Below, in pieces: positions 1 through 64,000 of a stretch of 64,000 nt of DNA (position 1 is the first letter of the stretch; every line of letters begins with the position of its first letter). A program made the position numbers and the translations under genes. Where the stretch lies: the IMG/VR virus record IMGVR_UViG_3300020196_000003. The stretch is one strand, 5' to 3'. The DNA comes from a virus. Under the pieces are notes generated by a model. That model ran no database searches and was not told the origin of the DNA. It saw only the letters and a list, made by a program, of their open reading frames with translations.

Positions 1-260
1 ATGGTTGGTAATATTTTTGTTAAAGACCCATAATCTTCAGTTCTAAAAATCTTTAATTTTTCATCTTTAATTGATTCTAACCATTTAGGTATTACATATT
101 TTTCATTTGATTTTTTACAAATATCTGGAATATTCAAATGGATTTCATAGTTGTTATATGATAAACCCAACAATCTTTCAATAACTGGTTTTAACCCACC
201 GACAGATCTATTTATTCTGTTTGGTATTGTTGTTAGTGTTAGTATTACTTTTTGATTCAT
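1..260 (-). CDS. GT-A-like glycosyltransferase, partial (runs off window start)
   Basis: Manual translation from ATG at 260: MNQKVILTLTTIPNRI...IHLNIP...EDYGSLTKILPT; the LTTIPxR and DYGxxTKxLP motifs recur in phage GT-like proteins. Confidence 0.6.
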   Translation of the reverse strand, partial: MNQKVILTLTTIPNRINRSVGGLKPVIERLLGLSYNNYEIHLNIPDICKKSNEKYVIPKWLESIKDEKLKIFRTEDYGSLTKILPT

Positions 261-264
261 TAAA

Positions 265-1509
265 TTATAAATTTCCAACAATCCTTTCACACCAATCTTT
301 TGAAATTGAGTGAGGCCAAACAACCCAATAGGAAGGTATTTTTGTCGTTGGGAATTCTCTCCATATTTTACCATAACCATCAGGATCATTTTTAATTCTT
401 ACAATTTCATTTGCGTCGGCATCTTGTCTAAAAATTGTTTCATGTTCTTTATCGTGAAATGCCACGACCCAAAAGTCATAATCGGTTTCGGTAACTTTAT
501 TTAAATCCAAATCAATACAATGTTTAAAAATTGTTGAAAATGTTTTTTTCCATGATTCCTCGTTTTCAAAATTGTACGTGTTTGGTGGATATTTTTTATC
601 CAAAGTTTCTTGTTGAACCGCTCTTGTTCTGAATAATATTCCTGCGTATTTTTCATAGTCTTGTACAGTCCTTTCAGACCCAAACCATAATGAATAATTA
701 CCATCAAAAGTTTCACCATCTATACCTAATAACTGTCTGTTTTTAATGTGACAAGCAGTGTTTCTCAAATGCCAATCTTTATCATCATCCCATTGTTTTG
801 TTCTACCTTTTCTTGTGTATTCATGCCAAATCAAAACTTTATGTGGATGAAATAAGTCATAACCATGTGTATATGATCTTACCGTAATTGAAATTTCCTC
901 ACCATGAAAATAAAATTCAGGATCGTGTTGGACTTCAATTGAAAATTGTCCTATCGTGAAACAATAGTGTGCGGAATAAAATCTAGCAGGAATAGGTTCT
1001 TTCATTTCCCTCCATCCTGGTATAATTTCGGGTAAAAAGAATACAACTCCTTCAGGTGTAAATCTATCGAATACCATTCTCCACGGTTCCATAATGCGAG
1101 CGGCGGGATCATTATCAGGATCAAATGATGATACATATCCTGTAAGTAATGGTTTTTTATGCCCTTTCTTTTGAAGTTGTTTAATCATTTTAATCATTTC
1201 TTCGTCCCAATTTTTTTCGAATCTCATATGAGAATCAATTTGTAAAGTATATTCTTCTCCACCATACATTTGTTGGACTTGGTGTCTAGCCCAACAAACA
1301 CCTTTCGATTCCGTATATGGAATGTTTAATATTTTGAATCTTTTGTCTTTGGAATATTTTGATAAATCATCAAAACCATCTTCAGGATGAAATTGTCTTG
1401 CAATACCGAATCTAAGATTTCTTGGTTTTTTTGCATTTTCCAACATGTTTTCAATTGTTTGGATCAATTGTGGGTCTCTGTACGACGCGATTTGTACAAA
1501 TATTTTCAT
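265..1509 (-). CDS. GT60-type (Skp1-hydroxyproline/polypeptide) GlcNAc-transferase-like protein
   Basis: KIFVQIASYRD, SKGVCWARH, YTLQIDSHMRF..WD and FHGEEI motifs of the Pfam GlcNAc/GT60 family. Confidence 0.8.
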   Translation of the reverse strand: MKIFVQIASYRDPQLIQTIENMLENAKKPRNLRFGIARQFHPEDGFDDLSKYSKDKRFKILNIPYTESKGVCWARHQVQQMYGGEEYTLQIDSHMRFEKNWDEEMIKMIKQLQKKGHKKPLLTGYVSSFDPDNDPAARIMEPWRMVFDRFTPEGVVFFLPEIIPGWREMKEPIPARFYSAHYCFTIGQFSIEVQHDPEFYFHGEEISITVRSYTHGYDLFHPHKVLIWHEYTRKGRTKQWDDDKDWHLRNTACHIKNRQLLGIDGETFDGNYSLWFGSERTVQDYEKYAGILFRTRAVQQETLDKKYPPNTYNFENEESWKKTFSTIFKHCIDLDLNKVTETDYDFWVVAFHDKEHETIFRQDADANEIVRIKNDPDGYGKIWREFPTTKIPSYWVVWPHSISKDWCERIVGNL

Positions 1510-1546
1510 AAAATTAAAATATCAAACAAATATCAGTTGTAAATTA

Positions 1547-1843
1547 TTAAGGACCTTCAAAGATATAAATTGACGCATCTTGGAATAAAAAGATAGGAAA
1601 GTCTTGAAACATTTTCCCATAAATTTTTTGGCAGTTAAGAGTATATATTTTTTCACAACCAGCACCATCAACAATTTTTAATATGATTGGTGTTGTGTTG
1701 TCTAATGGAAATGGTATGTCAAATGTAAAAGGACCACCAACGATTGTTGCAACAAAAAAACAATAAGTTATGGTTGCATCACATACATAGATATCAAATG
1801 GTGATGTTCCCGAAATTGAATTTATTTGTAATTGATTTGGCAT
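1547..1843 (-). CDS. hypothetical protein, probably virion-associated
   Basis: 98-aa ORF with TATTTAT motif upstream (1865-1871 on the minus strand). Confidence 0.6.
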   Translation of the reverse strand: MPNQLQINSISGTSPFDIYVCDATITYCFFVATIVGGPFTFDIPFPLDNTTPIILKIVDGAGCEKIYTLNCQKIYGKMFQDFPIFLFQDASIYIFEGP

Positions 1844-1874
1844 TAAAGTCGGTATTGTTTTTAGATAAATATTA

Positions 1875-2003
1875 CTACCCGACTATTTCAATAACTTTTT
1901 GATATACCTGAAGAACTGACGGGTGACATTCAAATTTTTCTTTTCTTTCTAAACAACCAACCAAAGAAGGAATACCTTGTATTGATCCCCACTCTCTAAC
2001 ACC
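1875..2003 (-). pseudogene. 3' remnant of a GT9-like gene paralogous to 11768..12757
   Basis: Translates GVREWGSIQGIPSLVGCLERKEKFECHPSVLQVYQKVIEIVG*, versus GVKEWGSIQGIPPLVNCLENKKSFECHPTVLQVYRKIMELL in the intact gene; no start codon. Confidence 0.85.
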
Positions 2004-2184
2004 AACAGTAACTCAAACGGCTAGTTTGACACCGAGTCATACACCAACGCCAACAGTTACACCATCATACCATCCATGTGGATATCAACCAATTATTGTA
2101 ATACCAAGCCCAAGTAATTATAGGACACCAACACCAACACTAACACCGAACATCAACCCGTGTTTGTTGAGAAGTCTTCAATGA
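1999..2184 (+). pseudogene. 3' remnant of a Pro-Thr-repeat gene similar to 13422..13844
   Basis: TPTVTQTASLTPSHTPTPTVTPSYHPCG...TPTPTLTPNINPCLLRSLQ*, with the same PT...PC...PT...NPC layout; no start codon. Confidence 0.7.
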
Positions 2185-2243
2185 CAAAAATAATAAATTA
2201 CAATAATTATAATGATATATAGATTTAGTTTCCAAGTCATAAA

Positions 2244-2250
2244 TATTTAT
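2244..2250 (+). promoter_or_regulatory. TATTTAT putative late promoter of the fibre gene
   Basis: Motif 8 nt before ATG 2259; recurs before ~18 genes in the window. Confidence 0.6.
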
Positions 2251-2258
2251 AGTTTAAG

Positions 2259-5200
2259 ATGCCACAATATAATAGATTAACTGATAGGTCGAGAGTTTCT
2301 GCGGTCACACTGAATGACATTATACATGTTGTTGTTACTGGTGATACATCACAGAGTCCTCAGGGATCATCATATTTTGCACCTTTAAGTGATTTACAAT
2401 CAATATTAAGCGGATCAAGTGGTACCAATGGTACTTCAGGAACAAATGGAACTAGCGGTACTAATGGTACCTCAGGAATTAATGGGACTAGTGGTTCTTC
2501 AGGAACTTCTGGCTCATCAGGAATAAGTGGAACATCGGGTTCTTCAGGAACAAGTGGTGTTTCAGGTACCAATGGATCAAGTGGTTCAAGCGGTACAAGT
2601 GGAATTAATGGTACATCAGGATCTTCAGGTATTGATGGTAGTAGTGGAACTTCAGGTTCAAGTGGAACCAATGGTACTAGTGGTACAAATGGTTTTGACG
2701 GAACATCAGGATCATCAGGAACTAGTGGTTCTTCAGGATTAAGTGGAACAGATGGTACGTCGGGAAGTTCTGGAACAAGCGGAACAGATGGTACTAGCGG
2801 TACGAATGGAACAAGCGGAACAGATGGTAGTTCAGGAACTAGCGGAACTTCAGGTTCAAGCGGTATTGCTGGGACTAGCGGAACTTCAGGTTCTTCAGGG
2901 ATAGACGGAACAAGTGGTACTTCAGGTTCTTCAGGTATTGACGGCACTTCAGGAACATCGGGATCAAGCGGAACAAGTGGTACTAATGGAACTGATGGGT
3001 CTAGCGGTACGGATGGAACTAATGGGTCAAGTGGAACTTCAGGAACCAACGGTACAGATGGAAGTAGTGGAACATCAGGTTCTAGTGGAACAAATGGTAC
3101 TAGCGGGTCATCCGGATCTAGCGGTACATCAGGGTCAAGTGGAACTAATGGTACTAGCGGGTCTTCAGGTACATCAGGAACTAACGGTACTAATGGAACA
3201 AGTGGAAGTAGCGGTACGGACGGAACATCAGGGTCTTCAGGAACTAATGGGACATCAGGTACAAATGGTACATCAGGAACCAATGGAACTTCAGGAACGA
3301 ACGGTACAAATGGTACATCAGGAACCAATGGAACTTCAGGGACAAGTGGAAGTAGCGGTACCGACGGAACATCAGGGTCTAGCGGTACTAGCGGAAGTTC
3401 GGGAACAAATGGAACATCAGGGTCTAGCGGATCAAGTGGTAGTTCAGGTTCTAGCGGTACAGACGGTACTTCAGGTACTTCAGGTTCAAGTGGTATAGAC
3501 GGTACATCAGGTACATCAGGGAGCTCAGGCTCAAGCGGAACAAGTGGTTCTTCAGGCTCTAGTGGAACAAATGGTTCTTCAGGAACCTCAGGAACTAGCG
3601 GCTCTTCAGGTACAGATGGTACAAGTGGAACAAGTGGTTCATCAGGGACTAGCGGTTCTTCAGGAACAAGTGGTTCATCAGGAACTAGCGGTTCTTCAGG
3701 AACAAGTGGTTCATCAGGTACCTCAGGTTCTAGTGGAAGTTCAGGTACAGATGGTACATCAGGAACAAGTGGTTCTTCAGGTTCTAGTGGAAGTTCAGGT
3801 ACAGATGGTACATCAGGAACAAGTGGTTCATCAGGAACAAGTGGAAGTTCAGGTACAGATGGTTCATCAGGAACAAGCGGTTCATCAGGTACTTCAGGAA
3901 GTTCAGGTTCATCAGGTACTTCAGGAAGTTCAGGTTCATCAGGTACTTCAGGAAGTTCAGGTTCATCAGGTACTTCAGGAAGTTCAGGTTCATCAGGAAC
4001 AGATGGTACAAGTGGTACAAGCGGCTCATCAGGAACAAGCGGTTCATCAGGTACATCAGGGAGCTCAGGTTCAAGCGGAACAAGCGGTTCATCAGGTACT
4101 TCAGGAAGTTCAGGTTCATCAGGTACTTCAGGAAGTTCAGGTTCATCAGGAACAGATGGTACTTCAGGTACATCAGGTTCTAGTGGCTCATCGGGTTCCT
4201 CTGGAACAAGTGGTTCTTCAGGAACCTCAGGTTCTAGCGGCTCATCGGGTACTGATGGCACGTCTGGTACAAGTGGATCATCAGGAACAGATGGTACAAG
4301 TGGATCATCAGGAACAGATGGTACAAGTGGTACATCAGGAAGTTCAGGTACAAGTGGTTCTTCAGGTTCATCAGGAACTTCAGGAAGTTCAGGCTCCTCA
4401 GGTACAAATGGTACTTCAGGGACTGATGGGACTAGCGGAACATCAGGTTCTTCAGGAACTAGCGGAAGCTCAGGTTCTTCAGGAACTAGCGGAAGCTCAG
4501 GTTCTTCAGGAACTAGCGGAAGCTCAGGTTCATCAGGCACTTCAGGTAGCTCAGGTTCTTCAGGAACTAGCGGAAGCTCAGGTTCTTCAGGAACTTCAGG
4601 AAGTTCAGGTTCTTCAGGTACAAATGGTACTTCAGGGACTGATGGGACTAGCGGAACATCAGGTTCTTCAGGAACTAGCGGAAGCTCAGGTTCATCAGGC
4701 ACTTCAGGTAGCTCAGGTTCTTCAGGAACTAGCGGAAGCTCAGGTTCTTCAGGAACTTCAGGAAGTTCAGGTTCTTCAGGAACTTCAGGAACTTCAGGTA
4801 CAAGTGGAACAAATGGAACCAGCGGAACTAATGGTACTTCAGGGACAAATGGTACTAGCGGTAGTTCAGGGACAAATGGTACATCAGGTACTAATGGAAC
4901 TAGCGGGACAAATGGGACAAGCGGAACTAGTGGGACCAACGGCACATCAGGGTCTAGTGGAACAAATGGAACTTCAGGCTCAAGCGGTACCAATGGAACA
5001 TCAGGAAGTTCGGGCACGAATGGTACAAGTGGGTCTTCAGGCACTAACGGTACGTCAGGAACTAATGGAACCTCAGGAACGAACGGTACGAATGGTACTT
5101 CAGGAACAAATGGAACATCAGGTACTAATGGAACAAATGGTACTAGCGGTACAAATGGAACATCAGGTACAAACGGAACATCAGGTACCAACGGTACTAG

Positions 5201-6953
5201 TGGAACGTCGGGAACAAATGGAACCAACGGTACAAGCGGTACCAATGGTACAAGTGGAACTAACGGAACTAGTGGTACAAACGGAACAAATGGTACTTCA
5301 GGCACAAACGGAACCTCAGGAACAAATGGAACCAACGGTACAAGCGGTACAAATGGAACATCAGGTACCAACGGTACTAGTGGAACGTCGGGAACAAATG
5401 GAACCAACGGTACAAGCGGTACCAATGGTACAAGTGGAACATCGGGCACAAACGGAACCTCAGGAACAAATGGAACCAACGGTACAAGCGGTACAAGTGG
5501 AACCAACGGAACTTCAGGTACAAACGGGACAAATGGTACTAGCGGAACTAACGGTACTTCAGGTGTTAACGGAACAAGTGGTACAAATGGTACTTCAGGC
5601 ACTAACGGTACGTCAGGAACAAATGGAACTAGTGGTACATCACCGTCGGTACCGGGAGGGGGGGGCAAAGTTTTAACATCAGATGGGTTGGGTGGGATTA
5701 CGGCAGAATCAAATTTAACTTTTGATGGTACAGAATTAATCGTGACAGGTTATCAAAGAGTTGTTGATACAGTGGGAGGGGCACTTGGAAGTTTAAGAGT
5801 GGATAGTGCTGTCACTAACTTTTTACACAACGCAATATCTGTAACCAATACAGGAGATTTTACTAACACAAATTCATTAGTGGGTGTTAATGTGGATGTT
5901 ACGGATGGTATTTTTTCTAACACATGTTTTGCAGGTTCAACATTTTCCGCATACGGTAGTAATTATGGTATCGATTTGAGAAACAGTTCCACCGAAACCG
6001 GTTCTTCACAATACGGAGCGTCAGTTAGTGTAAACGGTTCAGGACCAACAGAAAAGTATGGGTATTATGGTTCTGTTAGTAATACTTCAGATTATAATTA
6101 TGGTGTTTATGTCAATGTTGAGGACGCGACTGTGGAGAACTACGGACTTTATTCAAGAATTGCTAGTAGTGTTGGAGACACATACGGGTTTTATATATCA
6201 AATACAGGTACGGATTCAGGTGGTTCTGATTTACATTATGGTGGAAAAATTCTTGTTAGTGGTATAGGTCAACCAACAAGTACAGTAAAATACGGGTTGG
6301 AAATTGATTTGACTGGTGATGCAAAAATTAATTATGGAGTTCACATTGATGTTGCAGGCGCAACAGACAATTTTAGTATTGTTACTCAAAATGGTTTTGC
6401 AATTTTTAATAACCTTGGCACATCAACCGCAGATTTTCAAGTCAAAGGAGACACGGATGATAATCTTATTTATGTTGATGCCTCCACAGATAATTTAGGG
6501 ATTGGGACAAACTTACCATCAAGAAAATTACATGTAAATGGTGATTATACTTTTGTTCACAACCCAACTTCAGAATTAACTTCATCTGTTAGTGGTTATG
6601 GTGATATAGTAACATTTGGTTCGGGAAGTTTAACAGCAGGTGATTTATACTATTTGACAAGTTTGGGGTCTTGGTCGGCAACTGATGCAGATGCAGCGTC
6701 AACAGCAACAGGAATGTTAGCGTTTGCGTTGGGGTCCTCCGCATCGGACGGTATGTTAGTTAGAGGTTATATTAGAAATTCAGGATTTACAACAAATACA
6801 GGTAACATAGTCTATGTCTCAACAACCACAGGTGCTGTAACTACAACCGCACCATCAGGTAGCGGAGACATTATTAGAATTATTGGTTATAGTATAGACG
6901 GAACAAATGAAATAATTTATTTTAACCCTGATAATAGTTGGGTAGAGGTTTAA
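2259..6953 (+). CDS. giant Gly-X-Y (GTS/GSS/GTN) repeat fibre protein with beta-repeat and C-terminal globular domains
   Basis: 1564 aa; Gly at every third residue over ~1077 aa, then YG repeats, a GIGTxxPxxKLHVNG fibre motif and a C-terminal domain. Confidence 0.85.
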   Translation: MPQYNRLTDRSRVSAVTLNDIIHVVVTGDTSQSPQGSSYFAPLSDLQSILSGSSGTNGTSGTNGTSGTNGTSGINGTSGSSGTSGSSGISGTSGSSGTSGVSGTNGSSGSSGTSGINGTSGSSGIDGSSGTSGSSGTNGTSGTNGFDGTSGSSGTSGSSGLSGTDGTSGSSGTSGTDGTSGTNGTSGTDGSSGTSGTSGSSGIAGTSGTSGSSGIDGTSGTSGSSGIDGTSGTSGSSGTSGTNGTDGSSGTDGTNGSSGTSGTNGTDGSSGTSGSSGTNGTSGSSGSSGTSGSSGTNGTSGSSGTSGTNGTNGTSGSSGTDGTSGSSGTNGTSGTNGTSGTNGTSGTNGTNGTSGTNGTSGTSGSSGTDGTSGSSGTSGSSGTNGTSGSSGSSGSSGSSGTDGTSGTSGSSGIDGTSGTSGSSGSSGTSGSSGSSGTNGSSGTSGTSGSSGTDGTSGTSGSSGTSGSSGTSGSSGTSGSSGTSGSSGTSGSSGSSGTDGTSGTSGSSGSSGSSGTDGTSGTSGSSGTSGSSGTDGSSGTSGSSGTSGSSGSSGTSGSSGSSGTSGSSGSSGTSGSSGSSGTDGTSGTSGSSGTSGSSGTSGSSGSSGTSGSSGTSGSSGSSGTSGSSGSSGTDGTSGTSGSSGSSGSSGTSGSSGTSGSSGSSGTDGTSGTSGSSGTDGTSGSSGTDGTSGTSGSSGTSGSSGSSGTSGSSGSSGTNGTSGTDGTSGTSGSSGTSGSSGSSGTSGSSGSSGTSGSSGSSGTSGSSGSSGTSGSSGSSGTSGSSGSSGTNGTSGTDGTSGTSGSSGTSGSSGSSGTSGSSGSSGTSGSSGSSGTSGSSGSSGTSGTSGTSGTNGTSGTNGTSGTNGTSGSSGTNGTSGTNGTSGTNGTSGTSGTNGTSGSSGTNGTSGSSGTNGTSGSSGTNGTSGSSGTNGTSGTNGTSGTNGTNGTSGTNGTSGTNGTNGTSGTNGTSGTNGTSGTNGTSGTSGTNGTNGTSGTNGTSGTNGTSGTNGTNGTSGTNGTSGTNGTNGTSGTNGTSGTNGTSGTSGTNGTNGTSGTNGTSGTSGTNGTSGTNGTNGTSGTSGTNGTSGTNGTNGTSGTNGTSGVNGTSGTNGTSGTNGTSGTNGTSGTSPSVPGGGGKVLTSDGLGGITAESNLTFDGTELIVTGYQRVVDTVGGALGSLRVDSAVTNFLHNAISVTNTGDFTNTNSLVGVNVDVTDGIFSNTCFAGSTFSAYGSNYGIDLRNSSTETGSSQYGASVSVNGSGPTEKYGYYGSVSNTSDYNYGVYVNVEDATVENYGLYSRIASSVGDTYGFYISNTGTDSGGSDLHYGGKILVSGIGQPTSTVKYGLEIDLTGDAKINYGVHIDVAGATDNFSIVTQNGFAIFNNLGTSTADFQVKGDTDDNLIYVDASTDNLGIGTNLPSRKLHVNGDYTFVHNPTSELTSSVSGYGDIVTFGSGSLTAGDLYYLTSLGSWSATDADAASTATGMLAFALGSSASDGMLVRGYIRNSGFTTNTGNIVYVSTTTGAVTTTAPSGSGDIIRIIGYSIDGTNEIIYFNPDNSWVEV
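2412..5642 (+). repeat. 9-nt-period coding repeat, ~359 Gly-X-Y triplets
   Basis: 3231 nt = 359 x 9; GGN at period 9 with varied synonymous codons; local exact 27-nt tandem copies (~3885-3995) and a longer duplication (~4400 vs ~4615). Confidence 0.9.
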
Positions 6954-6957
6954 TAAT

Positions 6958-7473
6958 ATGACAAAATTTAACGGTTTTGATTTTTATGATAAAAAACAAG
7001 TTGTTCTAACAAGTGGGATTCCAAGTGCATATGTTAATGCGGCATCCAATACAAAAATCACTTCGGTATTTGTTCCAGCAAATACCTTTGCGGCTGGTGA
7101 TATTTTGAGTATAGAGTGGGTTATTCGGTTAACAGGTGCAACTTCAGGAAACACTACTCTTTTTTTGTATTGGAATGAGACAGATGATTTAACAACACCG
7201 ACTCAGTTACAAACTCGTAATACCTCCAATGCGACTGTTAGTAAGAGGAATTCTCTTAATAGGAGACTTTCAATTGCCGTTGCTAATGGAACAGGTAATG
7301 GGTCAATTATGTATGGTGTTGCCGGAGCACAAGATACAGATTTTCCTGCAGTAACTTTTGCAATATCAAGTGGATTAGTATTAAATTGGACCATAGACTC
7401 TTACATAGTGTTATCCGGTTTTTCTACTATAAATACAGGAATTAGAACAGAGTTTTTCAAAGTTAGTAATTAA
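6958..7473 (+). CDS. fibre-associated protein, paralog 1 of 3
   Basis: Shares PANTFxxGD, RRL...GxGxG and NWTxDxYI/L motifs with 7736 and 8256. Confidence 0.75.
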   Translation: MTKFNGFDFYDKKQVVLTSGIPSAYVNAASNTKITSVFVPANTFAAGDILSIEWVIRLTGATSGNTTLFLYWNETDDLTTPTQLQTRNTSNATVSKRNSLNRRLSIAVANGTGNGSIMYGVAGAQDTDFPAVTFAISSGLVLNWTIDSYIVLSGFSTINTGIRTEFFKVSN

Positions 7474-7478
7474 AAATT

Positions 7479-7739
7479 ATGGTATATTTAGAAAAAAAAT
7501 TAAATACATTAGTTAAGTCTGTAGGTTCAGATGGGGCGTCATTTTTAGATGTCCCAAGAACTCTAACATTCACAATTGTCGATGAAGAGGGTCATAGTGG
7601 ATATTTTTCAAATAATCCAGAGGATGTTTCAATAGAATTAGAGGAAAATATTATTTTTTTCAAAGTTAAAGACACTATAATTGATAATATTGAATTTCTC
7701 GATGCTCAAACAATGATAAATTATATTTACGACTTATGA
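7479..7739 (+). CDS. hypothetical protein
   Basis: 86-aa ORF translationally coupled to the next gene (ATGA overlap). Confidence 0.6.
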   Translation: MVYLEKKLNTLVKSVGSDGASFLDVPRTLTFTIVDEEGHSGYFSNNPEDVSIELEENIIFFKVKDTIIDNIEFLDAQTMINYIYDL

Positions 7740-8263
7740 CAAAGATAATAGGTTTTAATATGTATAGTCCTTTTAAGACTATTAGTTTGACAACTCCTCA
7801 ATCAACTACTTCTTCATTAACAGAAGTTAAGTTGGGATCAGTACTTGTTCCCGCCAACACATTTGGGGCTGGCGATTCTTTGAAAATCGAGTGTTTTGCG
7901 AGAAAACAAAATACAAATGCAGTATCAAACATAAGGTTGTATTGGAATACCTCTGATAGTATATCATCACCAACACCAATTAGAATTGGTGAAAATTTAG
8001 GTATTATTGCAACGGCAACAGCAATTCCAATAGTTAGAAGATTAGGTGTTGTAACATCGGATGGTTCAGGAAGCGGGTCAAGTGCCTTATTAAATACAGT
8101 TGATTTTTTTTCAGATTACATAACATCAGCGGCCGGATTGTCTTCTGACCCAAGTAATTTGGCATTAAATTGGACTGTAGATAGTTATATTATATTGGCG
8201 GGTGATGTTGATAACGCATCAGATATATTAAATTGTCAATGGATAAGAATTACAAATGGCTAA
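7736..8263 (+). CDS. fibre-associated protein, paralog 2 of 3
   Basis: PANTFGAGD, LYWN, RRLGV, LNWTVDSYI, CQWIRITNG. Confidence 0.75.
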   Translation: MTKIIGFNMYSPFKTISLTTPQSTTSSLTEVKLGSVLVPANTFGAGDSLKIECFARKQNTNAVSNIRLYWNTSDSISSPTPIRIGENLGIIATATAIPIVRRLGVVTSDGSGSGSSALLNTVDFFSDYITSAAGLSSDPSNLALNWTVDSYIILAGDVDNASDILNCQWIRITNG

Positions 8264-8771
8264 AATAATCGGGTATAATGTTGGTGTTAAATATAAAGTT
8301 GTAACCACTACAACACCTGCGGGTAGTGTAAACTCAATTTCTAATACTTTAATTAATTCATTGTTAATTCCTGCAAATACATTTTCTTCAGGAGACATTG
8401 TTACGATAGAAACTTGTTTAACAAAAAGTGCAACTAATAATACTTTTAGTTTTTATTTTTATGTTAATACATCCGCAACACTTGTTGGTGCGACTTTAGT
8501 TGCAACAAACACATCAGTTGCAAGTAATGTAAGAGCGGCTCAACTTTATCGTAGACTTGCAGTCGATGTTGCTTCGGGTAGTGGTAATGGCACAATAATA
8601 ATAAACACATCAATAGCTGCGAGAGATGATATAGGTGTCACAAATTATACTACAGGGTTTTCTACTTTAACAACTAATTGGACTACTGACCAATATTTAA
8701 TTGTTTCAGGTTCTGTTGTTAGTACATCAGACACACTTAGTTGTCAGTGGATAAAGGCTTCGAACGGTTAA
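8256..8771 (+). CDS. fibre-associated protein, paralog 3 of 3
   Basis: PANTFSSGD, RRLAV, TNWTTDQYL, CQWIKASNG. Confidence 0.75.
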   Translation: MAKIIGYNVGVKYKVVTTTTPAGSVNSISNTLINSLLIPANTFSSGDIVTIETCLTKSATNNTFSFYFYVNTSATLVGATLVATNTSVASNVRAAQLYRRLAVDVASGSGNGTIIINTSIAARDDIGVTNYTTGFSTLTTNWTTDQYLIVSGSVVSTSDTLSCQWIKASNG

Positions 8772-11717
8772 CTATCTATTATCTATGTAAATTATTACTT
8801 CATTATAATATTCAATGAAGTGTTCGTTCCATAAATCCCATTTTATGTCAATACCATCAACAGAGAAAACTTGGTAATTTGGAAAATTTTTAAGGTAAGT
8901 GTTTCTAAATTTTCTAAAGTTTTCTTTACTTCCTTCATAATAATTTTCATTTAAGTGCCACTCTCCTACAATTTTTTTTACATTATTTTTAATAAACTCA
9001 TAATTATCATCCGTAAAAATATCGTATTCACCACCCTCACAATCGGTTTTTAAAAAATCAATTTTATCTATATTGTATAAGTTCAAAAATTTTGCAAAAG
9101 TAATACTTTCCATTTCATTTTGTGTACCCTTTACTGAGTTGAAAAGTCTGTCGTTTTTGGTAAGACAATCACTGTTCGATATTCCTTTCATGATATGTGT
9201 CACAGGGTTTCCTATTGTATTTTTTACAAGTGTTGGAAAAAGTTCTTTACAAGGTTCGAAACAAAAAATGTGTTTTGGTTTTTTATGTAATATTGAATAA
9301 GTAAATGGCCCTAAACTTGCACCAATATCCAAAACAATGTCACCCTCCTCAACCTCGAAAAATTTTTCATATATTTTATGTTCAAAAATTTCCTTTTTTA
9401 TCGTCTCACTACACCACTCGTTATTAGTTCCCCAATCAAATAAGACCTCATGTACATGATGTGTATTTTCTTCTTTATTTATAATCTTATCTATTTCTTT
9501 TATCACCATTTCAGATGTTATTTGTTTTGAACATTCAAACATTTTTTCACTTCCTTTATGTAAAGGACACCAATTCCAATCACCGGCATCTAACCTGTCC
9601 CAATTAAAACATCCATGACATACATCTTCATTTATGACTCTATATGTATCCAAAGTTGTTTCTGTCCATTTTTTACTAAATCCCGAAATAAGAACTATTG
9701 GTAACTTACAAGCCCAAGCCAACCATGAAAGGCCTGAACCGAGACCTACAAAAAATTCACATGTTGAAAGTTCATTTATTACTTCTTGTAAATCACCCCC
9801 ATTGTATATTTTAACACCTTTTGGATAATAGTTACCCATATAACCATTTCCTTCTTTTGAATAAATTACACATTCATATCCAAGTGAATTCAAATAATCA
9901 ACAACTTCTTGCCAACCATTTTTGTTATTCCAATATTTTGCTTGAGCTGTTGAGTGAAAACCAATACCTGCTTTTTTCTTTTTTGAAACCTCAGGAAGAT
10001 TAAGTTTTGGTCTTATTTCATTATAGTCTAATCCAAGAATATCAGTTGCAGTTTTTTGTAGTGGTTGAAGTTTAAAATCATTTGGATGTCTATTTTGATT
10101 AAACTTACCACTTTCATTATAGTACCATCCAAGTTGATATTGTGCAAAGATATTATAAACAATAACCCCTGGCTCAACAAACTCTATTTCAGGGTATTGG
10201 TCAACAAACAAACTATTTAAAAAAGTTGATACAATGAGTTTGCAATTATGTTTTTTTCTAAATTCTTCGCAGTAAGGCATCCAAGCCAAAGTGTCCCCTA
10301 ATGACTTTGAGCCAAACGATATATATACTCTTTTATTTTCTAAATTTAATATATCTGAAAAAACAACATTTCCATTTTCTTTAATTTCAGTTTTCCATGC
10401 TGTAAAATATTCTCTATTAAGTTTGACCCAAGAATTCATATCAATATTGTTGTTATAAATTATATTATTTTTTTCATCATAAAATGCAACTTCAAATTTT
10501 GAATTGCCGTCACCTACTATTTCAAGATAAGGGTTTACAACAAAATGTTGGTTTATTTTATAATCCTTATCAATCTTTTTGTTTTCAACAAAATCACAAT
10601 TTTGTACTTTGTTATAAAACTTAAATAACTGATTTCCAAAACTTTCTTCTTCTTTGATAATGTAAGTTTTTTTGTCCTCGATTAATTGAATTAATTTTTT
10701 TGAAATATCTTCGAAGTTATTTGAATCAATTGGAGTAATGTAGTCATCAAACATTCCCATGTATTGAGGTAAATTTCTTGTTAAAATTTTAAGACCATAA
10801 CTTATGGACTCACGAACCACAAGAGGATTACACTCAACTAATGAATTAAACATTAAAACATCTGATGCAATCATAAAGGATTCAACATCATTTCTTTCAC
10901 CCCAAATGGTTACGTTAGATGGTAAGTTTTCCATGAGTGGACCCCAATAGTATTCAAAATTTTCGGCCTGATTTCCAACAAAATGGAATTGAATGTTTGG
11001 ATGAGTTTTTTCTAAAATACGAGCAATTTCAATACCTTCTTTTTGATTTTTTCCTTCTGTCCATAACCCAACATTAAGAACATGGGTTTTTGTTAAATCT
11101 AAACCTAATTGTTCTCTTCGATTAATTTTTTCAATCAACGGAACTTTATGTTCTGTTTTTGAAATTGTGTTTTTGTGGTATAAATAACTCACCTTATCCT
11201 CCAATGGATATGTAATGACTTCTTTAGGTGATTGTTTTTTATTATAAAGATTTTCTAAATGATATGGCGTTACAAAACAATAATAATCTGGTTCAAAATT
11301 TTTATTGTTATTTGCATTGTACCAAATATTATGACAAGACTCAACAATTTTATAAGACCTATTGTTATTATAAATCTCGTTTAAAATATTAAGAGGTATT
11401 TTGTTAAAACTTTCAAAACCTTCAGGTACTTCTTCGAAATGAACAATATCTATATTGTTATTTTTTATTATATCAAATAACTCTATTTTTTTTTCTTTTT
11501 CTGTAAAAGAACCAAGAGAAATGAAATGATTATTTCCTAACAAATCTATAATTTTATTTCTTTGTACCAAATAAATTGTGCTAAACTGCGAATATTCAAC
11601 CAAATATACTTCAATTTCATTTTTGAATTTTTGCAAAGATTCAATTCTTTTTAATACAAATTGTGGCATCCCTCCTGTTGAAAGGTGAGGAACCACATAC
11701 ATCAACTTTAATTTCAT
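8772..11717 (-). CDS. tri-domain GT4 / TibC-AAH-type protein O-heptosyltransferase-like / FkbM methyltransferase
   Basis: N-terminal GT4 (PHLSTGG; SDVLMFNSLVECNPLVVRESISYG); central SLGDTLAWMPYCEEFRKKHNC, FVGLGSGLSWLAWA and Cys motif CHGCFN...WCPLH...FEC; C-terminal VLDIGASLG and KTDCEGGE. Confidence 0.8.
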   Translation of the reverse strand: MKLKLMYVVPHLSTGGMPQFVLKRIESLQKFKNEIEVYLVEYSQFSTIYLVQRNKIIDLLGNNHFISLGSFTEKEKKIELFDIIKNNNIDIVHFEEVPEGFESFNKIPLNILNEIYNNNRSYKIVESCHNIWYNANNNKNFEPDYYCFVTPYHLENLYNKKQSPKEVITYPLEDKVSYLYHKNTISKTEHKVPLIEKINRREQLGLDLTKTHVLNVGLWTEGKNQKEGIEIARILEKTHPNIQFHFVGNQAENFEYYWGPLMENLPSNVTIWGERNDVESFMIASDVLMFNSLVECNPLVVRESISYGLKILTRNLPQYMGMFDDYITPIDSNNFEDISKKLIQLIEDKKTYIIKEEESFGNQLFKFYNKVQNCDFVENKKIDKDYKINQHFVVNPYLEIVGDGNSKFEVAFYDEKNNIIYNNNIDMNSWVKLNREYFTAWKTEIKENGNVVFSDILNLENKRVYISFGSKSLGDTLAWMPYCEEFRKKHNCKLIVSTFLNSLFVDQYPEIEFVEPGVIVYNIFAQYQLGWYYNESGKFNQNRHPNDFKLQPLQKTATDILGLDYNEIRPKLNLPEVSKKKKAGIGFHSTAQAKYWNNKNGWQEVVDYLNSLGYECVIYSKEGNGYMGNYYPKGVKIYNGGDLQEVINELSTCEFFVGLGSGLSWLAWACKLPIVLISGFSKKWTETTLDTYRVINEDVCHGCFNWDRLDAGDWNWCPLHKGSEKMFECSKQITSEMVIKEIDKIINKEENTHHVHEVLFDWGTNNEWCSETIKKEIFEHKIYEKFFEVEEGDIVLDIGASLGPFTYSILHKKPKHIFCFEPCKELFPTLVKNTIGNPVTHIMKGISNSDCLTKNDRLFNSVKGTQNEMESITFAKFLNLYNIDKIDFLKTDCEGGEYDIFTDDNYEFIKNNVKKIVGEWHLNENYYEGSKENFRKFRNTYLKNFPNYQVFSVDGIDIKWDLWNEHFIEYYNEVIIYIDNR

Positions 11718-11767
11718 AATTTGAAAATAATTTATTCATATTATTTGTGAAGTTTCTTACATTTTAA

Positions 11768-12757
11768 GTGATGAAAAAAGTTTGTTTGGATTTATCTCAA
11801 TCAAGAGCTCTTGGTGATACATTATGTTCAACACCAACGATTAGAAAATTATATAATTCTTATAATCAAAAAATTTCCATTATAACTCACCACAAAGAAA
11901 TTTTTAAAAACAATCCATATGTTGATGTTATTTTCGATGTTGATGTGGAAAATCTAACAGATGAGTATGAAATTTTTAATTCCTTTGATGTTTTTTATAA
12001 ACCAAATGGTGTTTGTAATAAACATAATGTTATGGATATACGACAATTTCATGCAATTAATCTTGGGTTCATGTTAACAAAAAATGAAATGACCTTAGAT
12101 TATATTCCATCACAAACTTCAATTATGAAAGAAATTCCAAGAAAATATGTTTTAATTCATCCCGTACAGAATTGGAATTCAAGAACTTGGTCAATTGATA
12201 ATTGGAGGGTACTAACAAAATTATTAAACGAGCAAAATATAAATGTGGTTTCAATTGGAAAAAATTCATCTGAGTTTGGAGGTTCAAATGTGGAAAAACA
12301 TGTTTTTGATTTTGATATTGATTTGGGGGTTAATTTAATGAACAAAACAACTTTAGATGAAACATGGAACTTGATTGAATATTCATTGTGTTTTGTTACA
12401 ATGGACTCAGGACTTTTACATTTGGCAGGAACAACCGATGCTCAAATAATTCAACTTGGAAGTTCAATAAACTATGAATTTAGAGCTCCTTATAGAAATG
12501 GTTCACAAGATTACAAATATTCTTACGTTGGTGGTGGTTGTAATTTGGCATGTGCTTCTGATATGAAACATGGGGTAAAAGAATGGGGGTCAATTCAAGG
12601 GATACCCCCACTTGTTAATTGTTTAGAAAATAAAAAATCATTTGAATGTCATCCTACGGTATTACAGGTATATAGAAAAATAATGGAATTACTGCAGTCT
12701 GTATTTATAATATATGGCAACATTCAAGACATGAATTTTTTTCAAGTCAAAGTTTAA
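11768..12757 (+). CDS. GT9 (heptosyltransferase-like) glycosyltransferase
   Basis: LGDTLCSTPTIRKL, FVTMDSGLLHLA and a Cys-containing C-terminus; the last ~20 aa appear to read through the cassette junction. Confidence 0.75.
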   Translation: MMKKVCLDLSQSRALGDTLCSTPTIRKLYNSYNQKISIITHHKEIFKNNPYVDVIFDVDVENLTDEYEIFNSFDVFYKPNGVCNKHNVMDIRQFHAINLGFMLTKNEMTLDYIPSQTSIMKEIPRKYVLIHPVQNWNSRTWSIDNWRVLTKLLNEQNINVVSIGKNSSEFGGSNVEKHVFDFDIDLGVNLMNKTTLDETWNLIEYSLCFVTMDSGLLHLAGTTDAQIIQLGSSINYEFRAPYRNGSQDYKYSYVGGGCNLACASDMKHGVKEWGSIQGIPPLVNCLENKKSFECHPTVLQVYRKIMELLQSVFIIYGNIQDMNFFQVKV

Positions 12758-13328
12758 TTTTTCTTTGGTTTGAATTTTTTTAAGTATTGATGGTTTTTTG
12801 TTTTCAATTGGGTATTGAAGAACTTTTTTATAAACTTTTTCTAATTCGAACGTTTTTAAATGATATGGAGTTACAAACAAATATGAGTCAGGACGAAATT
12901 TTCTGTTTTTTGGATCAAACCAAATGTTATGACATGTCTCAACAATCTTCCAAGTTCTTTTGTTATCATATAACTCGGTAAGAATACTAATTGGAATTTG
13001 ATTGAAACTTTCAAACCCTTCAGAAATTTCTTCAATGTGAACAATATCAATTTGATTTTTTTTTATGATATCAACTAACTTATTTTTTTTTTTCGATATG
13101 GTTTGGTGTTCCCAAAGAATAAAAATTATCTTCACCGATTAGGTCTATTATTTTATTTCTTTGGACAACATATTGATTACCAAAATAAGAATATTCAACA
13201 ACGTTTACTTTAAAATTATTATATAAAGATTGAATTCTTTTCAATGCAAATTGGGGCATCCCACCTGTTGATAAGTGAGGAACAACGTATAATATATTAA
13301 TTTTTATCGATAGAAAATTTTGTTTCAT
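12689..13328 (-). pseudogene. frameshifted, truncated paralog of the GT4 N-terminus of 8772..11717
   Basis: YVVPHLSTGGMPQF...IDIVHIEEISEGFESFN...ETCHNIW...FVTPYHL...HVLNV, split at an A11 run (13083-13093); homology stops at ~12718. Confidence 0.85.
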
Positions 13329-13421
13329 TTAACTTAATAATAAAAAACATTTAAAAAAAATCATTTATTTATTATTAATTTCGAACTATTTGAAATTAAA
13401 ATCGATCTTTTACTTAAAAAA

Positions 13422-13844
13422 TTATTGTGTAATACACGGATTCCAACTTGGTGTTGGTGTTGGACTGTTGCTCACGGTAGGGGTTGGAGTTGGGGTTGAT
13501 GTTGTGGTTGGTGTTAATGTTGGAACTTTACAAGGATCGATAGATGGTGTTGGTGTTATCGTTGAAGTTGGAGTTGGTGTGGGGGTTTTTGTTGGAGTAA
13601 TAGTCGGAGTTGGTGTAGGAGTCGGTCTAACAACATCTAAAAAATAAGGACAATTAGAAAAAACAGGTTTGATAGTATATGATCCATATATTTCTCTTGG
13701 TGGATATAATAAATGAGGTTCAAATAAGAATGGTAATGTTATTTCGTGTAAATTAATGACAACATCATCATTGTCTGGTTTGAATAACACTTCTGCTAAT
13801 TCACCATCATAAAAAACACTTCGAATTATTATATTTTGACTCAT
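13422..13844 (-). CDS. Pro-Thr-repeat (mucin-like) protein
   Basis: 140 aa; C-terminal (PT)n tracts punctuated by DPC/NPC. Confidence 0.75.
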   Translation of the reverse strand: MSQNIIIRSVFYDGELAEVLFKPDNDDVVINLHEITLPFLFEPHLLYPPREIYGSYTIKPVFSNCPYFLDVVRPTPTPTPTITPTKTPTPTPTSTITPTPSIDPCKVPTLTPTTTSTPTPTPTVSNSPTPTPSWNPCITQ

Positions 13845-16031
13845 CTATGTATTAATTATTGTGTATGTAAAATCATTAGGGAAACATGATGATGTGTCAC
13901 ATACAGGACAATCGGGGTCGAACATGCTAAACTTATCTTTTAATATTTTAAAATTGTGTTTCACCTCAGGACTAGAAATAGGTTGAGTATAAAATCTAAA
14001 TTGAGAAATTGCACCGTCTAAAGTTCCTGCAAAATTTTCTTCCAATAAAATGTGTGTTTTCAATTTATTTAAAGTTGTTGCACTCAATATGTTTTCAGGA
14101 AAACATTCGGGATCTTGAATATAATACCCTTCTGACGTATCGGTACAAGAAGATAAGGTAAGATTTTCATGAAGTCCTTGAGTTCCCCCACCCCAAGACA
14201 TATTGAACGGAACGGCCACTTGTCTTTCTTTGTCGGTGTCTAAAGCCCTCGGAATTACTTCTTCAAAATTTTCGATAGTATAAAATATTCTTCCATTGAT
14301 ATAGATTTTTAATCTACCCAACCTAAATTTAGTTTCATCTAACCAAATTCGATTTAGTTGGACTATCTTTACTTGTTGTGGGATTTCATATCCATTTGTG
14401 TAAGGAGGTTGGATTAAGGATACTGTGTTATTTGCCAAACTTTGTAAAAACTCTACTCTTGTTATTTGATCTAATCCACCAAACCATCTGAGGTCACAAA
14501 AATCTATAAAAGTATAACGTTCGAAAACAACATCCAATAAGAACCAATGCTCTAAGTTTAACCAAGCTGGATTTACTTCTAAACAATAAGGATAAATTGG
14601 TGGCGTACAAATATCTTGTATTGTATATCCAGTGACATAAGTTTGACCTGTTACACATGTTCCAGTAGTTTGACATTCTCCTGTAATTTTCAAAACTCGA
14701 ATTCCAATACCAGGATTTTTTGGGTCGCCACACAAACGGATAGAAAAATTATTTGACAAAGCGTCAAATTTTGGATCTTTTTCACAAGTATCCTCTATTG
14801 ATTTAAAGACATTGGAAGGTTCAGTTGGCGGACATCCACAAGTATCACAACCACAACTTGGACATGCCGTACAACAAGGTTTTGTTGGGCATGGTATCAC
14901 ATCAGAATATGTATCACATGATGGAGTTGGTGATGGAGTAGGTGTTGGTGTTGGTGTCGGGACAATTATTGTTTCACACTTATGTTCGAAACACATCCAT
15001 CCACAGGTTTTACAGGGGTCCAAATCACAACCGCATCCACATGTCAGTTTTGTTTCATAATTCCCATTACATAAGTTACATCCGTAATTCACATGAGGAT
15101 CGTATTCACCACCAATTGGTCTCGGCGGATATACGTAAATACATCTACTATTTTTGATATCATAATTACAACAAGCACAAGTTTCGAAACAATTAGTTAA
15201 ACCACTTGTAACTCTCGTATAATTTGAGTCGCATTTTGGTGAACCATCGGCATAATGATAAAATTTATTTTCTGCTCTTGTTCCCAAATAGAATAACGTA
15301 TTTTTGTTTTTTGGATAAATTTCATTCAAAGTTGTATATCCAACAGGTGGGTTGTATTCATTAAAAAATCTTGGTTTTAACAAAACTTCAACTGACCATC
15401 CTTTATTGAATCGTTCAGGTAATATTTCATAGTCATAACCAAATAATTTATAAAAACCTTGATAAAATCCACCATATAGTTCAATGTATCTCCCAACTTG
15501 GGGACTATACTTAGAAACCATTTCGTAAGAAGTGTAGTAAGTAACACCTGAAAATTTATTGTTCTTTGGTACATTTGTTGTTGTTTGAATAAGTTTCATT
15601 CTTCGGTCATAAAACATTCTATTAAATTTTACTTCATCACTAAAAAGTCCGTTTGTAAAATTTAATAATTCACCTTCAATTAAATTTACCAATCCGTTAT
15701 CAACTCCCGTTAATCCAATATCACAAGTTGTTCCAGCGGTGAAACATTCAATTCTTAAATCCTCGGGTTGATAAAAAGTTTCAGATATAACAACATTTTC
15801 AAAATTGTAGGACCCATAGTTTAATGTTAAATTTAAGGAAGATAGAGGGCTATTCAAATCAATATTAATGGGTAATTTTTTACCGTCATTAACACCTATT
15901 ATATATGGTGAAAAAATAACTTCTTGATTGAAGTCGACCTCATCGGAAGCTAAAGACATATCTTGTCCATCATAAAGGACTTGTAATTTTAACTTTGGGT
16001 AAATATATTGATTTATATTTTGATAAGACAT
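13845..16031 (-). CDS. Cys-rich putative virion protein with PT linker and LamG/ConA-like elements
   Basis: 728 aa, ~38 Cys; LKIYING and GAISQFRFY..PIS..EV..NF segments resemble LamG. Confidence 0.65.
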   Translation of the reverse strand: MSYQNINQYIYPKLKLQVLYDGQDMSLASDEVDFNQEVIFSPYIIGVNDGKKLPINIDLNSPLSSLNLTLNYGSYNFENVVISETFYQPEDLRIECFTAGTTCDIGLTGVDNGLVNLIEGELLNFTNGLFSDEVKFNRMFYDRRMKLIQTTTNVPKNNKFSGVTYYTSYEMVSKYSPQVGRYIELYGGFYQGFYKLFGYDYEILPERFNKGWSVEVLLKPRFFNEYNPPVGYTTLNEIYPKNKNTLFYLGTRAENKFYHYADGSPKCDSNYTRVTSGLTNCFETCACCNYDIKNSRCIYVYPPRPIGGEYDPHVNYGCNLCNGNYETKLTCGCGCDLDPCKTCGWMCFEHKCETIIVPTPTPTPTPSPTPSCDTYSDVIPCPTKPCCTACPSCGCDTCGCPPTEPSNVFKSIEDTCEKDPKFDALSNNFSIRLCGDPKNPGIGIRVLKITGECQTTGTCVTGQTYVTGYTIQDICTPPIYPYCLEVNPAWLNLEHWFLLDVVFERYTFIDFCDLRWFGGLDQITRVEFLQSLANNTVSLIQPPYTNGYEIPQQVKIVQLNRIWLDETKFRLGRLKIYINGRIFYTIENFEEVIPRALDTDKERQVAVPFNMSWGGGTQGLHENLTLSSCTDTSEGYYIQDPECFPENILSATTLNKLKTHILLEENFAGTLDGAISQFRFYTQPISSPEVKHNFKILKDKFSMFDPDCPVCDTSSCFPNDFTYTIINT

Positions 16032-16042
16032 GCGTTTTTCTT

Positions 16043-16069
16043 ATAAATACAACAATTGAAAGTATTTAT
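16043..16069. promoter_or_regulatory. divergent pair of GTATTTAT motifs
   Basis: ATAAATAC (16043-16050) and GTATTTAT (16062-16069), facing ATGs at 16031(-) and 16085(+). Confidence 0.65.
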
Positions 16070-16084
16070 TGTAAAAAATATAAC

Positions 16085-16975
16085 ATGATTAAGTTGAACA
16101 AAGAGTATTTTCGAAAACCATATTATTTCTATTTGAAAGATAAAGGTGATAAAATCTTAGTATACTTTTCTGTGTCAGATACTTTGAGTGAATCTAGACA
16201 AAATGATCAGTTTATTGAAATAGATAAGTCAGTATTTGAGGAAATACAAAATATTATTACCAAAATATTGAAGTCAAACAAAAAATTAACCAAACAACAA
16301 GTTCATAAATTAATTGATTCTCAATCAAAAAAACAAACTACACCCAAAGAATTGGATGAGTTGGTCAATCCCGATGGATCAATGATTAGTTCAAACATTC
16401 CGATTTTAAATCAAAGAAATTTGGCCAAAAAAACGATGGACCAAACTGTGAGAATGACAAAATCTAATCAATTTCCTTTCATCAGAGTTTATTATGGTGA
16501 GAGTGAAGAAAACAAAGGTAATATTTTAGATGAAGTTGATCAATCAGAATCATTTGGGTTTGAAGAAACTGAGTTTGCAAAAAACTACAATCAAGCAAAT
16601 AAAATTATGATAAACACATTAAAAGTTAAAGACAACATCCAAAGAGACAAAAGATTAAAAAGATTAGGTTTCGATAAAAAATTGGATAAAGAACTTCAGC
16701 AAGACAAAAAACGAGGAAAGTGTAAAAATTGTTTTACAAAAAGAAGATTATCAGAATTAGAAAAAGAAAAAATGGAAATTTTAATTGACGAAATTCTTTT
16801 ATCAAAAAAAACAAAACATTCCGATGTTGTTAAAAATAAAACAAGTGAAATCGACACATCAAAACCTATTTCGAAAATATTGATGAGAAACATCGAAGCG
16901 ATTAAAAAAATTGCAGAAAAGGAAAATATAAGTGTTGACAGTTTAGTTAAACATTTAAAAAAAAGTGAACAGTAA
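16085..16975 (+). CDS. hypothetical protein (start reassigned to ATG 16085)
   Basis: ORF track 15995..16975; the in-frame ATG just after the TATTTAT motif avoids overlap with the divergent gene. Confidence 0.7.
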   Translation: MIKLNKEYFRKPYYFYLKDKGDKILVYFSVSDTLSESRQNDQFIEIDKSVFEEIQNIITKILKSNKKLTKQQVHKLIDSQSKKQTTPKELDELVNPDGSMISSNIPILNQRNLAKKTMDQTVRMTKSNQFPFIRVYYGESEENKGNILDEVDQSESFGFEETEFAKNYNQANKIMINTLKVKDNIQRDKRLKRLGFDKKLDKELQQDKKRGKCKNCFTKRRLSELEKEKMEILIDEILLSKKTKHSDVVKNKTSEIDTSKPISKILMRNIEAIKKIAEKENISVDSLVKHLKKSEQ

Positions 16976-17435
16976 TTTATACAATAAAACAATTCAACTA
17001 CCGGATAAGGTTGTAGAGTACTTACAAATTTGTTTTGATCATATACCAAATTCAGATCCTTCAATCGAAGGACACAAAAGGAATGAAGAATTAAGAAATA
17101 GTGGGTATGCAACTTATCAACAGCTTGGTAGAATAAAAAATTGGTTCGATAATTACAATGGTGATAAGACTGACGCCCCATTTATTTTGAATGGCGCGGA
17201 CTATATGAAAAATTGGGTAAATACCACTTTAGAAGATTTAAGAAATCATGAAGATGCTTCCGAATTTATTCAACAAGAATTTATGCCAAATTCGACAGAT
17301 GACTTAACATTAAAAAATTTGGGACCCCTTGGCGATATGATAAGTCCTTCAAAAGAACATTCAAGATTCGTTCAAGACATCTCAATAAAAGAAGACCTTG
17401 ATAGGATAAACAATTTAATAAAAAAAATAATTTAA
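16965..17435 (+). CDS. hypothetical protein
   Basis: 156-aa ORF in operon; ends IKEDLDRINNLIKKII. Confidence 0.7.
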   Translation: MNSNLYNKTIQLPDKVVEYLQICFDHIPNSDPSIEGHKRNEELRNSGYATYQQLGRIKNWFDNYNGDKTDAPFILNGADYMKNWVNTTLEDLRNHEDASEFIQQEFMPNSTDDLTLKNLGPLGDMISPSKEHSRFVQDISIKEDLDRINNLIKKII

Positions 17436-17436
17436 A

Positions 17437-17721
17437 ATGCAAACAGAAAGATTAGATTTTAGCCAACCACCAAATGACTTAACGGCAATTGCCGATCTTC
17501 AAAGAAAAAGTTTGATTGTAAAAAATGATTACAAAACAGATAACCCTTATTCTGCGGTAAATCCTGACGCCCTTTCCGATGGAGATGAATCAGGTAAAGG
17601 TACAGGAATTTTCTTAGATACGGTCAATGGAGGTTCTTCTATTGATATTATCGAAAGAAAAAATGAAATTAAAATAAACGAATATCAACCAGACAAACCC
17701 TACACTACTCCATCGGCTTAA
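17437..17721 (+). CDS. hypothetical protein
   Basis: 94-aa ORF coupled to its neighbours. Confidence 0.7.
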   Translation: MQTERLDFSQPPNDLTAIADLQRKSLIVKNDYKTDNPYSAVNPDALSDGDESGKGTGIFLDTVNGGSSIDIIERKNEIKINEYQPDKPYTTPSA

Positions 17722-18101
17722 TGAAACTTTACAAAACATTAAATAATCTTATTTTAGAAATAGCATCAAAAAATCAAATTGTTGACGCTATTAAAAATAA
17801 ACAAGTGTGCGTAATTTATTATAACGGTGATGAACCAGGTGGAAAAGGTCTAAGAGTTATTGAACCTGTTGCATTTGGATTGAGTAAAAAAGGAAACCCC
17901 GTGTTAAGAGCTTGGGATAGAGAAGGAGCTTCTCACAGAGGTTATTTGGGTAAAAAACCATTACCAAGTTGGAGGTTTTTCAGGGTTGATAAAATGGAAT
18001 TTATTAGACCAACTCAAGAAACTTTCGATACTCCAAGACCTAATTACAATTCATCAGGAGATAAAAGTATGTCGAGACTAATTATAAACGCGGTATTTTA
18101 A
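17721..18101 (+). CDS. stand-alone WYL-domain protein
   Basis: AI..KQV..IYY...RVIEPVAFG...LRAWD...WRFFRVDKM pattern of the WYL fold. Confidence 0.8.
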   Translation: MKLYKTLNNLILEIASKNQIVDAIKNKQVCVIYYNGDEPGGKGLRVIEPVAFGLSKKGNPVLRAWDREGASHRGYLGKKPLPSWRFFRVDKMEFIRPTQETFDTPRPNYNSSGDKSMSRLIINAVF

Positions 18102-18110
18102 TCGAAAAAT

Positions 18111-18731
18111 ATGAACTCAGAAGCAGAATTACTACAGAAATTAATGATCTCAAAAAAGATCATGGAAAAACATCAAAATATCGAAAGAAATCAGGCGAGA
18201 AATATATCATCAGGATCAGGTTTGTCGGCACCAATTGTTGAAGACTACAACGCTCCTTTGGCAAAATATAATATTCCATCCGACATATTGGAAGAGGCAA
18301 AACCTGTTGTACAACAGACACCCTCTAACATTTCGGTAGAACAACGAATTGCTAGCTCTAAACTCCCTGACGAAATCAAACGGTTGATGATGGAACACCC
18401 AATACAACAACCAACAATGGGAACTGCGACAGGAGCGGTATTGAGTGATGATTTAGTTGAAAGAGCTAGTAGATTGATGAATACTAACACAAAAAATAAT
18501 GTCTCTGAATCAGAAACTAAAAGACATGTTCAAACACAACAACATCCAATACAATCTACTTTGAGCGGAAAACAGATAAAAGATATTGTTAGAGGAACTG
18601 TTGAGGATGTTTTGAAGGAAAATGGACTGTTAATTGAATCTGAAATAAGATCAAACGAAATATTTAAGTTTAGAGTTGGCGAACATTTATTCGAAGGTAA
18701 AGTTACCAAAATTAAAAAAATTGCAAAATAA
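18111..18731 (+). CDS. hypothetical protein
   Basis: 206-aa ORF followed by a terminator. Confidence 0.7.
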   Translation: MNSEAELLQKLMISKKIMEKHQNIERNQARNISSGSGLSAPIVEDYNAPLAKYNIPSDILEEAKPVVQQTPSNISVEQRIASSKLPDEIKRLMMEHPIQQPTMGTATGAVLSDDLVERASRLMNTNTKNNVSESETKRHVQTQQHPIQSTLSGKQIKDIVRGTVEDVLKENGLLIESEIRSNEIFKFRVGEHLFEGKVTKIKKIAK

Positions 18732-18754
18732 AAAAACTTTTCAGGCGTCCACTC

Positions 18755-18782
18755 AATCCACCCATTAAAGGTGGATTTTTTT
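18755..18782 (+). terminator. rho-independent terminator
   Basis: AATCCACC-CATTAAA-GGTGGATT followed by a T-run. Confidence 0.75.
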
Positions 18783-18813
18783 ATTGAAAATTACGATGAA
18801 AAAAAATTTAGAA

Positions 18814-18842
18814 TTGATAAAACAAAAAAATATGGTTATAAT
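18814..18842 (+). promoter_or_regulatory. possible sigma70-like promoter of the glycosylation operon
   Basis: TTGATA-N17-TATAAT after a terminator; the AT-rich context weakens the call. Confidence 0.35.
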
Positions 18843-18894
18843 TCATAAGTAAGACGGGAAATGACTATTAAAAAATATTTTTCCTTTATTAGAA

Positions 18895-20121
18895 TTGAAA
18901 CCAAACATGAAAGAAAAAATCAAAATTTTAGTACTACCTTCAGACGCATCAGGAGTAGGAAAATATCGGTCAGTCGACCCACACATTATGTTACAAAATT
19001 TATATCCTGACGATTTCCACGTCGATATAGATTTCACACCGAAAGTTAGTGATTTTAATTATTGGAAAAATTACCAAATTGTTCATTTTCATAGAAATTT
19101 TGGAACCTTAGAACAATGTCCAACAATTATCAAAGCCCTTAAAAGTATGGGGATTATTGTTATTGCCGACCTCGATGATTATTGGTTACCAACAAAAGAA
19201 CACCCTATTCACAATTTAATTTTGGCAGACAAAATGAATTCAAAAATTATCGAGAATCTTAAGGCTGCCGATTATGTAACAACCACAACTGAAATATTTG
19301 CAAATGAAATTAGAAAAATTAACAAAAATGTTATTGTTTTTCCAAACGCAATTGACCCGAAAGAAGGACAGTTTAATAAACCAACATTACCTTCAGACAA
19401 AATAAGAGTTGGTTGGTTAGGCGGTTCTTCTCATTTACATGATCTTAAATTATTAGATGGAATGGTTGGCAAACTATCAAGTCAACAGGATAAATTACAA
19501 TTTTATTTGTGTGGATTCGATATACGAGGTTCCGTAACCGAAATTAATAAAGACACTGGAGAAAAAAAACAAAGACCTATTAAACCTGAAGAAACTGTTT
19601 GGGCAAGGTATGAAGAGATTTTTACAAATAATTATAAAATTGTTTCTCCTGAATATAAATTATTTTTGAATCAATATAAGGAAGAAGATTTTCCTAACCT
19701 TTACAATGAAAATTATGTTCGTGTTTGGACTAGACCAACTGACTCATACGCAAAAAATTATTCAAAATTTGACATCTCATTAGCACCAATTAAAAACCAC
19801 ATATTTAATAGAATGAAATCCCAACTCAAAGTTATTGAAGCGGGATTTTACAAAAAAACCATAATTGCATCAAATCTTGGACCGTACACAATTGATTTGA
19901 AACACGCCCTAAAAAATGGTCAATTTACGGATGGAAATGCACTTTTAGTCGATGAAGTAAGAAATCATAGTGATTGGGTCAAAAATATTAAAAAATTAGT
20001 TGATAATCCAAATATGATTGTAGATCTTGGCGAAAAATTATATGAAACCGTTAAAGACAAATATGACTTAAACTTTGTGACTCATCGAAGATCCGAATTT
20101 TACAAATCCTTAATTAAATAA
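18895..20121 (+). CDS. GT-B (GT4-like) glycosyltransferase
   Basis: DLDDYW, RVGWLGGSSHLHDL, DISLAPI...FNRMKSQLKVIEAG; true start likely ATG 18907. Confidence 0.8.
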   Translation: MKPNMKEKIKILVLPSDASGVGKYRSVDPHIMLQNLYPDDFHVDIDFTPKVSDFNYWKNYQIVHFHRNFGTLEQCPTIIKALKSMGIIVIADLDDYWLPTKEHPIHNLILADKMNSKIIENLKAADYVTTTTEIFANEIRKINKNVIVFPNAIDPKEGQFNKPTLPSDKIRVGWLGGSSHLHDLKLLDGMVGKLSSQQDKLQFYLCGFDIRGSVTEINKDTGEKKQRPIKPEETVWARYEEIFTNNYKIVSPEYKLFLNQYKEEDFPNLYNENYVRVWTRPTDSYAKNYSKFDISLAPIKNHIFNRMKSQLKVIEAGFYKKTIIASNLGPYTIDLKHALKNGQFTDGNALLVDEVRNHSDWVKNIKKLVDNPNMIVDLGEKLYETVKDKYDLNFVTHRRSEFYKSLIK

Positions 20122-20123
20122 AA

Positions 20124-20849
20124 ATGATTAATATTCCAATAACAAAAATTTTATTTTTAGATATCGAAACCGTTGGTGGATGTGCTGATTACCAAACGTG
20201 TATCAATTTTAATCCCAAAGTTGCCGAACAATTTGATAAATACTTTGATTGGTTTTTGAAAAGATTTCCTGAAGATAAAGAATCGGGTAAAGAAAAAACA
20301 ACTGAAGAACACATGGATATTGTTTTCAAAAAACGAGCGGCACTTGTTCCTGAGTTTGCAAAGATTGTTTGTGTATCCATGGCATTTGTTTTAGATAATG
20401 GAGAAACAAAAAGACAAACATTTTTAGGTGATGATGAACATAAACTACTTACTGAAGTAAGAGACCTTTTGAACCGTTGTCATAAATTAGATTTTTATTT
20501 ATGTGGACATAATTTAAAAAACTTTGATATTCCAATGTTAGCAAAACGAATGATTGTAAATGGAATTATGCCATCTAAAATTCTACCGTCATACGATACT
20601 AAACCATGGGAGGTAAAAGCTATCGATACAAAAGAAATTTGGCAATACGGTGCATATACATCAATTGGATCTTTAGATTTAATGTGTGCTTGTTTAGACA
20701 TCCCAACACCAAAAGATGGTGAGGTCAATGGTGGTATGGTACATGAGGCGTATTGGAGTCATAATAGATTAAAAGAAATCGCCGAATACTGTGAAAAAGA
20801 TGTTAAAGTTTTGGTTGATACAATAATAAAATTAAAATCATTGAGATAA
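20124..20849 (+). CDS. 3'-5' exonuclease, PolB-exonuclease-related (DEDDy)
   Basis: LDIET, GHNLKNFDIP and YCEKDV motifs. Confidence 0.85.
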   Translation: MINIPITKILFLDIETVGGCADYQTCINFNPKVAEQFDKYFDWFLKRFPEDKESGKEKTTEEHMDIVFKKRAALVPEFAKIVCVSMAFVLDNGETKRQTFLGDDEHKLLTEVRDLLNRCHKLDFYLCGHNLKNFDIPMLAKRMIVNGIMPSKILPSYDTKPWEVKAIDTKEIWQYGAYTSIGSLDLMCACLDIPTPKDGEVNGGMVHEAYWSHNRLKEIAEYCEKDVKVLVDTIIKLKSLR

Positions 20850-21463
20850 TGAGTAAAGAACTAAATAATAACGAAGAACAAGAAATAAACGCTCTTATAA
20901 AAATGTTAGAAGATCTAAATTCGAATGATAACGGAACTAGTGAGATTAATTATAATTCCTTATTTGACACAATTGGTTTAGACTTTCAAGAATTAGAAGA
21001 TGAAATTAAATCATATGTCCCGAAACTTGACGTAAGTTATAAAAAATCAAATGAAAATACGATTGATCCAAAATATGTTTATGAGTCAGATTCTGGTTTT
21101 GATTTATATAGTGTTGAAGATAAGTGGATTCATCCTTTTGATAGGATCCTTATTCCTACGGGTCTTCATATTGATATACCTGATGGATACGAGATTCAAG
21201 TAAGATCTAAAAGTGGTTTAGCACTTAAACAGGGTTTAATGGTTTTGAATTCACCAGGAACTGTAGATCAAGGATATTTAGGAGAAATACAAGTTATACT
21301 TTTCAATACCACAAATCAAAAAGTTAAAATCGAAAAAGGTCAAAAAATTGCTCAAGCGGTTTTATGTCCTGTGGTGTCGGGCAAATGGGTAAACCTAATT
21401 TCAAAAAATAAATTAGAAAATAAAGACCGAAATAATAATGGTTTTGGGTCAACTGGTTTATGA
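20849..21463 (+). CDS. dut: dUTP diphosphatase with N-terminal acidic extension
   Basis: SGFDL, RSKSG, GTVDQGYLGEI, KIAQ and RNNNGFGSTG: the five dUTPase motifs. Confidence 0.93.
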   Translation: MSKELNNNEEQEINALIKMLEDLNSNDNGTSEINYNSLFDTIGLDFQELEDEIKSYVPKLDVSYKKSNENTIDPKYVYESDSGFDLYSVEDKWIHPFDRILIPTGLHIDIPDGYEIQVRSKSGLALKQGLMVLNSPGTVDQGYLGEIQVILFNTTNQKVKIEKGQKIAQAVLCPVVSGKWVNLISKNKLENKDRNNNGFGSTGL

Positions 21464-22839
21464 TTACAATAGGATTTAGTACAAAAACACCGAAACCAAA
21501 TTTTATACAACAAATCAAAGAAACTTGTGGTATTGATGACGCCGAGATCATAGAAAAAATAAATAATGGTGAAAAATCATTATCGGTTGTTTATAATGAA
21601 ATATTAAATGAAAGTTCCAATAACATTGTTATATTATGCCATGACGACATTATTTTTGAAAAAAAATATTGGGCAAAACGTGTGATTGAGCATTTCCAAA
21701 AAAGACCAGAGTATGGTATTTTGGGTGTTGCAGGTACAAGGTATTACCCTGAATCAGGTATGTGGTGGGAAGTATCATCTGAAATGATAGGTCAAGTTTA
21801 TCACCAACACAACGGTAAAAAATGGTTATCAAAGTATAGCGAACCATTTGGTAATAAAGTTTTACAATCGGTTATTGTTGACGGTGTTTTCATGATGATA
21901 CAAAAAGATAAAATATCCAAACAGTTCAATGAAAATGTTCAGGGATTCCATTTTTACGATACTACGTTTACATTCGAAAATCATTTAGAGGGTGTTAAGG
22001 TTGGTGTAATATCTAATATTCCAATAACACACTTATCAATTGGTCAAACTAACCGACAGTGGGAAGAAAACAGAATTAAATTTATAGACACATTTAAATA
22101 TAAATTACCTCAAATAATTGGTACTGATTTACCTACGTTTACACATGACTCAAAACAACCTTTAGTTTCTGTAATTATGCCGATCCATAATTACGGTAAC
22201 ATGTTTCAAAAATCATTAGAGTCAGTATTCAATTCGACTTATAAAAATATTGAGTTAGTAATTGTGAATGATGGGTCTAACAACCAATATATTCTTAATA
22301 AACTTGAGAGTTTATCAAATCACCCAAACATTAAAATTATACATCAAAAAAATGCCGGTCCTTCTTCAGCAAGGAATACTGGTATTAAAAATTCTACTGG
22401 TGAGTATATTTTACCTTTAGATTCTGATGACATGATATCACCAGAATATATCCAAACTTGTGTTAATTTAATTGAAAAAAATAATAAATTGAGTCCGGTG
22501 TATTGTGATACAAACCATGTTGGTCAAATGAACGGGGTTGAGAAGAGACCTGAATGGTCTAAAGAACGTTTAATACAAGGGCCATTCATTGTTAATTGTT
22601 CTATGTTTACTAAAGAAGCCTTCAGCAAATGTGGTGGTTATGACGAAAATATGAAAGGTTGGGAAGATTATGACTTATGGGTACGAATGATGAAATCAGG
22701 ATATGTAGGTAAAAGAATACCAAAACCATTATTCACTTATTTTCATCACGAAAAGGATGGAACTGTATCTACCGAAGCTAATAAAAATAGTCAAGAACTT
22801 TATGACTATATTATGAAAAAAAATAATTTACAAAATTAA
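21460..22839 (+). CDS. two-domain GT2 glycosyltransferase
   Basis: ILCHDD / GFHFYD domain plus VSVIMP, VNDGS, SARNTG, LDSDD, WEDYDLW. Confidence 0.85.
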   Translation: MITIGFSTKTPKPNFIQQIKETCGIDDAEIIEKINNGEKSLSVVYNEILNESSNNIVILCHDDIIFEKKYWAKRVIEHFQKRPEYGILGVAGTRYYPESGMWWEVSSEMIGQVYHQHNGKKWLSKYSEPFGNKVLQSVIVDGVFMMIQKDKISKQFNENVQGFHFYDTTFTFENHLEGVKVGVISNIPITHLSIGQTNRQWEENRIKFIDTFKYKLPQIIGTDLPTFTHDSKQPLVSVIMPIHNYGNMFQKSLESVFNSTYKNIELVIVNDGSNNQYILNKLESLSNHPNIKIIHQKNAGPSSARNTGIKNSTGEYILPLDSDDMISPEYIQTCVNLIEKNNKLSPVYCDTNHVGQMNGVEKRPEWSKERLIQGPFIVNCSMFTKEAFSKCGGYDENMKGWEDYDLWVRMMKSGYVGKRIPKPLFTYFHHEKDGTVSTEANKNSQELYDYIMKKNNLQN

Positions 22840-22845
22840 AATAAT

Positions 22846-23469
22846 ATGACACTTAACGATTTAACAGACTCAATTTACGTTATAAATCTGAAAGAAAGAA
22901 CTGACAGAAAAGAACACATTTTAAATCAATTAGAAAAAATAGGATGCAAAGATTATATTTTATTTGAGGGTGTTAACGGTAAAAAAATTGAGAATCCCAC
23001 AAAAATGCCTTCAGGTATGTTTGGTTTAATTAAGACTTATATAAACATGTATAATGATTGGAAAAAAACACCTAAAGATAGTATTCTAATTATTGAGGAT
23101 GATTGTATCTTCGTTGACGATTTTAATGAAAAATTAAAGGAGTATATGGATCATGTTCCTGAAAACTGGGACATGTTGTATTTTGGGGCAAATCACAATT
23201 ATCATGTCGGTGAAAAAACAGAAGTTGTTAATGAAAAATGTATCAAACTTAATAAGAGTTTTTCGGCACATTGTGTTATACTAAAATCTTATGTGTTTGA
23301 GGAATTGATGTTTGCACTACAAACATATTCAATTGAGAATGATGTAATGATGGCAAACCTCCAAAGAAAATATAAGGCGTATTCAAGTGTTCCAGGTTTA
23401 ACTTCACAAATTGTTAGTTTTTCTGATATACAAAATCAAGTAATGGATTATAATTGGTTGATAAAATGA
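22846..23469 (+). CDS. GT25 family glycosyltransferase
   Basis: YVINLKERTDRK, LIIEDD, WDMLYFG. Confidence 0.8.
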   Translation: MTLNDLTDSIYVINLKERTDRKEHILNQLEKIGCKDYILFEGVNGKKIENPTKMPSGMFGLIKTYINMYNDWKKTPKDSILIIEDDCIFVDDFNEKLKEYMDHVPENWDMLYFGANHNYHVGEKTEVVNEKCIKLNKSFSAHCVILKSYVFEELMFALQTYSIENDVMMANLQRKYKAYSSVPGLTSQIVSFSDIQNQVMDYNWLIK

Positions 23470-24278
23470 TTGTAACTTCGTATTTGATGGGTGGGTTAGG
23501 AAATCAAATGTTCCAAATCGCCAAAGCAAAAACGGAAGGATTTAAAAATAACATTGATGTAGTTTTTAGACCTATTTCATTTATTCCTATGGAGGGAAAT
23601 CAACCAACAAAATATATGAATAACATTTTTAGGAATTTAAAATTTGATAACATTACAGAACCACTAATAAGAATATCAGAACCATCTTGGTCGTATAATA
23701 AAATTGAACCGTTGTATCATACGTCCACTGAGTTTTTTGGTTACTTTCAAAGTAGTAAAAATTTTGGGGATTTTAAAAATCAAATTAAAAGTTTATTCCA
23801 ACCAACTGAAGAGTTTATAAATAAAATAAAAAAATTATATCCTTTTGTTTTCAAAAATAACTCAATATCCATTCATGTTCGTAGGGGTGATTACTTAGGT
23901 GTTAGTGATATTTTACCTGTGGTTGATAAATCATATTTAAATGAGTGTCTTAGTCTAATTGATAAAAAAGGTTATATTTTTATATTCTCTAATGACAAAG
24001 ATTGGGTCGAGAAGAATCTAAATTACCCCAATTCAACCATTGTTAATAAATTAGATGATTATGAAGAATTATGGATGATGAGTTTATGTAATCATAATAT
24101 TATGTCTAATTCTTCATTTTCTTGGTGGGGATCTTATCTTAATTTAAATCACAATAAAAAAGTATTTGTACCATCAATTTGGTTTGGGCCTAGAGGGGAA
24201 AAACACTACCAAGATATATACGAAAATAAATGGATAAAAATAAATGTTAAATATGAAAACGGAAAACTCATTGTCTAA
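23454..24278 (+). CDS. GT11 alpha-1,2-fucosyltransferase-like protein
   Basis: GGLGNQMFQ, GYFQS, IHVRRGDY, NSSFSWWG. Confidence 0.88.
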   Translation: MVDKMIVTSYLMGGLGNQMFQIAKAKTEGFKNNIDVVFRPISFIPMEGNQPTKYMNNIFRNLKFDNITEPLIRISEPSWSYNKIEPLYHTSTEFFGYFQSSKNFGDFKNQIKSLFQPTEEFINKIKKLYPFVFKNNSISIHVRRGDYLGVSDILPVVDKSYLNECLSLIDKKGYIFIFSNDKDWVEKNLNYPNSTIVNKLDDYEELWMMSLCNHNIMSNSSFSWWGSYLNLNHNKKVFVPSIWFGPRGEKHYQDIYENKWIKINVKYENGKLIV

Positions 24279-25029
24279 TACATCAATCTCTGACGAAAAC
24301 AACTTTAAAAACATATGTAAATTTGCATGTGAAGATAATTATATTTTTAATAATTTTAAATCTAACCCTTCATTTAATCAGATATTAGAACACACAACAT
24401 ATGAACAAGGAGTTGGGTATATAAACGAAATAGAAAAATTAACAAAGATAGATATGTCGTTAATTGAAAAATTTAAAACTAACGATATACAAGGTAACCC
24501 AAAACAGTTTTGGTATAAAGAACCTTATGGTAATGTATCCCCATCAACATTAAGGTATATTAAGGTTTTAAACGATTTAATCACATTATTCGGTAACCTT
24601 GACGATATGTCAATTGTGGAAATAGGTGTGGGTTACGGAGGACAATCAAAAATTATACAAGATCATTTTAATATAAAAGAATATAACTTTGTTGATTTAC
24701 CTGAAGTTTTGGGACTCACAAAAAAATATTTAGATATGTACGATTACAAAAATCTTAATTTTTTAAATTTTAATAATCTACCAAATAAAAAATACGATTT
24801 GATAATATCAAATTATGCTATTACTGAGTGTAGTAAAGAAATGCAAGACATTTACATCGAAAAGATAATTTATAATTCAAAGCATTGTTATATCACCGGA
24901 AACGATATTGGTGATCATTTTAATTTAAAAAATTACAATAAAGATGAGTGGGGTAAAAAAATACCTAACTCAATTTTTACAGAAGAAAAACCATTAACTC
25001 ACCATAAAAACTATATATTATATTTTTAA
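24244..25029 (+). CDS. putative sugar O-methyltransferase
   Basis: EIGVGYGG, VDLPEV and DLIISNYAITEC SAM-dependent motifs. Confidence 0.7.
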   Translation: MLNMKTENSLSNTSISDENNFKNICKFACEDNYIFNNFKSNPSFNQILEHTTYEQGVGYINEIEKLTKIDMSLIEKFKTNDIQGNPKQFWYKEPYGNVSPSTLRYIKVLNDLITLFGNLDDMSIVEIGVGYGGQSKIIQDHFNIKEYNFVDLPEVLGLTKKYLDMYDYKNLNFLNFNNLPNKKYDLIISNYAITECSKEMQDIYIEKIIYNSKHCYITGNDIGDHFNLKNYNKDEWGKKIPNSIFTEEKPLTHHKNYILYF

Positions 25030-25032
25030 ATT

Positions 25033-25827
25033 ATGGATATTTTTAATATGAAAAGTCAAATTTTTCTACACAATGGGTCATCAACTGTTAACCAAACACC
25101 GAAGTATTTTAAATGGGATTTTTTTAATGGTACAGGTGAGTATGATTTCTATATCGATGGTGGGATTATTAATGGTATTAATAATAGATTAGACGGTAAT
25201 AAAAAAGTTTTATGGACACTAGAATCACCGTACTTTAATAATGGGGTTTTTGATTATATAAAAAATAATTTAAAATTAGTTTTAGACGTTTTTGATTATA
25301 TTTTCACATATAATGAGGAGTTATTATCGCTTAGTCAAAAGTTTTATTTTGTACCCGCAATGGGGTCATGGATAAAAGAGCCTATGATGTGTGATAAAAA
25401 AAAATTAGTATCAATGGTAACGTCAAATAAAACTTTTACAGAGCAACAAAAACTTAGGTTTGATTTCGCCAACAACCATAAAGATAAGATTGATGTGTAT
25501 GGTAGAGGATTTAATGAAATACATAATAAAGAAGAAGGTTTATGTGATTATATGTTTTCCGTTTGTATTGAGAACGCAACAATGGACACATATTTTACTG
25601 AAAAAATATTAGACTGTTTTGCAACCGGAACAATACCAATTTATAAAGGGTCTAAAAAAATAATTGATTATTTTGATAAAGATGGTATTCTTTTTTTAGA
25701 TGAGATAAATATTAACGATTTAAGTGAAGATTTATATCTGTCAAAAATAGAGTCAGTTAAAAAAAATCTATATTTATGTAAAGAATTTATATTACCTGAA
25801 GATATTATATATAAAAAAATAAAATAA
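25033..25827 (+). CDS. GT10 fucosyltransferase-like protein
   Basis: YMFSVCIEN...YFTEKILDCFATGTIPIYKG alpha-1,3-FucT motif. Confidence 0.8.
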   Translation: MDIFNMKSQIFLHNGSSTVNQTPKYFKWDFFNGTGEYDFYIDGGIINGINNRLDGNKKVLWTLESPYFNNGVFDYIKNNLKLVLDVFDYIFTYNEELLSLSQKFYFVPAMGSWIKEPMMCDKKKLVSMVTSNKTFTEQQKLRFDFANNHKDKIDVYGRGFNEIHNKEEGLCDYMFSVCIENATMDTYFTEKILDCFATGTIPIYKGSKKIIDYFDKDGILFLDEININDLSEDLYLSKIESVKKNLYLCKEFILPEDIIYKKIK

Positions 25828-25828
25828 A

Positions 25829-26518
25829 ATGAAAGTAGTTAGTTTTTCACTTTTTGGTTCGGATCCACTATACACCATAGGTGCTGTTAAGAACTCTGAA
25901 TTAATGTTTAAAATATTTCCGGAATGGAAAATGTGGGTTTACCATGACGACACAGTACCAAATGAAATATTAGATAAATTAAAAAACAATAATGTTAAAC
26001 TAATAAAATCCGAAAATAATGGGTTTTATAGGTCTATGTGGAGATTCTACCCCTGTGGAAATAAATCTGTAGAATACTTTATATCTAGAGATGCTGACTC
26101 AAGGATTTCTCTAAGAGATAGGGCATCGGTATATGAATGGATAGATTCTGGAAAAGATTTTCATATAATTAGAGACCACCCAGTTGGTCATTCGTGGGTT
26201 ATTAATGCGGGTATGTGGGGTTCTAAAGGTGGGTCGATAGATATAATACCCTTGATAGACCGATATAATAATAATCCCCACGAAAAGTTTATTGACCAAA
26301 TATTTTTAAGGGATATCATTTACCCGATGACTAAAACATCTAGATTAGTGCACGATGAGTACTTTAATTATGAAGGGGATTGTCGTAAAATAATGAGAGA
26401 TAGAAAAATAGATGACTTCGCATTTATTGGTGAATCTATAGACATTAACGATCAATCAAGGTATACTACAAATCCAGGGGATCAAAGAAAAACAATAATA
26501 GAAAGATACACAAATTAA
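25829..26518 (+). CDS. putative glycosyltransferase-like conserved protein
   Basis: SFSLFG, MWRF, SRDADSR, FHIIRDHP, AGMWG, DQIFL. Confidence 0.55.
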   Translation: MKVVSFSLFGSDPLYTIGAVKNSELMFKIFPEWKMWVYHDDTVPNEILDKLKNNNVKLIKSENNGFYRSMWRFYPCGNKSVEYFISRDADSRISLRDRASVYEWIDSGKDFHIIRDHPVGHSWVINAGMWGSKGGSIDIIPLIDRYNNNPHEKFIDQIFLRDIIYPMTKTSRLVHDEYFNYEGDCRKIMRDRKIDDFAFIGESIDINDQSRYTTNPGDQRKTIIERYTN

Positions 26519-26523
26519 AGAAA

Positions 26524-27218
26524 ATGGATTTTACTTTTGGTATAGTGACTAATAAACATATAAGTGATTTGTTTGATGTGATACACTCAATAGACCAACA
26601 AAAAATCCCTAATTATGAAATTATAATAGTAGGTGGGGATATGGGGTCATATAACCATCCAAAAATTAAACATATACCGTTTAATGAATCTTCAAAAACA
26701 GGATGGATAACAAAAAAAAAAACTTAATAACTCAAAATTCTATTTTTGAAAACATAGTTTTTCTACATGATTATATCACATTTTCAGATGGCTGGTACAG
26801 TGGTCAGATATTATCAGGTAATTATTTTGACATAAGAATGGATATTATATTAAATAAAGACGGTAGTAGATTCAGAGATTGGTGTCTATGGCCTCACAAT
26901 CAAATAAATCACGGACAATCAACTGAAGACATAATTAAAAGTTCTGCACTATTACCATATGAAATAAATAATTTAAATCAATTCCAATATATATCGGGAA
27001 GTTACTGGATTTCAAAAAAGAAAGTGATGGTAGAGTTTCCACTAAATGAGGATTTGACATGGGGAGAGGCGGAAGACGTGGAATGGTCTAAAAGAGTGAG
27101 GTTACATTATACATTTACCATGAATACTAAATCTATAGTACAATTTAAAAAACAAAAATCAGTGGTTTTTAACCTCACAACAAATGAAATAATAAAAAAA
27201 TTAGATGAATTAGTATGA
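26524..27218 (+). pseudogene. GT2-like glycosyltransferase split by a frameshift in an A11 run (26712-26722)
   Basis: ORFs 26524..26727 and 26703..27218 join as GWITKKKNLITQ with A12; FLHDY and WGEAEDVEWS motifs. Confidence 0.75.
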
Positions 27219-28570
27219 TAAAGTTAATAATATTTGATCTAGACGGTGTTTTAGTAGATGCTAAAATTATACATTTTAATTCTTTAAATGATGCGCTAGG
27301 ACCTAATTACTCTATAGATTGGTCGGAACATTTAAGTAAATACGACGGATTAAAAACTAACCAAAAATTAGAGATGTTAACAAAAGAAAAAGGATTACCA
27401 ATTGAGGATTATGACAAGGTTTGGAATGAAAAACAAAGATTAACATTATTAAAGTTAGGGTTGTTGTCTCCGTCAATTGAGTTACAAAATTGTATGAAAA
27501 AATTATCGAATGATGGTTATAAAATCGCATGTTGTAGTAATAGTATTCGTAAGACCGTATTGACGGTACTATCTAAATTGGGGATTATCGAATATTTTGA
27601 TTTAATTCTATCTAATGAAGATGTTAAAAATTCAAAACCTCATCCTGAAATTTATTGGAAAGCCGTTTCTATGATGGGATATCTACCTGAAGAAACTTTA
27701 ATTGTTGAGGATTCACCATATGGTTTATTGGCCGCTAGTAGATCTAAATCGAACATAATGAGGGTAAAGTCACCAAAGGAAGTTACCTACAATAATATAA
27801 ATAAACACCTTGGAGAGACAAAAATGAACACAACACTTAAATGGAAAAATGATAAATTAAATATTTTAATTCCAATGGCCGGCGCAGGTAGTAGATTTGA
27901 ACAAGCAGGATACACCTTCCCAAAACCACTAATTGAGGTTAAAAATAAACCTATGATCCAAGTAGTAGTTGAAAATTTAAATCTTGATGCGAATTATATA
28001 TATGTGGTACAAAAATCACATAGAAAAAAATACAATTTAGACATATTATTAAATTTGATAACACCCAATTGTACTATTGTTGAAACTAAAGGATTAACTG
28101 ATGGTGCAGCATGTACAGCACTATTAGCGAAAGAATTTATAAATAACGAGAATCCATTATTCTTTGCAAATTCAGATCAATTTGTTGAGTGGGATTCAAA
28201 TGAGTTTATGTATAAAATGCAAGAGACTGACGCCGATGGTGGTATTGTCACCTTCACCGCAACTCACCCAAAATGGTCTTTTGCTAAAGTTGATGAAAAT
28301 GGTTTGGTAACTGAAGTGGCAGAAAAAAAACCAATATCTAACACTGCGACTGTAGGATATTATTATTGGAAACATGGTTCGGATTTTGTTAAATATGCAG
28401 AACAAATGGTAAATAAAAATATAAGAGTAAATAAGGAATTTTATGTTTGTCCTGTTTTTAATGAAGCAATCAAAGACAATAAAAAAATTAGAACATTTAA
28501 TATAGAAAAAATGTGGGGATTAGGGACACCTGAAGATTTAAAAAATTACTTAGAAAATTTTAAAAAATAA
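27215..28570 (+). CDS. HAD phosphatase / sugar-nucleotidyltransferase fusion
   Basis: FDLDGVL, KPHPE and VEDS, plus IPMAGAGSRF...PKPLI. Confidence 0.85.
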   Translation: MIKLIIFDLDGVLVDAKIIHFNSLNDALGPNYSIDWSEHLSKYDGLKTNQKLEMLTKEKGLPIEDYDKVWNEKQRLTLLKLGLLSPSIELQNCMKKLSNDGYKIACCSNSIRKTVLTVLSKLGIIEYFDLILSNEDVKNSKPHPEIYWKAVSMMGYLPEETLIVEDSPYGLLAASRSKSNIMRVKSPKEVTYNNINKHLGETKMNTTLKWKNDKLNILIPMAGAGSRFEQAGYTFPKPLIEVKNKPMIQVVVENLNLDANYIYVVQKSHRKKYNLDILLNLITPNCTIVETKGLTDGAACTALLAKEFINNENPLFFANSDQFVEWDSNEFMYKMQETDADGGIVTFTATHPKWSFAKVDENGLVTEVAEKKPISNTATVGYYYWKHGSDFVKYAEQMVNKNIRVNKEFYVCPVFNEAIKDNKKIRTFNIEKMWGLGTPEDLKNYLENFKK

Positions 28571-28572
28571 AA

Positions 28573-29112
28573 ATGAATATCGTCATCCCAACATATAATA
28601 AACATTATCAATACAACATTAATTTTTTAGATTCATTTGATTTATACTGTTTAGATAAAAAAAACGATTATGTAATGTTAATTGTAGGTGAGGTTGATTG
28701 CCGAGTTCACCTACCAAAACAAATTCAATTGCAAAGTAGACCAATTGATGAGGTAATTATAGAATGTGTTGATAGATTTTTTAGAACCTATTTAGACCTA
28801 AAAGAAAGGGGATATAATGTAATTGGTTGGGGTGGCCACCCATCAACCATATCAGGACCTAGCGAAAACCCCTCAGAACCTATTATTGGGGATTGTCGTT
28901 TTAGAAATACAATAAGTTTAAAATGGGACTCATATATAGAATCTTTGTTTATTGAAAACAACATACCGCACGTTTCAATAATTAAAGACCTTATAGGTAT
29001 TGACGGACTAACTAAAATGAATTACTTTATGGATTATTGTCATTTAAAACATGACTTAGTTAAAGAAATCATACAAACAAAATTTAAAGAAATTGGAATC
29101 TATGTCTACTAA
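28573..29112 (+). CDS. probable chimeric gene (GT-like N-terminal stub plus SGNH-like C-terminal part)
   Basis: MNIVIPTY start, then GEVDCRVH...DYCH after an A8 run at ~28657. Confidence 0.5.
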   Translation: MNIVIPTYNKHYQYNINFLDSFDLYCLDKKNDYVMLIVGEVDCRVHLPKQIQLQSRPIDEVIIECVDRFFRTYLDLKERGYNVIGWGGHPSTISGPSENPSEPIIGDCRFRNTISLKWDSYIESLFIENNIPHVSIIKDLIGIDGLTKMNYFMDYCHLKHDLVKEIIQTKFKEIGIYVY

Positions 29113-29800
29113 AAAAATATTTGTTAAACAACATTTAGGATTGGGGGATAATATTGTCCATAATGGGATGGTAAGGAAGATTTCTGAGGATTACCCTGAA
29201 TATGATATTTACGTACCCGCAAAATCACACAATATAGATAATGTTAAATTTATGTATCGGGACATCAATAAGATTAAAGTTGTTGAGATAAATAACGATA
29301 ATGATATGGATAGGTACACATTAACGAATAGATTTCATAAAATAATTTCATCGTTTCTAATAGGTCAAAAAACATTTGATTATTCTAAGGACTTTGATGA
29401 CTCATTTTATATGATGGCCGGATATGACCCAAAAATCAAACACGAATATTTTCATATCGAGAGGGACATTAATGAGGAAAATAGGGTTTACCAAGAATTA
29501 ATATTAAATAATAATATTAGTAATTATGTTTTTATACACGAAAAAAAAGATGAAAACATACTAATAGATAGACGTAAAATTAATATTGATTTGCCAGTAA
29601 TTTATGCGGATAGAAAATACAAAACTTTTTCATTATTAAAGGTAATTGAAAACGCAAAAGAATGTCACATAATTAGTAGTTCTTTCCTTTCACTACTAAT
29701 GTGTTATAAACTTAATAATAACGTTTTTGCCCATATGTATTCCGATAGGGTTGAACTTAGCGAATATATTAGTAAAAATGGCATAAAAGTAATTAAATAA
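29102..29800 (+). CDS. putative GT-B-like protein
   Basis: HLGLGD and IENAKECHIISSSF; ATG 29102 is in frame with ORF 29093. Confidence 0.55.
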   Translation: MSTKKIFVKQHLGLGDNIVHNGMVRKISEDYPEYDIYVPAKSHNIDNVKFMYRDINKIKVVEINNDNDMDRYTLTNRFHKIISSFLIGQKTFDYSKDFDDSFYMMAGYDPKIKHEYFHIERDINEENRVYQELILNNNISNYVFIHEKKDENILIDRRKINIDLPVIYADRKYKTFSLLKVIENAKECHIISSSFLSLLMCYKLNNNVFAHMYSDRVELSEYISKNGIKVIK

Positions 29801-29821
29801 ATAAACAATTAAATAAATAAA

Positions 29822-30130
29822 ATGGCTGATACTTTAGGTAATGTTATCGACAAATTAGTTACCGTTGATATGAAGATGTGGACTAATCAAGAGTTATTAT
29901 ATGAAATAAGAAGAATGACTTTTGATGAATATAAAGAAAAATATTTTAACGATGAAGAGGGAGCTCAAAAACTTTGGGAAACCTTAAAGAAAGCGACCGA
30001 TCTGAATGTTCAAAGAAACCAACTAATCAATGAAGTTGACGAAAAATTAATCGAACTAATTAACGCTAAGTTTTCAGGTGAGGATCTTGATAACGGTAAA
30101 TTTTTACAACGATCTCACAAGACATACTAA
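29822..30130 (+). CDS. DUF4254-like protein
   Basis: TLGNVIDKL...LNVQRNQLINEVDE. Confidence 0.55.
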   Translation: MADTLGNVIDKLVTVDMKMWTNQELLYEIRRMTFDEYKEKYFNDEEGAQKLWETLKKATDLNVQRNQLINEVDEKLIELINAKFSGEDLDNGKFLQRSHKTY

Positions 30131-30376
30131 TATGAAACAATCCCATTTAGTCTTGCCGAGTATCAAGGATTACAAATTTTTAACGATCACATATCATATG
30201 GAAATATAGATTTTATGAAAAAATATTCTGATTTATGGAACTATATGCACAGAATATATATAGAACATAATTTTGACATATCACATGCTGAAAAAGTTTT
30301 GAAATTTTATTTAGAAAATTATGTCACAACAGAAATAAACACAACAAGCAATATAAATTATAATATATTAAAATAA
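30131..30376 (+). pseudogene. 5'-deleted gene remnant
   Basis: Open frame of 81 codons (...FNDHISYGNIDFMKKYSDL...HAEKVLKFYL...*) with no start at its 5' end; out-of-frame ATG at 30132. Confidence 0.55.
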
Positions 30377-30380
30377 CATT

Positions 30381-31271
30381 ATGGAAAAGGATTTTTTATT
30401 TTTTAACTACTCTTGGGTGTGGGGATCAACAACTTACTTTAAATATTTTGAAAAGATGGGTCATTCTATTGATATTGTTGATGAGAATACCATTCATTAT
30501 TTTAACCCAACCGTTAGTTATAAAAATGTGGTTGTTTATTTGCACGAACCGAATCAATTGCGTAGAATAAATTCTTTATTAGATAATCAACTGAGAAATA
30601 GTTTCCTTATCCAACACGACGATACCGATGAAGAACAATTACAAAGATGGACAATCAGAGAACCTGATATATTCATGCAAAGAGAATTGACAGATAATAC
30701 ACATATAACAACAAAATCACCTGTTATACCATTTCATTTCCCAATGAATAGTATATATGATGAAAATATAACAGATAAACCATATGATATATCTTTTATT
30801 GGTAACATGACAAATCCAAGAAGAAGACCTTTTGTTGATTACATTATTAATTTATCACAAACGACTTTAAGTCATCTTAATTGGTATATAGATGTTAATG
30901 GAGCAAATTACAAACCAGGATTTGCAACTGAAAACTTTAGAAATATTACAAACCAATCTAAAATTGGTCTCCATTATTTTGGTAATTCCTACGACTCAAT
31001 TAGGATTTGGGAAATCCTATCTTGTAAAACCGCATTATTAATGCCAAAAATGAGAAGTCATTCCGTTGACTCAAACCACATGGAGTTGAGTAACTATGAA
31101 ATATTTAATGATGATTACTCCAACCTTGAGGAAAAAATAAATTATTTGTTAGAAGACAATAGATATCTTGATTTAGGGTTAAGAGGTCATGAGGAATTTA
31201 AATCAAACCATAATATTGATAAATGTTGTGAATACTATTATAATTCAGTAATGAAAGTTGCCAGAAAATAA
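30381..31271 (+). CDS. glycosyltransferase (CgeB / Glyco_trans_1_2-like)
   Basis: YDISFIGN..RR, SIRIWEILSCKT, EKINYLL. Confidence 0.65.
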   Translation: MEKDFLFFNYSWVWGSTTYFKYFEKMGHSIDIVDENTIHYFNPTVSYKNVVVYLHEPNQLRRINSLLDNQLRNSFLIQHDDTDEEQLQRWTIREPDIFMQRELTDNTHITTKSPVIPFHFPMNSIYDENITDKPYDISFIGNMTNPRRRPFVDYIINLSQTTLSHLNWYIDVNGANYKPGFATENFRNITNQSKIGLHYFGNSYDSIRIWEILSCKTALLMPKMRSHSVDSNHMELSNYEIFNDDYSNLEEKINYLLEDNRYLDLGLRGHEEFKSNHNIDKCCEYYYNSVMKVARK

Positions 31272-31283
31272 CTTACTGAATTT

Positions 31284-32378
31284 ATGATAAAAATCTATGA
31301 ACCTTATCTAAATAAAAAAACATTATCTTACGCTCACGAAGCGTTAGATTCTACTTGGATCTCATCTCAAGGTTATTATTTAGATGCTGCAAAAGAAAAA
31401 TTGAAATCAATTTTAAATGTTAAATGGATTGTATTAACAAATAATGGTACCACGGCAACTCATTTATTGTCAAAATCATTAATCCATAAAAACCCTAACA
31501 TCAATAACATTATTTGCCCTAATAATGTTTATGTCGCCGCTTGGAATTCATTTTTATATGATAATCATTTTAATTTAAAACCGATTGATACCGACATAAA
31601 AACTTGGAATTTTAACGAAGATTTAATCAATCCTAAAAAAAACGACGCCATTTTAGTTGTTCACAATTTAGGTAACATAGTTAATGTACCTAAACTACAG
31701 AATAAATTTAAAAACACTTTAATTGTTGAAGATAATTGTGAGGGATTTTTGGGAAAATACGATGACCATTATTCGGGAACTAAATCACTTTGTTCTTCAG
31801 TTTCTTTTTTTGGTAATAAGACAATAACAAGTGGTGAAGGAGGTTGTTTTATAACAAACGACGATGAAACATTCGAGTATATAAATAACATCAGAAATCA
31901 GGGTCAATCAAGTGAAAAATTTATACATAACAATTTAGGTTATAACTATAGAATGACCAATATACAAGCAGCAATTCTATATGGTCAGTTAGAGATTATG
32001 AATGAAATTATTGATAAGAAAAATGAGATCTTTAATTTGTATCGTGAAAATCTAAAAACGTTGGACAATGTTGAATTTCAAGAAATTGAGTCAGGTACTA
32101 TTCACTCAAACTGGATGTTTTCACTAAGATTTAATAATATTGATATAGACATTAAAAGGTCTTTGGAATTGCATCTATATAAAATGGGTGTTGAGACTAG
32201 GCCTATGTTTTACTCAATTAATTCACACAAACATTTAAAAAATATAAAATCAGATAACACCATATCTGACACACTAAATTCACAGGTATTATTATTACCA
32301 AGTTCCCCTAATTTGAATAAAGGTCAAGTATTATATATTTGCAGACTAATAAAAGATTTCTTTAAATTAAAAAAATGA
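31284..32378 (+). CDS. DegT/perosamine synthase-type PLP aminotransferase
   Basis: TWISSQG, NGTTATHL, VEDNCE, SFFGNKTITSGEGG, GYNYRMTNIQAA, ETRPMF. Confidence 0.88.
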   Translation: MIKIYEPYLNKKTLSYAHEALDSTWISSQGYYLDAAKEKLKSILNVKWIVLTNNGTTATHLLSKSLIHKNPNINNIICPNNVYVAAWNSFLYDNHFNLKPIDTDIKTWNFNEDLINPKKNDAILVVHNLGNIVNVPKLQNKFKNTLIVEDNCEGFLGKYDDHYSGTKSLCSSVSFFGNKTITSGEGGCFITNDDETFEYINNIRNQGQSSEKFIHNNLGYNYRMTNIQAAILYGQLEIMNEIIDKKNEIFNLYRENLKTLDNVEFQEIESGTIHSNWMFSLRFNNIDIDIKRSLELHLYKMGVETRPMFYSINSHKHLKNIKSDNTISDTLNSQVLLLPSSPNLNKGQVLYICRLIKDFFKLKK

Positions 32379-32809
32379 TAAAAATTTCACACAGAGGTAA
32401 TATTAATGGTAAATTTGAGTCTTATGAAAACGAACCGAACTACATTGATTTAGCAATATCAAAAGGATATGATGTTGAAGTTGACGTTTGGTTTATAGAT
32501 AATATTCTTTGGTTGGGTCACGATAACCCTCAATACGGGGTTGATTTCAATTGGTTTAAGGATAGATTATCTAAATTGTGGATACATTGTAAAGACATCG
32601 ACTCAGTACTATTCTTTAAAGAATGTGGGTATGATTTTAATTATTTTTGGCACCAAGAAGACCACATAACACTTACCTCTTTAAATTTTATTTGGGCATA
32701 TCCCGGAAAACAACCAATTAAGGGTAGTATTTCAGTATTACCTGAGATTAATAACGAAGATATTAATTTATGTTTAGGTGTGTGTAGTGACTTTATTGAA
32801 AATTATTAA
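32375..32809 (+). CDS. small GDPD/PLC-like phosphodiesterase-fold protein
   Basis: ISHRGN, EN.P, DVEVDVW, LGHD, WIHCK, GVCSD. Confidence 0.7.
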   Translation: MIKISHRGNINGKFESYENEPNYIDLAISKGYDVEVDVWFIDNILWLGHDNPQYGVDFNWFKDRLSKLWIHCKDIDSVLFFKECGYDFNYFWHQEDHITLTSLNFIWAYPGKQPIKGSISVLPEINNEDINLCLGVCSDFIENY

Positions 32810-32816
32810 TTTCACC

Positions 32817-34202
32817 ATGTTAAAACAAAAAAAAATTACATCAGAAAAGGATATTGAGTTACTAAGGAATCACATAGATAATAGCCCAAAAGGAACAAAA
32901 ACATTTAGGTACTTTCAAAAAAGAGATTTTTCAGTATTACAAAAACATAAAATCACTTTTTTATATTTTAATAATGGTAAATGTGTAGGTTATGGGCATT
33001 TAGATGAAGAAGATGGTAATGTATGGTTAGGGGTGATAGTTTTTGACGGAAATAATGGTATGGGGTATGGTAAATATATTGTCGAATCGTTGATTAATTC
33101 TTATAATGGTGATATACTTTTATCTGTAGATAAGGACAATATTATGGCACTAAAAATCTACAAAAATTTAAATTTTAAAATAATTAAGGAAAACGAAAAA
33201 TCATATATAATGAAAAAATCTAAAAAAAATAAAGCATTAATTACAGGTATAAATGGCCAAGACGGTTCTTACTTGGCAGAACTTTTAGTAGAAAAAGGTT
33301 ATGAAGTTTGGGGTACAGTTAAAAGAAATTCAGTATCAGAAACACAATCAACAAGAATTGATCATTTAAGAGACGACAATAAAATTACTTTAGAGTATGC
33401 TGACTTAACGGATATGGCCTCATTAATTAGGGTTTTGAAGATGGTTCAACCAGATGAGGTTTATAACTTAGCCGCTCAATCTCATGTTAGAATATCATTT
33501 GATCAACCGATATACACCGCGAACGCAACGGGATTAGGTACATTAAATATGTTAGAAGCGGTTAGAATGGTTTCACCACACTCTAAAATTTATCAAGCTT
33601 CTTCTTCAGAAATGTTTGGAAATAACATAGATAGTGACGGGTACCAAAGGGAAACTACACCCATGAATCCGGTTTCGCCGTATGGGTGTGCTAAAGTTTT
33701 TTCATATAATATATGTAGAAATTATAGAAACTCTTATGGTATGAAAATATGGAATGGAATTTTGTTCAATCATGAATCACCAAGACGAGGAACTAACTTT
33801 GTAACAAATAAAGTAGTTAAAGCCGCAGTAAGAATTAGTTTAGGTTTACAAGACAAATTACATATTGGTAATTTATCAGCAACAAGAGATTGGGGTCACG
33901 CAAAAGATTATGTTTATGCAATGTGGTTAATGTTACAAACCGAAAAACCTGATGATTATGTTTGTGCGACAGGTATTTCACATTCAGTAAAAGACTTATG
34001 TGAATACGTATTTAGTTCATTAGGTTTAAATTATTTAGAATATATTGTTGTTGACGAAAAACATTTTAGACCCGAAGAGTTAGAAAACCTTAAAGGTGAT
34101 TCATCAAAATTAAGAAAATATTTAATGTGGCAACCTGAATACACATTTGAAACAATGTTAGCTGAAATGATTAAATATTGGTTAAAATATTATGGAAAAT
34201 AA
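32817..34202 (+). CDS. gmd: GNAT acetyltransferase fused in frame to GDP-mannose 4,6-dehydratase
   Basis: N-terminal VGYGHLD...GMGYGK...N..A..IY.NLNF (GNAT); from ATG 33210: ALITGINGQDGSYLAE, YNLAAQSHV, SPYGCAK, GILFNHESPRRG, RDWGHAKDYV. Confidence 0.9.
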   Translation: MLKQKKITSEKDIELLRNHIDNSPKGTKTFRYFQKRDFSVLQKHKITFLYFNNGKCVGYGHLDEEDGNVWLGVIVFDGNNGMGYGKYIVESLINSYNGDILLSVDKDNIMALKIYKNLNFKIIKENEKSYIMKKSKKNKALITGINGQDGSYLAELLVEKGYEVWGTVKRNSVSETQSTRIDHLRDDNKITLEYADLTDMASLIRVLKMVQPDEVYNLAAQSHVRISFDQPIYTANATGLGTLNMLEAVRMVSPHSKIYQASSSEMFGNNIDSDGYQRETTPMNPVSPYGCAKVFSYNICRNYRNSYGMKIWNGILFNHESPRRGTNFVTNKVVKAAVRISLGLQDKLHIGNLSATRDWGHAKDYVYAMWLMLQTEKPDDYVCATGISHSVKDLCEYVFSSLGLNYLEYIVVDEKHFRPEELENLKGDSSKLRKYLMWQPEYTFETMLAEMIKYWLKYYGK

Positions 34203-35109
34203 AATTTTAGTAACAGGCGGTCATGGTTTGGTTGGGTCTGAATTTATTGGTGACCAATATTTCAAACCAACTTCTAAAGAATATGATTTAAGAAATCCAC
34301 AAGAAGTTAATAGATTAATGTTAAAGAATTTTGATAGTGTAATACATACTGCGGGAAAAGTAGGTGGGTTAGGTGGTAATATGAATCATAAAGGAGAATT
34401 TTTTTATGACAACATAATGATAAACACTAACGTAATAGAGTCTTCAAGACTTACAAAAGTAAAAAATTTAGTGGCATTTTTGTCAACATGTGTATTCCCC
34501 GATAATGTAGAATATCCCTTAACTGAGAAAAAAGTTCATTTGGGTCCACCCCACTTTTCTAATGACGCATATGCATATGCTAAAAGAATGACCGATATTC
34601 AAATAACAGCATATAAAGAACAGTATGGATTAAATTATAAATCAGTTATACCATCAAATATCTATGGTCCTAATGATAATTACGATATTATTAATGGTCA
34701 TGTTATACCGTCACTAATTCACAAATGTTATCTTGCAAGAGAAAATAAAACCCCTCTTAAAATATGGGGATCAGGAAATCCGCTAAGAGAATTTATTTTT
34801 AGTAAAGATGTTGCAAAATTAACTGAATGGGCGCTGTTTAATTACAATGAAAATGAACCAATAATACTTTCAACATCAGAAGAAATATCAATTAAAGAGA
34901 TTGTTAATATTATTATTGAGCTGATGAATTTTAAAGGTGAAGTAATGTTTGATTCATCTAAACCTGATGGTCAACATAGAAAACCTTCTGACAATTCTAA
35001 AATAAAAAATTATTTACCTGAATTTAAGTTCACTCCTATATATGAAGGGTTAAAAGAAACTATTGAATTTTTCGAAAACAATTATAGTTTTGTAAGAAAA
35101 AATGGATAA
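34192..35109 (+). CDS. fcl: GDP-L-fucose synthase
   Basis: GGHGLVGS, AGKVGG, STCVFP, YAYAKR, PSNIYGP.DN, WGSG.PLREF, KPDG. Confidence 0.9.
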   Translation: MENKILVTGGHGLVGSEFIGDQYFKPTSKEYDLRNPQEVNRLMLKNFDSVIHTAGKVGGLGGNMNHKGEFFYDNIMINTNVIESSRLTKVKNLVAFLSTCVFPDNVEYPLTEKKVHLGPPHFSNDAYAYAKRMTDIQITAYKEQYGLNYKSVIPSNIYGPNDNYDIINGHVIPSLIHKCYLARENKTPLKIWGSGNPLREFIFSKDVAKLTEWALFNYNENEPIILSTSEEISIKEIVNIIIELMNFKGEVMFDSSKPDGQHRKPSDNSKIKNYLPEFKFTPIYEGLKETIEFFENNYSFVRKNG

Positions 35110-35548
35110 ACAAAACAGAACTATAGGTATTACTTGTTCAACATTTGATCTTTTACACGCAGGCCATATAATAATGTTAGAAGAGTGTAAAAAATATTGT
35201 GACTATCTAATATGCGCACTACAAATAGATCCAACAATTGATAGACCAGAAAAAAACAAACCAATACAGACTTTGGTTGAAAGATATATTCAATTAGATG
35301 CAGTAAAACACGTAGATAAAATTATACCATATAATTCGGAGGAAGAGCTCGAATCAATATTTTTATCTTTAGATTTAGATGTTAGGATAATAGGTGAAGA
35401 ATATAAAGAAAAGGACTTTACGGCAAAAAACATTTGTCAAAAAAGAGGCATAAAGTTCGCCTATAACAAGAGAGATCATAATTTTTCATCTACTAACTTA
35501 AGAAATTTAATTTATGACCAAGAAACATCCAAAAGATTTGTAAGATAA
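35102..35548 (+). CDS. TagD-like cytidylyltransferase
   Basis: TFDLLHAGH (HxGH) and R.H.FSST. Confidence 0.85.
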   Translation: MDKQNRTIGITCSTFDLLHAGHIIMLEECKKYCDYLICALQIDPTIDRPEKNKPIQTLVERYIQLDAVKHVDKIIPYNSEEELESIFLSLDLDVRIIGEEYKEKDFTAKNICQKRGIKFAYNKRDHNFSSTNLRNLIYDQETSKRFVR

Positions 35549-35552
35549 AATT

Positions 35553-36284
35553 ATGCAAAAAAGAAAAATAAACACGACAACCGAGGATACTAAAACTCCA
35601 CAATCAAAAAAAGAGTTCATAAACACGGTAGTAAAGAAAAAACAAAGAAGTAAGTTTCTTACTGAAAATCAAAAAGAATATTACGATAGATTAATCACGA
35701 ATCAAATCACAATATGTTCGGGACCAGCTGGTGTTGGTAAAAGTTATATTGCAATGAAGGCCGCAGTTGATCTTTTATTAGACGATGGAAACGCATATGA
35801 AAAAATTATAATTGTAAGGCCTGCGGTTGAGGCAGAGGAAAAACTTGGTTCACTGCCTGGAAACTTAGAAGAAAAATTAGATCCTTACATCTTCCCATCT
35901 TATTATTTATTGAATAAAATTATTGGTAAAGATGAGAGAGAAAAATTGAAGGAACATGAAATAATAGAAGTATTTGCTTTAGCATATATGAGAGGTATGA
36001 ATATAGATAATTCGATTTTAATTTTCGAAGAAGCCCAAAACTCAACCCCCAATCAGATGAAACTCCTTCTTACTAGAATTGGATTCAATAGTAAGTTTTT
36101 TATATCTGGAGACATTGAACAAACTGATAGATATAAAGACAAAAAACAATCAGGTTTATACGATGCTTTAACAAGATTCAAAGGGGTAAACGGAATAGGT
36201 ATTTTTGAATTTGGAGAAAAAGATGGAGTAAGAAACCCAATTATTACAAAAATATTACAAAAATATGATGAGGATAGGCATTGA
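35553..36284 (+). CDS. phoH: PhoH family ATPase
   Basis: GPAGVGKS, VRPAVE, LGSLPG, AYMRG, EEAQN, LTRIG, GDIEQ.D, VRNP. Confidence 0.92.
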   Translation: MQKRKINTTTEDTKTPQSKKEFINTVVKKKQRSKFLTENQKEYYDRLITNQITICSGPAGVGKSYIAMKAAVDLLLDDGNAYEKIIIVRPAVEAEEKLGSLPGNLEEKLDPYIFPSYYLLNKIIGKDEREKLKEHEIIEVFALAYMRGMNIDNSILIFEEAQNSTPNQMKLLLTRIGFNSKFFISGDIEQTDRYKDKKQSGLYDALTRFKGVNGIGIFEFGEKDGVRNPIITKILQKYDEDRH

Positions 36285-36927
36285 TATCAATGGTGTTTTA
36301 AGAGATACAATTGGAAAATTTTCTCAACTTTATGAGAAACATTTAATTGAATCTGATGATAAAGATGTTGTTCACAACACTTATGAATTAGATATGTCTG
36401 GAAATACACAGATTATTAACAATCTTACGGAAAAGTTTGACTATAAAATTATTTCGGAAGTTGATTCTCTAAATTTAGAAAACCATTTTGCGTTCAAAAA
36501 CAAAGACGAGTTGTTTAATTTTATGTATGAAGAATACTCTATGGAATTATTTGGTCATGCACCATCCACCGAAATGACGACTTTCAATATTTTAAACGAT
36601 TTATATTTCAATTTGAGAAACGAGAACGAATTAGTAGTTGTCTCGAGCGAAATCGGAAAATCTAAACCATCTTCTCTTTTTTTTCTTTCTAAATTTGGAT
36701 GTTTGTTAGAAAAAATATTTTTTTTCAGTGAGATCACAAAAAATAACATGTGGAATCAAATAGATGTTTTACTTACCGCAGATCCTAATCTATTATTAGA
36801 AAAACCAAAAGGAAAAATTGTAATACAATTCAATACTTCCTACAATAAACATGTTCAATCAGATTTACAAATAGACAGATTATGTGAATTTGAAGAAATT
36901 TTAAAAAAAATAAAGAAAAATGTTTAA
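36265..36927 (+). CDS. HAD-like 5'(3')-nucleotidase-related protein
   Basis: RIGIDINGVLRD and a C-terminal FNTSYN. Confidence 0.6.
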   Translation: MMRIGIDINGVLRDTIGKFSQLYEKHLIESDDKDVVHNTYELDMSGNTQIINNLTEKFDYKIISEVDSLNLENHFAFKNKDELFNFMYEEYSMELFGHAPSTEMTTFNILNDLYFNLRNENELVVVSSEIGKSKPSSLFFLSKFGCLLEKIFFFSEITKNNMWNQIDVLLTADPNLLLEKPKGKIVIQFNTSYNKHVQSDLQIDRLCEFEEILKKIKKNV

Positions 36928-37174
36928 AATTTTAGGAGAAAATTACTATGTCGATTTAGATAAAATCGAAAAAGAAGTTGAAATTATGAATTTGACAGGT
37001 GAATCCCAAATTCATTTAGTCAAATATGAAATGATTAAAAATATGTTGGAGACTGTTTTAACCGAAAATGAAACTGTGGATGAGAATATGGGATTTAAAA
37101 CAAATGAAGTTACCATTCCATTTAAAATTTCATTTAACACTCTCTTAATAAAAAAAATAATAAATAAATTATAA
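36920..37174 (+). CDS. hypothetical protein
   Basis: 84-aa coupled ORF. Confidence 0.65.
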   Translation: MFKILGENYYVDLDKIEKEVEIMNLTGESQIHLVKYEMIKNMLETVLTENETVDENMGFKTNEVTIPFKISFNTLLIKKIINKL

Positions 37175-37179
37175 TTAAT

Positions 37180-38238
37180 ATGAATGAAGAACAAATTAAA
37201 AAATTAGAAAAATCTATCGACAACATGAAAGAAAAGTTGTCACGGATTTATTTTATTGTGCAAGACACAAAAGGTAACGCTAAAGCATCGATAAGATACA
37301 TTTATCAAATGGCTTTGACTTTAAAAAGAAACGGTTACAATTCCATTATCCTTCATGAAAAACCAGATTATTTTGGTGTTTCTTCTTGGTTAGGTGAAGA
37401 ATATATGTTAGAATTAGAACATAGAGCAATCGAAGGAACAAGTTTAGAAATTTCCCCTGATGATTTAATTATCATTCCTGAAATATATGGATTCATAATG
37501 GATCAAATCACAAAACTTCCTTGTGGTAAAGTTGTTTTATGTCAGGCTTTTGATCACATATTTGAAACTTTACAACCAGGTCAAACTTGGAGTCAATTAG
37601 GGTTTTACAAATGTATTACAACTTCAGAAAAACAAAAAGAATTAATCGAGGGTGTTATGAGACAAATTTCAGTTGATGTAATTTCCCCTTATATTTCCGA
37701 TAATTTTCAAAAAAATACATTCCCACCAAAAACTGTCGTAAATATTCACACTCGTGATCATAGAGATACAACAAATCTTATCAAAACTTTTTATGCTAAA
37801 TTTCCACAATATAGATGGATCACATTTAGAGATTTGAGAGGACTGTCTGAAGAAGAATTCTCCTTAGCAATGAAAGACAGTTTTATTTCTGTTTGGATAG
37901 ATCAAACAAGTTCTTTTGGGACATTTCCATTAGAATCTATGAAAATGGGAATTCCTGTATTAGGTTTGGTTCCTGATCATGTACCAACATGGATGAATGA
38001 AGACAATGGGCTTTGGATGAATAATAAAACAATTATAGTTGATGTTCTTTCCGACTTTATTCAAAATTGGTTAGAAGACAATTTAAATCCAGAGTTGTTT
38101 TCTAACATGGAATCGACAATTAATTCAATTTCAAACTCACAAAAATTTGAAACGGATACTTTAGAACTTTTTAGTAAAATGTTCGAAAGCAGAATAACTT
38201 CATTTGAAGATCAACTTGAAAAATTACAAACAATTTAA
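37180..38238 (+). CDS. GT-B-like glycosyltransferase
   Basis: IIIPEIY and SSFGTFPLESMKMGIPV (GT4-like C-terminal motif). Confidence 0.65.
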   Translation: MNEEQIKKLEKSIDNMKEKLSRIYFIVQDTKGNAKASIRYIYQMALTLKRNGYNSIILHEKPDYFGVSSWLGEEYMLELEHRAIEGTSLEISPDDLIIIPEIYGFIMDQITKLPCGKVVLCQAFDHIFETLQPGQTWSQLGFYKCITTSEKQKELIEGVMRQISVDVISPYISDNFQKNTFPPKTVVNIHTRDHRDTTNLIKTFYAKFPQYRWITFRDLRGLSEEEFSLAMKDSFISVWIDQTSSFGTFPLESMKMGIPVLGLVPDHVPTWMNEDNGLWMNNKTIIVDVLSDFIQNWLEDNLNPELFSNMESTINSISNSQKFETDTLELFSKMFESRITSFEDQLEKLQTI

Positions 38239-38240
38239 TT

Positions 38241-39047
38241 ATGAGCAACAAAAATAAAATATCAGTTATTTTACCAATTAAATCAGGTAAAGCAATCGAC
38301 TTTCAAGAATTTTTTGATAAGTGTATCCAATCTGTCAAAAATCAAGGAGATTTTTTAGGTGAACTAATAATCGTTCACGGATCAGAAGAATATTTAACTA
38401 ACTTTTTAGATAAGTATGATTTCAGTGGTCTAACTGTAGTCAAAGAAGTATGGACAACCAAACCAAATTTTGCGAAACAAGTAAACAAGGGTGTTGAAAT
38501 CGCAAAAAATGAATGGTGTTCGATCGTGGAATTTGATGACGAATATTCGAATATTTGGTTCAAAAACGTAATTAAATATATGAATATTTATAAAGATGTA
38601 GATGCGTTCTTACCTATAGTAGTTGACGTTGATGATAAGTTGGTATTTGCTGGATTTACTAATGAAGCAACTTTTGCGGCTAATGTATCAACTGACATGG
38701 GAATTTTGAGCAACGAAACATTACAAACTTATCAAAATTTTCAGACATCAGGTATGGTTTTCAAAAAACAAAAATACCAAGAAGTTGGTGGTTTGAAATC
38801 CAATATCAAACTAACTTTTGGTTATGAATTATTTTTACGTCTTACACACTACTCAGCACGAATTATGACAATACCTCGTATTGGTTACAAACATATTAAC
38901 TTAAGAGAAGGATCAATTTTTTGGAACTACAAAAACGGTGACGACAGATTGGATCAGGAAGAAGCAAGATTTTGGATCGAGACGGCAAAAAAAGAATTTT
39001 TTTTCAAAAACGAAAGGGATATAAATTATGAACCACAAGAAATTTGA
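38241..39047 (+). CDS. GT2-like glycosyltransferase
   Basis: ISVILP, QVNKG, EFDD (DxD-like), EVGG, ELFLR. Confidence 0.7.
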   Translation: MSNKNKISVILPIKSGKAIDFQEFFDKCIQSVKNQGDFLGELIIVHGSEEYLTNFLDKYDFSGLTVVKEVWTTKPNFAKQVNKGVEIAKNEWCSIVEFDDEYSNIWFKNVIKYMNIYKDVDAFLPIVVDVDDKLVFAGFTNEATFAANVSTDMGILSNETLQTYQNFQTSGMVFKKQKYQEVGGLKSNIKLTFGYELFLRLTHYSARIMTIPRIGYKHINLREGSIFWNYKNGDDRLDQEEARFWIETAKKEFFFKNERDINYEPQEI

Positions 39048-39790
39048 TAGTAGTAAATGAAACTGAAATTATAAACAAAAAGAAAAAGAAAGGTAGAAAA
39101 CCAAAAGTTAATAATTATTTTGATGAAAGAGAGGAGACGGCAGTTAGAAATTTTTTAGTCGCCGAAACTTACGATGAAAAAAACAAAATTTATAACGATT
39201 ATTTAAGAGTACCTTTAGACAAAATGATATCTTCAATTATTAGAAGATATAAATTGTATAGGAAGGATATGAACTACGAAGAAATACACGTAGATACACA
39301 TTCTTTTTTGATGACTAAAATTGAAAAATTTAAACCTTCAAAAGAAAAAAAGGCATATTCTTATTTCGGAACTATTTGTAAAAACTATTTGATGGGACAA
39401 ATAATGAAAGATCAAAAAGAAACAAATAGAAAAATATCATACGAGGATATTTCTAGTGATTTATCAAACAAAAGTGAAATGTCTTATTCAATTGATAATT
39501 ATGACTTGAGTTCAGAAACTATCATTAAAAAGTTTTTAGAAAAATTAAAGAATAATTTGGAAAATCAAGAAATCAATGAACAAGAATATAAATTAGGTTC
39601 AGCAATTTACGATCTATTTGAAAATTACAATCAAATTTTTCATGACACCTCAAACAATAAATTTAATAAAAATTTAATTCTTTTTGAACTCAGAGAAATG
39701 ACAAATCTTTCTACTAAAGAAATCAGAACTTTGATTAAAAAATATAAAAAATTGTATTATGATTTAATCCAAGAATTACTTAAAGATTAA
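39044..39790 (+). CDS. gp55-like late transcription sigma factor
   Basis: Sigma region-2-like KIEKFKPSKEKKAYSYFGTICKNYL, resembling the T4-like gp55 FD..K...F.YFT.I..N motif. Confidence 0.65.
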   Translation: MIVVNETEIINKKKKKGRKPKVNNYFDEREETAVRNFLVAETYDEKNKIYNDYLRVPLDKMISSIIRRYKLYRKDMNYEEIHVDTHSFLMTKIEKFKPSKEKKAYSYFGTICKNYLMGQIMKDQKETNRKISYEDISSDLSNKSEMSYSIDNYDLSSETIIKKFLEKLKNNLENQEINEQEYKLGSAIYDLFENYNQIFHDTSNNKFNKNLILFELREMTNLSTKEIRTLIKKYKKLYYDLIQELLKD

Positions 39791-39801
39791 TATTTATTAT
39801 T

Positions 39802-40173
39802 ATGCCCCGACCAACAAAAAAAGAAATTAATTTATCAAAAGAATCAATGTTGTCTTTGATGCAAGAAATTTATAACGAACTTGTAGAACAAAGAAGTACT
39901 GCGATTAGAATACAAAACAAAATGTTAACAATGATGAAAGAACCTGAAGATATGACTGTGATAGGTCCTGTGATTGAAAAACAACAAAAAATCATAAATG
40001 ATTGTGTTGAGAAAAAACTAACTTTGTCAAAATTACAAGCGCAAATGTGGCAAAAATCCACAGACAAAGAAGAAGATTTTACTCTGTCAGATATAGACAT
40101 GAATGATCTTGCAATCCAAAGTTTATTACAAAAAGATATCAATACGGACTCAAATTATAAAATGAAAAAATAA
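39802..40173 (+). CDS. hypothetical coiled-coil protein
   Basis: 123 aa; TATTTAT at 39791-39797. Confidence 0.7.
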   Translation: MPRPTKKEINLSKESMLSLMQEIYNELVEQRSTAIRIQNKMLTMMKEPEDMTVIGPVIEKQQKIINDCVEKKLTLSKLQAQMWQKSTDKEEDFTLSDIDMNDLAIQSLLQKDINTDSNYKMKK

Positions 40174-40179
40174 TGTTTT

Positions 40180-42099
40180 ATGGCAGTAGATATAAATGAA
40201 GAGTTAAAAAAGGCTGAAAATAAATCAGGCGTATATAAAAAATACAAAGAGTATAAAAAAGGGTATGAAGACCTAAAAAAAAAGGTTGGAAGTTCACAGG
40301 AAACTAGTAACAATTTTTTGAAAAAACCTTTGAATGATTTCACGGCTTGGAAAAAAAAACATGAAGCTAATGCTAAAACTTTTTTGGATGAACTAATAAA
40401 ACAATTGAAACAACTCAAAGGTTCTGGTGTTGAATCAGATAAGTTGATCAAAAGAATATTTATCAATTCTTTAAAAAAAATCAAACCTCAGATAAAAAAT
40501 CTCATTATCGATGAAGCGATCAAAGCATTAGGATGTAGTAACATAACTTTAACGATACCATCAACATACTACGTACCTGTTAAGTCTGTAGATTTATTTG
40601 GATCTTTTGAATTACCGCCGACCGACAAAATTGGAAAATTTTTCTATGAACAAAATGAAATTTCATACAACGAATATCCATTTTCGATGAATAGAGAACT
40701 ATATAATAGAATTCAAAATCTAAATCAACCATATTCTGCTGTTGCGAACAACAACTATTTAGGTCTATCTCAACAAGGTATTTTTGATATAACCTATGTT
40801 GAAAGCTACGTTGATCCCATATCTCTACAACCAATACAAGGTAGTTTTTTTAAAGTGGATATAAGTACAAGATTAGGAGTACCGGCCGTTGATAAATTGT
40901 TGTCAGATTATTACGAATCAATTGACATTTTAGATTATAAACAATTTTTTACAAATTTAGTAGATTATGTTACAGGAGTAATTTCTTTCGGAAGAGGTGA
41001 CGGAAATTTAAAACTTAGTTCTATACAAAAAGTTTTAATTATTATGCAAAGAATATTAGGATTATGTTCTGATTCAAATAAAGAAATTAATGTCGGATCG
41101 TCTTCTAAAATATCTGAGGTTGATAATGTTGACGAATCTTTTTATGAATTTAACAACATTGACCTTAGAATTATAGAACAAAATATTTCTGATATAAAAT
41201 TAGGTGTAATCGAATACGAAGAGTGTGATAAAATTAAATTTCCTCTTAACCTTGAGGCGGTTTTGACCGCCTTAGATGAATTAACTTTCAACGAAGATAC
41301 CACAGACGTAAATGAAATAGAGGCAGCCTCAGGTATTATTTATCCCGCTACAGATGACACTTTTAAACTTTCTTTAGATGCAGGATTTTTTCAACAATTT
41401 ATTAAAGCGTTAGTTAATTCTGTGTTATCGCCAAAGAATGTTTTACCTATTATGACAGTTGCCGCAATGTTTAATCAACCTATTTATAAAGAAATTTCTA
41501 ATATTGAGGACTTTCAAAAAAAATTCAGAACATTTTTTAACGAATTCATGACTAAGATTACGGCAATTTTTACCAAAGAAGTTTTCAATGAACTTAAAAA
41601 AGAAATAAAAGCATTAGTGAAGTTGTTATTGGAAGACATAGGTACAGAGAAATCAAATAAAAAATATCGAATGATATTAGCAATTGCCGCTGTTATACCA
41701 GGACTATTAGTAATTGCAAAAGATTTCAGAGAATGTAGAAGTGTTTTAGATGAATTGTTACAATTGTTGAATATAGGTATAAAAAAAGGATTGGATGCTA
41801 TAGCTGCCAAGGGTGGTGATTTACCACTTCCTTTATTATTGTCGGCAAAAATTTTGGATGGATATTCACCAACAAGAGCATTTCTAAACGTTATAGAAAA
41901 TTTAGAAGAAATAGGAGTTCCTACTGGACCTATGCCAGATGGTAGCCCAAACGAATTTTTAGCGTCAATCAAAGCAATTATTGATGGAAACGCTAAAGAA
42001 ATCGAAGAAAACAGTAAAGTAGCAATCGGTATTGGACCATTAACCATAACACCAGCAGGTGTTACCACACCATCAGATGCATATGGAAAGTTTTTTTAA
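40180..42099 (+). CDS. hypothetical protein, probably structural
   Basis: 639-aa ORF in a late operon upstream of the spike-like gene. Confidence 0.65.
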   Translation: MAVDINEELKKAENKSGVYKKYKEYKKGYEDLKKKVGSSQETSNNFLKKPLNDFTAWKKKHEANAKTFLDELIKQLKQLKGSGVESDKLIKRIFINSLKKIKPQIKNLIIDEAIKALGCSNITLTIPSTYYVPVKSVDLFGSFELPPTDKIGKFFYEQNEISYNEYPFSMNRELYNRIQNLNQPYSAVANNNYLGLSQQGIFDITYVESYVDPISLQPIQGSFFKVDISTRLGVPAVDKLLSDYYESIDILDYKQFFTNLVDYVTGVISFGRGDGNLKLSSIQKVLIIMQRILGLCSDSNKEINVGSSSKISEVDNVDESFYEFNNIDLRIIEQNISDIKLGVIEYEECDKIKFPLNLEAVLTALDELTFNEDTTDVNEIEAASGIIYPATDDTFKLSLDAGFFQQFIKALVNSVLSPKNVLPIMTVAAMFNQPIYKEISNIEDFQKKFRTFFNEFMTKITAIFTKEVFNELKKEIKALVKLLLEDIGTEKSNKKYRMILAIAAVIPGLLVIAKDFRECRSVLDELLQLLNIGIKKGLDAIAAKGGDLPLPLLLSAKILDGYSPTRAFLNVIENLEEIGVPTGPMPDGSPNEFLASIKAIIDGNAKEIEENSKVAIGIGPLTITPAGVTTPSDAYGKFF

Positions 42100-42319
42100 T
42101 ATTGAAGATAAAAGAATAAAGGCAAATGAAGTTCTTAAAATTATTAAAGAGCATAAAGACAGATCGAACAGAGATTTGCAAATTGCCATGGAATTTATAA
42201 GTGAGGATCACAAAGTCACCAAAGAATCTATAATTAAGTTAACACACCATTTGGACGCTTTGGAAAACACTTATAATGTTATACATAAAGAATATACAGA
42301 AAGAACAAAGGTCATATGA
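42079..42319 (+). CDS. hypothetical protein (start approximate, near MESFF)
   Basis: ORF track 42059..42319; coupled to the next gene. Confidence 0.55.
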
Positions 42320-43869
42320 TAGACGATAAAAGAATGATTTTCCAAGGTTATGTAATAAATAACCAAGATCCTTTAATGTTAGGTCGTATAAGAGCCTTAC
42401 CAATCGATCAAGTTGAGTCCGATATTTTACCCATAGATTTCAATCCTGAAAAAGATATTTGGACTGAAAAAGATCCTCTAATTTTTCTTCCTTTACTACC
42501 TTATTATATAAGTCAAATTCCAAAAATTGATGAGTATATTCACATTTTTTATCACAACACAGAAATGGTTGTTGACAATTCTAAATTTTATATTCAAGGA
42601 CCTATTACTAGACCCCAAAATAACTTTTTTGAATCTTGGCATAATTCAGAATCAATGTTAGCTAGTGGAGTTTTTTTAAAAAAAGCAAATAACATCAAAG
42701 ACCCGTTAAGTTTTGAAATCAAAGCTGAAGCAAAAGGGATTTATCCTGAACCAGGAGATAATGCTTTACTTGGAAGAGGGACCTCTGATGTTATTGTTAA
42801 ACAAGAAGAAGTGTTAATTAGAGCAGGAAAAAATATACCAACACAAACTGCAGGATTTAATTTACCAACACCTAGACTTAATCGAGCATTTGTCCAACTT
42901 TCAAACTTCGAACTCGAAAGAGGTGAAAGACCTCCCAAAAAAGTTACTGAATTAATTAATAAAGCTTTGGCGGTCAAAAAATTAATCGAGTGGGAAATTA
43001 CAAATGAAAACAGTATTACAGGTCTAACACAAAATAATTCAGTAACAGGTGTGACATATTATGATGGTAATATTAAATTATATTCTTTACTACCTAAATC
43101 AAAGGTAACAACAATTGATATTCACATGAACACACCTTTAGATGATTCTAAAGCGGGGCCAGAGTATGAATTGTTTTTTACTGGTCAAACTTTAGAGGAA
43201 GGTGTAAAAATTATCAATCAATTTATTTCGGGGGTAAATAATGGAAAAATCAATGTTCAAAATTATGAACAATATCCTTTCGATAGTAGTTTACAGATTT
43301 CAAGACAATTTCCCTTTTATTTTAGACCTTCAAAAAATAACGTTGATAAGCTTAGTTCGACAGGATCAACTGACTTTAACATGGTGAATAATTTTTTTAC
43401 ACAAATAAAATTGCTACCATCAAATAAAGAATATGGAAGTGTTTTAGTTTGGACAAAAAATATTGTGGGCCAACAACTTACAGTTCAAACAAATACACTT
43501 GATCAAAATGTTTACACATCAAATCCAATATCCTTCGGAACAATGGTCGCAGACACACTATATCTTCTTTCCCATAAAACAGATATCCCTTCCAAAAGAA
43601 AAATTGTTTTAGAACCGAAAAAAACTTTATATGGTATTCCACAACCTTTCTTCAACGAAATTATAAGTAAAAACACAGATCCTATGGTAAGAGGAAATGA
43701 ACTTATGAAATTATTAACTCTTATTGTTGATTTTTTAGAGTCACATGTTCATAACATAAATAAAGCGCCAATACCAGTTGCTGTCGATGGAACAAAGATA
43801 GAAGAAATAAGAAATATTTTGCAAAATTCTAGTAACACAATATTAAATCAAAGAATACGACTTAATTGA
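42316..43869 (+). CDS. gp5-like baseplate hub/spike protein
   Basis: N-terminal OB-fold GYVINNQDPLMLGRIRA; C-terminal RGNEL...ESHVH (HxH spike tip). Confidence 0.65.
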   Translation: MIDDKRMIFQGYVINNQDPLMLGRIRALPIDQVESDILPIDFNPEKDIWTEKDPLIFLPLLPYYISQIPKIDEYIHIFYHNTEMVVDNSKFYIQGPITRPQNNFFESWHNSESMLASGVFLKKANNIKDPLSFEIKAEAKGIYPEPGDNALLGRGTSDVIVKQEEVLIRAGKNIPTQTAGFNLPTPRLNRAFVQLSNFELERGERPPKKVTELINKALAVKKLIEWEITNENSITGLTQNNSVTGVTYYDGNIKLYSLLPKSKVTTIDIHMNTPLDDSKAGPEYELFFTGQTLEEGVKIINQFISGVNNGKINVQNYEQYPFDSSLQISRQFPFYFRPSKNNVDKLSSTGSTDFNMVNNFFTQIKLLPSNKEYGSVLVWTKNIVGQQLTVQTNTLDQNVYTSNPISFGTMVADTLYLLSHKTDIPSKRKIVLEPKKTLYGIPQPFFNEIISKNTDPMVRGNELMKLLTLIVDFLESHVHNINKAPIPVAVDGTKIEEIRNILQNSSNTILNQRIRLN

Positions 43870-43889
43870 TATTTATTATAAAAAGATAA

Positions 43890-45356
43890 ATGTCAATTAA
43901 TAACTCTTATTTTAGTAGAAATAATACAATAGTATTCAACAGTTATGTAAATACAGGTAGGAACCCTGTTACGCAACTTTATTATGGGGATGGTGGTTTA
44001 GTAAATCCAATAGGGTATTCAAGGTTTATTTTTGATTTAGATTTGGAGCTATTGAGAGAAAAGTTATTCACAGGTGTAATCTCCACAGGTTGTACAAACA
44101 ACATGAGACACATTTTAAAAATGACAAATACTTCATCATTCGATAATGAACTTTTGAATACGTCTATGCCTGATGGGAGTTTGAGAGCGACTTCTTTTGA
44201 TTTGATCCTTTTTAGAATACCACCGAAAGATTTTGATCAAACAAGACCACAATATTGGGATGAAGGTGTTGGTTATGATTTTTATGATGTACCAAATCAA
44301 ATGATACCAAACAAATATTATTCCAACAGACCATCGAATTGGTATCAAACAACAACAATAGAAAATTGGGAACAATCTGGAGTTTATGACAACATGAATA
44401 TTGGACCTATACCCTTTTCTTCGTTGACAATTGTAGATATACAACATTTTGAATTCGGTAATGAAGACATCGAATTTGATATGACACAAGAAATCAATGA
44501 TTTATTAAACGGAGACTACATAAATCCTACAGGTTGGGGAATCGCATATCTTCCAGATGTTGAAAATCTTGTAGGGACAAGTGGAATTTATTCTGTAGGT
44601 TTTTTTACAAGACATACCCAAACTTTTTATGAACCCTATTTACAAACAACTTATGATGATTTAATTGAAGATGATAGAAATAACTTCACATTGGGAACTG
44701 CCAATAAATTATACCTATACATTTACGAAGATGGGGATTTCAAAAATTTAGATCAAACACCATTAGTAACCATTTCCGATTCATCGGGAACTGCAATACC
44801 TGGTTTAATAAACTTAATTTCCTGTTTGAAAACAAAAGGAGTTTATGAAGTTGAAATTCCGCCGCTAATTGGTTACAAAACACCTTGTTTATTTACGGAC
44901 ACATGGTCATATATAAAACTTAATGGATTTTCATTACCCAATCAAATTAATGAATTTACTGTATATCCGTTGAAAAAATCAATCCAAATTGGAACGTCAA
45001 CAAATGATCCTTCTCAATATGGATTTAGTTATTACGGATTAAAACAAAATGAAAAAATCTTAAATACAGATGTTAGAAAAGTTGGGGTTATAATAAAACA
45101 GGCCTATACAACAAATAAACAACTTCCCAACGTAGATGGTCAATATAGAGTGTATGTTAGAGAAGGTCAAACTGAAGTTATTGTTCAAGATTGGACTTCA
45201 TTGAATAGAACACCAAATGAGTATTATTTCATTTTTGATACAAGAGATAAAATACCAAATATGTATTTTGTTGATATCAAGGTAACGACCTCAGGTCAAG
45301 TAAATGTTTATAAACAACAAATTAATTTTCAAATCGTAAACGAGAAAACAGAATAA
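43890..45356 (+). CDS. putative virion structural protein
   Basis: 488-aa beta-rich ORF; TATTTAT at 43870-43876. Confidence 0.6.
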   Translation: MSINNSYFSRNNTIVFNSYVNTGRNPVTQLYYGDGGLVNPIGYSRFIFDLDLELLREKLFTGVISTGCTNNMRHILKMTNTSSFDNELLNTSMPDGSLRATSFDLILFRIPPKDFDQTRPQYWDEGVGYDFYDVPNQMIPNKYYSNRPSNWYQTTTIENWEQSGVYDNMNIGPIPFSSLTIVDIQHFEFGNEDIEFDMTQEINDLLNGDYINPTGWGIAYLPDVENLVGTSGIYSVGFFTRHTQTFYEPYLQTTYDDLIEDDRNNFTLGTANKLYLYIYEDGDFKNLDQTPLVTISDSSGTAIPGLINLISCLKTKGVYEVEIPPLIGYKTPCLFTDTWSYIKLNGFSLPNQINEFTVYPLKKSIQIGTSTNDPSQYGFSYYGLKQNEKILNTDVRKVGVIIKQAYTTNKQLPNVDGQYRVYVREGQTEVIVQDWTSLNRTPNEYYFIFDTRDKIPNMYFVDIKVTTSGQVNVYKQQINFQIVNEKTE

Positions 45357-45381
45357 TTAGATATTTATAAAAAAAAATATT

Positions 45382-45771
45382 ATGCCATTTCAAAATTTTG
45401 AGTTATGTGATCAATCGGGAGTTTTTGTTCAAGTCGACGATAATGATGCAACTTTAGTTACAGGTGACACGTATTCCGTAATAGATGGTTCTACAGGTGC
45501 AATATATTGTGCCACTTTTGTTGGGGGTGCTCCATCGGGACCTGAATATACTTTAGGAACTTTATTTGATTCTTGTATTTCTTGTAATTCTAGTATTCCA
45601 TTTTCCGCAGGAACAGAATACAAAGGTTGTGTTATCTGTTGTCCATGTGGAACAGGAACAACCGTAAATGAAGTAACATTACCACACCCAGAATGGACAG
45701 GGTTATATGGAAATCCAATTACACAGTTAGATGCAGTTCAATTAGGAGGACAAAACGGATTATACATGTGA
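45382..45771 (+). CDS. small Cys-rich hypothetical protein
   Basis: CISC and CVICCPC; TATTTAT at 45362-45368. Confidence 0.65.
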   Translation: MPFQNFELCDQSGVFVQVDDNDATLVTGDTYSVIDGSTGAIYCATFVGGAPSGPEYTLGTLFDSCISCNSSIPFSAGTEYKGCVICCPCGTGTTVNEVTLPHPEWTGLYGNPITQLDAVQLGGQNGLYM

Positions 45772-45776
45772 AGATT

Positions 45777-46235
45777 ATGAAAAATTTAAATTATATTATT
45801 AGAAAAGTTTTATTAGAAACACACGACGAACAACATTCCTCGAGATATATGTTTTTTTCCAATTTGGAACAAATGAGAAGACAATGTGATCTATTATTAG
45901 ATTTGGATCAAAACATGATTGACGAAATTTTAGAAAACGGTCATGATTGGGCTCAAGATCACGTCAGTGAAGCAAAAAACAACATGGATCAAGTTTTTGA
46001 TTTTTTGATGAATCAGACCAATTCAGAACACCATGAAGACAATATGTATGACGATATGATGATGGAAGGTAGGAAAAAAACTGGAACAAAATTATGTGCT
46101 AGAGGTATTGCATCTGCCAAAGCAAAATACGACGTATATCCAAGCGCATATTCAAATGGTCACGCTGTCCAAGTCTGTAAAGGGAAAATTAAAGGACTTG
46201 ACGGAAAAAGAAGGTGTTCAGGAGCGTTTTGTTAA
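45777..46235 (+). CDS. putative head-internal protein
   Basis: Start reassigned to ATG 45777 (MKNLNYIIRKVLLE); C-terminal AKAKYDVYPSAYSNG motif. Confidence 0.6.
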   Translation: MKNLNYIIRKVLLETHDEQHSSRYMFFSNLEQMRRQCDLLLDLDQNMIDEILENGHDWAQDHVSEAKNNMDQVFDFLMNQTNSEHHEDNMYDDMMMEGRKKTGTKLCARGIASAKAKYDVYPSAYSNGHAVQVCKGKIKGLDGKRRCSGAFC

Positions 46236-46396
46236 TGAACTAATCCTAATTAGTTTTATTTTATATTCATTTCGATATTTGTAGAACAAACATAAACTAC
46301 AAATAAATGAAAAAAGAAGAAACAAAAGTGAAATCGAAGTAAAAACAATATAAAAAATTCTTTGGATTATATTTTAAAAAAAAAATTAATTCTAAT

Positions 46397-47164
46397 CTAA
46401 GAAGATTTAAGTTTTTGAATAATTGACAGTACCGTGGTATCTTCTTTTATATTCTTTTTTGGTTTATAAGAAGTCATCACAGGTTTTTGTCCTTTACCTT
46501 GTTGTGGATCTTTTTTTTCGGCTCTTCTTTTTTGAGCACAAGCACTCCTTTTTTGTGAGTCAGACATTTTACCAGCAACTCCCGCAGCTCTACACTTAGG
46601 ATAAGAACCCTTAGAAGTATCACTTCGTCCACAGGGAGGATGCTTACCGTCGACTTTACGACAAATATCTACCCAAGGACCACTTGGTTGAGAAGATCCT
46701 TTGGGTTTCTTCTTTTTACCAAACCATACGGCCAAATCTTCGTTTATTAAACCTTTGTCTGAAACTTCCACCCACTCATTAAAAGGGACCTTTTCTATAA
46801 ATGGCGCCAATTTCCTATTATGATCAGGACTTTTACCATCATACATAAATTGATTCACAGGGTTTCCATCTTGATCTGAAAAGGTTGAGTAAGGGTGGGA
46901 TTTGATGTAATTCTGTATTTTTGAAGCGACTTTTTCCAACTCTATAATTTGATCTTTTTTTAGGTCAAACTTGTGGTCATAACTATCATATTGGACAAGT
47001 GGGCTTTTGAAATTAGATACAGACTTGTCAAATGGTCCCAAACTCGATTTTTTCCATGGTCTAAGACCTGGTTGCACGGGAGGTATATAACTTCCCCGAC
47101 TTCCCGTAGCGTCACTCGTCGCCTCTCTAATTACCTTAGATATAATTTTATTTAGATTTTTCAT
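46397..47164 (-). CDS. putative head-internal basic protein
   Basis: MKNLNKIISKVIRE leader; WF...WVDIC...PCGR...YPKC motif. Confidence 0.6.
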   Translation of the reverse strand: MKNLNKIISKVIREATSDATGSRGSYIPPVQPGLRPWKKSSLGPFDKSVSNFKSPLVQYDSYDHKFDLKKDQIIELEKVASKIQNYIKSHPYSTFSDQDGNPVNQFMYDGKSPDHNRKLAPFIEKVPFNEWVEVSDKGLINEDLAVWFGKKKKPKGSSQPSGPWVDICRKVDGKHPPCGRSDTSKGSYPKCRAAGVAGKMSDSQKRSACAQKRRAEKKDPQQGKGQKPVMTSYKPKKNIKEDTTVLSIIQKLKSS

Positions 47165-47199
47165 TGAATAACATTTATAAATATCTTATAATTATAAAT

Positions 47200-47412
47200 A
47201 TGAATGAAGAAAAAGAAATTTATGGTAACCTTTTTGGGTCAATAGAACTTTTGAGTGAGGAACATTTAGAGGCAATTTTAGTGTCTATGGATAAGGATTT
47301 AGCAAATTATTATATAATTGAATCTGTTAAATTGGCCTACAGGAAAGGGGTTTATACAATTGGTGAAACAGAAGTTATTTCTAAAGCAATTAGAACTATG
47401 TTAAGACAATAA
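47200..47412 (+). CDS. hypothetical protein
   Basis: ATG 47200 in frame with ORF 47164..47412. Confidence 0.55.
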   Translation: MNEEKEIYGNLFGSIELLSEEHLEAILVSMDKDLANYYIIESVKLAYRKGVYTIGETEVISKAIRTMLRQ

Positions 47413-48084
47413 TTTATTTGATTTTTTAATATTGTCAACACCCCACATAGGTTGTAAATTACCTAATGACCAACAATTCATAAACGCTTCATCGCCTATT
47501 TCTAAAATCATAAACGATGAAATGGGTTTAACGTGGTCAACGTGCCATTCACCGTAGTTATCCCACGACATATTTTCACTGAATCTATCTTCCAAATGAG
47601 ATATAAGTTGCTCGGGAGTATATTTTAGAATGTCAAAATAATGTCCGTTTTTATTTATGTCGTTTTCTTTAAGAACTTGATAAATAGCAGTTCTGAAATT
47701 GTTTATTAATTTATAGAGGGGGTCTCTTGATTTACGATTTCTTTCGTAATTTCTTTTATTTTCCCTATGTCTTTCAATATTTTTTTTTCTCCATTTTTGA
47801 TGATACTCATTAAGATGTTCTCTATTTTTTTCAGACCATTTTTTGTAATAAATTAATTTCTTTTCTTTGTGTTTTTGGTAGTTTCTTTTATCAGATGCAC
47901 TTTTACCCCCTTTATATTTTCTTCCAGATGACCCAATCTTAACATTATTTTCTTTTAAAATTCTTAACACTATATGTTTTTTTATATCTAATTTTTCAGA
48001 TATAGAAGGACTACCCAAATATTCTTCATTATAAAGTCTTATAATTTCACATTCTAAATCCTTATCAATAATTATTTTTTTCAT
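47401..48084 (-). CDS. free-standing HNH (homing-type) endonuclease
   Basis: WDNYGEWHVDHVKPIS...NLQPMW..DNIKKSNK; basic N-terminal DNA-binding region. Confidence 0.8.
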   Translation of the reverse strand: MKKIIIDKDLECEIIRLYNEEYLGSPSISEKLDIKKHIVLRILKENNVKIGSSGRKYKGGKSASDKRNYQKHKEKKLIYYKKWSEKNREHLNEYHQKWRKKNIERHRENKRNYERNRKSRDPLYKLINNFRTAIYQVLKENDINKNGHYFDILKYTPEQLISHLEDRFSENMSWDNYGEWHVDHVKPISSFMILEIGDEAFMNCWSLGNLQPMWGVDNIKKSNKLLS

Positions 48085-48121
48085 ATAATATAAATATAAC
48101 GTAGAACCTATTATTATAAAT

Positions 48122-48152
48122 AAAAAAAGGTCAGATTTCTCTGACCTTTTTT
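48122..48152 (-). terminator. bidirectional rho-independent terminator after the capsid gene
   Basis: AAAAAAAGGTCAGA-TTTC-TCTGACCTTTTTT. Confidence 0.85.
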
Positions 48153-48171
48153 CTTATAAAACTTTAATTGA

Positions 48172-50109
48172 TTATCTCAATTCTCTCAAATCGAATGTTC
48201 TAACACCATCCACGGTAATTCTCCCGTAGAATCTGTTGTTCACCATCTTCTTCGCGTATCTGGTCATAATACCTTTGATTGGCGTAAAGTTGAATGGGTT
48301 ATACATTGTAGGTGTTAATTGTAGAGGAACATACGGTGCGTAAATGTAACCTGTGTCTAATAATGAAGTTCCTTTGTGTCCGATCAAAACTTGGTTTGGT
48401 GGGAAGTAAGGATCACGATAAACTTGGTAACGTCCTGAAAGTGTACCTACTCTTTCAATACCCATGTTGTATTGGTCTTGCTCAGGAGCCGCGTTAGATA
48501 CGTGGAAGTATTCTAAATCGTCAAAGATAGCAGAAACCTCAGATGATACAACAATCCAGTTAGCTCCACCTCTCAAAGTAGATTTGTGGATTTGTGCTGA
48601 CAATTGGTTGATTGCAGTAATCATAGTTTGGTTCCAATCTTTCTGAGTATAAGAAACTTGGTTGTTGATTCTTCTCCATCCGTTGTAGTCCCAACGTAAC
48701 TGCCATGCCGCTCCTTTTCTCAAGTCACGTAAGATTTCACGGTCAATTTCAGCTGCAACTTGCTCTGATAACAAAGCCGTCAATTCGGCCTCAGCATCAA
48801 TGTTGTGGAATGCAGCAACGTCTTGTGCTAACTCAGGTGACCACTGTGCTCTTAGTTTTCTTTCTGTAACAGATACAGTTACTGACTCAAGGTCAAAAGA
48901 AACCTCACCAATTTGATCTTCAAATTCCAAATTGGCATATCTTCTATACCATGCGGTAAATGAAGATGCTGATGATCCTGATGAGATTGTTGTCCCTGTA
49001 TATCCGTCTAACGAAGTCGCATCACAATCAGCACATACAGGACAAGATAAATCAACCTCTAACCAAATACAACCATTTTCATCACAAATGTCATTATAGT
49101 TACCACCATTACCACCGTTAGATGGACTGTTTGGATAACCTGACGCATTTGTGAACACAGTTGCTGCGTTGCTACCATATTTTACAATACCTTTACCATA
49201 GATTTGAGTTACAACTCTAAATAATAGAGGAGCGTAAACTGTGGATCCATTATAAGTAGTTGTTGTTACACTACAAGGTGTTGTTGCTGCTGAGAAACCA
49301 TTAGCCGCGTAAATTCTAAGGTCAGAAAGGAATGACTCAGTGTCCATTTCGTTACCATCAGGACCGATAAGTTTTCCAGCTCCTGAATTCATGAAACCAC
49401 AAAGTTTAACGATAACTTTTCTATAGTTACCTGCTGGAATAATTTCACCAGCACCAATGTTAGCGTTTACTAACTCAGAACCGGCCCATGCTTGAACTAA
49501 CGTAGTTGCAGTGACCGCAGTCCACTTACCTTTAGAGTAGTCAAATAATCCAGGAGGATCTAATGACGCTTCGTTGCCTTCGTAAAATAAATCGTAAAGA
49601 TTTTTTTTGTAGTAGTAATCATTGGTAGGATATCCTTGGCTAGGATTGTTCAAATTGGCATTAACCGCTTCTGGTGAACCGATTGGTGCGTAATGATCAC
49701 CACCCGCTGTTGCGTTAGATGGTGAGGAATTTGGATAAAGGTTTGCATACGTAGAACTAAGATTTTGATATCCTTGAATACGTGGTACAAAGTAGAACAA
49801 TTTACCAATAGGTAAATTCATTGCTTGTACTGATACGATGTCGTTAGCTAACAATTTAGAAAATACACGTCTTACAATCGGGAAAACAACTGTTTCGAAT
49901 GCTCCATTTGAAGTTCCGTCAGAAGTTGCTTCGTTGATTAAAAAAGATGCTTGATTTTCGTATAATTGTGCTACGTTTTCTTTTAGGTGACCTCTTAGGC
50001 CATCTAAAAAACCTAATTTGTCCCATTTGTTAATTGTGTCTTCTTTGATAACTTTAAGGTGTTTTAACCCGATGTTACCAACAAGACCTGATTCTAATAA
50101 AGCTCCCAT
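48172..50109 (-). CDS. T4 gp23-like major capsid protein with large insertion
   Basis: VSVQAMNLPIG, ERKLRAQWSPELAQD..AFHNIDAEAEL, EIDREIL, GYIYAPYVPL, GIMTRYA. Confidence 0.95.
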   Translation of the reverse strand: MGALLESGLVGNIGLKHLKVIKEDTINKWDKLGFLDGLRGHLKENVAQLYENQASFLINEATSDGTSNGAFETVVFPIVRRVFSKLLANDIVSVQAMNLPIGKLFYFVPRIQGYQNLSSTYANLYPNSSPSNATAGGDHYAPIGSPEAVNANLNNPSQGYPTNDYYYKKNLYDLFYEGNEASLDPPGLFDYSKGKWTAVTATTLVQAWAGSELVNANIGAGEIIPAGNYRKVIVKLCGFMNSGAGKLIGPDGNEMDTESFLSDLRIYAANGFSAATTPCSVTTTTYNGSTVYAPLLFRVVTQIYGKGIVKYGSNAATVFTNASGYPNSPSNGGNGGNYNDICDENGCIWLEVDLSCPVCADCDATSLDGYTGTTISSGSSASSFTAWYRRYANLEFEDQIGEVSFDLESVTVSVTERKLRAQWSPELAQDVAAFHNIDAEAELTALLSEQVAAEIDREILRDLRKGAAWQLRWDYNGWRRINNQVSYTQKDWNQTMITAINQLSAQIHKSTLRGGANWIVVSSEVSAIFDDLEYFHVSNAAPEQDQYNMGIERVGTLSGRYQVYRDPYFPPNQVLIGHKGTSLLDTGYIYAPYVPLQLTPTMYNPFNFTPIKGIMTRYAKKMVNNRFYGRITVDGVRTFDLRELR

Positions 50110-50138
50110 TTTTTTTATTTTATTTTTTAGTTTATTTT

Positions 50139-51779
50139 TTATTTTATTTTTAACATCAAATCCTTCATTCTTAAAAATTGAGGATTCTCATACGTTTTTG
50201 ACTCAATTAAGTTTACTGCTGAACCTGTTTCAACAGATTTATTTACAGTTCTTTCAATTGATTCGGTTAATTTTTGTTCTGAACCTGAACTTACTGAAGA
50301 TGACAATTCATTTTTAATAGTTCGGTAAAGATTTTTAGATTCTTTCAAAGATTCAACATTATCAAATCTTCTTAGAATATTTATTTTTTCTTGTTTAGTT
50401 GTTGAGTGTTCAGTGAACAAACGAGTTGCATAAGCTAAATTTGAATTAAAAACCGCAACTTCATTGATTTTGGTTCTGAAAACGTCTAAAGCTTTTTTAT
50501 ACTCGTTATTTTTTTCTTTTAACATTTCAACTTCTTCATTTATTCTTGTGTGCGGTCTTACTCTGATTTCTTTTCTGTTAACATTTTGATCAGAACCTTT
50601 TCTGTTTCCAACTTTATTGGCTCTGGTGTAACTATTAGTTCGTACGGCTTCTTTAGTTTCCATTTTTCTAACATTCTTGAAATCACCATTCGTTTCGTCC
50701 TTATATTCAAATTTTGCTTTACCTGTTCCCATGGCTTTAGTTCCTTTTCCAAAAGCTTCTTTTCTTTTTTCATTAAACCCTCCGCTCATGTTAGGTTTTT
50801 TACCATATGCAAATTTAGGACCACGACCAATACCGACACCTTTATTTTTGATTGATTTTTTGGTTTTTTCAACGGCTTCAGCGATTGCATTTTCTAAGTC
50901 ATCTCCTTCGAATTCATAAACTTTTTCTTCACTTCCGTAACCATCTTCTTCTTCAAGACCAATTCCGCCCATCATAGCACCTTTTGCGGCACCAGCCCAA
51001 GACCAACCTTCATTATATTCATGTTCAGGCTCGCTATCTATATCTTCGCCCAATTTATAATCGGATTCGTCATATATGTTCTTACCAAACTTGCTTGAAG
51101 TGTCCCCATCCATTTCTATTTCATATATTACTTCATTCATTTTTCTTTCTGATTCTCTTAGTCGTATCATATATTCGTTATCACCGTCTTCAAGGTGTAA
51201 CATTTCACCTTCTTTTTTTATAACGATTCCATCATCATCTCCCATTGCTTTGAAAACTTTTAAGACTTCAGCGTCAGAAGCTCCTCTCATATCGATAGTT
51301 TCTCCTTCATCATCCATTTCCATGTCTTCATCATCCATTTCCATGTCTTCATCATCCATTTCCATGTCTTCATCATCCATTTCCATGTCTTCATCATCCA
51401 TTTCCATGTCTTCATCATCCATTTCCATGTCTTCATCATCCATTTCCATGTCTTCATCATCCATTTCCATGTCTTCATCATCCATTTCCATGTCTTCATC
51501 ATCCATTTCCATGTCTTCATCATCCATTTCCATGTCTTCATCATCAACATTGGTTTGAGTTTTCGCACTAGGCGCGGCTGGAGAGGTTCCTTGTTCCTTA
51601 ACCCCTTTTTTCTTCTTAGATTCCTGAAGGGATTCTTTTACTAATTGTCTGATTTCTTCACTCATCGTAGATTGAAGTATTCCTTTTGCATTTTCTTGTA
51701 GAGTCTCCTCCAAATTCCTAATTTGGAAAAGAGCGTCTTCTACTACATTTTGGTTGTTTGCCATAGTTGTTTTATTCAT
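50139..51779 (-). CDS. prohead core / scaffold protein
   Basis: Acidic coiled-coil protein between protease and MCP; many L/I-x-E sites. Confidence 0.75.
   Translation of the reverse strand: MNKTTMANNQNVVEDALFQIRNLEETLQENAKGILQSTMSEEIRQLVKESLQESKKKKGVKEQGTSPAAPSAKTQTNVDDEDMEMDDEDMEMDDEDMEMDDEDMEMDDEDMEMDDEDMEMDDEDMEMDDEDMEMDDEDMEMDDEDMEMDDEDMEMDDEGETIDMRGASDAEVLKVFKAMGDDDGIVIKKEGEMLHLEDGDNEYMIRLRESERKMNEVIYEIEMDGDTSSKFGKNIYDESDYKLGEDIDSEPEHEYNEGWSWAGAAKGAMMGGIGLEEEDGYGSEEKVYEFEGDDLENAIAEAVEKTKKSIKNKGVGIGRGPKFAYGKKPNMSGGFNEKRKEAFGKGTKAMGTGKAKFEYKDETNGDFKNVRKMETKEAVRTNSYTRANKVGNRKGSDQNVNRKEIRVRPHTRINEEVEMLKEKNNEYKKALDVFRTKINEVAVFNSNLAYATRLFTEHSTTKQEKINILRRFDNVESLKESKNLYRTIKNELSSSVSSGSEQKLTESIERTVNKSVETGSAVNLIESKTYENPQFLRMKDLMLKIK
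51305..51545. repeat. perfect 21-bp tandem repeat, ~11.5 copies, encoding (DDEDMEM)11
   Basis: Unit CTTCATCATCCATTTCCATGT repeated with no mismatch. Confidence 0.95.
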
Positions 51780-51839
51780 TTATTTACAAATAAATATCAT
51801 ATAATTTAAAAAAAATTAGTTTATTTAAATTTTAACAAA

Positions 51840-51879
51840 AAAAAAAGGGAAATAGACAAAAGTCCTTTTCCCTTTTTTC
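51840..51879 (-). terminator. rho-independent terminator
   Basis: A-run GGGAAATAGAC-AAAA-GTCCTTTTCCC T-run, imperfect hairpin. Confidence 0.65.
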
Positions 51880-51896
51880 TTAGATTTTTTAAAAAA

Positions 51897-52109
51897 TCAG
51901 CTTTCAATCACCTCATCAATTTTTGATTCTACAATTGATGTTATTCTCCAATCTTGAGAATACTGTTCATAAACTTTAGTTATTTTTGCCTCAACATCCG
52001 TTGGTGAAAAACCTTTAACTAATTTTTCTTCTCTTATTTTTTTGATTTTACCTGTGTTTTCATCAGGTATATCAGACGTAATTTTTGTAATAAAATATTT
52101 TTCGTTCAT
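51897..52109 (-). CDS. DUF4494-like small protein
   Basis: YF..KI....E.TGK.KK..E..LV...S.TD.EA.I pattern. Confidence 0.5.
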   Translation of the reverse strand: MNEKYFITKITSDIPDENTGKIKKIREEKLVKGFSPTDVEAKITKVYEQYSQDWRITSIVESKIDEVIES

Positions 52110-52116
52110 TTTTTTT

Positions 52117-52845
52117 TTATTTATGTAAATAATCGGACAATCTATTCATCAAGTCAAGTGATTTAGAACCTGCTTCACCAACATGTCTATTTGCATTCAT
52201 TTTTTTTTCTTCATCTAAACTCTCCTCGAACTTCAATCTTTCATTAGGTTCTCTAAACAAATATGCACCTGGTGTAGATGGAGATGATACTAAATCAAAA
52301 CAAATCAATTCAAAATCATCTTGAACTTCATTTTGTTCACCAACTTTTTTAAGAGACCCAACACCACGAGAAGAAATACCTAAAGTTACTCCTTGACGAA
52401 GGTAATTTGCCGCTAAATCACCTTTTGTCGACACAACACCCCTTTCATGAAAACCAGGTGATGTAAGTAATTTTAATTTGCCTAATAGTACAGGACCTTC
52501 CCACCAAATATCTGTTATCGAGTGTGATACACGATCCAAATCAATAAGAGACGATTCAGGATGGTTTAACTCAGAAAGAGCGGTTCCTTTTTGAATAATT
52601 TTTTTATAATTCTCAACTTCTCGTTTTAATATCTTCTCGGGATATATTCTTCCATTTCTATTCGGAGTGTCATATTTCTGAAGTACCGCATAAAACTCGA
52701 ATGGTTTCGAGTAGTCCAACATATCACGATTTTCTCTTATCATTGATAAATTTCTTCTTTCATTTGGATCAATGTAACCCGCATCATATTCTACAAGAAT
52801 ACCACAACCTAAATCTCTTGGACCTAATATTTTCAAACTGTTCAT
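52117..52845 (-). CDS. T4 gp21-like prohead protease
   Basis: NRNGRIYP, ELNHP, VSH, LGISSRGVGS, FDLVSSPSTPGA. Confidence 0.93.
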   Translation of the reverse strand: MNSLKILGPRDLGCGILVEYDAGYIDPNERRNLSMIRENRDMLDYSKPFEFYAVLQKYDTPNRNGRIYPEKILKREVENYKKIIQKGTALSELNHPESSLIDLDRVSHSITDIWWEGPVLLGKLKLLTSPGFHERGVVSTKGDLAANYLRQGVTLGISSRGVGSLKKVGEQNEVQDDFELICFDLVSSPSTPGAYLFREPNERLKFEESLDEEKKMNANRHVGEAGSKSLDLMNRLSDYLHK

Positions 52846-52867
52846 TTAATATTTTTATTAATAAATA

Positions 52868-53335
52868 CTAAATAGTTTCAGTTTCTTTCTTTAATGACTT
52901 TGGATTTCCATTTTTTGTAAGATAAAATTTAAAATATGTATTTTTGTTAATTATATCCCCATAAATTGATTTTATTAAACTTTTAACAAGTTTTTTAAGT
53001 TTTGGAGATTTGAAATCTATTTTGTTAATAAGAAATAGATTGATTTCTAAATTCAAAAAAGATTTCTTTTTTATTTGAAGTCCACTTGTTCTCAGATCTA
53101 AATCTACTATAAATTTTGTGTCAAAATATTCTTTGTTTAAGTTTTCTAAAACAGAGTGTTTTACCGATCTTGTCATGTTTAAAACAACACGGTTCCAATT
53201 TTCCACTTCATCTTTGGGTTCTGCCCATGTCTGAATGTTAATAAAAATTGATTTTAAATTTGTTGAGTCGATTGTACCAAAATGGGATTTAAAGGACCGA
53301 TATCCATTTAGTTTGATCGTTTTTCCTTTTTTCAT
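52868..53335 (-). CDS. hypothetical protein
   Basis: 155-aa ORF. Confidence 0.7.
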   Translation of the reverse strand: MKKGKTIKLNGYRSFKSHFGTIDSTNLKSIFINIQTWAEPKDEVENWNRVVLNMTRSVKHSVLENLNKEYFDTKFIVDLDLRTSGLQIKKKSFLNLEINLFLINKIDFKSPKLKKLVKSLIKSIYGDIINKNTYFKFYLTKNGNPKSLKKETETI

Positions 53336-53414
53336 AAATAATTTTCATATGCTTAAAGTTTATTTTTGATTAAATGTAAACATTATTTATATTTATATCA
53401 ACAATGGAAAATTT

Positions 53415-53603
53415 ATGTTGAAAGTAGAGATAAAAAAAGGAAATATTGAAAAGGGCTTGAAAGAGCTGAAAGCGAAAATTGTGAAAACTAAACAAAACAA
53501 TATTTTGTTAAATAGAAAAGAGTTTATTAAATTATCAGTTAGAAAAAGATCTCAAATCAAAAAAGCTATATACATTCAAAAATTGAAACTGAAACTAGAT
53601 TAA
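53415..53603 (+). CDS. rpsU: phage-encoded ribosomal protein bS21
   Basis: 62-aa basic protein: NIEKGLK.LK.K, R.EF.K(L)SV.KR, KAIYIQ; antisense within the head module. Confidence 0.8.
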   Translation: MLKVEIKKGNIEKGLKELKAKIVKTKQNNILLNRKEFIKLSVRKRSQIKKAIYIQKLKLKLD

Positions 53604-54310
53604 AGATCTCCTTTCAGTTGTTTTAATTTATAATAATTTAATTCATTAAAAGATTCGGTTTGAATTTTTTCCATAACTAAATCTATTGTTTTTAAAGTTT
53701 CGTTATCTGAATTTTTTTTTTGTTCCTCTAATTTTTCTAAAACAAAAAGTTTTGTTTCATTATAATTTTCAATTAATTTTTCTTTTGGAATATTTAGAAT
53801 TGTTTTGAGTTCTTTTTTTTCAGATTCAGTTAATGATTCAATGAATTTTGTAACCGTTCTATTTGCAACATTTATCATAGATTTCAAAGGAACATTAATT
53901 ACTTCTTTTTTCTTGTCTTTTTTACTTTTGAGAGTTTCTAAAATTATTTTTTTGCTTTGAATTTTACTCTCTAACGATAAAATATTTTTTGAAAACAGGT
54001 TGTCAATATCTTGATAATTGTTTTTACATTTGATATTACCAACCCACATTTTTAGTTCTTTAATATGTATAGGTGCTATTTTGTTTAAAGTATTTTCATA
54101 AACCGTAATGGATTCATGAATAAATTCTGTTGCTAAACTTTCCTGTAATTCTTTTTTAGACGATAACTCATCATAAATAAAAAATATTTTCGATATATTT
54201 TTGTTTTTCAAAACAAGTTCTTCAAAGATAAACAAATGATCTTTTATTTTGTTTTTCTTATATGACTCTGTCAAACAAACTTCTATTTTTGATTTTAATT
54301 CTCCAAACAT
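53600..54310 (-). CDS. hypothetical helical protein
   Basis: ORF track 53600..54319; likely ATG 54310 (MFGELK); motif at 54327-54333. Confidence 0.7.
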   Translation of the reverse strand: MFGELKSKIEVCLTESYKKNKIKDHLFIFEELVLKNKNISKIFFIYDELSSKKELQESLATEFIHESITVYENTLNKIAPIHIKELKMWVGNIKCKNNYQDIDNLFSKNILSLESKIQSKKIILETLKSKKDKKKEVINVPLKSMINVANRTVTKFIESLTESEKKELKTILNIPKEKLIENYNETKLFVLEKLEEQKKNSDNETLKTIDLVMEKIQTESFNELNYYKLKQLKGDL

Positions 54311-54347
54311 TTTATTCAATTTATTAATAAATATAAGGTAAATTAAT

Positions 54348-56162
54348 TTAATCTTTCAAAAGATTGGATAATTGATCTTTGATTGAGCCCAAAGAATTAT
54401 TAATTTTTTGAAATTCTAAAAATTCATCTTCATCAAATTCATCTTTATTTTCCATAATAAGTTTGAAGTTATCTTTTTTTACGGATTCAGGTATTGGTGG
54501 TGTCGGTCCACCTGCCGGTGGAGCCTCAGGTGCTGCGGGTGGTCCTTCAGCCTCTGCGGCAGGAGCTACTCCTTCAGGTGCCGCAGTTGATGTTGATGAT
54601 GTAGACGCTGTTACAGGTTTATATAATCTATCGAATGTATCAAATACACCGGTTTTGGTAATAATTGTTGCCGTGTTATCAAGTTCGGCAGAAACCGCTC
54701 TTTCCATTCTTATTTGAAGTAAATCGTTTTTAATTTCTTCATCAGAGAATCCAAATATATGTTTTTTTGCCCAAGTTGCAGACACCGCTTGTATCGATTT
54801 AGGAATTTCAGCAACCATATCTTTATACAATGTCATTTTTTGTGTCATGACCTCAACCATTAATAAATCTGCTTGTTTAGAGGGGTTTGTAAGTTGTAAT
54901 GTAAAATTTGATAACTCATCTTCAAATCCCATAAGAAACAAATGGATAATGGCTATCTTGTTCATTTCAGCAATTGCGGATTTTTGAATCCTATTAATTG
55001 TTCTTGCGAATCTAATGTCTAATAACGACAAGTTTTTACCATCTCCCACAGGTTCTTCAAATCCTAAATAAGCTTTAGGAATACGAAGTGCAGTAACTAA
55101 TTTTTTTTGGATATATTCAATATCGGCAATTTCAGAAAGGTTTGCTGCGCCAGCCAGAGTGTCAATTGGACTTGCTTGTGTAGCATCACGAACGGGGATA
55201 AAATAATCTTGGTCTACAGCCATTTGATTGAATCTCAAGTCGACATTACCTGTTTTTCTGTCAACAACCTGATCTCTTTTGAATTTATTAGCGACTCTTT
55301 GGACATATGCCTCAACGTCTTTGTCGTCCATATTACCAACAAATACTTTAAAAACTCTTCTCTCGGGAGCTCTTGATGTACGATAAATTAACATCGCATC
55401 TTCTGCTAAAACTAATTGCTTCCAAATACGTCTAGCTTTTTCTAACATCGATGTTCCATAAGGAAGTTTTCTATCATCCCCTAATAATCTAAAATGAGCT
55501 ACTTCCCAAGTATTAAATTCCGCATCTCTTGTTTTCCAAGAAAATTTGAGTGCTTTTCTATTCACATTAATAGTTGCGTTATATGTCCTTGCGTCCTCAC
55601 CTCTCTCTAATCTTTCAATTTCGATATTAGGTAATTGCAAACAACCCGTAACCCCTTTTTCAGAATCTAATTTTAAATAAACAAAATTATCGCCATACTT
55701 ACACATGTTTCTAATCCACATTGGTAAGTTTGTATTTATATCTAATGTATTGACAAATAAATCTACTAAAATACTTTTAATTCTTTTTGATTCTGAATAA
55801 ACTTGTAATACATAACCATCGTGATTTGGTGTGGTCGATTCTTCAGAGTATATATCTAATGCGGTTGAGATTTCAGGAGTATATTCCATAGATTCATAAT
55901 CGTAAAACGCTGCTAACCTTGTGGGTTCATAATATACTGCTTGGGTATATAAATTGTTCTCAACTTTAGTCCAATTTGTACTTAGATATAAAGATTGTTG
56001 ATTTTGGAGTTTTGCTCTTTCATACTCTTCCTTATCTTGGGTTTTTAATATTTCTTTTTTATCTAATTTGTAGTCTGGTCTTCCTTGACCTAAAGTGCTA
56101 TCAGGACCAAAAGTTTTGGCAAGTTTTTGCCAAACCGTTAGATTTTGATTGTTATTTTCCAT
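54348..56162 (-). CDS. T4 gp20-like portal protein
   Basis: EDAMLIYRTSRAPERRVFKVFVGN, DYFIP, TLAGA.NL.EI.DIEY, ALRIP. Confidence 0.95.
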   Translation of the reverse strand: MENNNQNLTVWQKLAKTFGPDSTLGQGRPDYKLDKKEILKTQDKEEYERAKLQNQQSLYLSTNWTKVENNLYTQAVYYEPTRLAAFYDYESMEYTPEISTALDIYSEESTTPNHDGYVLQVYSESKRIKSILVDLFVNTLDINTNLPMWIRNMCKYGDNFVYLKLDSEKGVTGCLQLPNIEIERLERGEDARTYNATINVNRKALKFSWKTRDAEFNTWEVAHFRLLGDDRKLPYGTSMLEKARRIWKQLVLAEDAMLIYRTSRAPERRVFKVFVGNMDDKDVEAYVQRVANKFKRDQVVDRKTGNVDLRFNQMAVDQDYFIPVRDATQASPIDTLAGAANLSEIADIEYIQKKLVTALRIPKAYLGFEEPVGDGKNLSLLDIRFARTINRIQKSAIAEMNKIAIIHLFLMGFEDELSNFTLQLTNPSKQADLLMVEVMTQKMTLYKDMVAEIPKSIQAVSATWAKKHIFGFSDEEIKNDLLQIRMERAVSAELDNTATIITKTGVFDTFDRLYKPVTASTSSTSTAAPEGVAPAAEAEGPPAAPEAPPAGGPTPPIPESVKKDNFKLIMENKDEFDEDEFLEFQKINNSLGSIKDQLSNLLKD

Positions 56163-56211
56163 ATTAATAATTTAACTATAGATATAAATATTTCAATAGT
56201 TATTTAAATGA

Positions 56212-56970
56212 CTATGGTGCTGGTGTTGTTGTAATTGGATTTGAAATTTTATATGTCTTATTATCTGAACTCGGACTTCCCATGGCAAAACTGTCTGTAT
56301 ACGGTGTAGTCAACGATGGGAATAAACATGGATTGGAACTTGTAAAATTATTTGTTGTTAATTATATACTAGATCCTGAACTATTTCTTATTTGAACATA
56401 AACAATCGAACCAACAGGAACTGTTATTGTTCCATATAATGTGTTAGATGGACAAAATGCTAAAGTTTGTGATAAACCTAATTGTAACCATGTTTGCCCG
56501 AGTGGGAAAGGTTGAGTTCCATCATATGTTCCTGATATCGCATACCATACAGTCGCATCAGTGGATGGTATAAATGAGTCCGCAGCAACTCTAATATTAA
56601 GATATCCCACAATAGGGCTTGGTGTTGGGGTTGGTGTGTTAGTGGGTGTGTTAGTTGGTGTAACTGTAGGTGTTTGTGTGGGTGTTATTGTAGGTGTGTT
56701 AGTTGGTGTAACTGTAGGTGTTTGTGTGGGTGTTTATGTCACGGATGGAGTTGGTGTAGGTGTTTGAGTTGGAATCGGAGTCGAAGTTGGTGTTGGATTA
56801 GGAGTTAAAAATGGTAGTATTTGTTCTAATAAATCATTATCTTTGGGGGCGGATTTTTTATATTGAAAAGCAGGTTGAAATACTTTTTGTCCTGTTGTAA
56901 CTTCACCAGAAACAACTAATCTTGATCCATTTGCAATTCTTCCAGATTTATTTCTAAATGATAATCCCAT
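56212..56970 (-). pseudogene. Pro-Thr-repeat gene interrupted by two in-frame TAA codons
   Basis: One frame from ATG 56970 to TAG 56212, with TAA at 56734-56736 (inside the TPTQTP repeat) and 56362-56364. Confidence 0.75.
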
Positions 56971-56974
56971 ACTT

Positions 56975-58753
56975 TTATTTTATTAATCCACCGAACAACC
57001 AACCATAATTTTTATAATCATCTATTGTTGAACTACTATTATTTAATCCCATCCGTTCGTTCAAAACATTTTGATTTGGAATTAATGGATCAAAATGTAC
57101 TTCTTTTTTAACAGATTCACCATTAACAACCGCCCAAGAATCAATCATAACTTTTGCTTGTTCGGTTGCCTTTTCTAACTTTGAAAATGATGACTCGGCG
57201 ATATAAATCGCCATTGAGATTCCCATAATTAAGTCGTCATGTTGCCCCTTTTGGTGATCTGGTCTTCCGTTGATATAAACAAAAGTATTCATCTCATTAT
57301 ATAAACGAACACTTCTTATTTTGAATTTGTGTCTTACCCACTCCTCAAAAGCCGCAATAATTTGAACTCGTTTATTATTAAAGTTTATACCTGGTATTTT
57401 TTCTGTTGATGATTTATTGACCGCCCAAATATTAAAAGGATCTATTCCATCAACATATAAACTTTTATATCCAAGTTCTTGCATTTTTCTAATTGTAGTT
57501 ATACCCATACCACCAGTTATATCCACTACAACAAAAGCGTTATACATCATACCCCACTTATAGGCAATTTCAGCTAAATTATCAGGTGGTATTTTTCCAA
57601 CATATTCCAAAACTTGTTCTCTTTTATCAAAATCAATAATTTGTATTGACGAAAAGTCTTCACTATCTCCACGAGAAACGTCAACGCCCATTATGTACTT
57701 ATGACCCTCAACAGGCTCTTTCCAAATCCATAAAGAGTTACCCATTAATTTAGAAGGAGGGTCCATTAAATAGTTGTTTTTTATTTCTTCAAGCTGTTTG
57801 TTTTCAAAAACATTATCACCAGAACCTAGAAACTCACAATTCAACTCCTGATTAATTTTTCTTTTATCGTATTTAAGTTTCTTAACCATTTTTTCATACC
57901 ATGTTGAACATGGTTTATATCCTTGTTTAAAAAACATTTCTAATTCTTGATAATCTCTTTGATACGGGTCAACATGCGCAAAAGATATATTTTTTGATTC
58001 ATCATATTCTTCTTTATTTATAAGATAATGTATTAAATCATCTGTTGGAACTAAATAAAGATCCTTTGTGTATCTAGGATCTCTGTACCAATACATTTCA
58101 GAAATTTTGAATTGGTTCATTCCTTTTAAAGCTTGATCGTAAATTTCATAATAAATTTGGTCATAACCATTTGGTGTTGATACTACAATTACTTTACCAC
58201 CCGTAGATAAGGAAGCCATACAAGCCGCCCAAAAGTCGTTGTCCGCCTCAATAAACGCCGCCTCATCAAATACAAGAATTGTAGGTGTGAATCCACGAAG
58301 TGCATCCTTTGATGTTGCAACCGCCTTAACCTCAGAACCATTATTTAATTTATAATGTCTTTGTGAATTTTTTTCAACAGCAAAACCAGCACCAACCCAA
58401 GAAGGCCATTGATCAATAAAAGACCTAATCTTATTTGCCATTTCTTGAGATGTATCAAGTTTGTTTGCAATAATTAGAATTTTTTCAGGTTGTGTTTTTT
58501 TTGCAAAAACTAATCTTTTTGAAATCCATGCAGCAGTCACGGTAGAAACTCCGGCTTGTCGATATTTCAGAGCAATATTTTCTTCGTATTCTTCATAGTC
58601 TTTTAAAAGTAATATTTGATCAGGAAATAATTCTAAAGGGACATACTTAGAAACCGTATTGTCGTATGTTTGAAGATACGTTCTAAGAGCATATGGAGTA
58701 TCTTTGAGACACTTCACATATTCTATCATTACTTGTTCTTTACTTAGACCCAT
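56975..58753 (-). CDS. T4 gp17-like terminase large subunit
   Basis: KYRQAGVST (variant Walker A), LVFDEAAF, VSTPNG, QELNCEFLGS, GVDVSRG, HDDLIM. Confidence 0.95.
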   Translation of the reverse strand: MGLSKEQVMIEYVKCLKDTPYALRTYLQTYDNTVSKYVPLELFPDQILLLKDYEEYEENIALKYRQAGVSTVTAAWISKRLVFAKKTQPEKILIIANKLDTSQEMANKIRSFIDQWPSWVGAGFAVEKNSQRHYKLNNGSEVKAVATSKDALRGFTPTILVFDEAAFIEADNDFWAACMASLSTGGKVIVVSTPNGYDQIYYEIYDQALKGMNQFKISEMYWYRDPRYTKDLYLVPTDDLIHYLINKEEYDESKNISFAHVDPYQRDYQELEMFFKQGYKPCSTWYEKMVKKLKYDKRKINQELNCEFLGSGDNVFENKQLEEIKNNYLMDPPSKLMGNSLWIWKEPVEGHKYIMGVDVSRGDSEDFSSIQIIDFDKREQVLEYVGKIPPDNLAEIAYKWGMMYNAFVVVDITGGMGITTIRKMQELGYKSLYVDGIDPFNIWAVNKSSTEKIPGINFNNKRVQIIAAFEEWVRHKFKIRSVRLYNEMNTFVYINGRPDHQKGQHDDLIMGISMAIYIAESSFSKLEKATEQAKVMIDSWAVVNGESVKKEVHFDPLIPNQNVLNERMGLNNSSSTIDDYKNYGWLFGGLIK

Positions 58754-58791
58754 ATAAAATAAATATCATTTCGGGACTTTTGTTGTAAAGA

Positions 58792-59643
58792 TTATTTTTT
58801 ACCAATAGAAAACATTTTACCAATTGGTAATTCAACAGGTGCTTCATCAGAAAACATTGTATTTTTTTTTGGTTTTCTAATGATCATTGATTTGAAATTT
58901 TTAGACTTTTTTTTTACAGCCTCAATAAGATCTTTTTTAGTCATTCTTGGTTTGATTTGCGAATCTACCATTTCAAAAATTTTTTTTTCTAAAAATTTTT
59001 CTAAATTTTCGTTTGTTTTCTTCTTCTTTTTATAATCTACCGTTTTTTCGGGGTGTTTTTTCTCGGGCATATCTTTGTATTGTTTTTTAGAGGTTGAGTC
59101 CGAGAACTCTTTTGCCATTTTACACCACTTACAATTTTTAGACGCACATTTATTACAACGTGCCCAAAACAAACCTTGTTGAGCCTTTGACTCGAACTTT
59201 TCATTAATTTCAGACTCCGCCATACCCATCATTGATCGATTATTTCCTGAATCATTGTCCATACCATCATCCGCCATGTCATTAGCGTCGTGAGGTGCCT
59301 CTTGCCCTGTGTAAGCTTGTGTTGCAATTTTACCTAACGCATTTGATGATGTGACACTATCAGTTTGATCTTCAGTCATTTCAGTTTCAACAACTTCAAC
59401 AGTTCCTGGTTCGGCATTTGCCACTGGTTTCAAACTTACTTGTGTTTGACCGGGTTTTAAAGGTACAACACCACCCTTAGGTCCAACAGTAGTTGTTTGT
59501 TGTACTTGCTCCTTATTTTCCTTTTTATTTAATTTTTTAAACTTTTCAACCAAAACATTGATCTGTCGATCAGTCATCTTATTTATCGTGGTTGACGATA
59601 TCCCGTTTTCGATGAGGAAAATTATATTTTTTTTAGTTTTCAT
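58792..59643 (-). CDS. hypothetical protein with CxxC-x3-CxxC motif
   Basis: FESKAQQ...CNKCASKNCKWC..AKEF; start at ATG 59643. Confidence 0.65.
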   Translation of the reverse strand: MKTKKNIIFLIENGISSTTINKMTDRQINVLVEKFKKLNKKENKEQVQQTTTVGPKGGVVPLKPGQTQVSLKPVANAEPGTVEVVETEMTEDQTDSVTSSNALGKIATQAYTGQEAPHDANDMADDGMDNDSGNNRSMMGMAESEINEKFESKAQQGLFWARCNKCASKNCKWCKMAKEFSDSTSKKQYKDMPEKKHPEKTVDYKKKKKTNENLEKFLEKKIFEMVDSQIKPRMTKKDLIEAVKKKSKNFKSMIIRKPKKNTMFSDEAPVELPIGKMFSIGKK

Positions 59644-60040
59644 ACACCACTTCTTTTTCAAATTGTAACACGATATCTCTTTCGTATAATTTATTTTTTA
59701 CATTCTCTTCAGTCTCTCCGAAATGAAATACCAATCTTTTTATTAAAGAAAAATCTTTATCGTCATTTTCTTTTTCCCAACCCAAAGCAATCACTCCGTC
59801 CATAGAGTCGATCATTGAAAACACATCGGAATTTTGAACTAAATCAAACTCAACATTTTCATTAATTAAAGTTCCAACTTTTTTTATGTATTCGATGTCA
59901 GGAGGAGAAGGGTATCCATTTGATGGTTTGGATTCCCAATTTTCTCCAAAAACTTCAATGTTGTCCGAATAAATAAATTCATAAATGTTGTCTCCTTTAT
60001 AGTTAGGTCCTAAACCATTTATGTAAATTAAATAATTCAT
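59633..60040 (-). CDS. hypothetical protein
   Basis: 135-aa coupled ORF. Confidence 0.7.
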   Translation of the reverse strand: MNYLIYINGLGPNYKGDNIYEFIYSDNIEVFGENWESKPSNGYPSPPDIEYIKKVGTLINENVEFDLVQNSDVFSMIDSMDGVIALGWEKENDDKDFSLIKRLVFHFGETEENVKNKLYERDIVLQFEKEVVYEN

Positions 60041-61584
60041 AAAATTAATCCATTAACAGTAATTTTAACTTCGTTGATTCCTTGTTTGAAAATTAAATTC
60101 TTTTTGTTAGACAAACCTATTAATTTAGTTTTAGGATTTTTTTTAATAAAATCTAAAGCTTGATCTAATTGAGAAACAGTTTTGGCAAGTTTAATAATAC
60201 TATCTTTATTATTCTTATAATTTATCTCATGTAATACTTTTTCTTTAGGGGTTACAGAAAAATAGTTGCTCAGTATTTTATCAACGGTTGATTCGCCAAA
60301 CGTTCCATGAGAGAGTCTTTCTGTATCGGGATAAAGATGTCTTTTTCTTCTATGGGAACGGTAGTCATCCTCCCCTACGTCTTCGAAATCAATTTCTTCT
60401 AAATCAGGATCATACTCTTCAACTTGTTCACCCGACATTTTACTCATGGCCAAATTACCGTATGCTGCTGGTATATAATCTCTTAATGCTCCTCCTAAGG
60501 TATCGTATCCTTCACCCATTTCAGGTGGTGCGGGAATTTCTCCACCCTCTATTGGCGGTTCAGGTAATTCTCCTTCGGGTGCGGGTGGCGGCTCGGGAAG
60601 TTCTCCTTCAACATCAGTTTCAATTTCTTCCCCTTCTTCCTCTTCATCACCCTCAACACCTTCTAATTTTGATATAATTGATTCTATGTCGTCCTCATCT
60701 AAAACATCAACATCGAGAGCTGATAAAATAGAGTTAACAATATATTTAACATTTTGAGAAGAAAGTTCTTTTTCTTCGCCATATGACCTGATTTTTTGAG
60801 CTAATTTACCAACTAAAATTTGAATTCTTTTGAGATCAGATACTTTTTTTTCTTTTGGTTTTTCTTCCGCATCAAATTCCATTTCTTCCTCTTCTCCTTC
60901 TACAGGTGGTAATTCTCCTTCCTCTCCTGCTGCATTCGGAGCAGGTGGTAACCCTTCTTCCTCTCCTGTCGCACTTGGAGTAGGTGGTAATTCTCCTTCC
61001 TCCCCTGTCGCACTTGGAGTAGGTGGTAATTCTCCTTCTACAGGGGGTAATCCTTGTTCTTCTGCACTTGGAACGGGTGGTAATTCTGCTCCACCTTCTG
61101 TATTGGGTACAGGCGGTAATCCTGCGTCGCCTTCTCCACTAGGAACAGGCGGTAATCCTGCCCCACCTTCTGCGCTTTGAGCAGGTGGAGACTCAACTTT
61201 TTTTTTGGTCTTTAGTATGAACTTTTTTTTTTGCTCACCAATTAGTGCGGTTCCTTCTTCATTTTCATGAAGTGCATTAATTTCTTTTGTGATTAGATTT
61301 AATCTTTTTAGAGCTTGTGAGTATGCGTTATAATATCTTCTTGCCTTCATAGGCTCGATGTATTCTGACTCCGATTCATTAATCGCCAATTTGATTATAT
61401 AACCTTGTCTTTCTTTTTCGATACGATAAACATTACCGTCAGCCAAGTGGATACTATATTCTGTGGATTTAGTTTCATTTATTTGTTGTGGGATATTTTC
61501 TTTAAAACGAGCAATTTCCATAATTCGTCTAAGTTTATTCATCCCTTCGAGTCTTTCACTTCCAATAGGTTTTATTCCTCCCAT
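60037..61584 (-). CDS. acidic Pro/Glu-repeat protein, possibly head-internal
   Basis: Repeats of (E/G)LPP(V/T)P in the central region. Confidence 0.7.
   Translation of the reverse strand: MGGIKPIGSERLEGMNKLRRIMEIARFKENIPQQINETKSTEYSIHLADGNVYRIEKERQGYIIKLAINESESEYIEPMKARRYYNAYSQALKRLNLITKEINALHENEEGTALIGEQKKKFILKTKKKVESPPAQSAEGGAGLPPVPSGEGDAGLPPVPNTEGGAELPPVPSAEEQGLPPVEGELPPTPSATGEEGELPPTPSATGEEEGLPPAPNAAGEEGELPPVEGEEEEMEFDAEEKPKEKKVSDLKRIQILVGKLAQKIRSYGEEKELSSQNVKYIVNSILSALDVDVLDEDDIESIISKLEGVEGDEEEEGEEIETDVEGELPEPPPAPEGELPEPPIEGGEIPAPPEMGEGYDTLGGALRDYIPAAYGNLAMSKMSGEQVEEYDPDLEEIDFEDVGEDDYRSHRRKRHLYPDTERLSHGTFGESTVDKILSNYFSVTPKEKVLHEINYKNNKDSIIKLAKTVSQLDQALDFIKKNPKTKLIGLSNKKNLIFKQGINEVKITVNGLIL
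60895..61170. repeat. degenerate ~39-42 bp coding repeats (LPPxP)
   Basis: GGTAATTCTCC/GGTAATCCT units; near-exact 42-bp duplication at ~60962-61040. Confidence 0.7.
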
Positions 61585-61660
61585 GTTTTTTTATTTTAAC
61601 AGAAATTATTTTTTATTAATAAATATATCGATAAATACAATTATTTTTGTTTCTATTGAT

Positions 61661-62398
61661 TTATTGTTTCATAGAGAGTTTTTTGTCTATGACTTTATTT
61701 GGAACATCGTATAGTTTTTCGATGTACCCGTTTCTTCTTAGTAATTTAAAAACTAAATTTTCTAAAGACATTTCGCCATCTTTTTCTAAACCACAGTTTC
61801 TAAACTTCTTAAGTTTTTCTTTATATTTTTTTACCAAAGATTTAATTTCGTTAGGATTTTCATCTTCTATGTTGTCAACAACACCATCAATTATTCTCAT
61901 CCATTGTGACGCTTTGTCTTTTAATAATTTCTTATCAATATTATCAACACCAAGTTTTTTTGGTTCATTCATCCACATATCATAAAGAATAGAATAGATA
62001 CCACTACTAAAAGTTGTTTCATCTTCCTTCTGTACAAAACACTCAACATCATAACCAAACATTGTAATATTATGTTTTTGATTAAAAACTACTTTTTTTA
62101 GATCAAAGAATTCGAGATATAAATCTTTTGAGTTTTCAGAAAACTGATCGAAATTAACAACTACGTGTAAATCAATATCAGAATATTTTGACCAGTTGTA
62201 ATTAACTAAAGAACCAATCATAATAATATCAGTGATTATTAAATCAACCCCTAATGAATCGATAAAAAGGTTGGCAACCTCCAAAAGTCTTTCTCTAACG
62301 TCAGGTCTCATCATATACGACTTACCATCCTTTTCCCAAATTTTTAAATTGAGTTCGTCTTGAGATTTAAAACTTTTAATAACATCGGTATTATACAT
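61661..62398 (-). CDS. Pol-beta-superfamily nucleotidyltransferase
   Basis: IGSLVNYNWSKYSDIDLH (GS...DxD) and downstream DVECF. Confidence 0.8.
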   Translation of the reverse strand: MYNTDVIKSFKSQDELNLKIWEKDGKSYMMRPDVRERLLEVANLFIDSLGVDLIITDIIMIGSLVNYNWSKYSDIDLHVVVNFDQFSENSKDLYLEFFDLKKVVFNQKHNITMFGYDVECFVQKEDETTFSSGIYSILYDMWMNEPKKLGVDNIDKKLLKDKASQWMRIIDGVVDNIEDENPNEIKSLVKKYKEKLKKFRNCGLEKDGEMSLENLVFKLLRRNGYIEKLYDVPNKVIDKKLSMKQ

Positions 62399-62417
62399 AT
62401 TAATAAATACCTACTGA

Positions 62418-62660
62418 TTATAGTTTCTTATACTTATGAACTTTTGAAATGTTCGTATTGAAAAAATTACCCTGTGATTGTGCCGATCTGAATTGAGTAT
62501 ACTTTTGATGAGGTACATCATCATATTCATATTTTGCTCCGTTTTTAAACTCAGCAATCATTTTTTTTGTTAAAGTATCGTATTGTGTTCTAACAATGTT
62601 TGAAGATTCTACTTCATTTAAAATTGTAGTTCCACTAATTATTTCGCTTGTTATTGCCAT
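62418..62660 (-). CDS. KTSC-domain protein
   Basis: VESSNI...YD....M..EFKNG..YEY.DVP...Y..F..A.SQG.FFN..I. Confidence 0.88.
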   Translation of the reverse strand: MAITSEIISGTTILNEVESSNIVRTQYDTLTKKMIAEFKNGAKYEYDDVPHQKYTQFRSAQSQGNFFNTNISKVHKYKKL

Positions 62661-62955
62661 CTTCGTCTCTTAATGGGGTTATGTCATCTATGTGACTAAG
62701 TTTTTTTATAATATAATTACTAACTTCTTGTCCGTCAACATCAAAACCATAATCTCTTATTGTTCGGTCTGTTTCTCGAACTAATTGTTGGAATTTTGAA
62801 TGTAAAGTCATCAAGTCATTTGGATAATATGGTGGCCTTTCAACATCTTTTTGTGTCCAACCTTCTATTTGAAAAATTTCTCTAATTTCGAAATACATAT
62901 CTTCTAACTCATTTGTTAATTCTAAAGTTTCTGCGAATTTTTTCCAAGCTTTCAT
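62635..62955 (-). CDS. hypothetical protein
   Basis: 106-aa ORF; motif at 62960-62966. Confidence 0.65.
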   Translation of the reverse strand: MKAWKKFAETLELTNELEDMYFEIREIFQIEGWTQKDVERPPYYPNDLMTLHSKFQQLVRETDRTIRDYGFDVDGQEVSNYIIKKLSHIDDITPLRDEDGNNKRNN

Positions 62956-62970
62956 GACTATAAATATATG

Positions 62971-62998
62971 AAAAAAAAATCCACCCGAAGGTGGATTT
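62971..62998 (-). terminator. rho-independent terminator with cUUCGg tetraloop
   Basis: Minus strand: AAATCCACC-TTCG-GGTGGATTT followed by a T-run, downstream of dnaK. Confidence 0.85.
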
Positions 62999-63020
62999 AA
63001 TTTATTTCAATCTTGAGAGA

Positions 63021-64000
63021 TTATTTTACTTCTTCGAACTCAACATTTTGGAAGTCTTCTTCTGTAACTTCATCATTAGGTGTTGTTTGATTTGTTTGTT
63101 CATACAACTTTTGACTTATCTCTTGAAACTTTTTATTGACTTCTTCGGTAAGTGTTTTAACTTGTGAAATATCTTTCTTATTACAAGCTTCTCTTAATTT
63201 CTCAACTTTGGAGTTAATTTCAGATTTTTCTTCTTCAGAGATTTTGTCACCAAGATCCTCGAGTGATTTACCAACTTGGAACATTAATGAATCTGCCGAA
63301 TTTAAAGTATCAGCGTCTTCTTTAAGTTTTTTGTCCGCCTCAGCATTTATTTCAGCCTCCCTTTTCATTCTTTCAACTTCTTCTTTTGAAAGACCTGATG
63401 ATGACTCAATACGAATAGATTGAACTTTATTTGTTGCTTTGTCGACCGCAGATACATTGATTATACCGTTCGCGTCAATATCGAAAGTTACTTCGATTTG
63501 AGGAGTTCCTCGTCTTGCTGGTGGAATACCGTCCAAATTAAATTTACCAATAGTTCTGTTGTCTTTTGCCATCGCTCTTTCTCCTTGAAGAACATGAATT
63601 TCTACCGTTGGTTGGTTATCAACTGCCGTTGAGAATGTTTCAGATTTTTTTGTTGGAATAGTTGTGTTTGCATCAATTAGTTTTGTAAATACGCCACCCA
63701 TTGTTTCAATACCCAATGAAAGTGGAGTTATATCCAATAATAATACATCAGTAACATCACCACCCAAAACACCACCTTGAATTGCGGCCCCTAAGGCAAC
63801 CACCTCGTCGGGATTAACCCCTTTTGAAGGATCTTTACCAAAAAATTTTTTTACGGCTTCTTGAATTGCTGGAATACGTGTTGATCCTCCCACCAAAATA
63901 ATCTCATCAATATCACTTGGTTTTAAACCAGCCTTTTTCAAGGCCGATTCACATGGTCTAATTGTTCTTTTTACCAAATCCTCAGTTAGTTGATCGAATT
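63021..64000 (-). CDS. dnaK: Hsp70 chaperone DnaK, C-terminal part (runs off window end)
   Basis: [59 protein letters not shown]. Confidence 0.97.

Follow-up and report, generated by a model that had tools for sequence, protein, structure and literature searches.

A large lake phage carries a TibC-type protein sugar-transferase beside a giant proline-free Gly-Thr-Ser fibre. Because this pairing recurs in many phages and bacterial chromosomes, the fibre is the enzyme's likely target, as inferred from sequence and gene neighbourhood alone. The window (the whole 64,000-nucleotide stretch analysed, IMG/VR record IMGVR_UViG_3300020196_000003) comes from a T4-like, low-GC phage. The original prediction had placed five features within 14 kb: a Ser/Thr-rich Gly-X-Y protein, a TibC/AAH-like domain fused to GT4 and FkbM domains, a GT9, a GT60 and mucin-like Pro-Thr proteins. 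We found all five where they had been placed, so the observation is confirmed.

The fibre, the enzyme and their neighbours

The fibre gene (2259-6953, + strand) encodes 1564 aa, with 725 Ser+Thr in all. After a 51-aa conserved N-terminus, residues 52-1128 (2412-5642, +) form 359 uninterrupted Gly-X-Y triplets (X = Thr 235, Ser 112; Y = Ser 262, Asn 71, Asp 25), the proposed glycan acceptor region. The repeat contains no Pro, so it departs from the Pro/Hyp-rich X and Y positions of triple-helix proteins, and 'collagen-like' here refers to periodicity only. The repeat DNA pattern gave 122 matches in the window against 0 in 100 shuffles, and the long ORFs on other frames and strands of 2360-5676 are shadows of the repeat. 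Among relatives (designated by L and G numbers), the N-terminus is 87-89% identical in L001-L003, and the 436-aa C-terminal region (5643-6950, +) is 39-54% identical in L001, L002, L004 and L008. An AF2 model of the C-terminal region (mean pLDDT 58.5) suggested a low-confidence beta-solenoid followed by a roughly 125-aa domain (pLDDT about 80) predicted to resemble capsid decoration proteins. VIA-align matched Pam3 8hdt_G (Z 9.0), HFTV1 8qsy (Z 8.2) and Adjutor 8saj (Z 8.1), with rmsd 3.2-3.4, and BFVD hits fell on C-termini of phage collagen-repeat and fibre-like proteins.

The enzyme gene (8772-11717, −) encodes a 981-aa fusion of GT4 (PF00534, 4.8e-16), a TibC-like domain and an FkbM methyltransferase domain (PF05050, 7.6e-10). 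The TibC-like domain at residues 407-745 passed NCBI's curated TibC/Aah model (TIGR04414, 281.1 bits against a 200-bit cut-off over residues 406-745) and matched PDB 4RAP at 1e-63 by phmmer. We modelled residues 352-750 (9468-10664, −) with AF2 (pLDDT 83), and Foldseek aligned the predicted structure to 4RAP with TM 0.78-0.82 over 379-387 of 381-390 residues (E = 4e-33), including the N-terminal beta-barrel and the GT-B-like catalytic domain; the next-best GT9 enzymes of LPS synthesis reached only about 0.5. Asp475 aligns with the catalytic base Asp-110, and Cys700, Cys703, Cys717 and Cys729 align with the iron-finger residues C339, C342, C358 and C370 of TibC; these positions are invariant in alignments A1 and A3. 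Tyr626-Met627 align with F265-V266 at the tip of the beta-hairpin thumb, and Phe727 aligns with Phe-368, residues needed for the family's dodecamer, although an alignment does not speak to the oligomeric state of a 981-aa fusion. Of the four donor-binding residues, three are kept (Thr590, Lys594 and Trp665 for Thr-226, Lys-230 and Trp-305). The fourth, Arg-286, which contacts adenine and whose R286A mutant loses activity (PMC4358343), is Val646 here and Val in at least 90% of the branch described below, and Pro-300 is Gly.

These replacements suggest that the donor may differ from ADP-heptose. We found no RfaE-type heptose kinase and no clear GmhA in three large related contigs or in Microcystis phage Mel-JY01; the single GmhA-like gene (in G002) sits in a NeuB/PtmA-type cluster. 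The window holds only a small cytidylyl/adenylyl-transferase-like gene (35102-35548, +), whose best model, RfaE domain II (ADP-heptose synthase; TIGR02199), scored 67 bits against a 181-bit cut-off, with TIGR01518 at 59 bits. It may make the donor, and its homologues sit 1-2 kb from TibC-like genes in L037, L038 and L333.

The GT9-family protein (11768-12757, +; 329 aa, four C-terminal Cys) matched PF01075 at 6e-16 (59 bits against a 22-bit cut-off), fell below every NCBIfam equivalog cut-off and gave a weak TIGR04414 match (1e-7). Homologues at 44-68% identity accompany, or are fused to, the TibC-like gene in many phage lineages. The GT60-family protein (265-1509, −; 414 aa) matched PF11397 at 1.1e-67 (229.5 bits against a 21-bit cut-off) and phrog_24687 at 4e-164. 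It lies beside the module in L001, L003, L006 and L007 and 10 kb away in G029. Homologues at 42-48% identity occur in Xanthomonas and Stenotrophomonas jumbo phages, none of which appear among the phage records holding the TibC-like domain.

Several smaller genes complete the locus. A 98-aa conserved protein without a family hit (1547-1843, −) travels with the fibre locus, its homologues flanking it in L001-L007 and L011-L013 at 49-71% identity. Downstream of the fibre (6958-8771, +) lie three paralogous 171-175-aa proteins plus an 86-aa protein, a set conserved in L001, L004, L007 and L008 at 53-90% identity, again with no family hit. Two overlapping ORFs at 12689-13328 (−) form a frameshifted partial copy of the GT4 N-terminus, matching residues of about 8-148 of the relatives' GT4-TibC proteins. 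This likely pseudogene remnant lies at the edge of a segment that is inverted relative to L001. A 140-aa protein (13422-13844, −; phrog_15511 at 6.8e-07) has a tail with long Pro-Thr runs, and its homologue forms the N-terminus of a 502-aa S/T-rich protein in L002. The adjoining Cys-rich 728-aa protein (13845-16031, −) holds a Pro-Thr linker and had no family hit.

Recurrence of the enzyme and repeat pairing

To test whether the enzyme and fibre genes co-occur, a check that the original prediction had itself named, we selected 40 viral contigs only for Gly-Ser/Thr-X repeat DNA. Fourteen carried the enzyme, against 0 of 36 control contigs (p = 3.9e-5). In 10 of 13 new contigs the two genes lie within 13 kb, with the giant S/T-rich Gly-X-Y ORF 0-11 kb from the enzyme gene despite different gene order, context and GC content, where 3.1 would be expected by chance (P = 4e-5). 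Gene linkage among relatives is partly inherited, so these p-values overstate independence. The enzyme is also adjacent to the fibre in the window clade and in L020/L021. However, about eight phage lineages (L017-19, L022-26, L027-30, L031-36, L037, L038, L042) have no such repeat protein within 10 kb, and in G003 and G016 it lies 24 and 63 kb away. The cultured phage Mel-JY01 has the same pairing: an open frame of at least 1016 aa carrying Gly-Thr-Ser repeats lies 1.7 kb upstream of its GT4-TibC fusion, and its fibre gene is annotated on the wrong strand.

In bacterial chromosomes, Methylobacter, Methylomicrobium, other Methylococcales, Arenicellales and other Gammaproteobacteria have a stand-alone homologue 41-172 bp from a small signal-peptide or lipoprotein-type (Gly-Thr-Ser)n protein. 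In a tree, one 100%-supported branch separated all 36 rows with a repeat-protein neighbour from all 12 rows with an AIDA-autotransporter neighbour (PF16168). Eighteen of 43 clusters at 60% identity show the repeat-protein neighbour. The window itself encodes no autotransporter.

A purely historical linkage, in which enzyme and fibre hitch-hike within one mobile cassette, or an enzyme that targets DNA or a small molecule, might account for the pairing: phage fibre loci are mobile, the window's locus is inverted with a GT4 remnant at the junction, and many phage glycosyltransferases act on DNA (PMC12619734). We consider this very unlikely, as the pairing occurs in bacterial chromosomes of several orders and in phage enzymes only 35-47% identical to each other with different domain fusions. 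No BAHT-family member is known to act on DNA.

A proposed role in fibre glycosylation

We propose, with a probability of roughly 0.6, that the central domain belongs to a distinct, previously undescribed branch of the TibC/AAH (BAHT) family of cytoplasmic protein O-glycosyltransferases, whose partner substrates are proline-free (Gly-Thr/Ser-Ser/Thr/Asn)n repeat proteins rather than AIDA-type autotransporters. In the infected cell it most likely O-glycosylates Ser/Thr hydroxyls along the 359 triplets of the phage's own fibre, before or during virion assembly, and the fused GT4, neighbouring GT9 and fused FkbM domain most likely extend and methyl-cap the sugars, which would give a densely sugar-coated fibre. 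Our analysis establishes family membership, the conserved catalytic and metal-finger residues and the recurrent gene linkage, whereas the acceptor, the order of steps, the sugar, iron binding, oligomerization, any triple helix and GlcNAc transfer to polypeptide by the GT60 remain inferences without biochemical or proteomic evidence. Known BAHTs modify Ser in beta-helix strand-loop-strand motifs and not Thr (PMC4358343), whereas here Thr is abundant and the acceptor would be a Gly-X-Y repeat.

The original interpretation, that the phage initiates, extends and methylates O-glycans on its fibre and Pro-Thr proteins using nucleotide sugars from the 18.9-39 kb operon, is partly supported. Comparative genomics strongly supports its core, a protein-acting TibC/AAH-type transferase functionally tied to the Ser/Thr fibre. 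Extension and methylation are supported only by the recurrent fusion, in shuffled order, and co-occurrence of GT9, GT4 and FkbM with the TibC-like domain. Modification of the Pro-Thr proteins by these enzymes, action of GT60 on the fibre, the target of GT9, heptose as the sugar and use of the operon's products found no support in our analyses.

Alternatively, the module might modify host envelope molecules during infection (LPS core, capsule, or host Gly-Thr-Ser or autotransporter proteins), serving superinfection exclusion or host takeover, with the fibre merely a neighbour. GT9 and GT4 are classical LPS-core families, the best PDB hit of the GT4 domain is WaaG/RfaG (a weak 0.0017), the window carries a large nucleotide-sugar and GT operon typical of surface-glycan synthesis, and bacteria encode their own Gly-Thr-Ser proteins that a phage enzyme could in principle hit. 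We regard this as unlikely: the TibC-like domain passes the curated model of a protein-acting family, adjacency to the phage's own fibre recurs across rearranged loci, and the bacterial homologues pair with their own repeat proteins in an operon-like way. Moreover, no ORF in the window has three or more membrane-like segments, so there is no flippase, polymerase or ligase.

It is also possible, though unlikely, that the enzymes glycosylate other virion proteins (the capsid, the tail, the Pro-Thr-linker proteins or the fibre's C-terminal region), the linkage reflecting a shared structural or host-range cassette. Pro-Thr proteins lie beside the module, which sits next to the capsid and portal genes in G004, G018, G034 and L040; mycobacteriophage glycosyltransferases are reported to modify capsid and tail-tube C-termini (Freeman et al. 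2023, cited in PMC12619734); and the low-confidence beta-solenoid predicted for the fibre C-terminus is the classical BAHT acceptor shape. However, the only feature shared by the phage and bacterial neighbours is the Gly-Thr/Ser repeat itself, the bacterial partners being 130-320 aa with no solenoid, and the apparent similarity between the fibre C-terminus and autotransporters disappeared once composition was corrected for.

A broader reading, which we hold only tentatively, is that a widespread, unrecognized branch of the TibC/AAH family hyper-glycosylates proline-free (Gly-Thr/Ser-X)n repeats in phage virion fibres of up to more than 5000 residues and in small exported bacterial lipoproteins. 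In this view, the sugars would stand in for hydroxyproline, either stabilizing a triple helix or making a mucin-like brush, and in phages the GT4, GT9 and FkbM enzymes would build a methyl-capped oligosaccharide on each site, possibly from a donor other than ADP-heptose.

If the proposal is true, the BAHT family gains a second substrate class. It would also explain how enormous proline-free Gly-X-Y fibres, abundant in lake phages, can be stable and functional, would extend phage-encoded virion glycosylation from actinophages to large aquatic myoviruses through an unrelated enzyme family, and would assign a probable function to several thousand metagenomic proteins now labelled 'autotransporter O-heptosyltransferase' that have no autotransporter nearby. 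Mel-JY01 and Methylobacter luteus are two culturable test systems.

Comparison with known systems

The closest known enzymes are the TibC/AAH bacterial autotransporter heptosyltransferases (PDB 4RAP, 4RB4; eLife 2014, PMC4358343). The phage enzyme shares their curated family model, predicted fold, catalytic Asp, four-Cys finger, Thr226/Lys230/Trp305/Phe368 positions and, by alignment, a hydrophobic pair at the thumb tip; both are soluble and cytoplasmic (for the phage enzyme, as inferred), and both are encoded next to a Ser-rich repeat protein that is the presumed substrate. It differs in lying on the other side of the fully supported split, in its Gly-Thr/Ser-X partner rather than a beta-helix autotransporter, in the Arg-286 and Pro-300 replacements, in its fusion to GT4, FkbM or GT9 in phages, and in occurring in phages.

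The GT60 protein shares its family domain with the polypeptide alpha-GlcNAc-transferases of Dictyostelium (Gnt1/GntB) and Trypanosoma cruzi (PF11397), known members of which act on proteins. Here it is a phage protein that also occurs in jumbo phages without the TibC-like gene, and its link to the fibre rests on neighbourhood alone.

In the mycobacteriophages Che8, Corndog and Myrna (Freeman et al. 2023, doi 10.1016/j.chom.2023.05.028, cited in PMC12619734), phage-encoded glycosyltransferases are likewise thought to O-glycosylate the phage's own structural proteins in the cytoplasm. The enzyme families are unrelated, and the acceptors there are reportedly short C-terminal tags on capsid and tail-tube proteins, not a fibre of over a thousand repeat residues; that system is demonstrated experimentally, whereas this one is inferred. 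Finally, Bacillus anthracis BclA (Thr-rich Gly-X-Y, O-glycosylated) and the Mimivirus collagen-like fibril proteins are Gly-X-Y repeat filaments on a particle surface that carry O-glycans on Thr, Ser or hydroxylated residues. BclA repeats are Gly-Pro-Thr and are modified by other enzyme families, whereas the fibre repeat described here has no Pro at all and its proposed enzyme is BAHT-type.

Genomic setting and the TibC-like domain

The window belongs to a T4-like, low-GC (about 30%) phage that encodes a gp23-type capsid protein, a gp20-type portal, a large terminase and an HSP70. No cultured phage matched it at the DNA level, and megablast of positions 6900-16100 against the phage records found no match. 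Its capsid protein is 41-47% identical to those of an uncultured 484-kb phage, Microcystis phage Mel-JY01 and Flavobacterium 'immuto' phages. This protein (48172-50109, minus strand) has 645 aa; T4 gp23 structures align only to residues 334-619 and relatives cover about half of it in two pieces, suggesting an extra stretch of roughly 200-250 residues between the N-terminal and core parts. The HSP70/DnaK is encoded at 63021-63977 (minus strand). As PMC12619734 describes 'moraphages', large aquatic phages with a Flavobacteriaceae-like DnaK and four core glycosyltransferase families, this phage may belong to or near that lineage. Near-identical DNA occurs in at least 18 lake-water metagenome runs. 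Over 2149-5370, summed contig depth reaches 1000-1600 in three of the lake-water runs, mostly at 90-95% identity, indicating that many different Gly-Thr-Ser repeat genes are present in those lakes. Two runs presumed to be RNA yielded only short contigs of relatives over 10285-12721, plus cross-matches to the repeat, which is no evidence for or against expression.

All five features named in the original prediction are present. The ORF at 2259-6953 (plus strand) encodes 1,564 aa with 359 uninterrupted Gly-X-Y triplets, in which X is Thr or Ser, Y is Ser, Asn or Asp, and Pro is absent from the repeat. The ORF at 8772-11717 (minus strand) encodes 981 aa comprising GT4, then a TibC-like domain, then FkbM. 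The ORF at 11768-12757 (plus strand) is GT9, that at 265-1509 (minus strand) is GT60/PF11397, and two Pro-Thr proteins follow at 13422-16031. Long ORFs on the other frames of 2360-5676 are shadows of the repeat. Compared with relative L001 (6494-17056), in which the gene order is GT60, GT9, GT4-TibC-FkbM, three 171-aa genes, fibre and 98-aa gene, the window (1875-13328) has GT60, 98-aa gene, fibre, three 171-aa genes, GT4-TibC-FkbM and GT9. The fibre-to-GT9 block is therefore inverted, and a frameshifted partial copy of the GT4 N-terminus (12689-13328, minus strand) lies at one junction.

The TibC-like domain matches Escherichia coli TibC at 1e-63 over TibC residues 40-386, and passes NCBI's curated equivalog model with 281 bits against a 200-bit cut-off. 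A predicted structure of residues 352-750 (pLDDT 83) superposes on TibC (4RAP) at TM 0.78-0.82 over nearly the whole chain, including the N-terminal beta-barrel, whereas LPS heptosyltransferases reach only about 0.5. Using the residue roles given in PMC4358343, we found conservation of the catalytic Asp-110 (Asp475), the iron-finger Cys339/342/358/370 (Cys700/703/717/729), Thr-226, Lys-230, Trp-305 and Phe-368. These positions are also invariant in 10- and 14-sequence alignments of the branch, except Phe-368, which was read only from the window-to-TibC alignment. However, Arg-286, which contacts the adenine and is needed for activity, is Val, and the stereoselectivity residue Pro-300 is Gly. 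The enzyme is thus a family member, but its donor may differ from ADP-heptose.

Linkage of TibC-like genes with Gly-Thr-Ser repeat genes

To test whether the enzyme and the fibre co-occur, as the original prediction had asked, we first scanned IMG/VR with the domain, which gave 42 loci at 35-77% identity. GT9, GT4, the TibC-like domain and FkbM recur together in all these lineages, in shuffled fusions (all separate, GT9-GT4-TibC in one chain, four domains in one 1,639-aa chain, or GT4-FkbM), and a second, shorter TibC paralogue often follows; this marks them as one pathway. The Ser/Thr-rich Gly-X-Y protein is adjacent in the window's clade and in the loci L020 and L021, but is absent within 10 kb in about eight other lineages. 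The window and three large related contigs each hold one giant Ser/Thr-rich Gly-X-Y ORF.

We next ran the reverse search, scanning IMG/VR for the DNA pattern of eight Gly-(Ser/Thr)-X triplets, which returned at least 120 stretches. Of the 40 contigs of at least 30 kb searched, 15 have a TIGR04414 match and 14 are above the cut-off; among contigs at least 90% complete the count is 4 of 7. Of 36 control contigs chosen by a Walker-A DNA pattern, none is above the cut-off, although they hold more DNA in total (P = 3.9e-5, Fisher test). In 10 of the 13 newly found contigs, the giant repeat ORF lies 0-11 kb from the enzyme gene, compared with a chance expectation of 3.1 (P = 4e-5); these P values ignore shared ancestry and therefore overstate independence. 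Gene order, orientation, neighbours and GC content (0.32-0.43) all vary among the contigs. In one GC-rich viral contig (G016), the 1,375-aa GT4-TibC-like ORF (1187-5314 of its locus) carries an intein inside the GT4 part, based on a weak, sub-threshold PF14890 match (30.6 bits against a 35.8-bit cut-off) plus a LAGLIDADG domain.

In cellular genomes, a profile scan of 185,579 species' genomes found 211 relatives, and 80 loci were examined. In Methylobacter luteus, a complete Methylobacter chromosome, other Methylococcales, Methylomicrobium, Arenicellales (including a 5.2-Mb chromosome) and further Gammaproteobacteria, a stand-alone gene of 370-430 aa lies 41-172 bp from a 130-320-aa protein that has a signal peptide or a lipoprotein-type N-terminus and runs of Gly-Thr-Ser or Gly-Ser-Ser triplets, the same chemistry as the phage fibre. 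In Methylobacter luteus IMV-B-3098, the TibC-like gene (9797-11095 of locus L311) is adjacent to a repeat protein of 287 aa. NCBIfam has no dedicated model for these bacterial proteins, which give only sub-threshold collagen-adhesin hits. Some MAG contigs in this set are probably phage DNA, but the chromosomal cases are not. By contrast, the Franconibacter, Enterobacter, Kosakonia, Burkholderia, Paraburkholderia and Selenomonadales homologues sit beside proteins of 1,800-2,550 aa, and the three that were scanned (from Franconibacter, Paraburkholderia and an Acidaminococcaceae MAG) are AIDA-type autotransporters (PF16168, up to 2e-150).

On a maximum-likelihood tree of 139 domains, one branch with 100% support separates the two groups. 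All 12 rows with an autotransporter-sized neighbour fall on one side (51 rows), and all 36 rows with a repeat-protein neighbour fall on the other (88 rows), together with the window and all but one short paralogue (under 280 aa, left out of the tree) of the phage domain rows. None of 500 label shuffles did as well. Eighteen of 43 clusters at 60% identity show the repeat neighbour.

Mel-JY01 (PP395634.1) is the only isolate in the phage collection that carries the domain, within a 1,226-aa protein annotated 'methyltransferase FkbM'. Its record annotates two minus-strand 'hypothetical proteins' at 1-651 and 739-2298, and the latter, at least, is an antisense shadow, translating to the Pro-Glu-Val-Pro shadow pattern. 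The plus strand holds an unannotated open frame of at least 1,016 aa (2-3052) that carries Gly-Thr-Ser and Gly-Ser-Ser triplets and runs off the start of the linear record. This lies 1.7 kb upstream of the fusion gene, with a 'structural protein' gene in between. The DNA repeat pattern found nothing in Mel-JY01 because its Ser codons are often AGY, while translation showed the repeat, so the pattern under-counts.

The fibre, the accompanying enzymes and the donor sugar

The N-terminal 51 and C-terminal 436 residues of the fibre are conserved in relatives. The C-terminal model is poor overall (pLDDT 58.5), but its last 125 residues, at about 80, resemble capsid decoration proteins (Z 8-9, rmsd 3.2-3.4), and the middle part is beta-solenoid-like at low confidence. 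Matches in BFVD fall on the C-termini of phage collagen-repeat and fibre-like proteins. It is therefore a virion fibre, on evidence that does not distinguish head from tail. BLASTP without composition correction suggested that the C-terminal region resembles AIDA autotransporter passengers; however, the similarity vanished with composition-based statistics and SEG, and we rejected it as compositional. Searches of Pfam, PHROGs and NCBIfam returned nothing for the fibre C-terminus, the 171-aa paralogues, the 98-aa protein or the 728-aa protein.

GT60 also occurs, at 42-48% identity, in Xanthomonas and Stenotrophomonas jumbo phages that lack the TibC-like domain, and its tie to the fibre rests on neighbourhood only. 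The operon at 18.9-39 kb encodes GDP-mannose dehydratase fused to a GNAT domain, a DegT aminotransferase, an epimerase/reductase, a HAD-nucleotidyltransferase fusion, and GT2, GT10, GT11 and GT25, suggesting GDP-fucose- or perosamine-type sugars rather than heptose. In this 21-kb plus-strand block (18895-39790), these genes are mixed with dUTPase, a 3'-5' exonuclease and PhoH, and no membrane proteins are present. Across the window, no ORF has three or more membrane-like segments, which fits assembly of the glycan on soluble acceptors.

Of candidate heptose genes, only a weak RfaE-domain-II-like gene is present in the window; similar small genes lie near the module at the related loci L037, L038 and L333. 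A GmhA-like gene in a relative's contig (G002) initially looked like evidence for a phage heptose pathway. Its cluster (4959-13763 of the locus) encodes aminotransferase, SDR (PtmA-like), GmhA/PtmF-like, NeuB-like, GDP-fucose-synthase-like and PseC/RfbH-like genes, which looks like a phage-borne nonulosonic-acid (legionaminic/pseudaminic-type) sugar pathway, and the gene was not used as evidence for heptose.

Interpretation and relation to known systems

The observation that a Ser/Thr-rich fibre gene lies within one locus with TibC-like, GT9 and GT60 genes and Pro-Thr proteins is confirmed. The proposal that these enzymes glycosylate the fibre and the Pro-Thr proteins is supported in part: comparative genomics strongly supports the pairing of enzyme and fibre, whereas transfer to the fibre itself, the sugar, the later steps, and the roles of GT60 and the Pro-Thr proteins remain inference.

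Full-text searches found no paper linking BAHT-type enzymes to collagen-like or Gly-Thr-Ser repeats, or to phages. Virion glycosylation is known for mycobacteriophages, with unrelated enzymes (cited in PMC12619734), and BAHTs are known only with autotransporters (PMC4358343).
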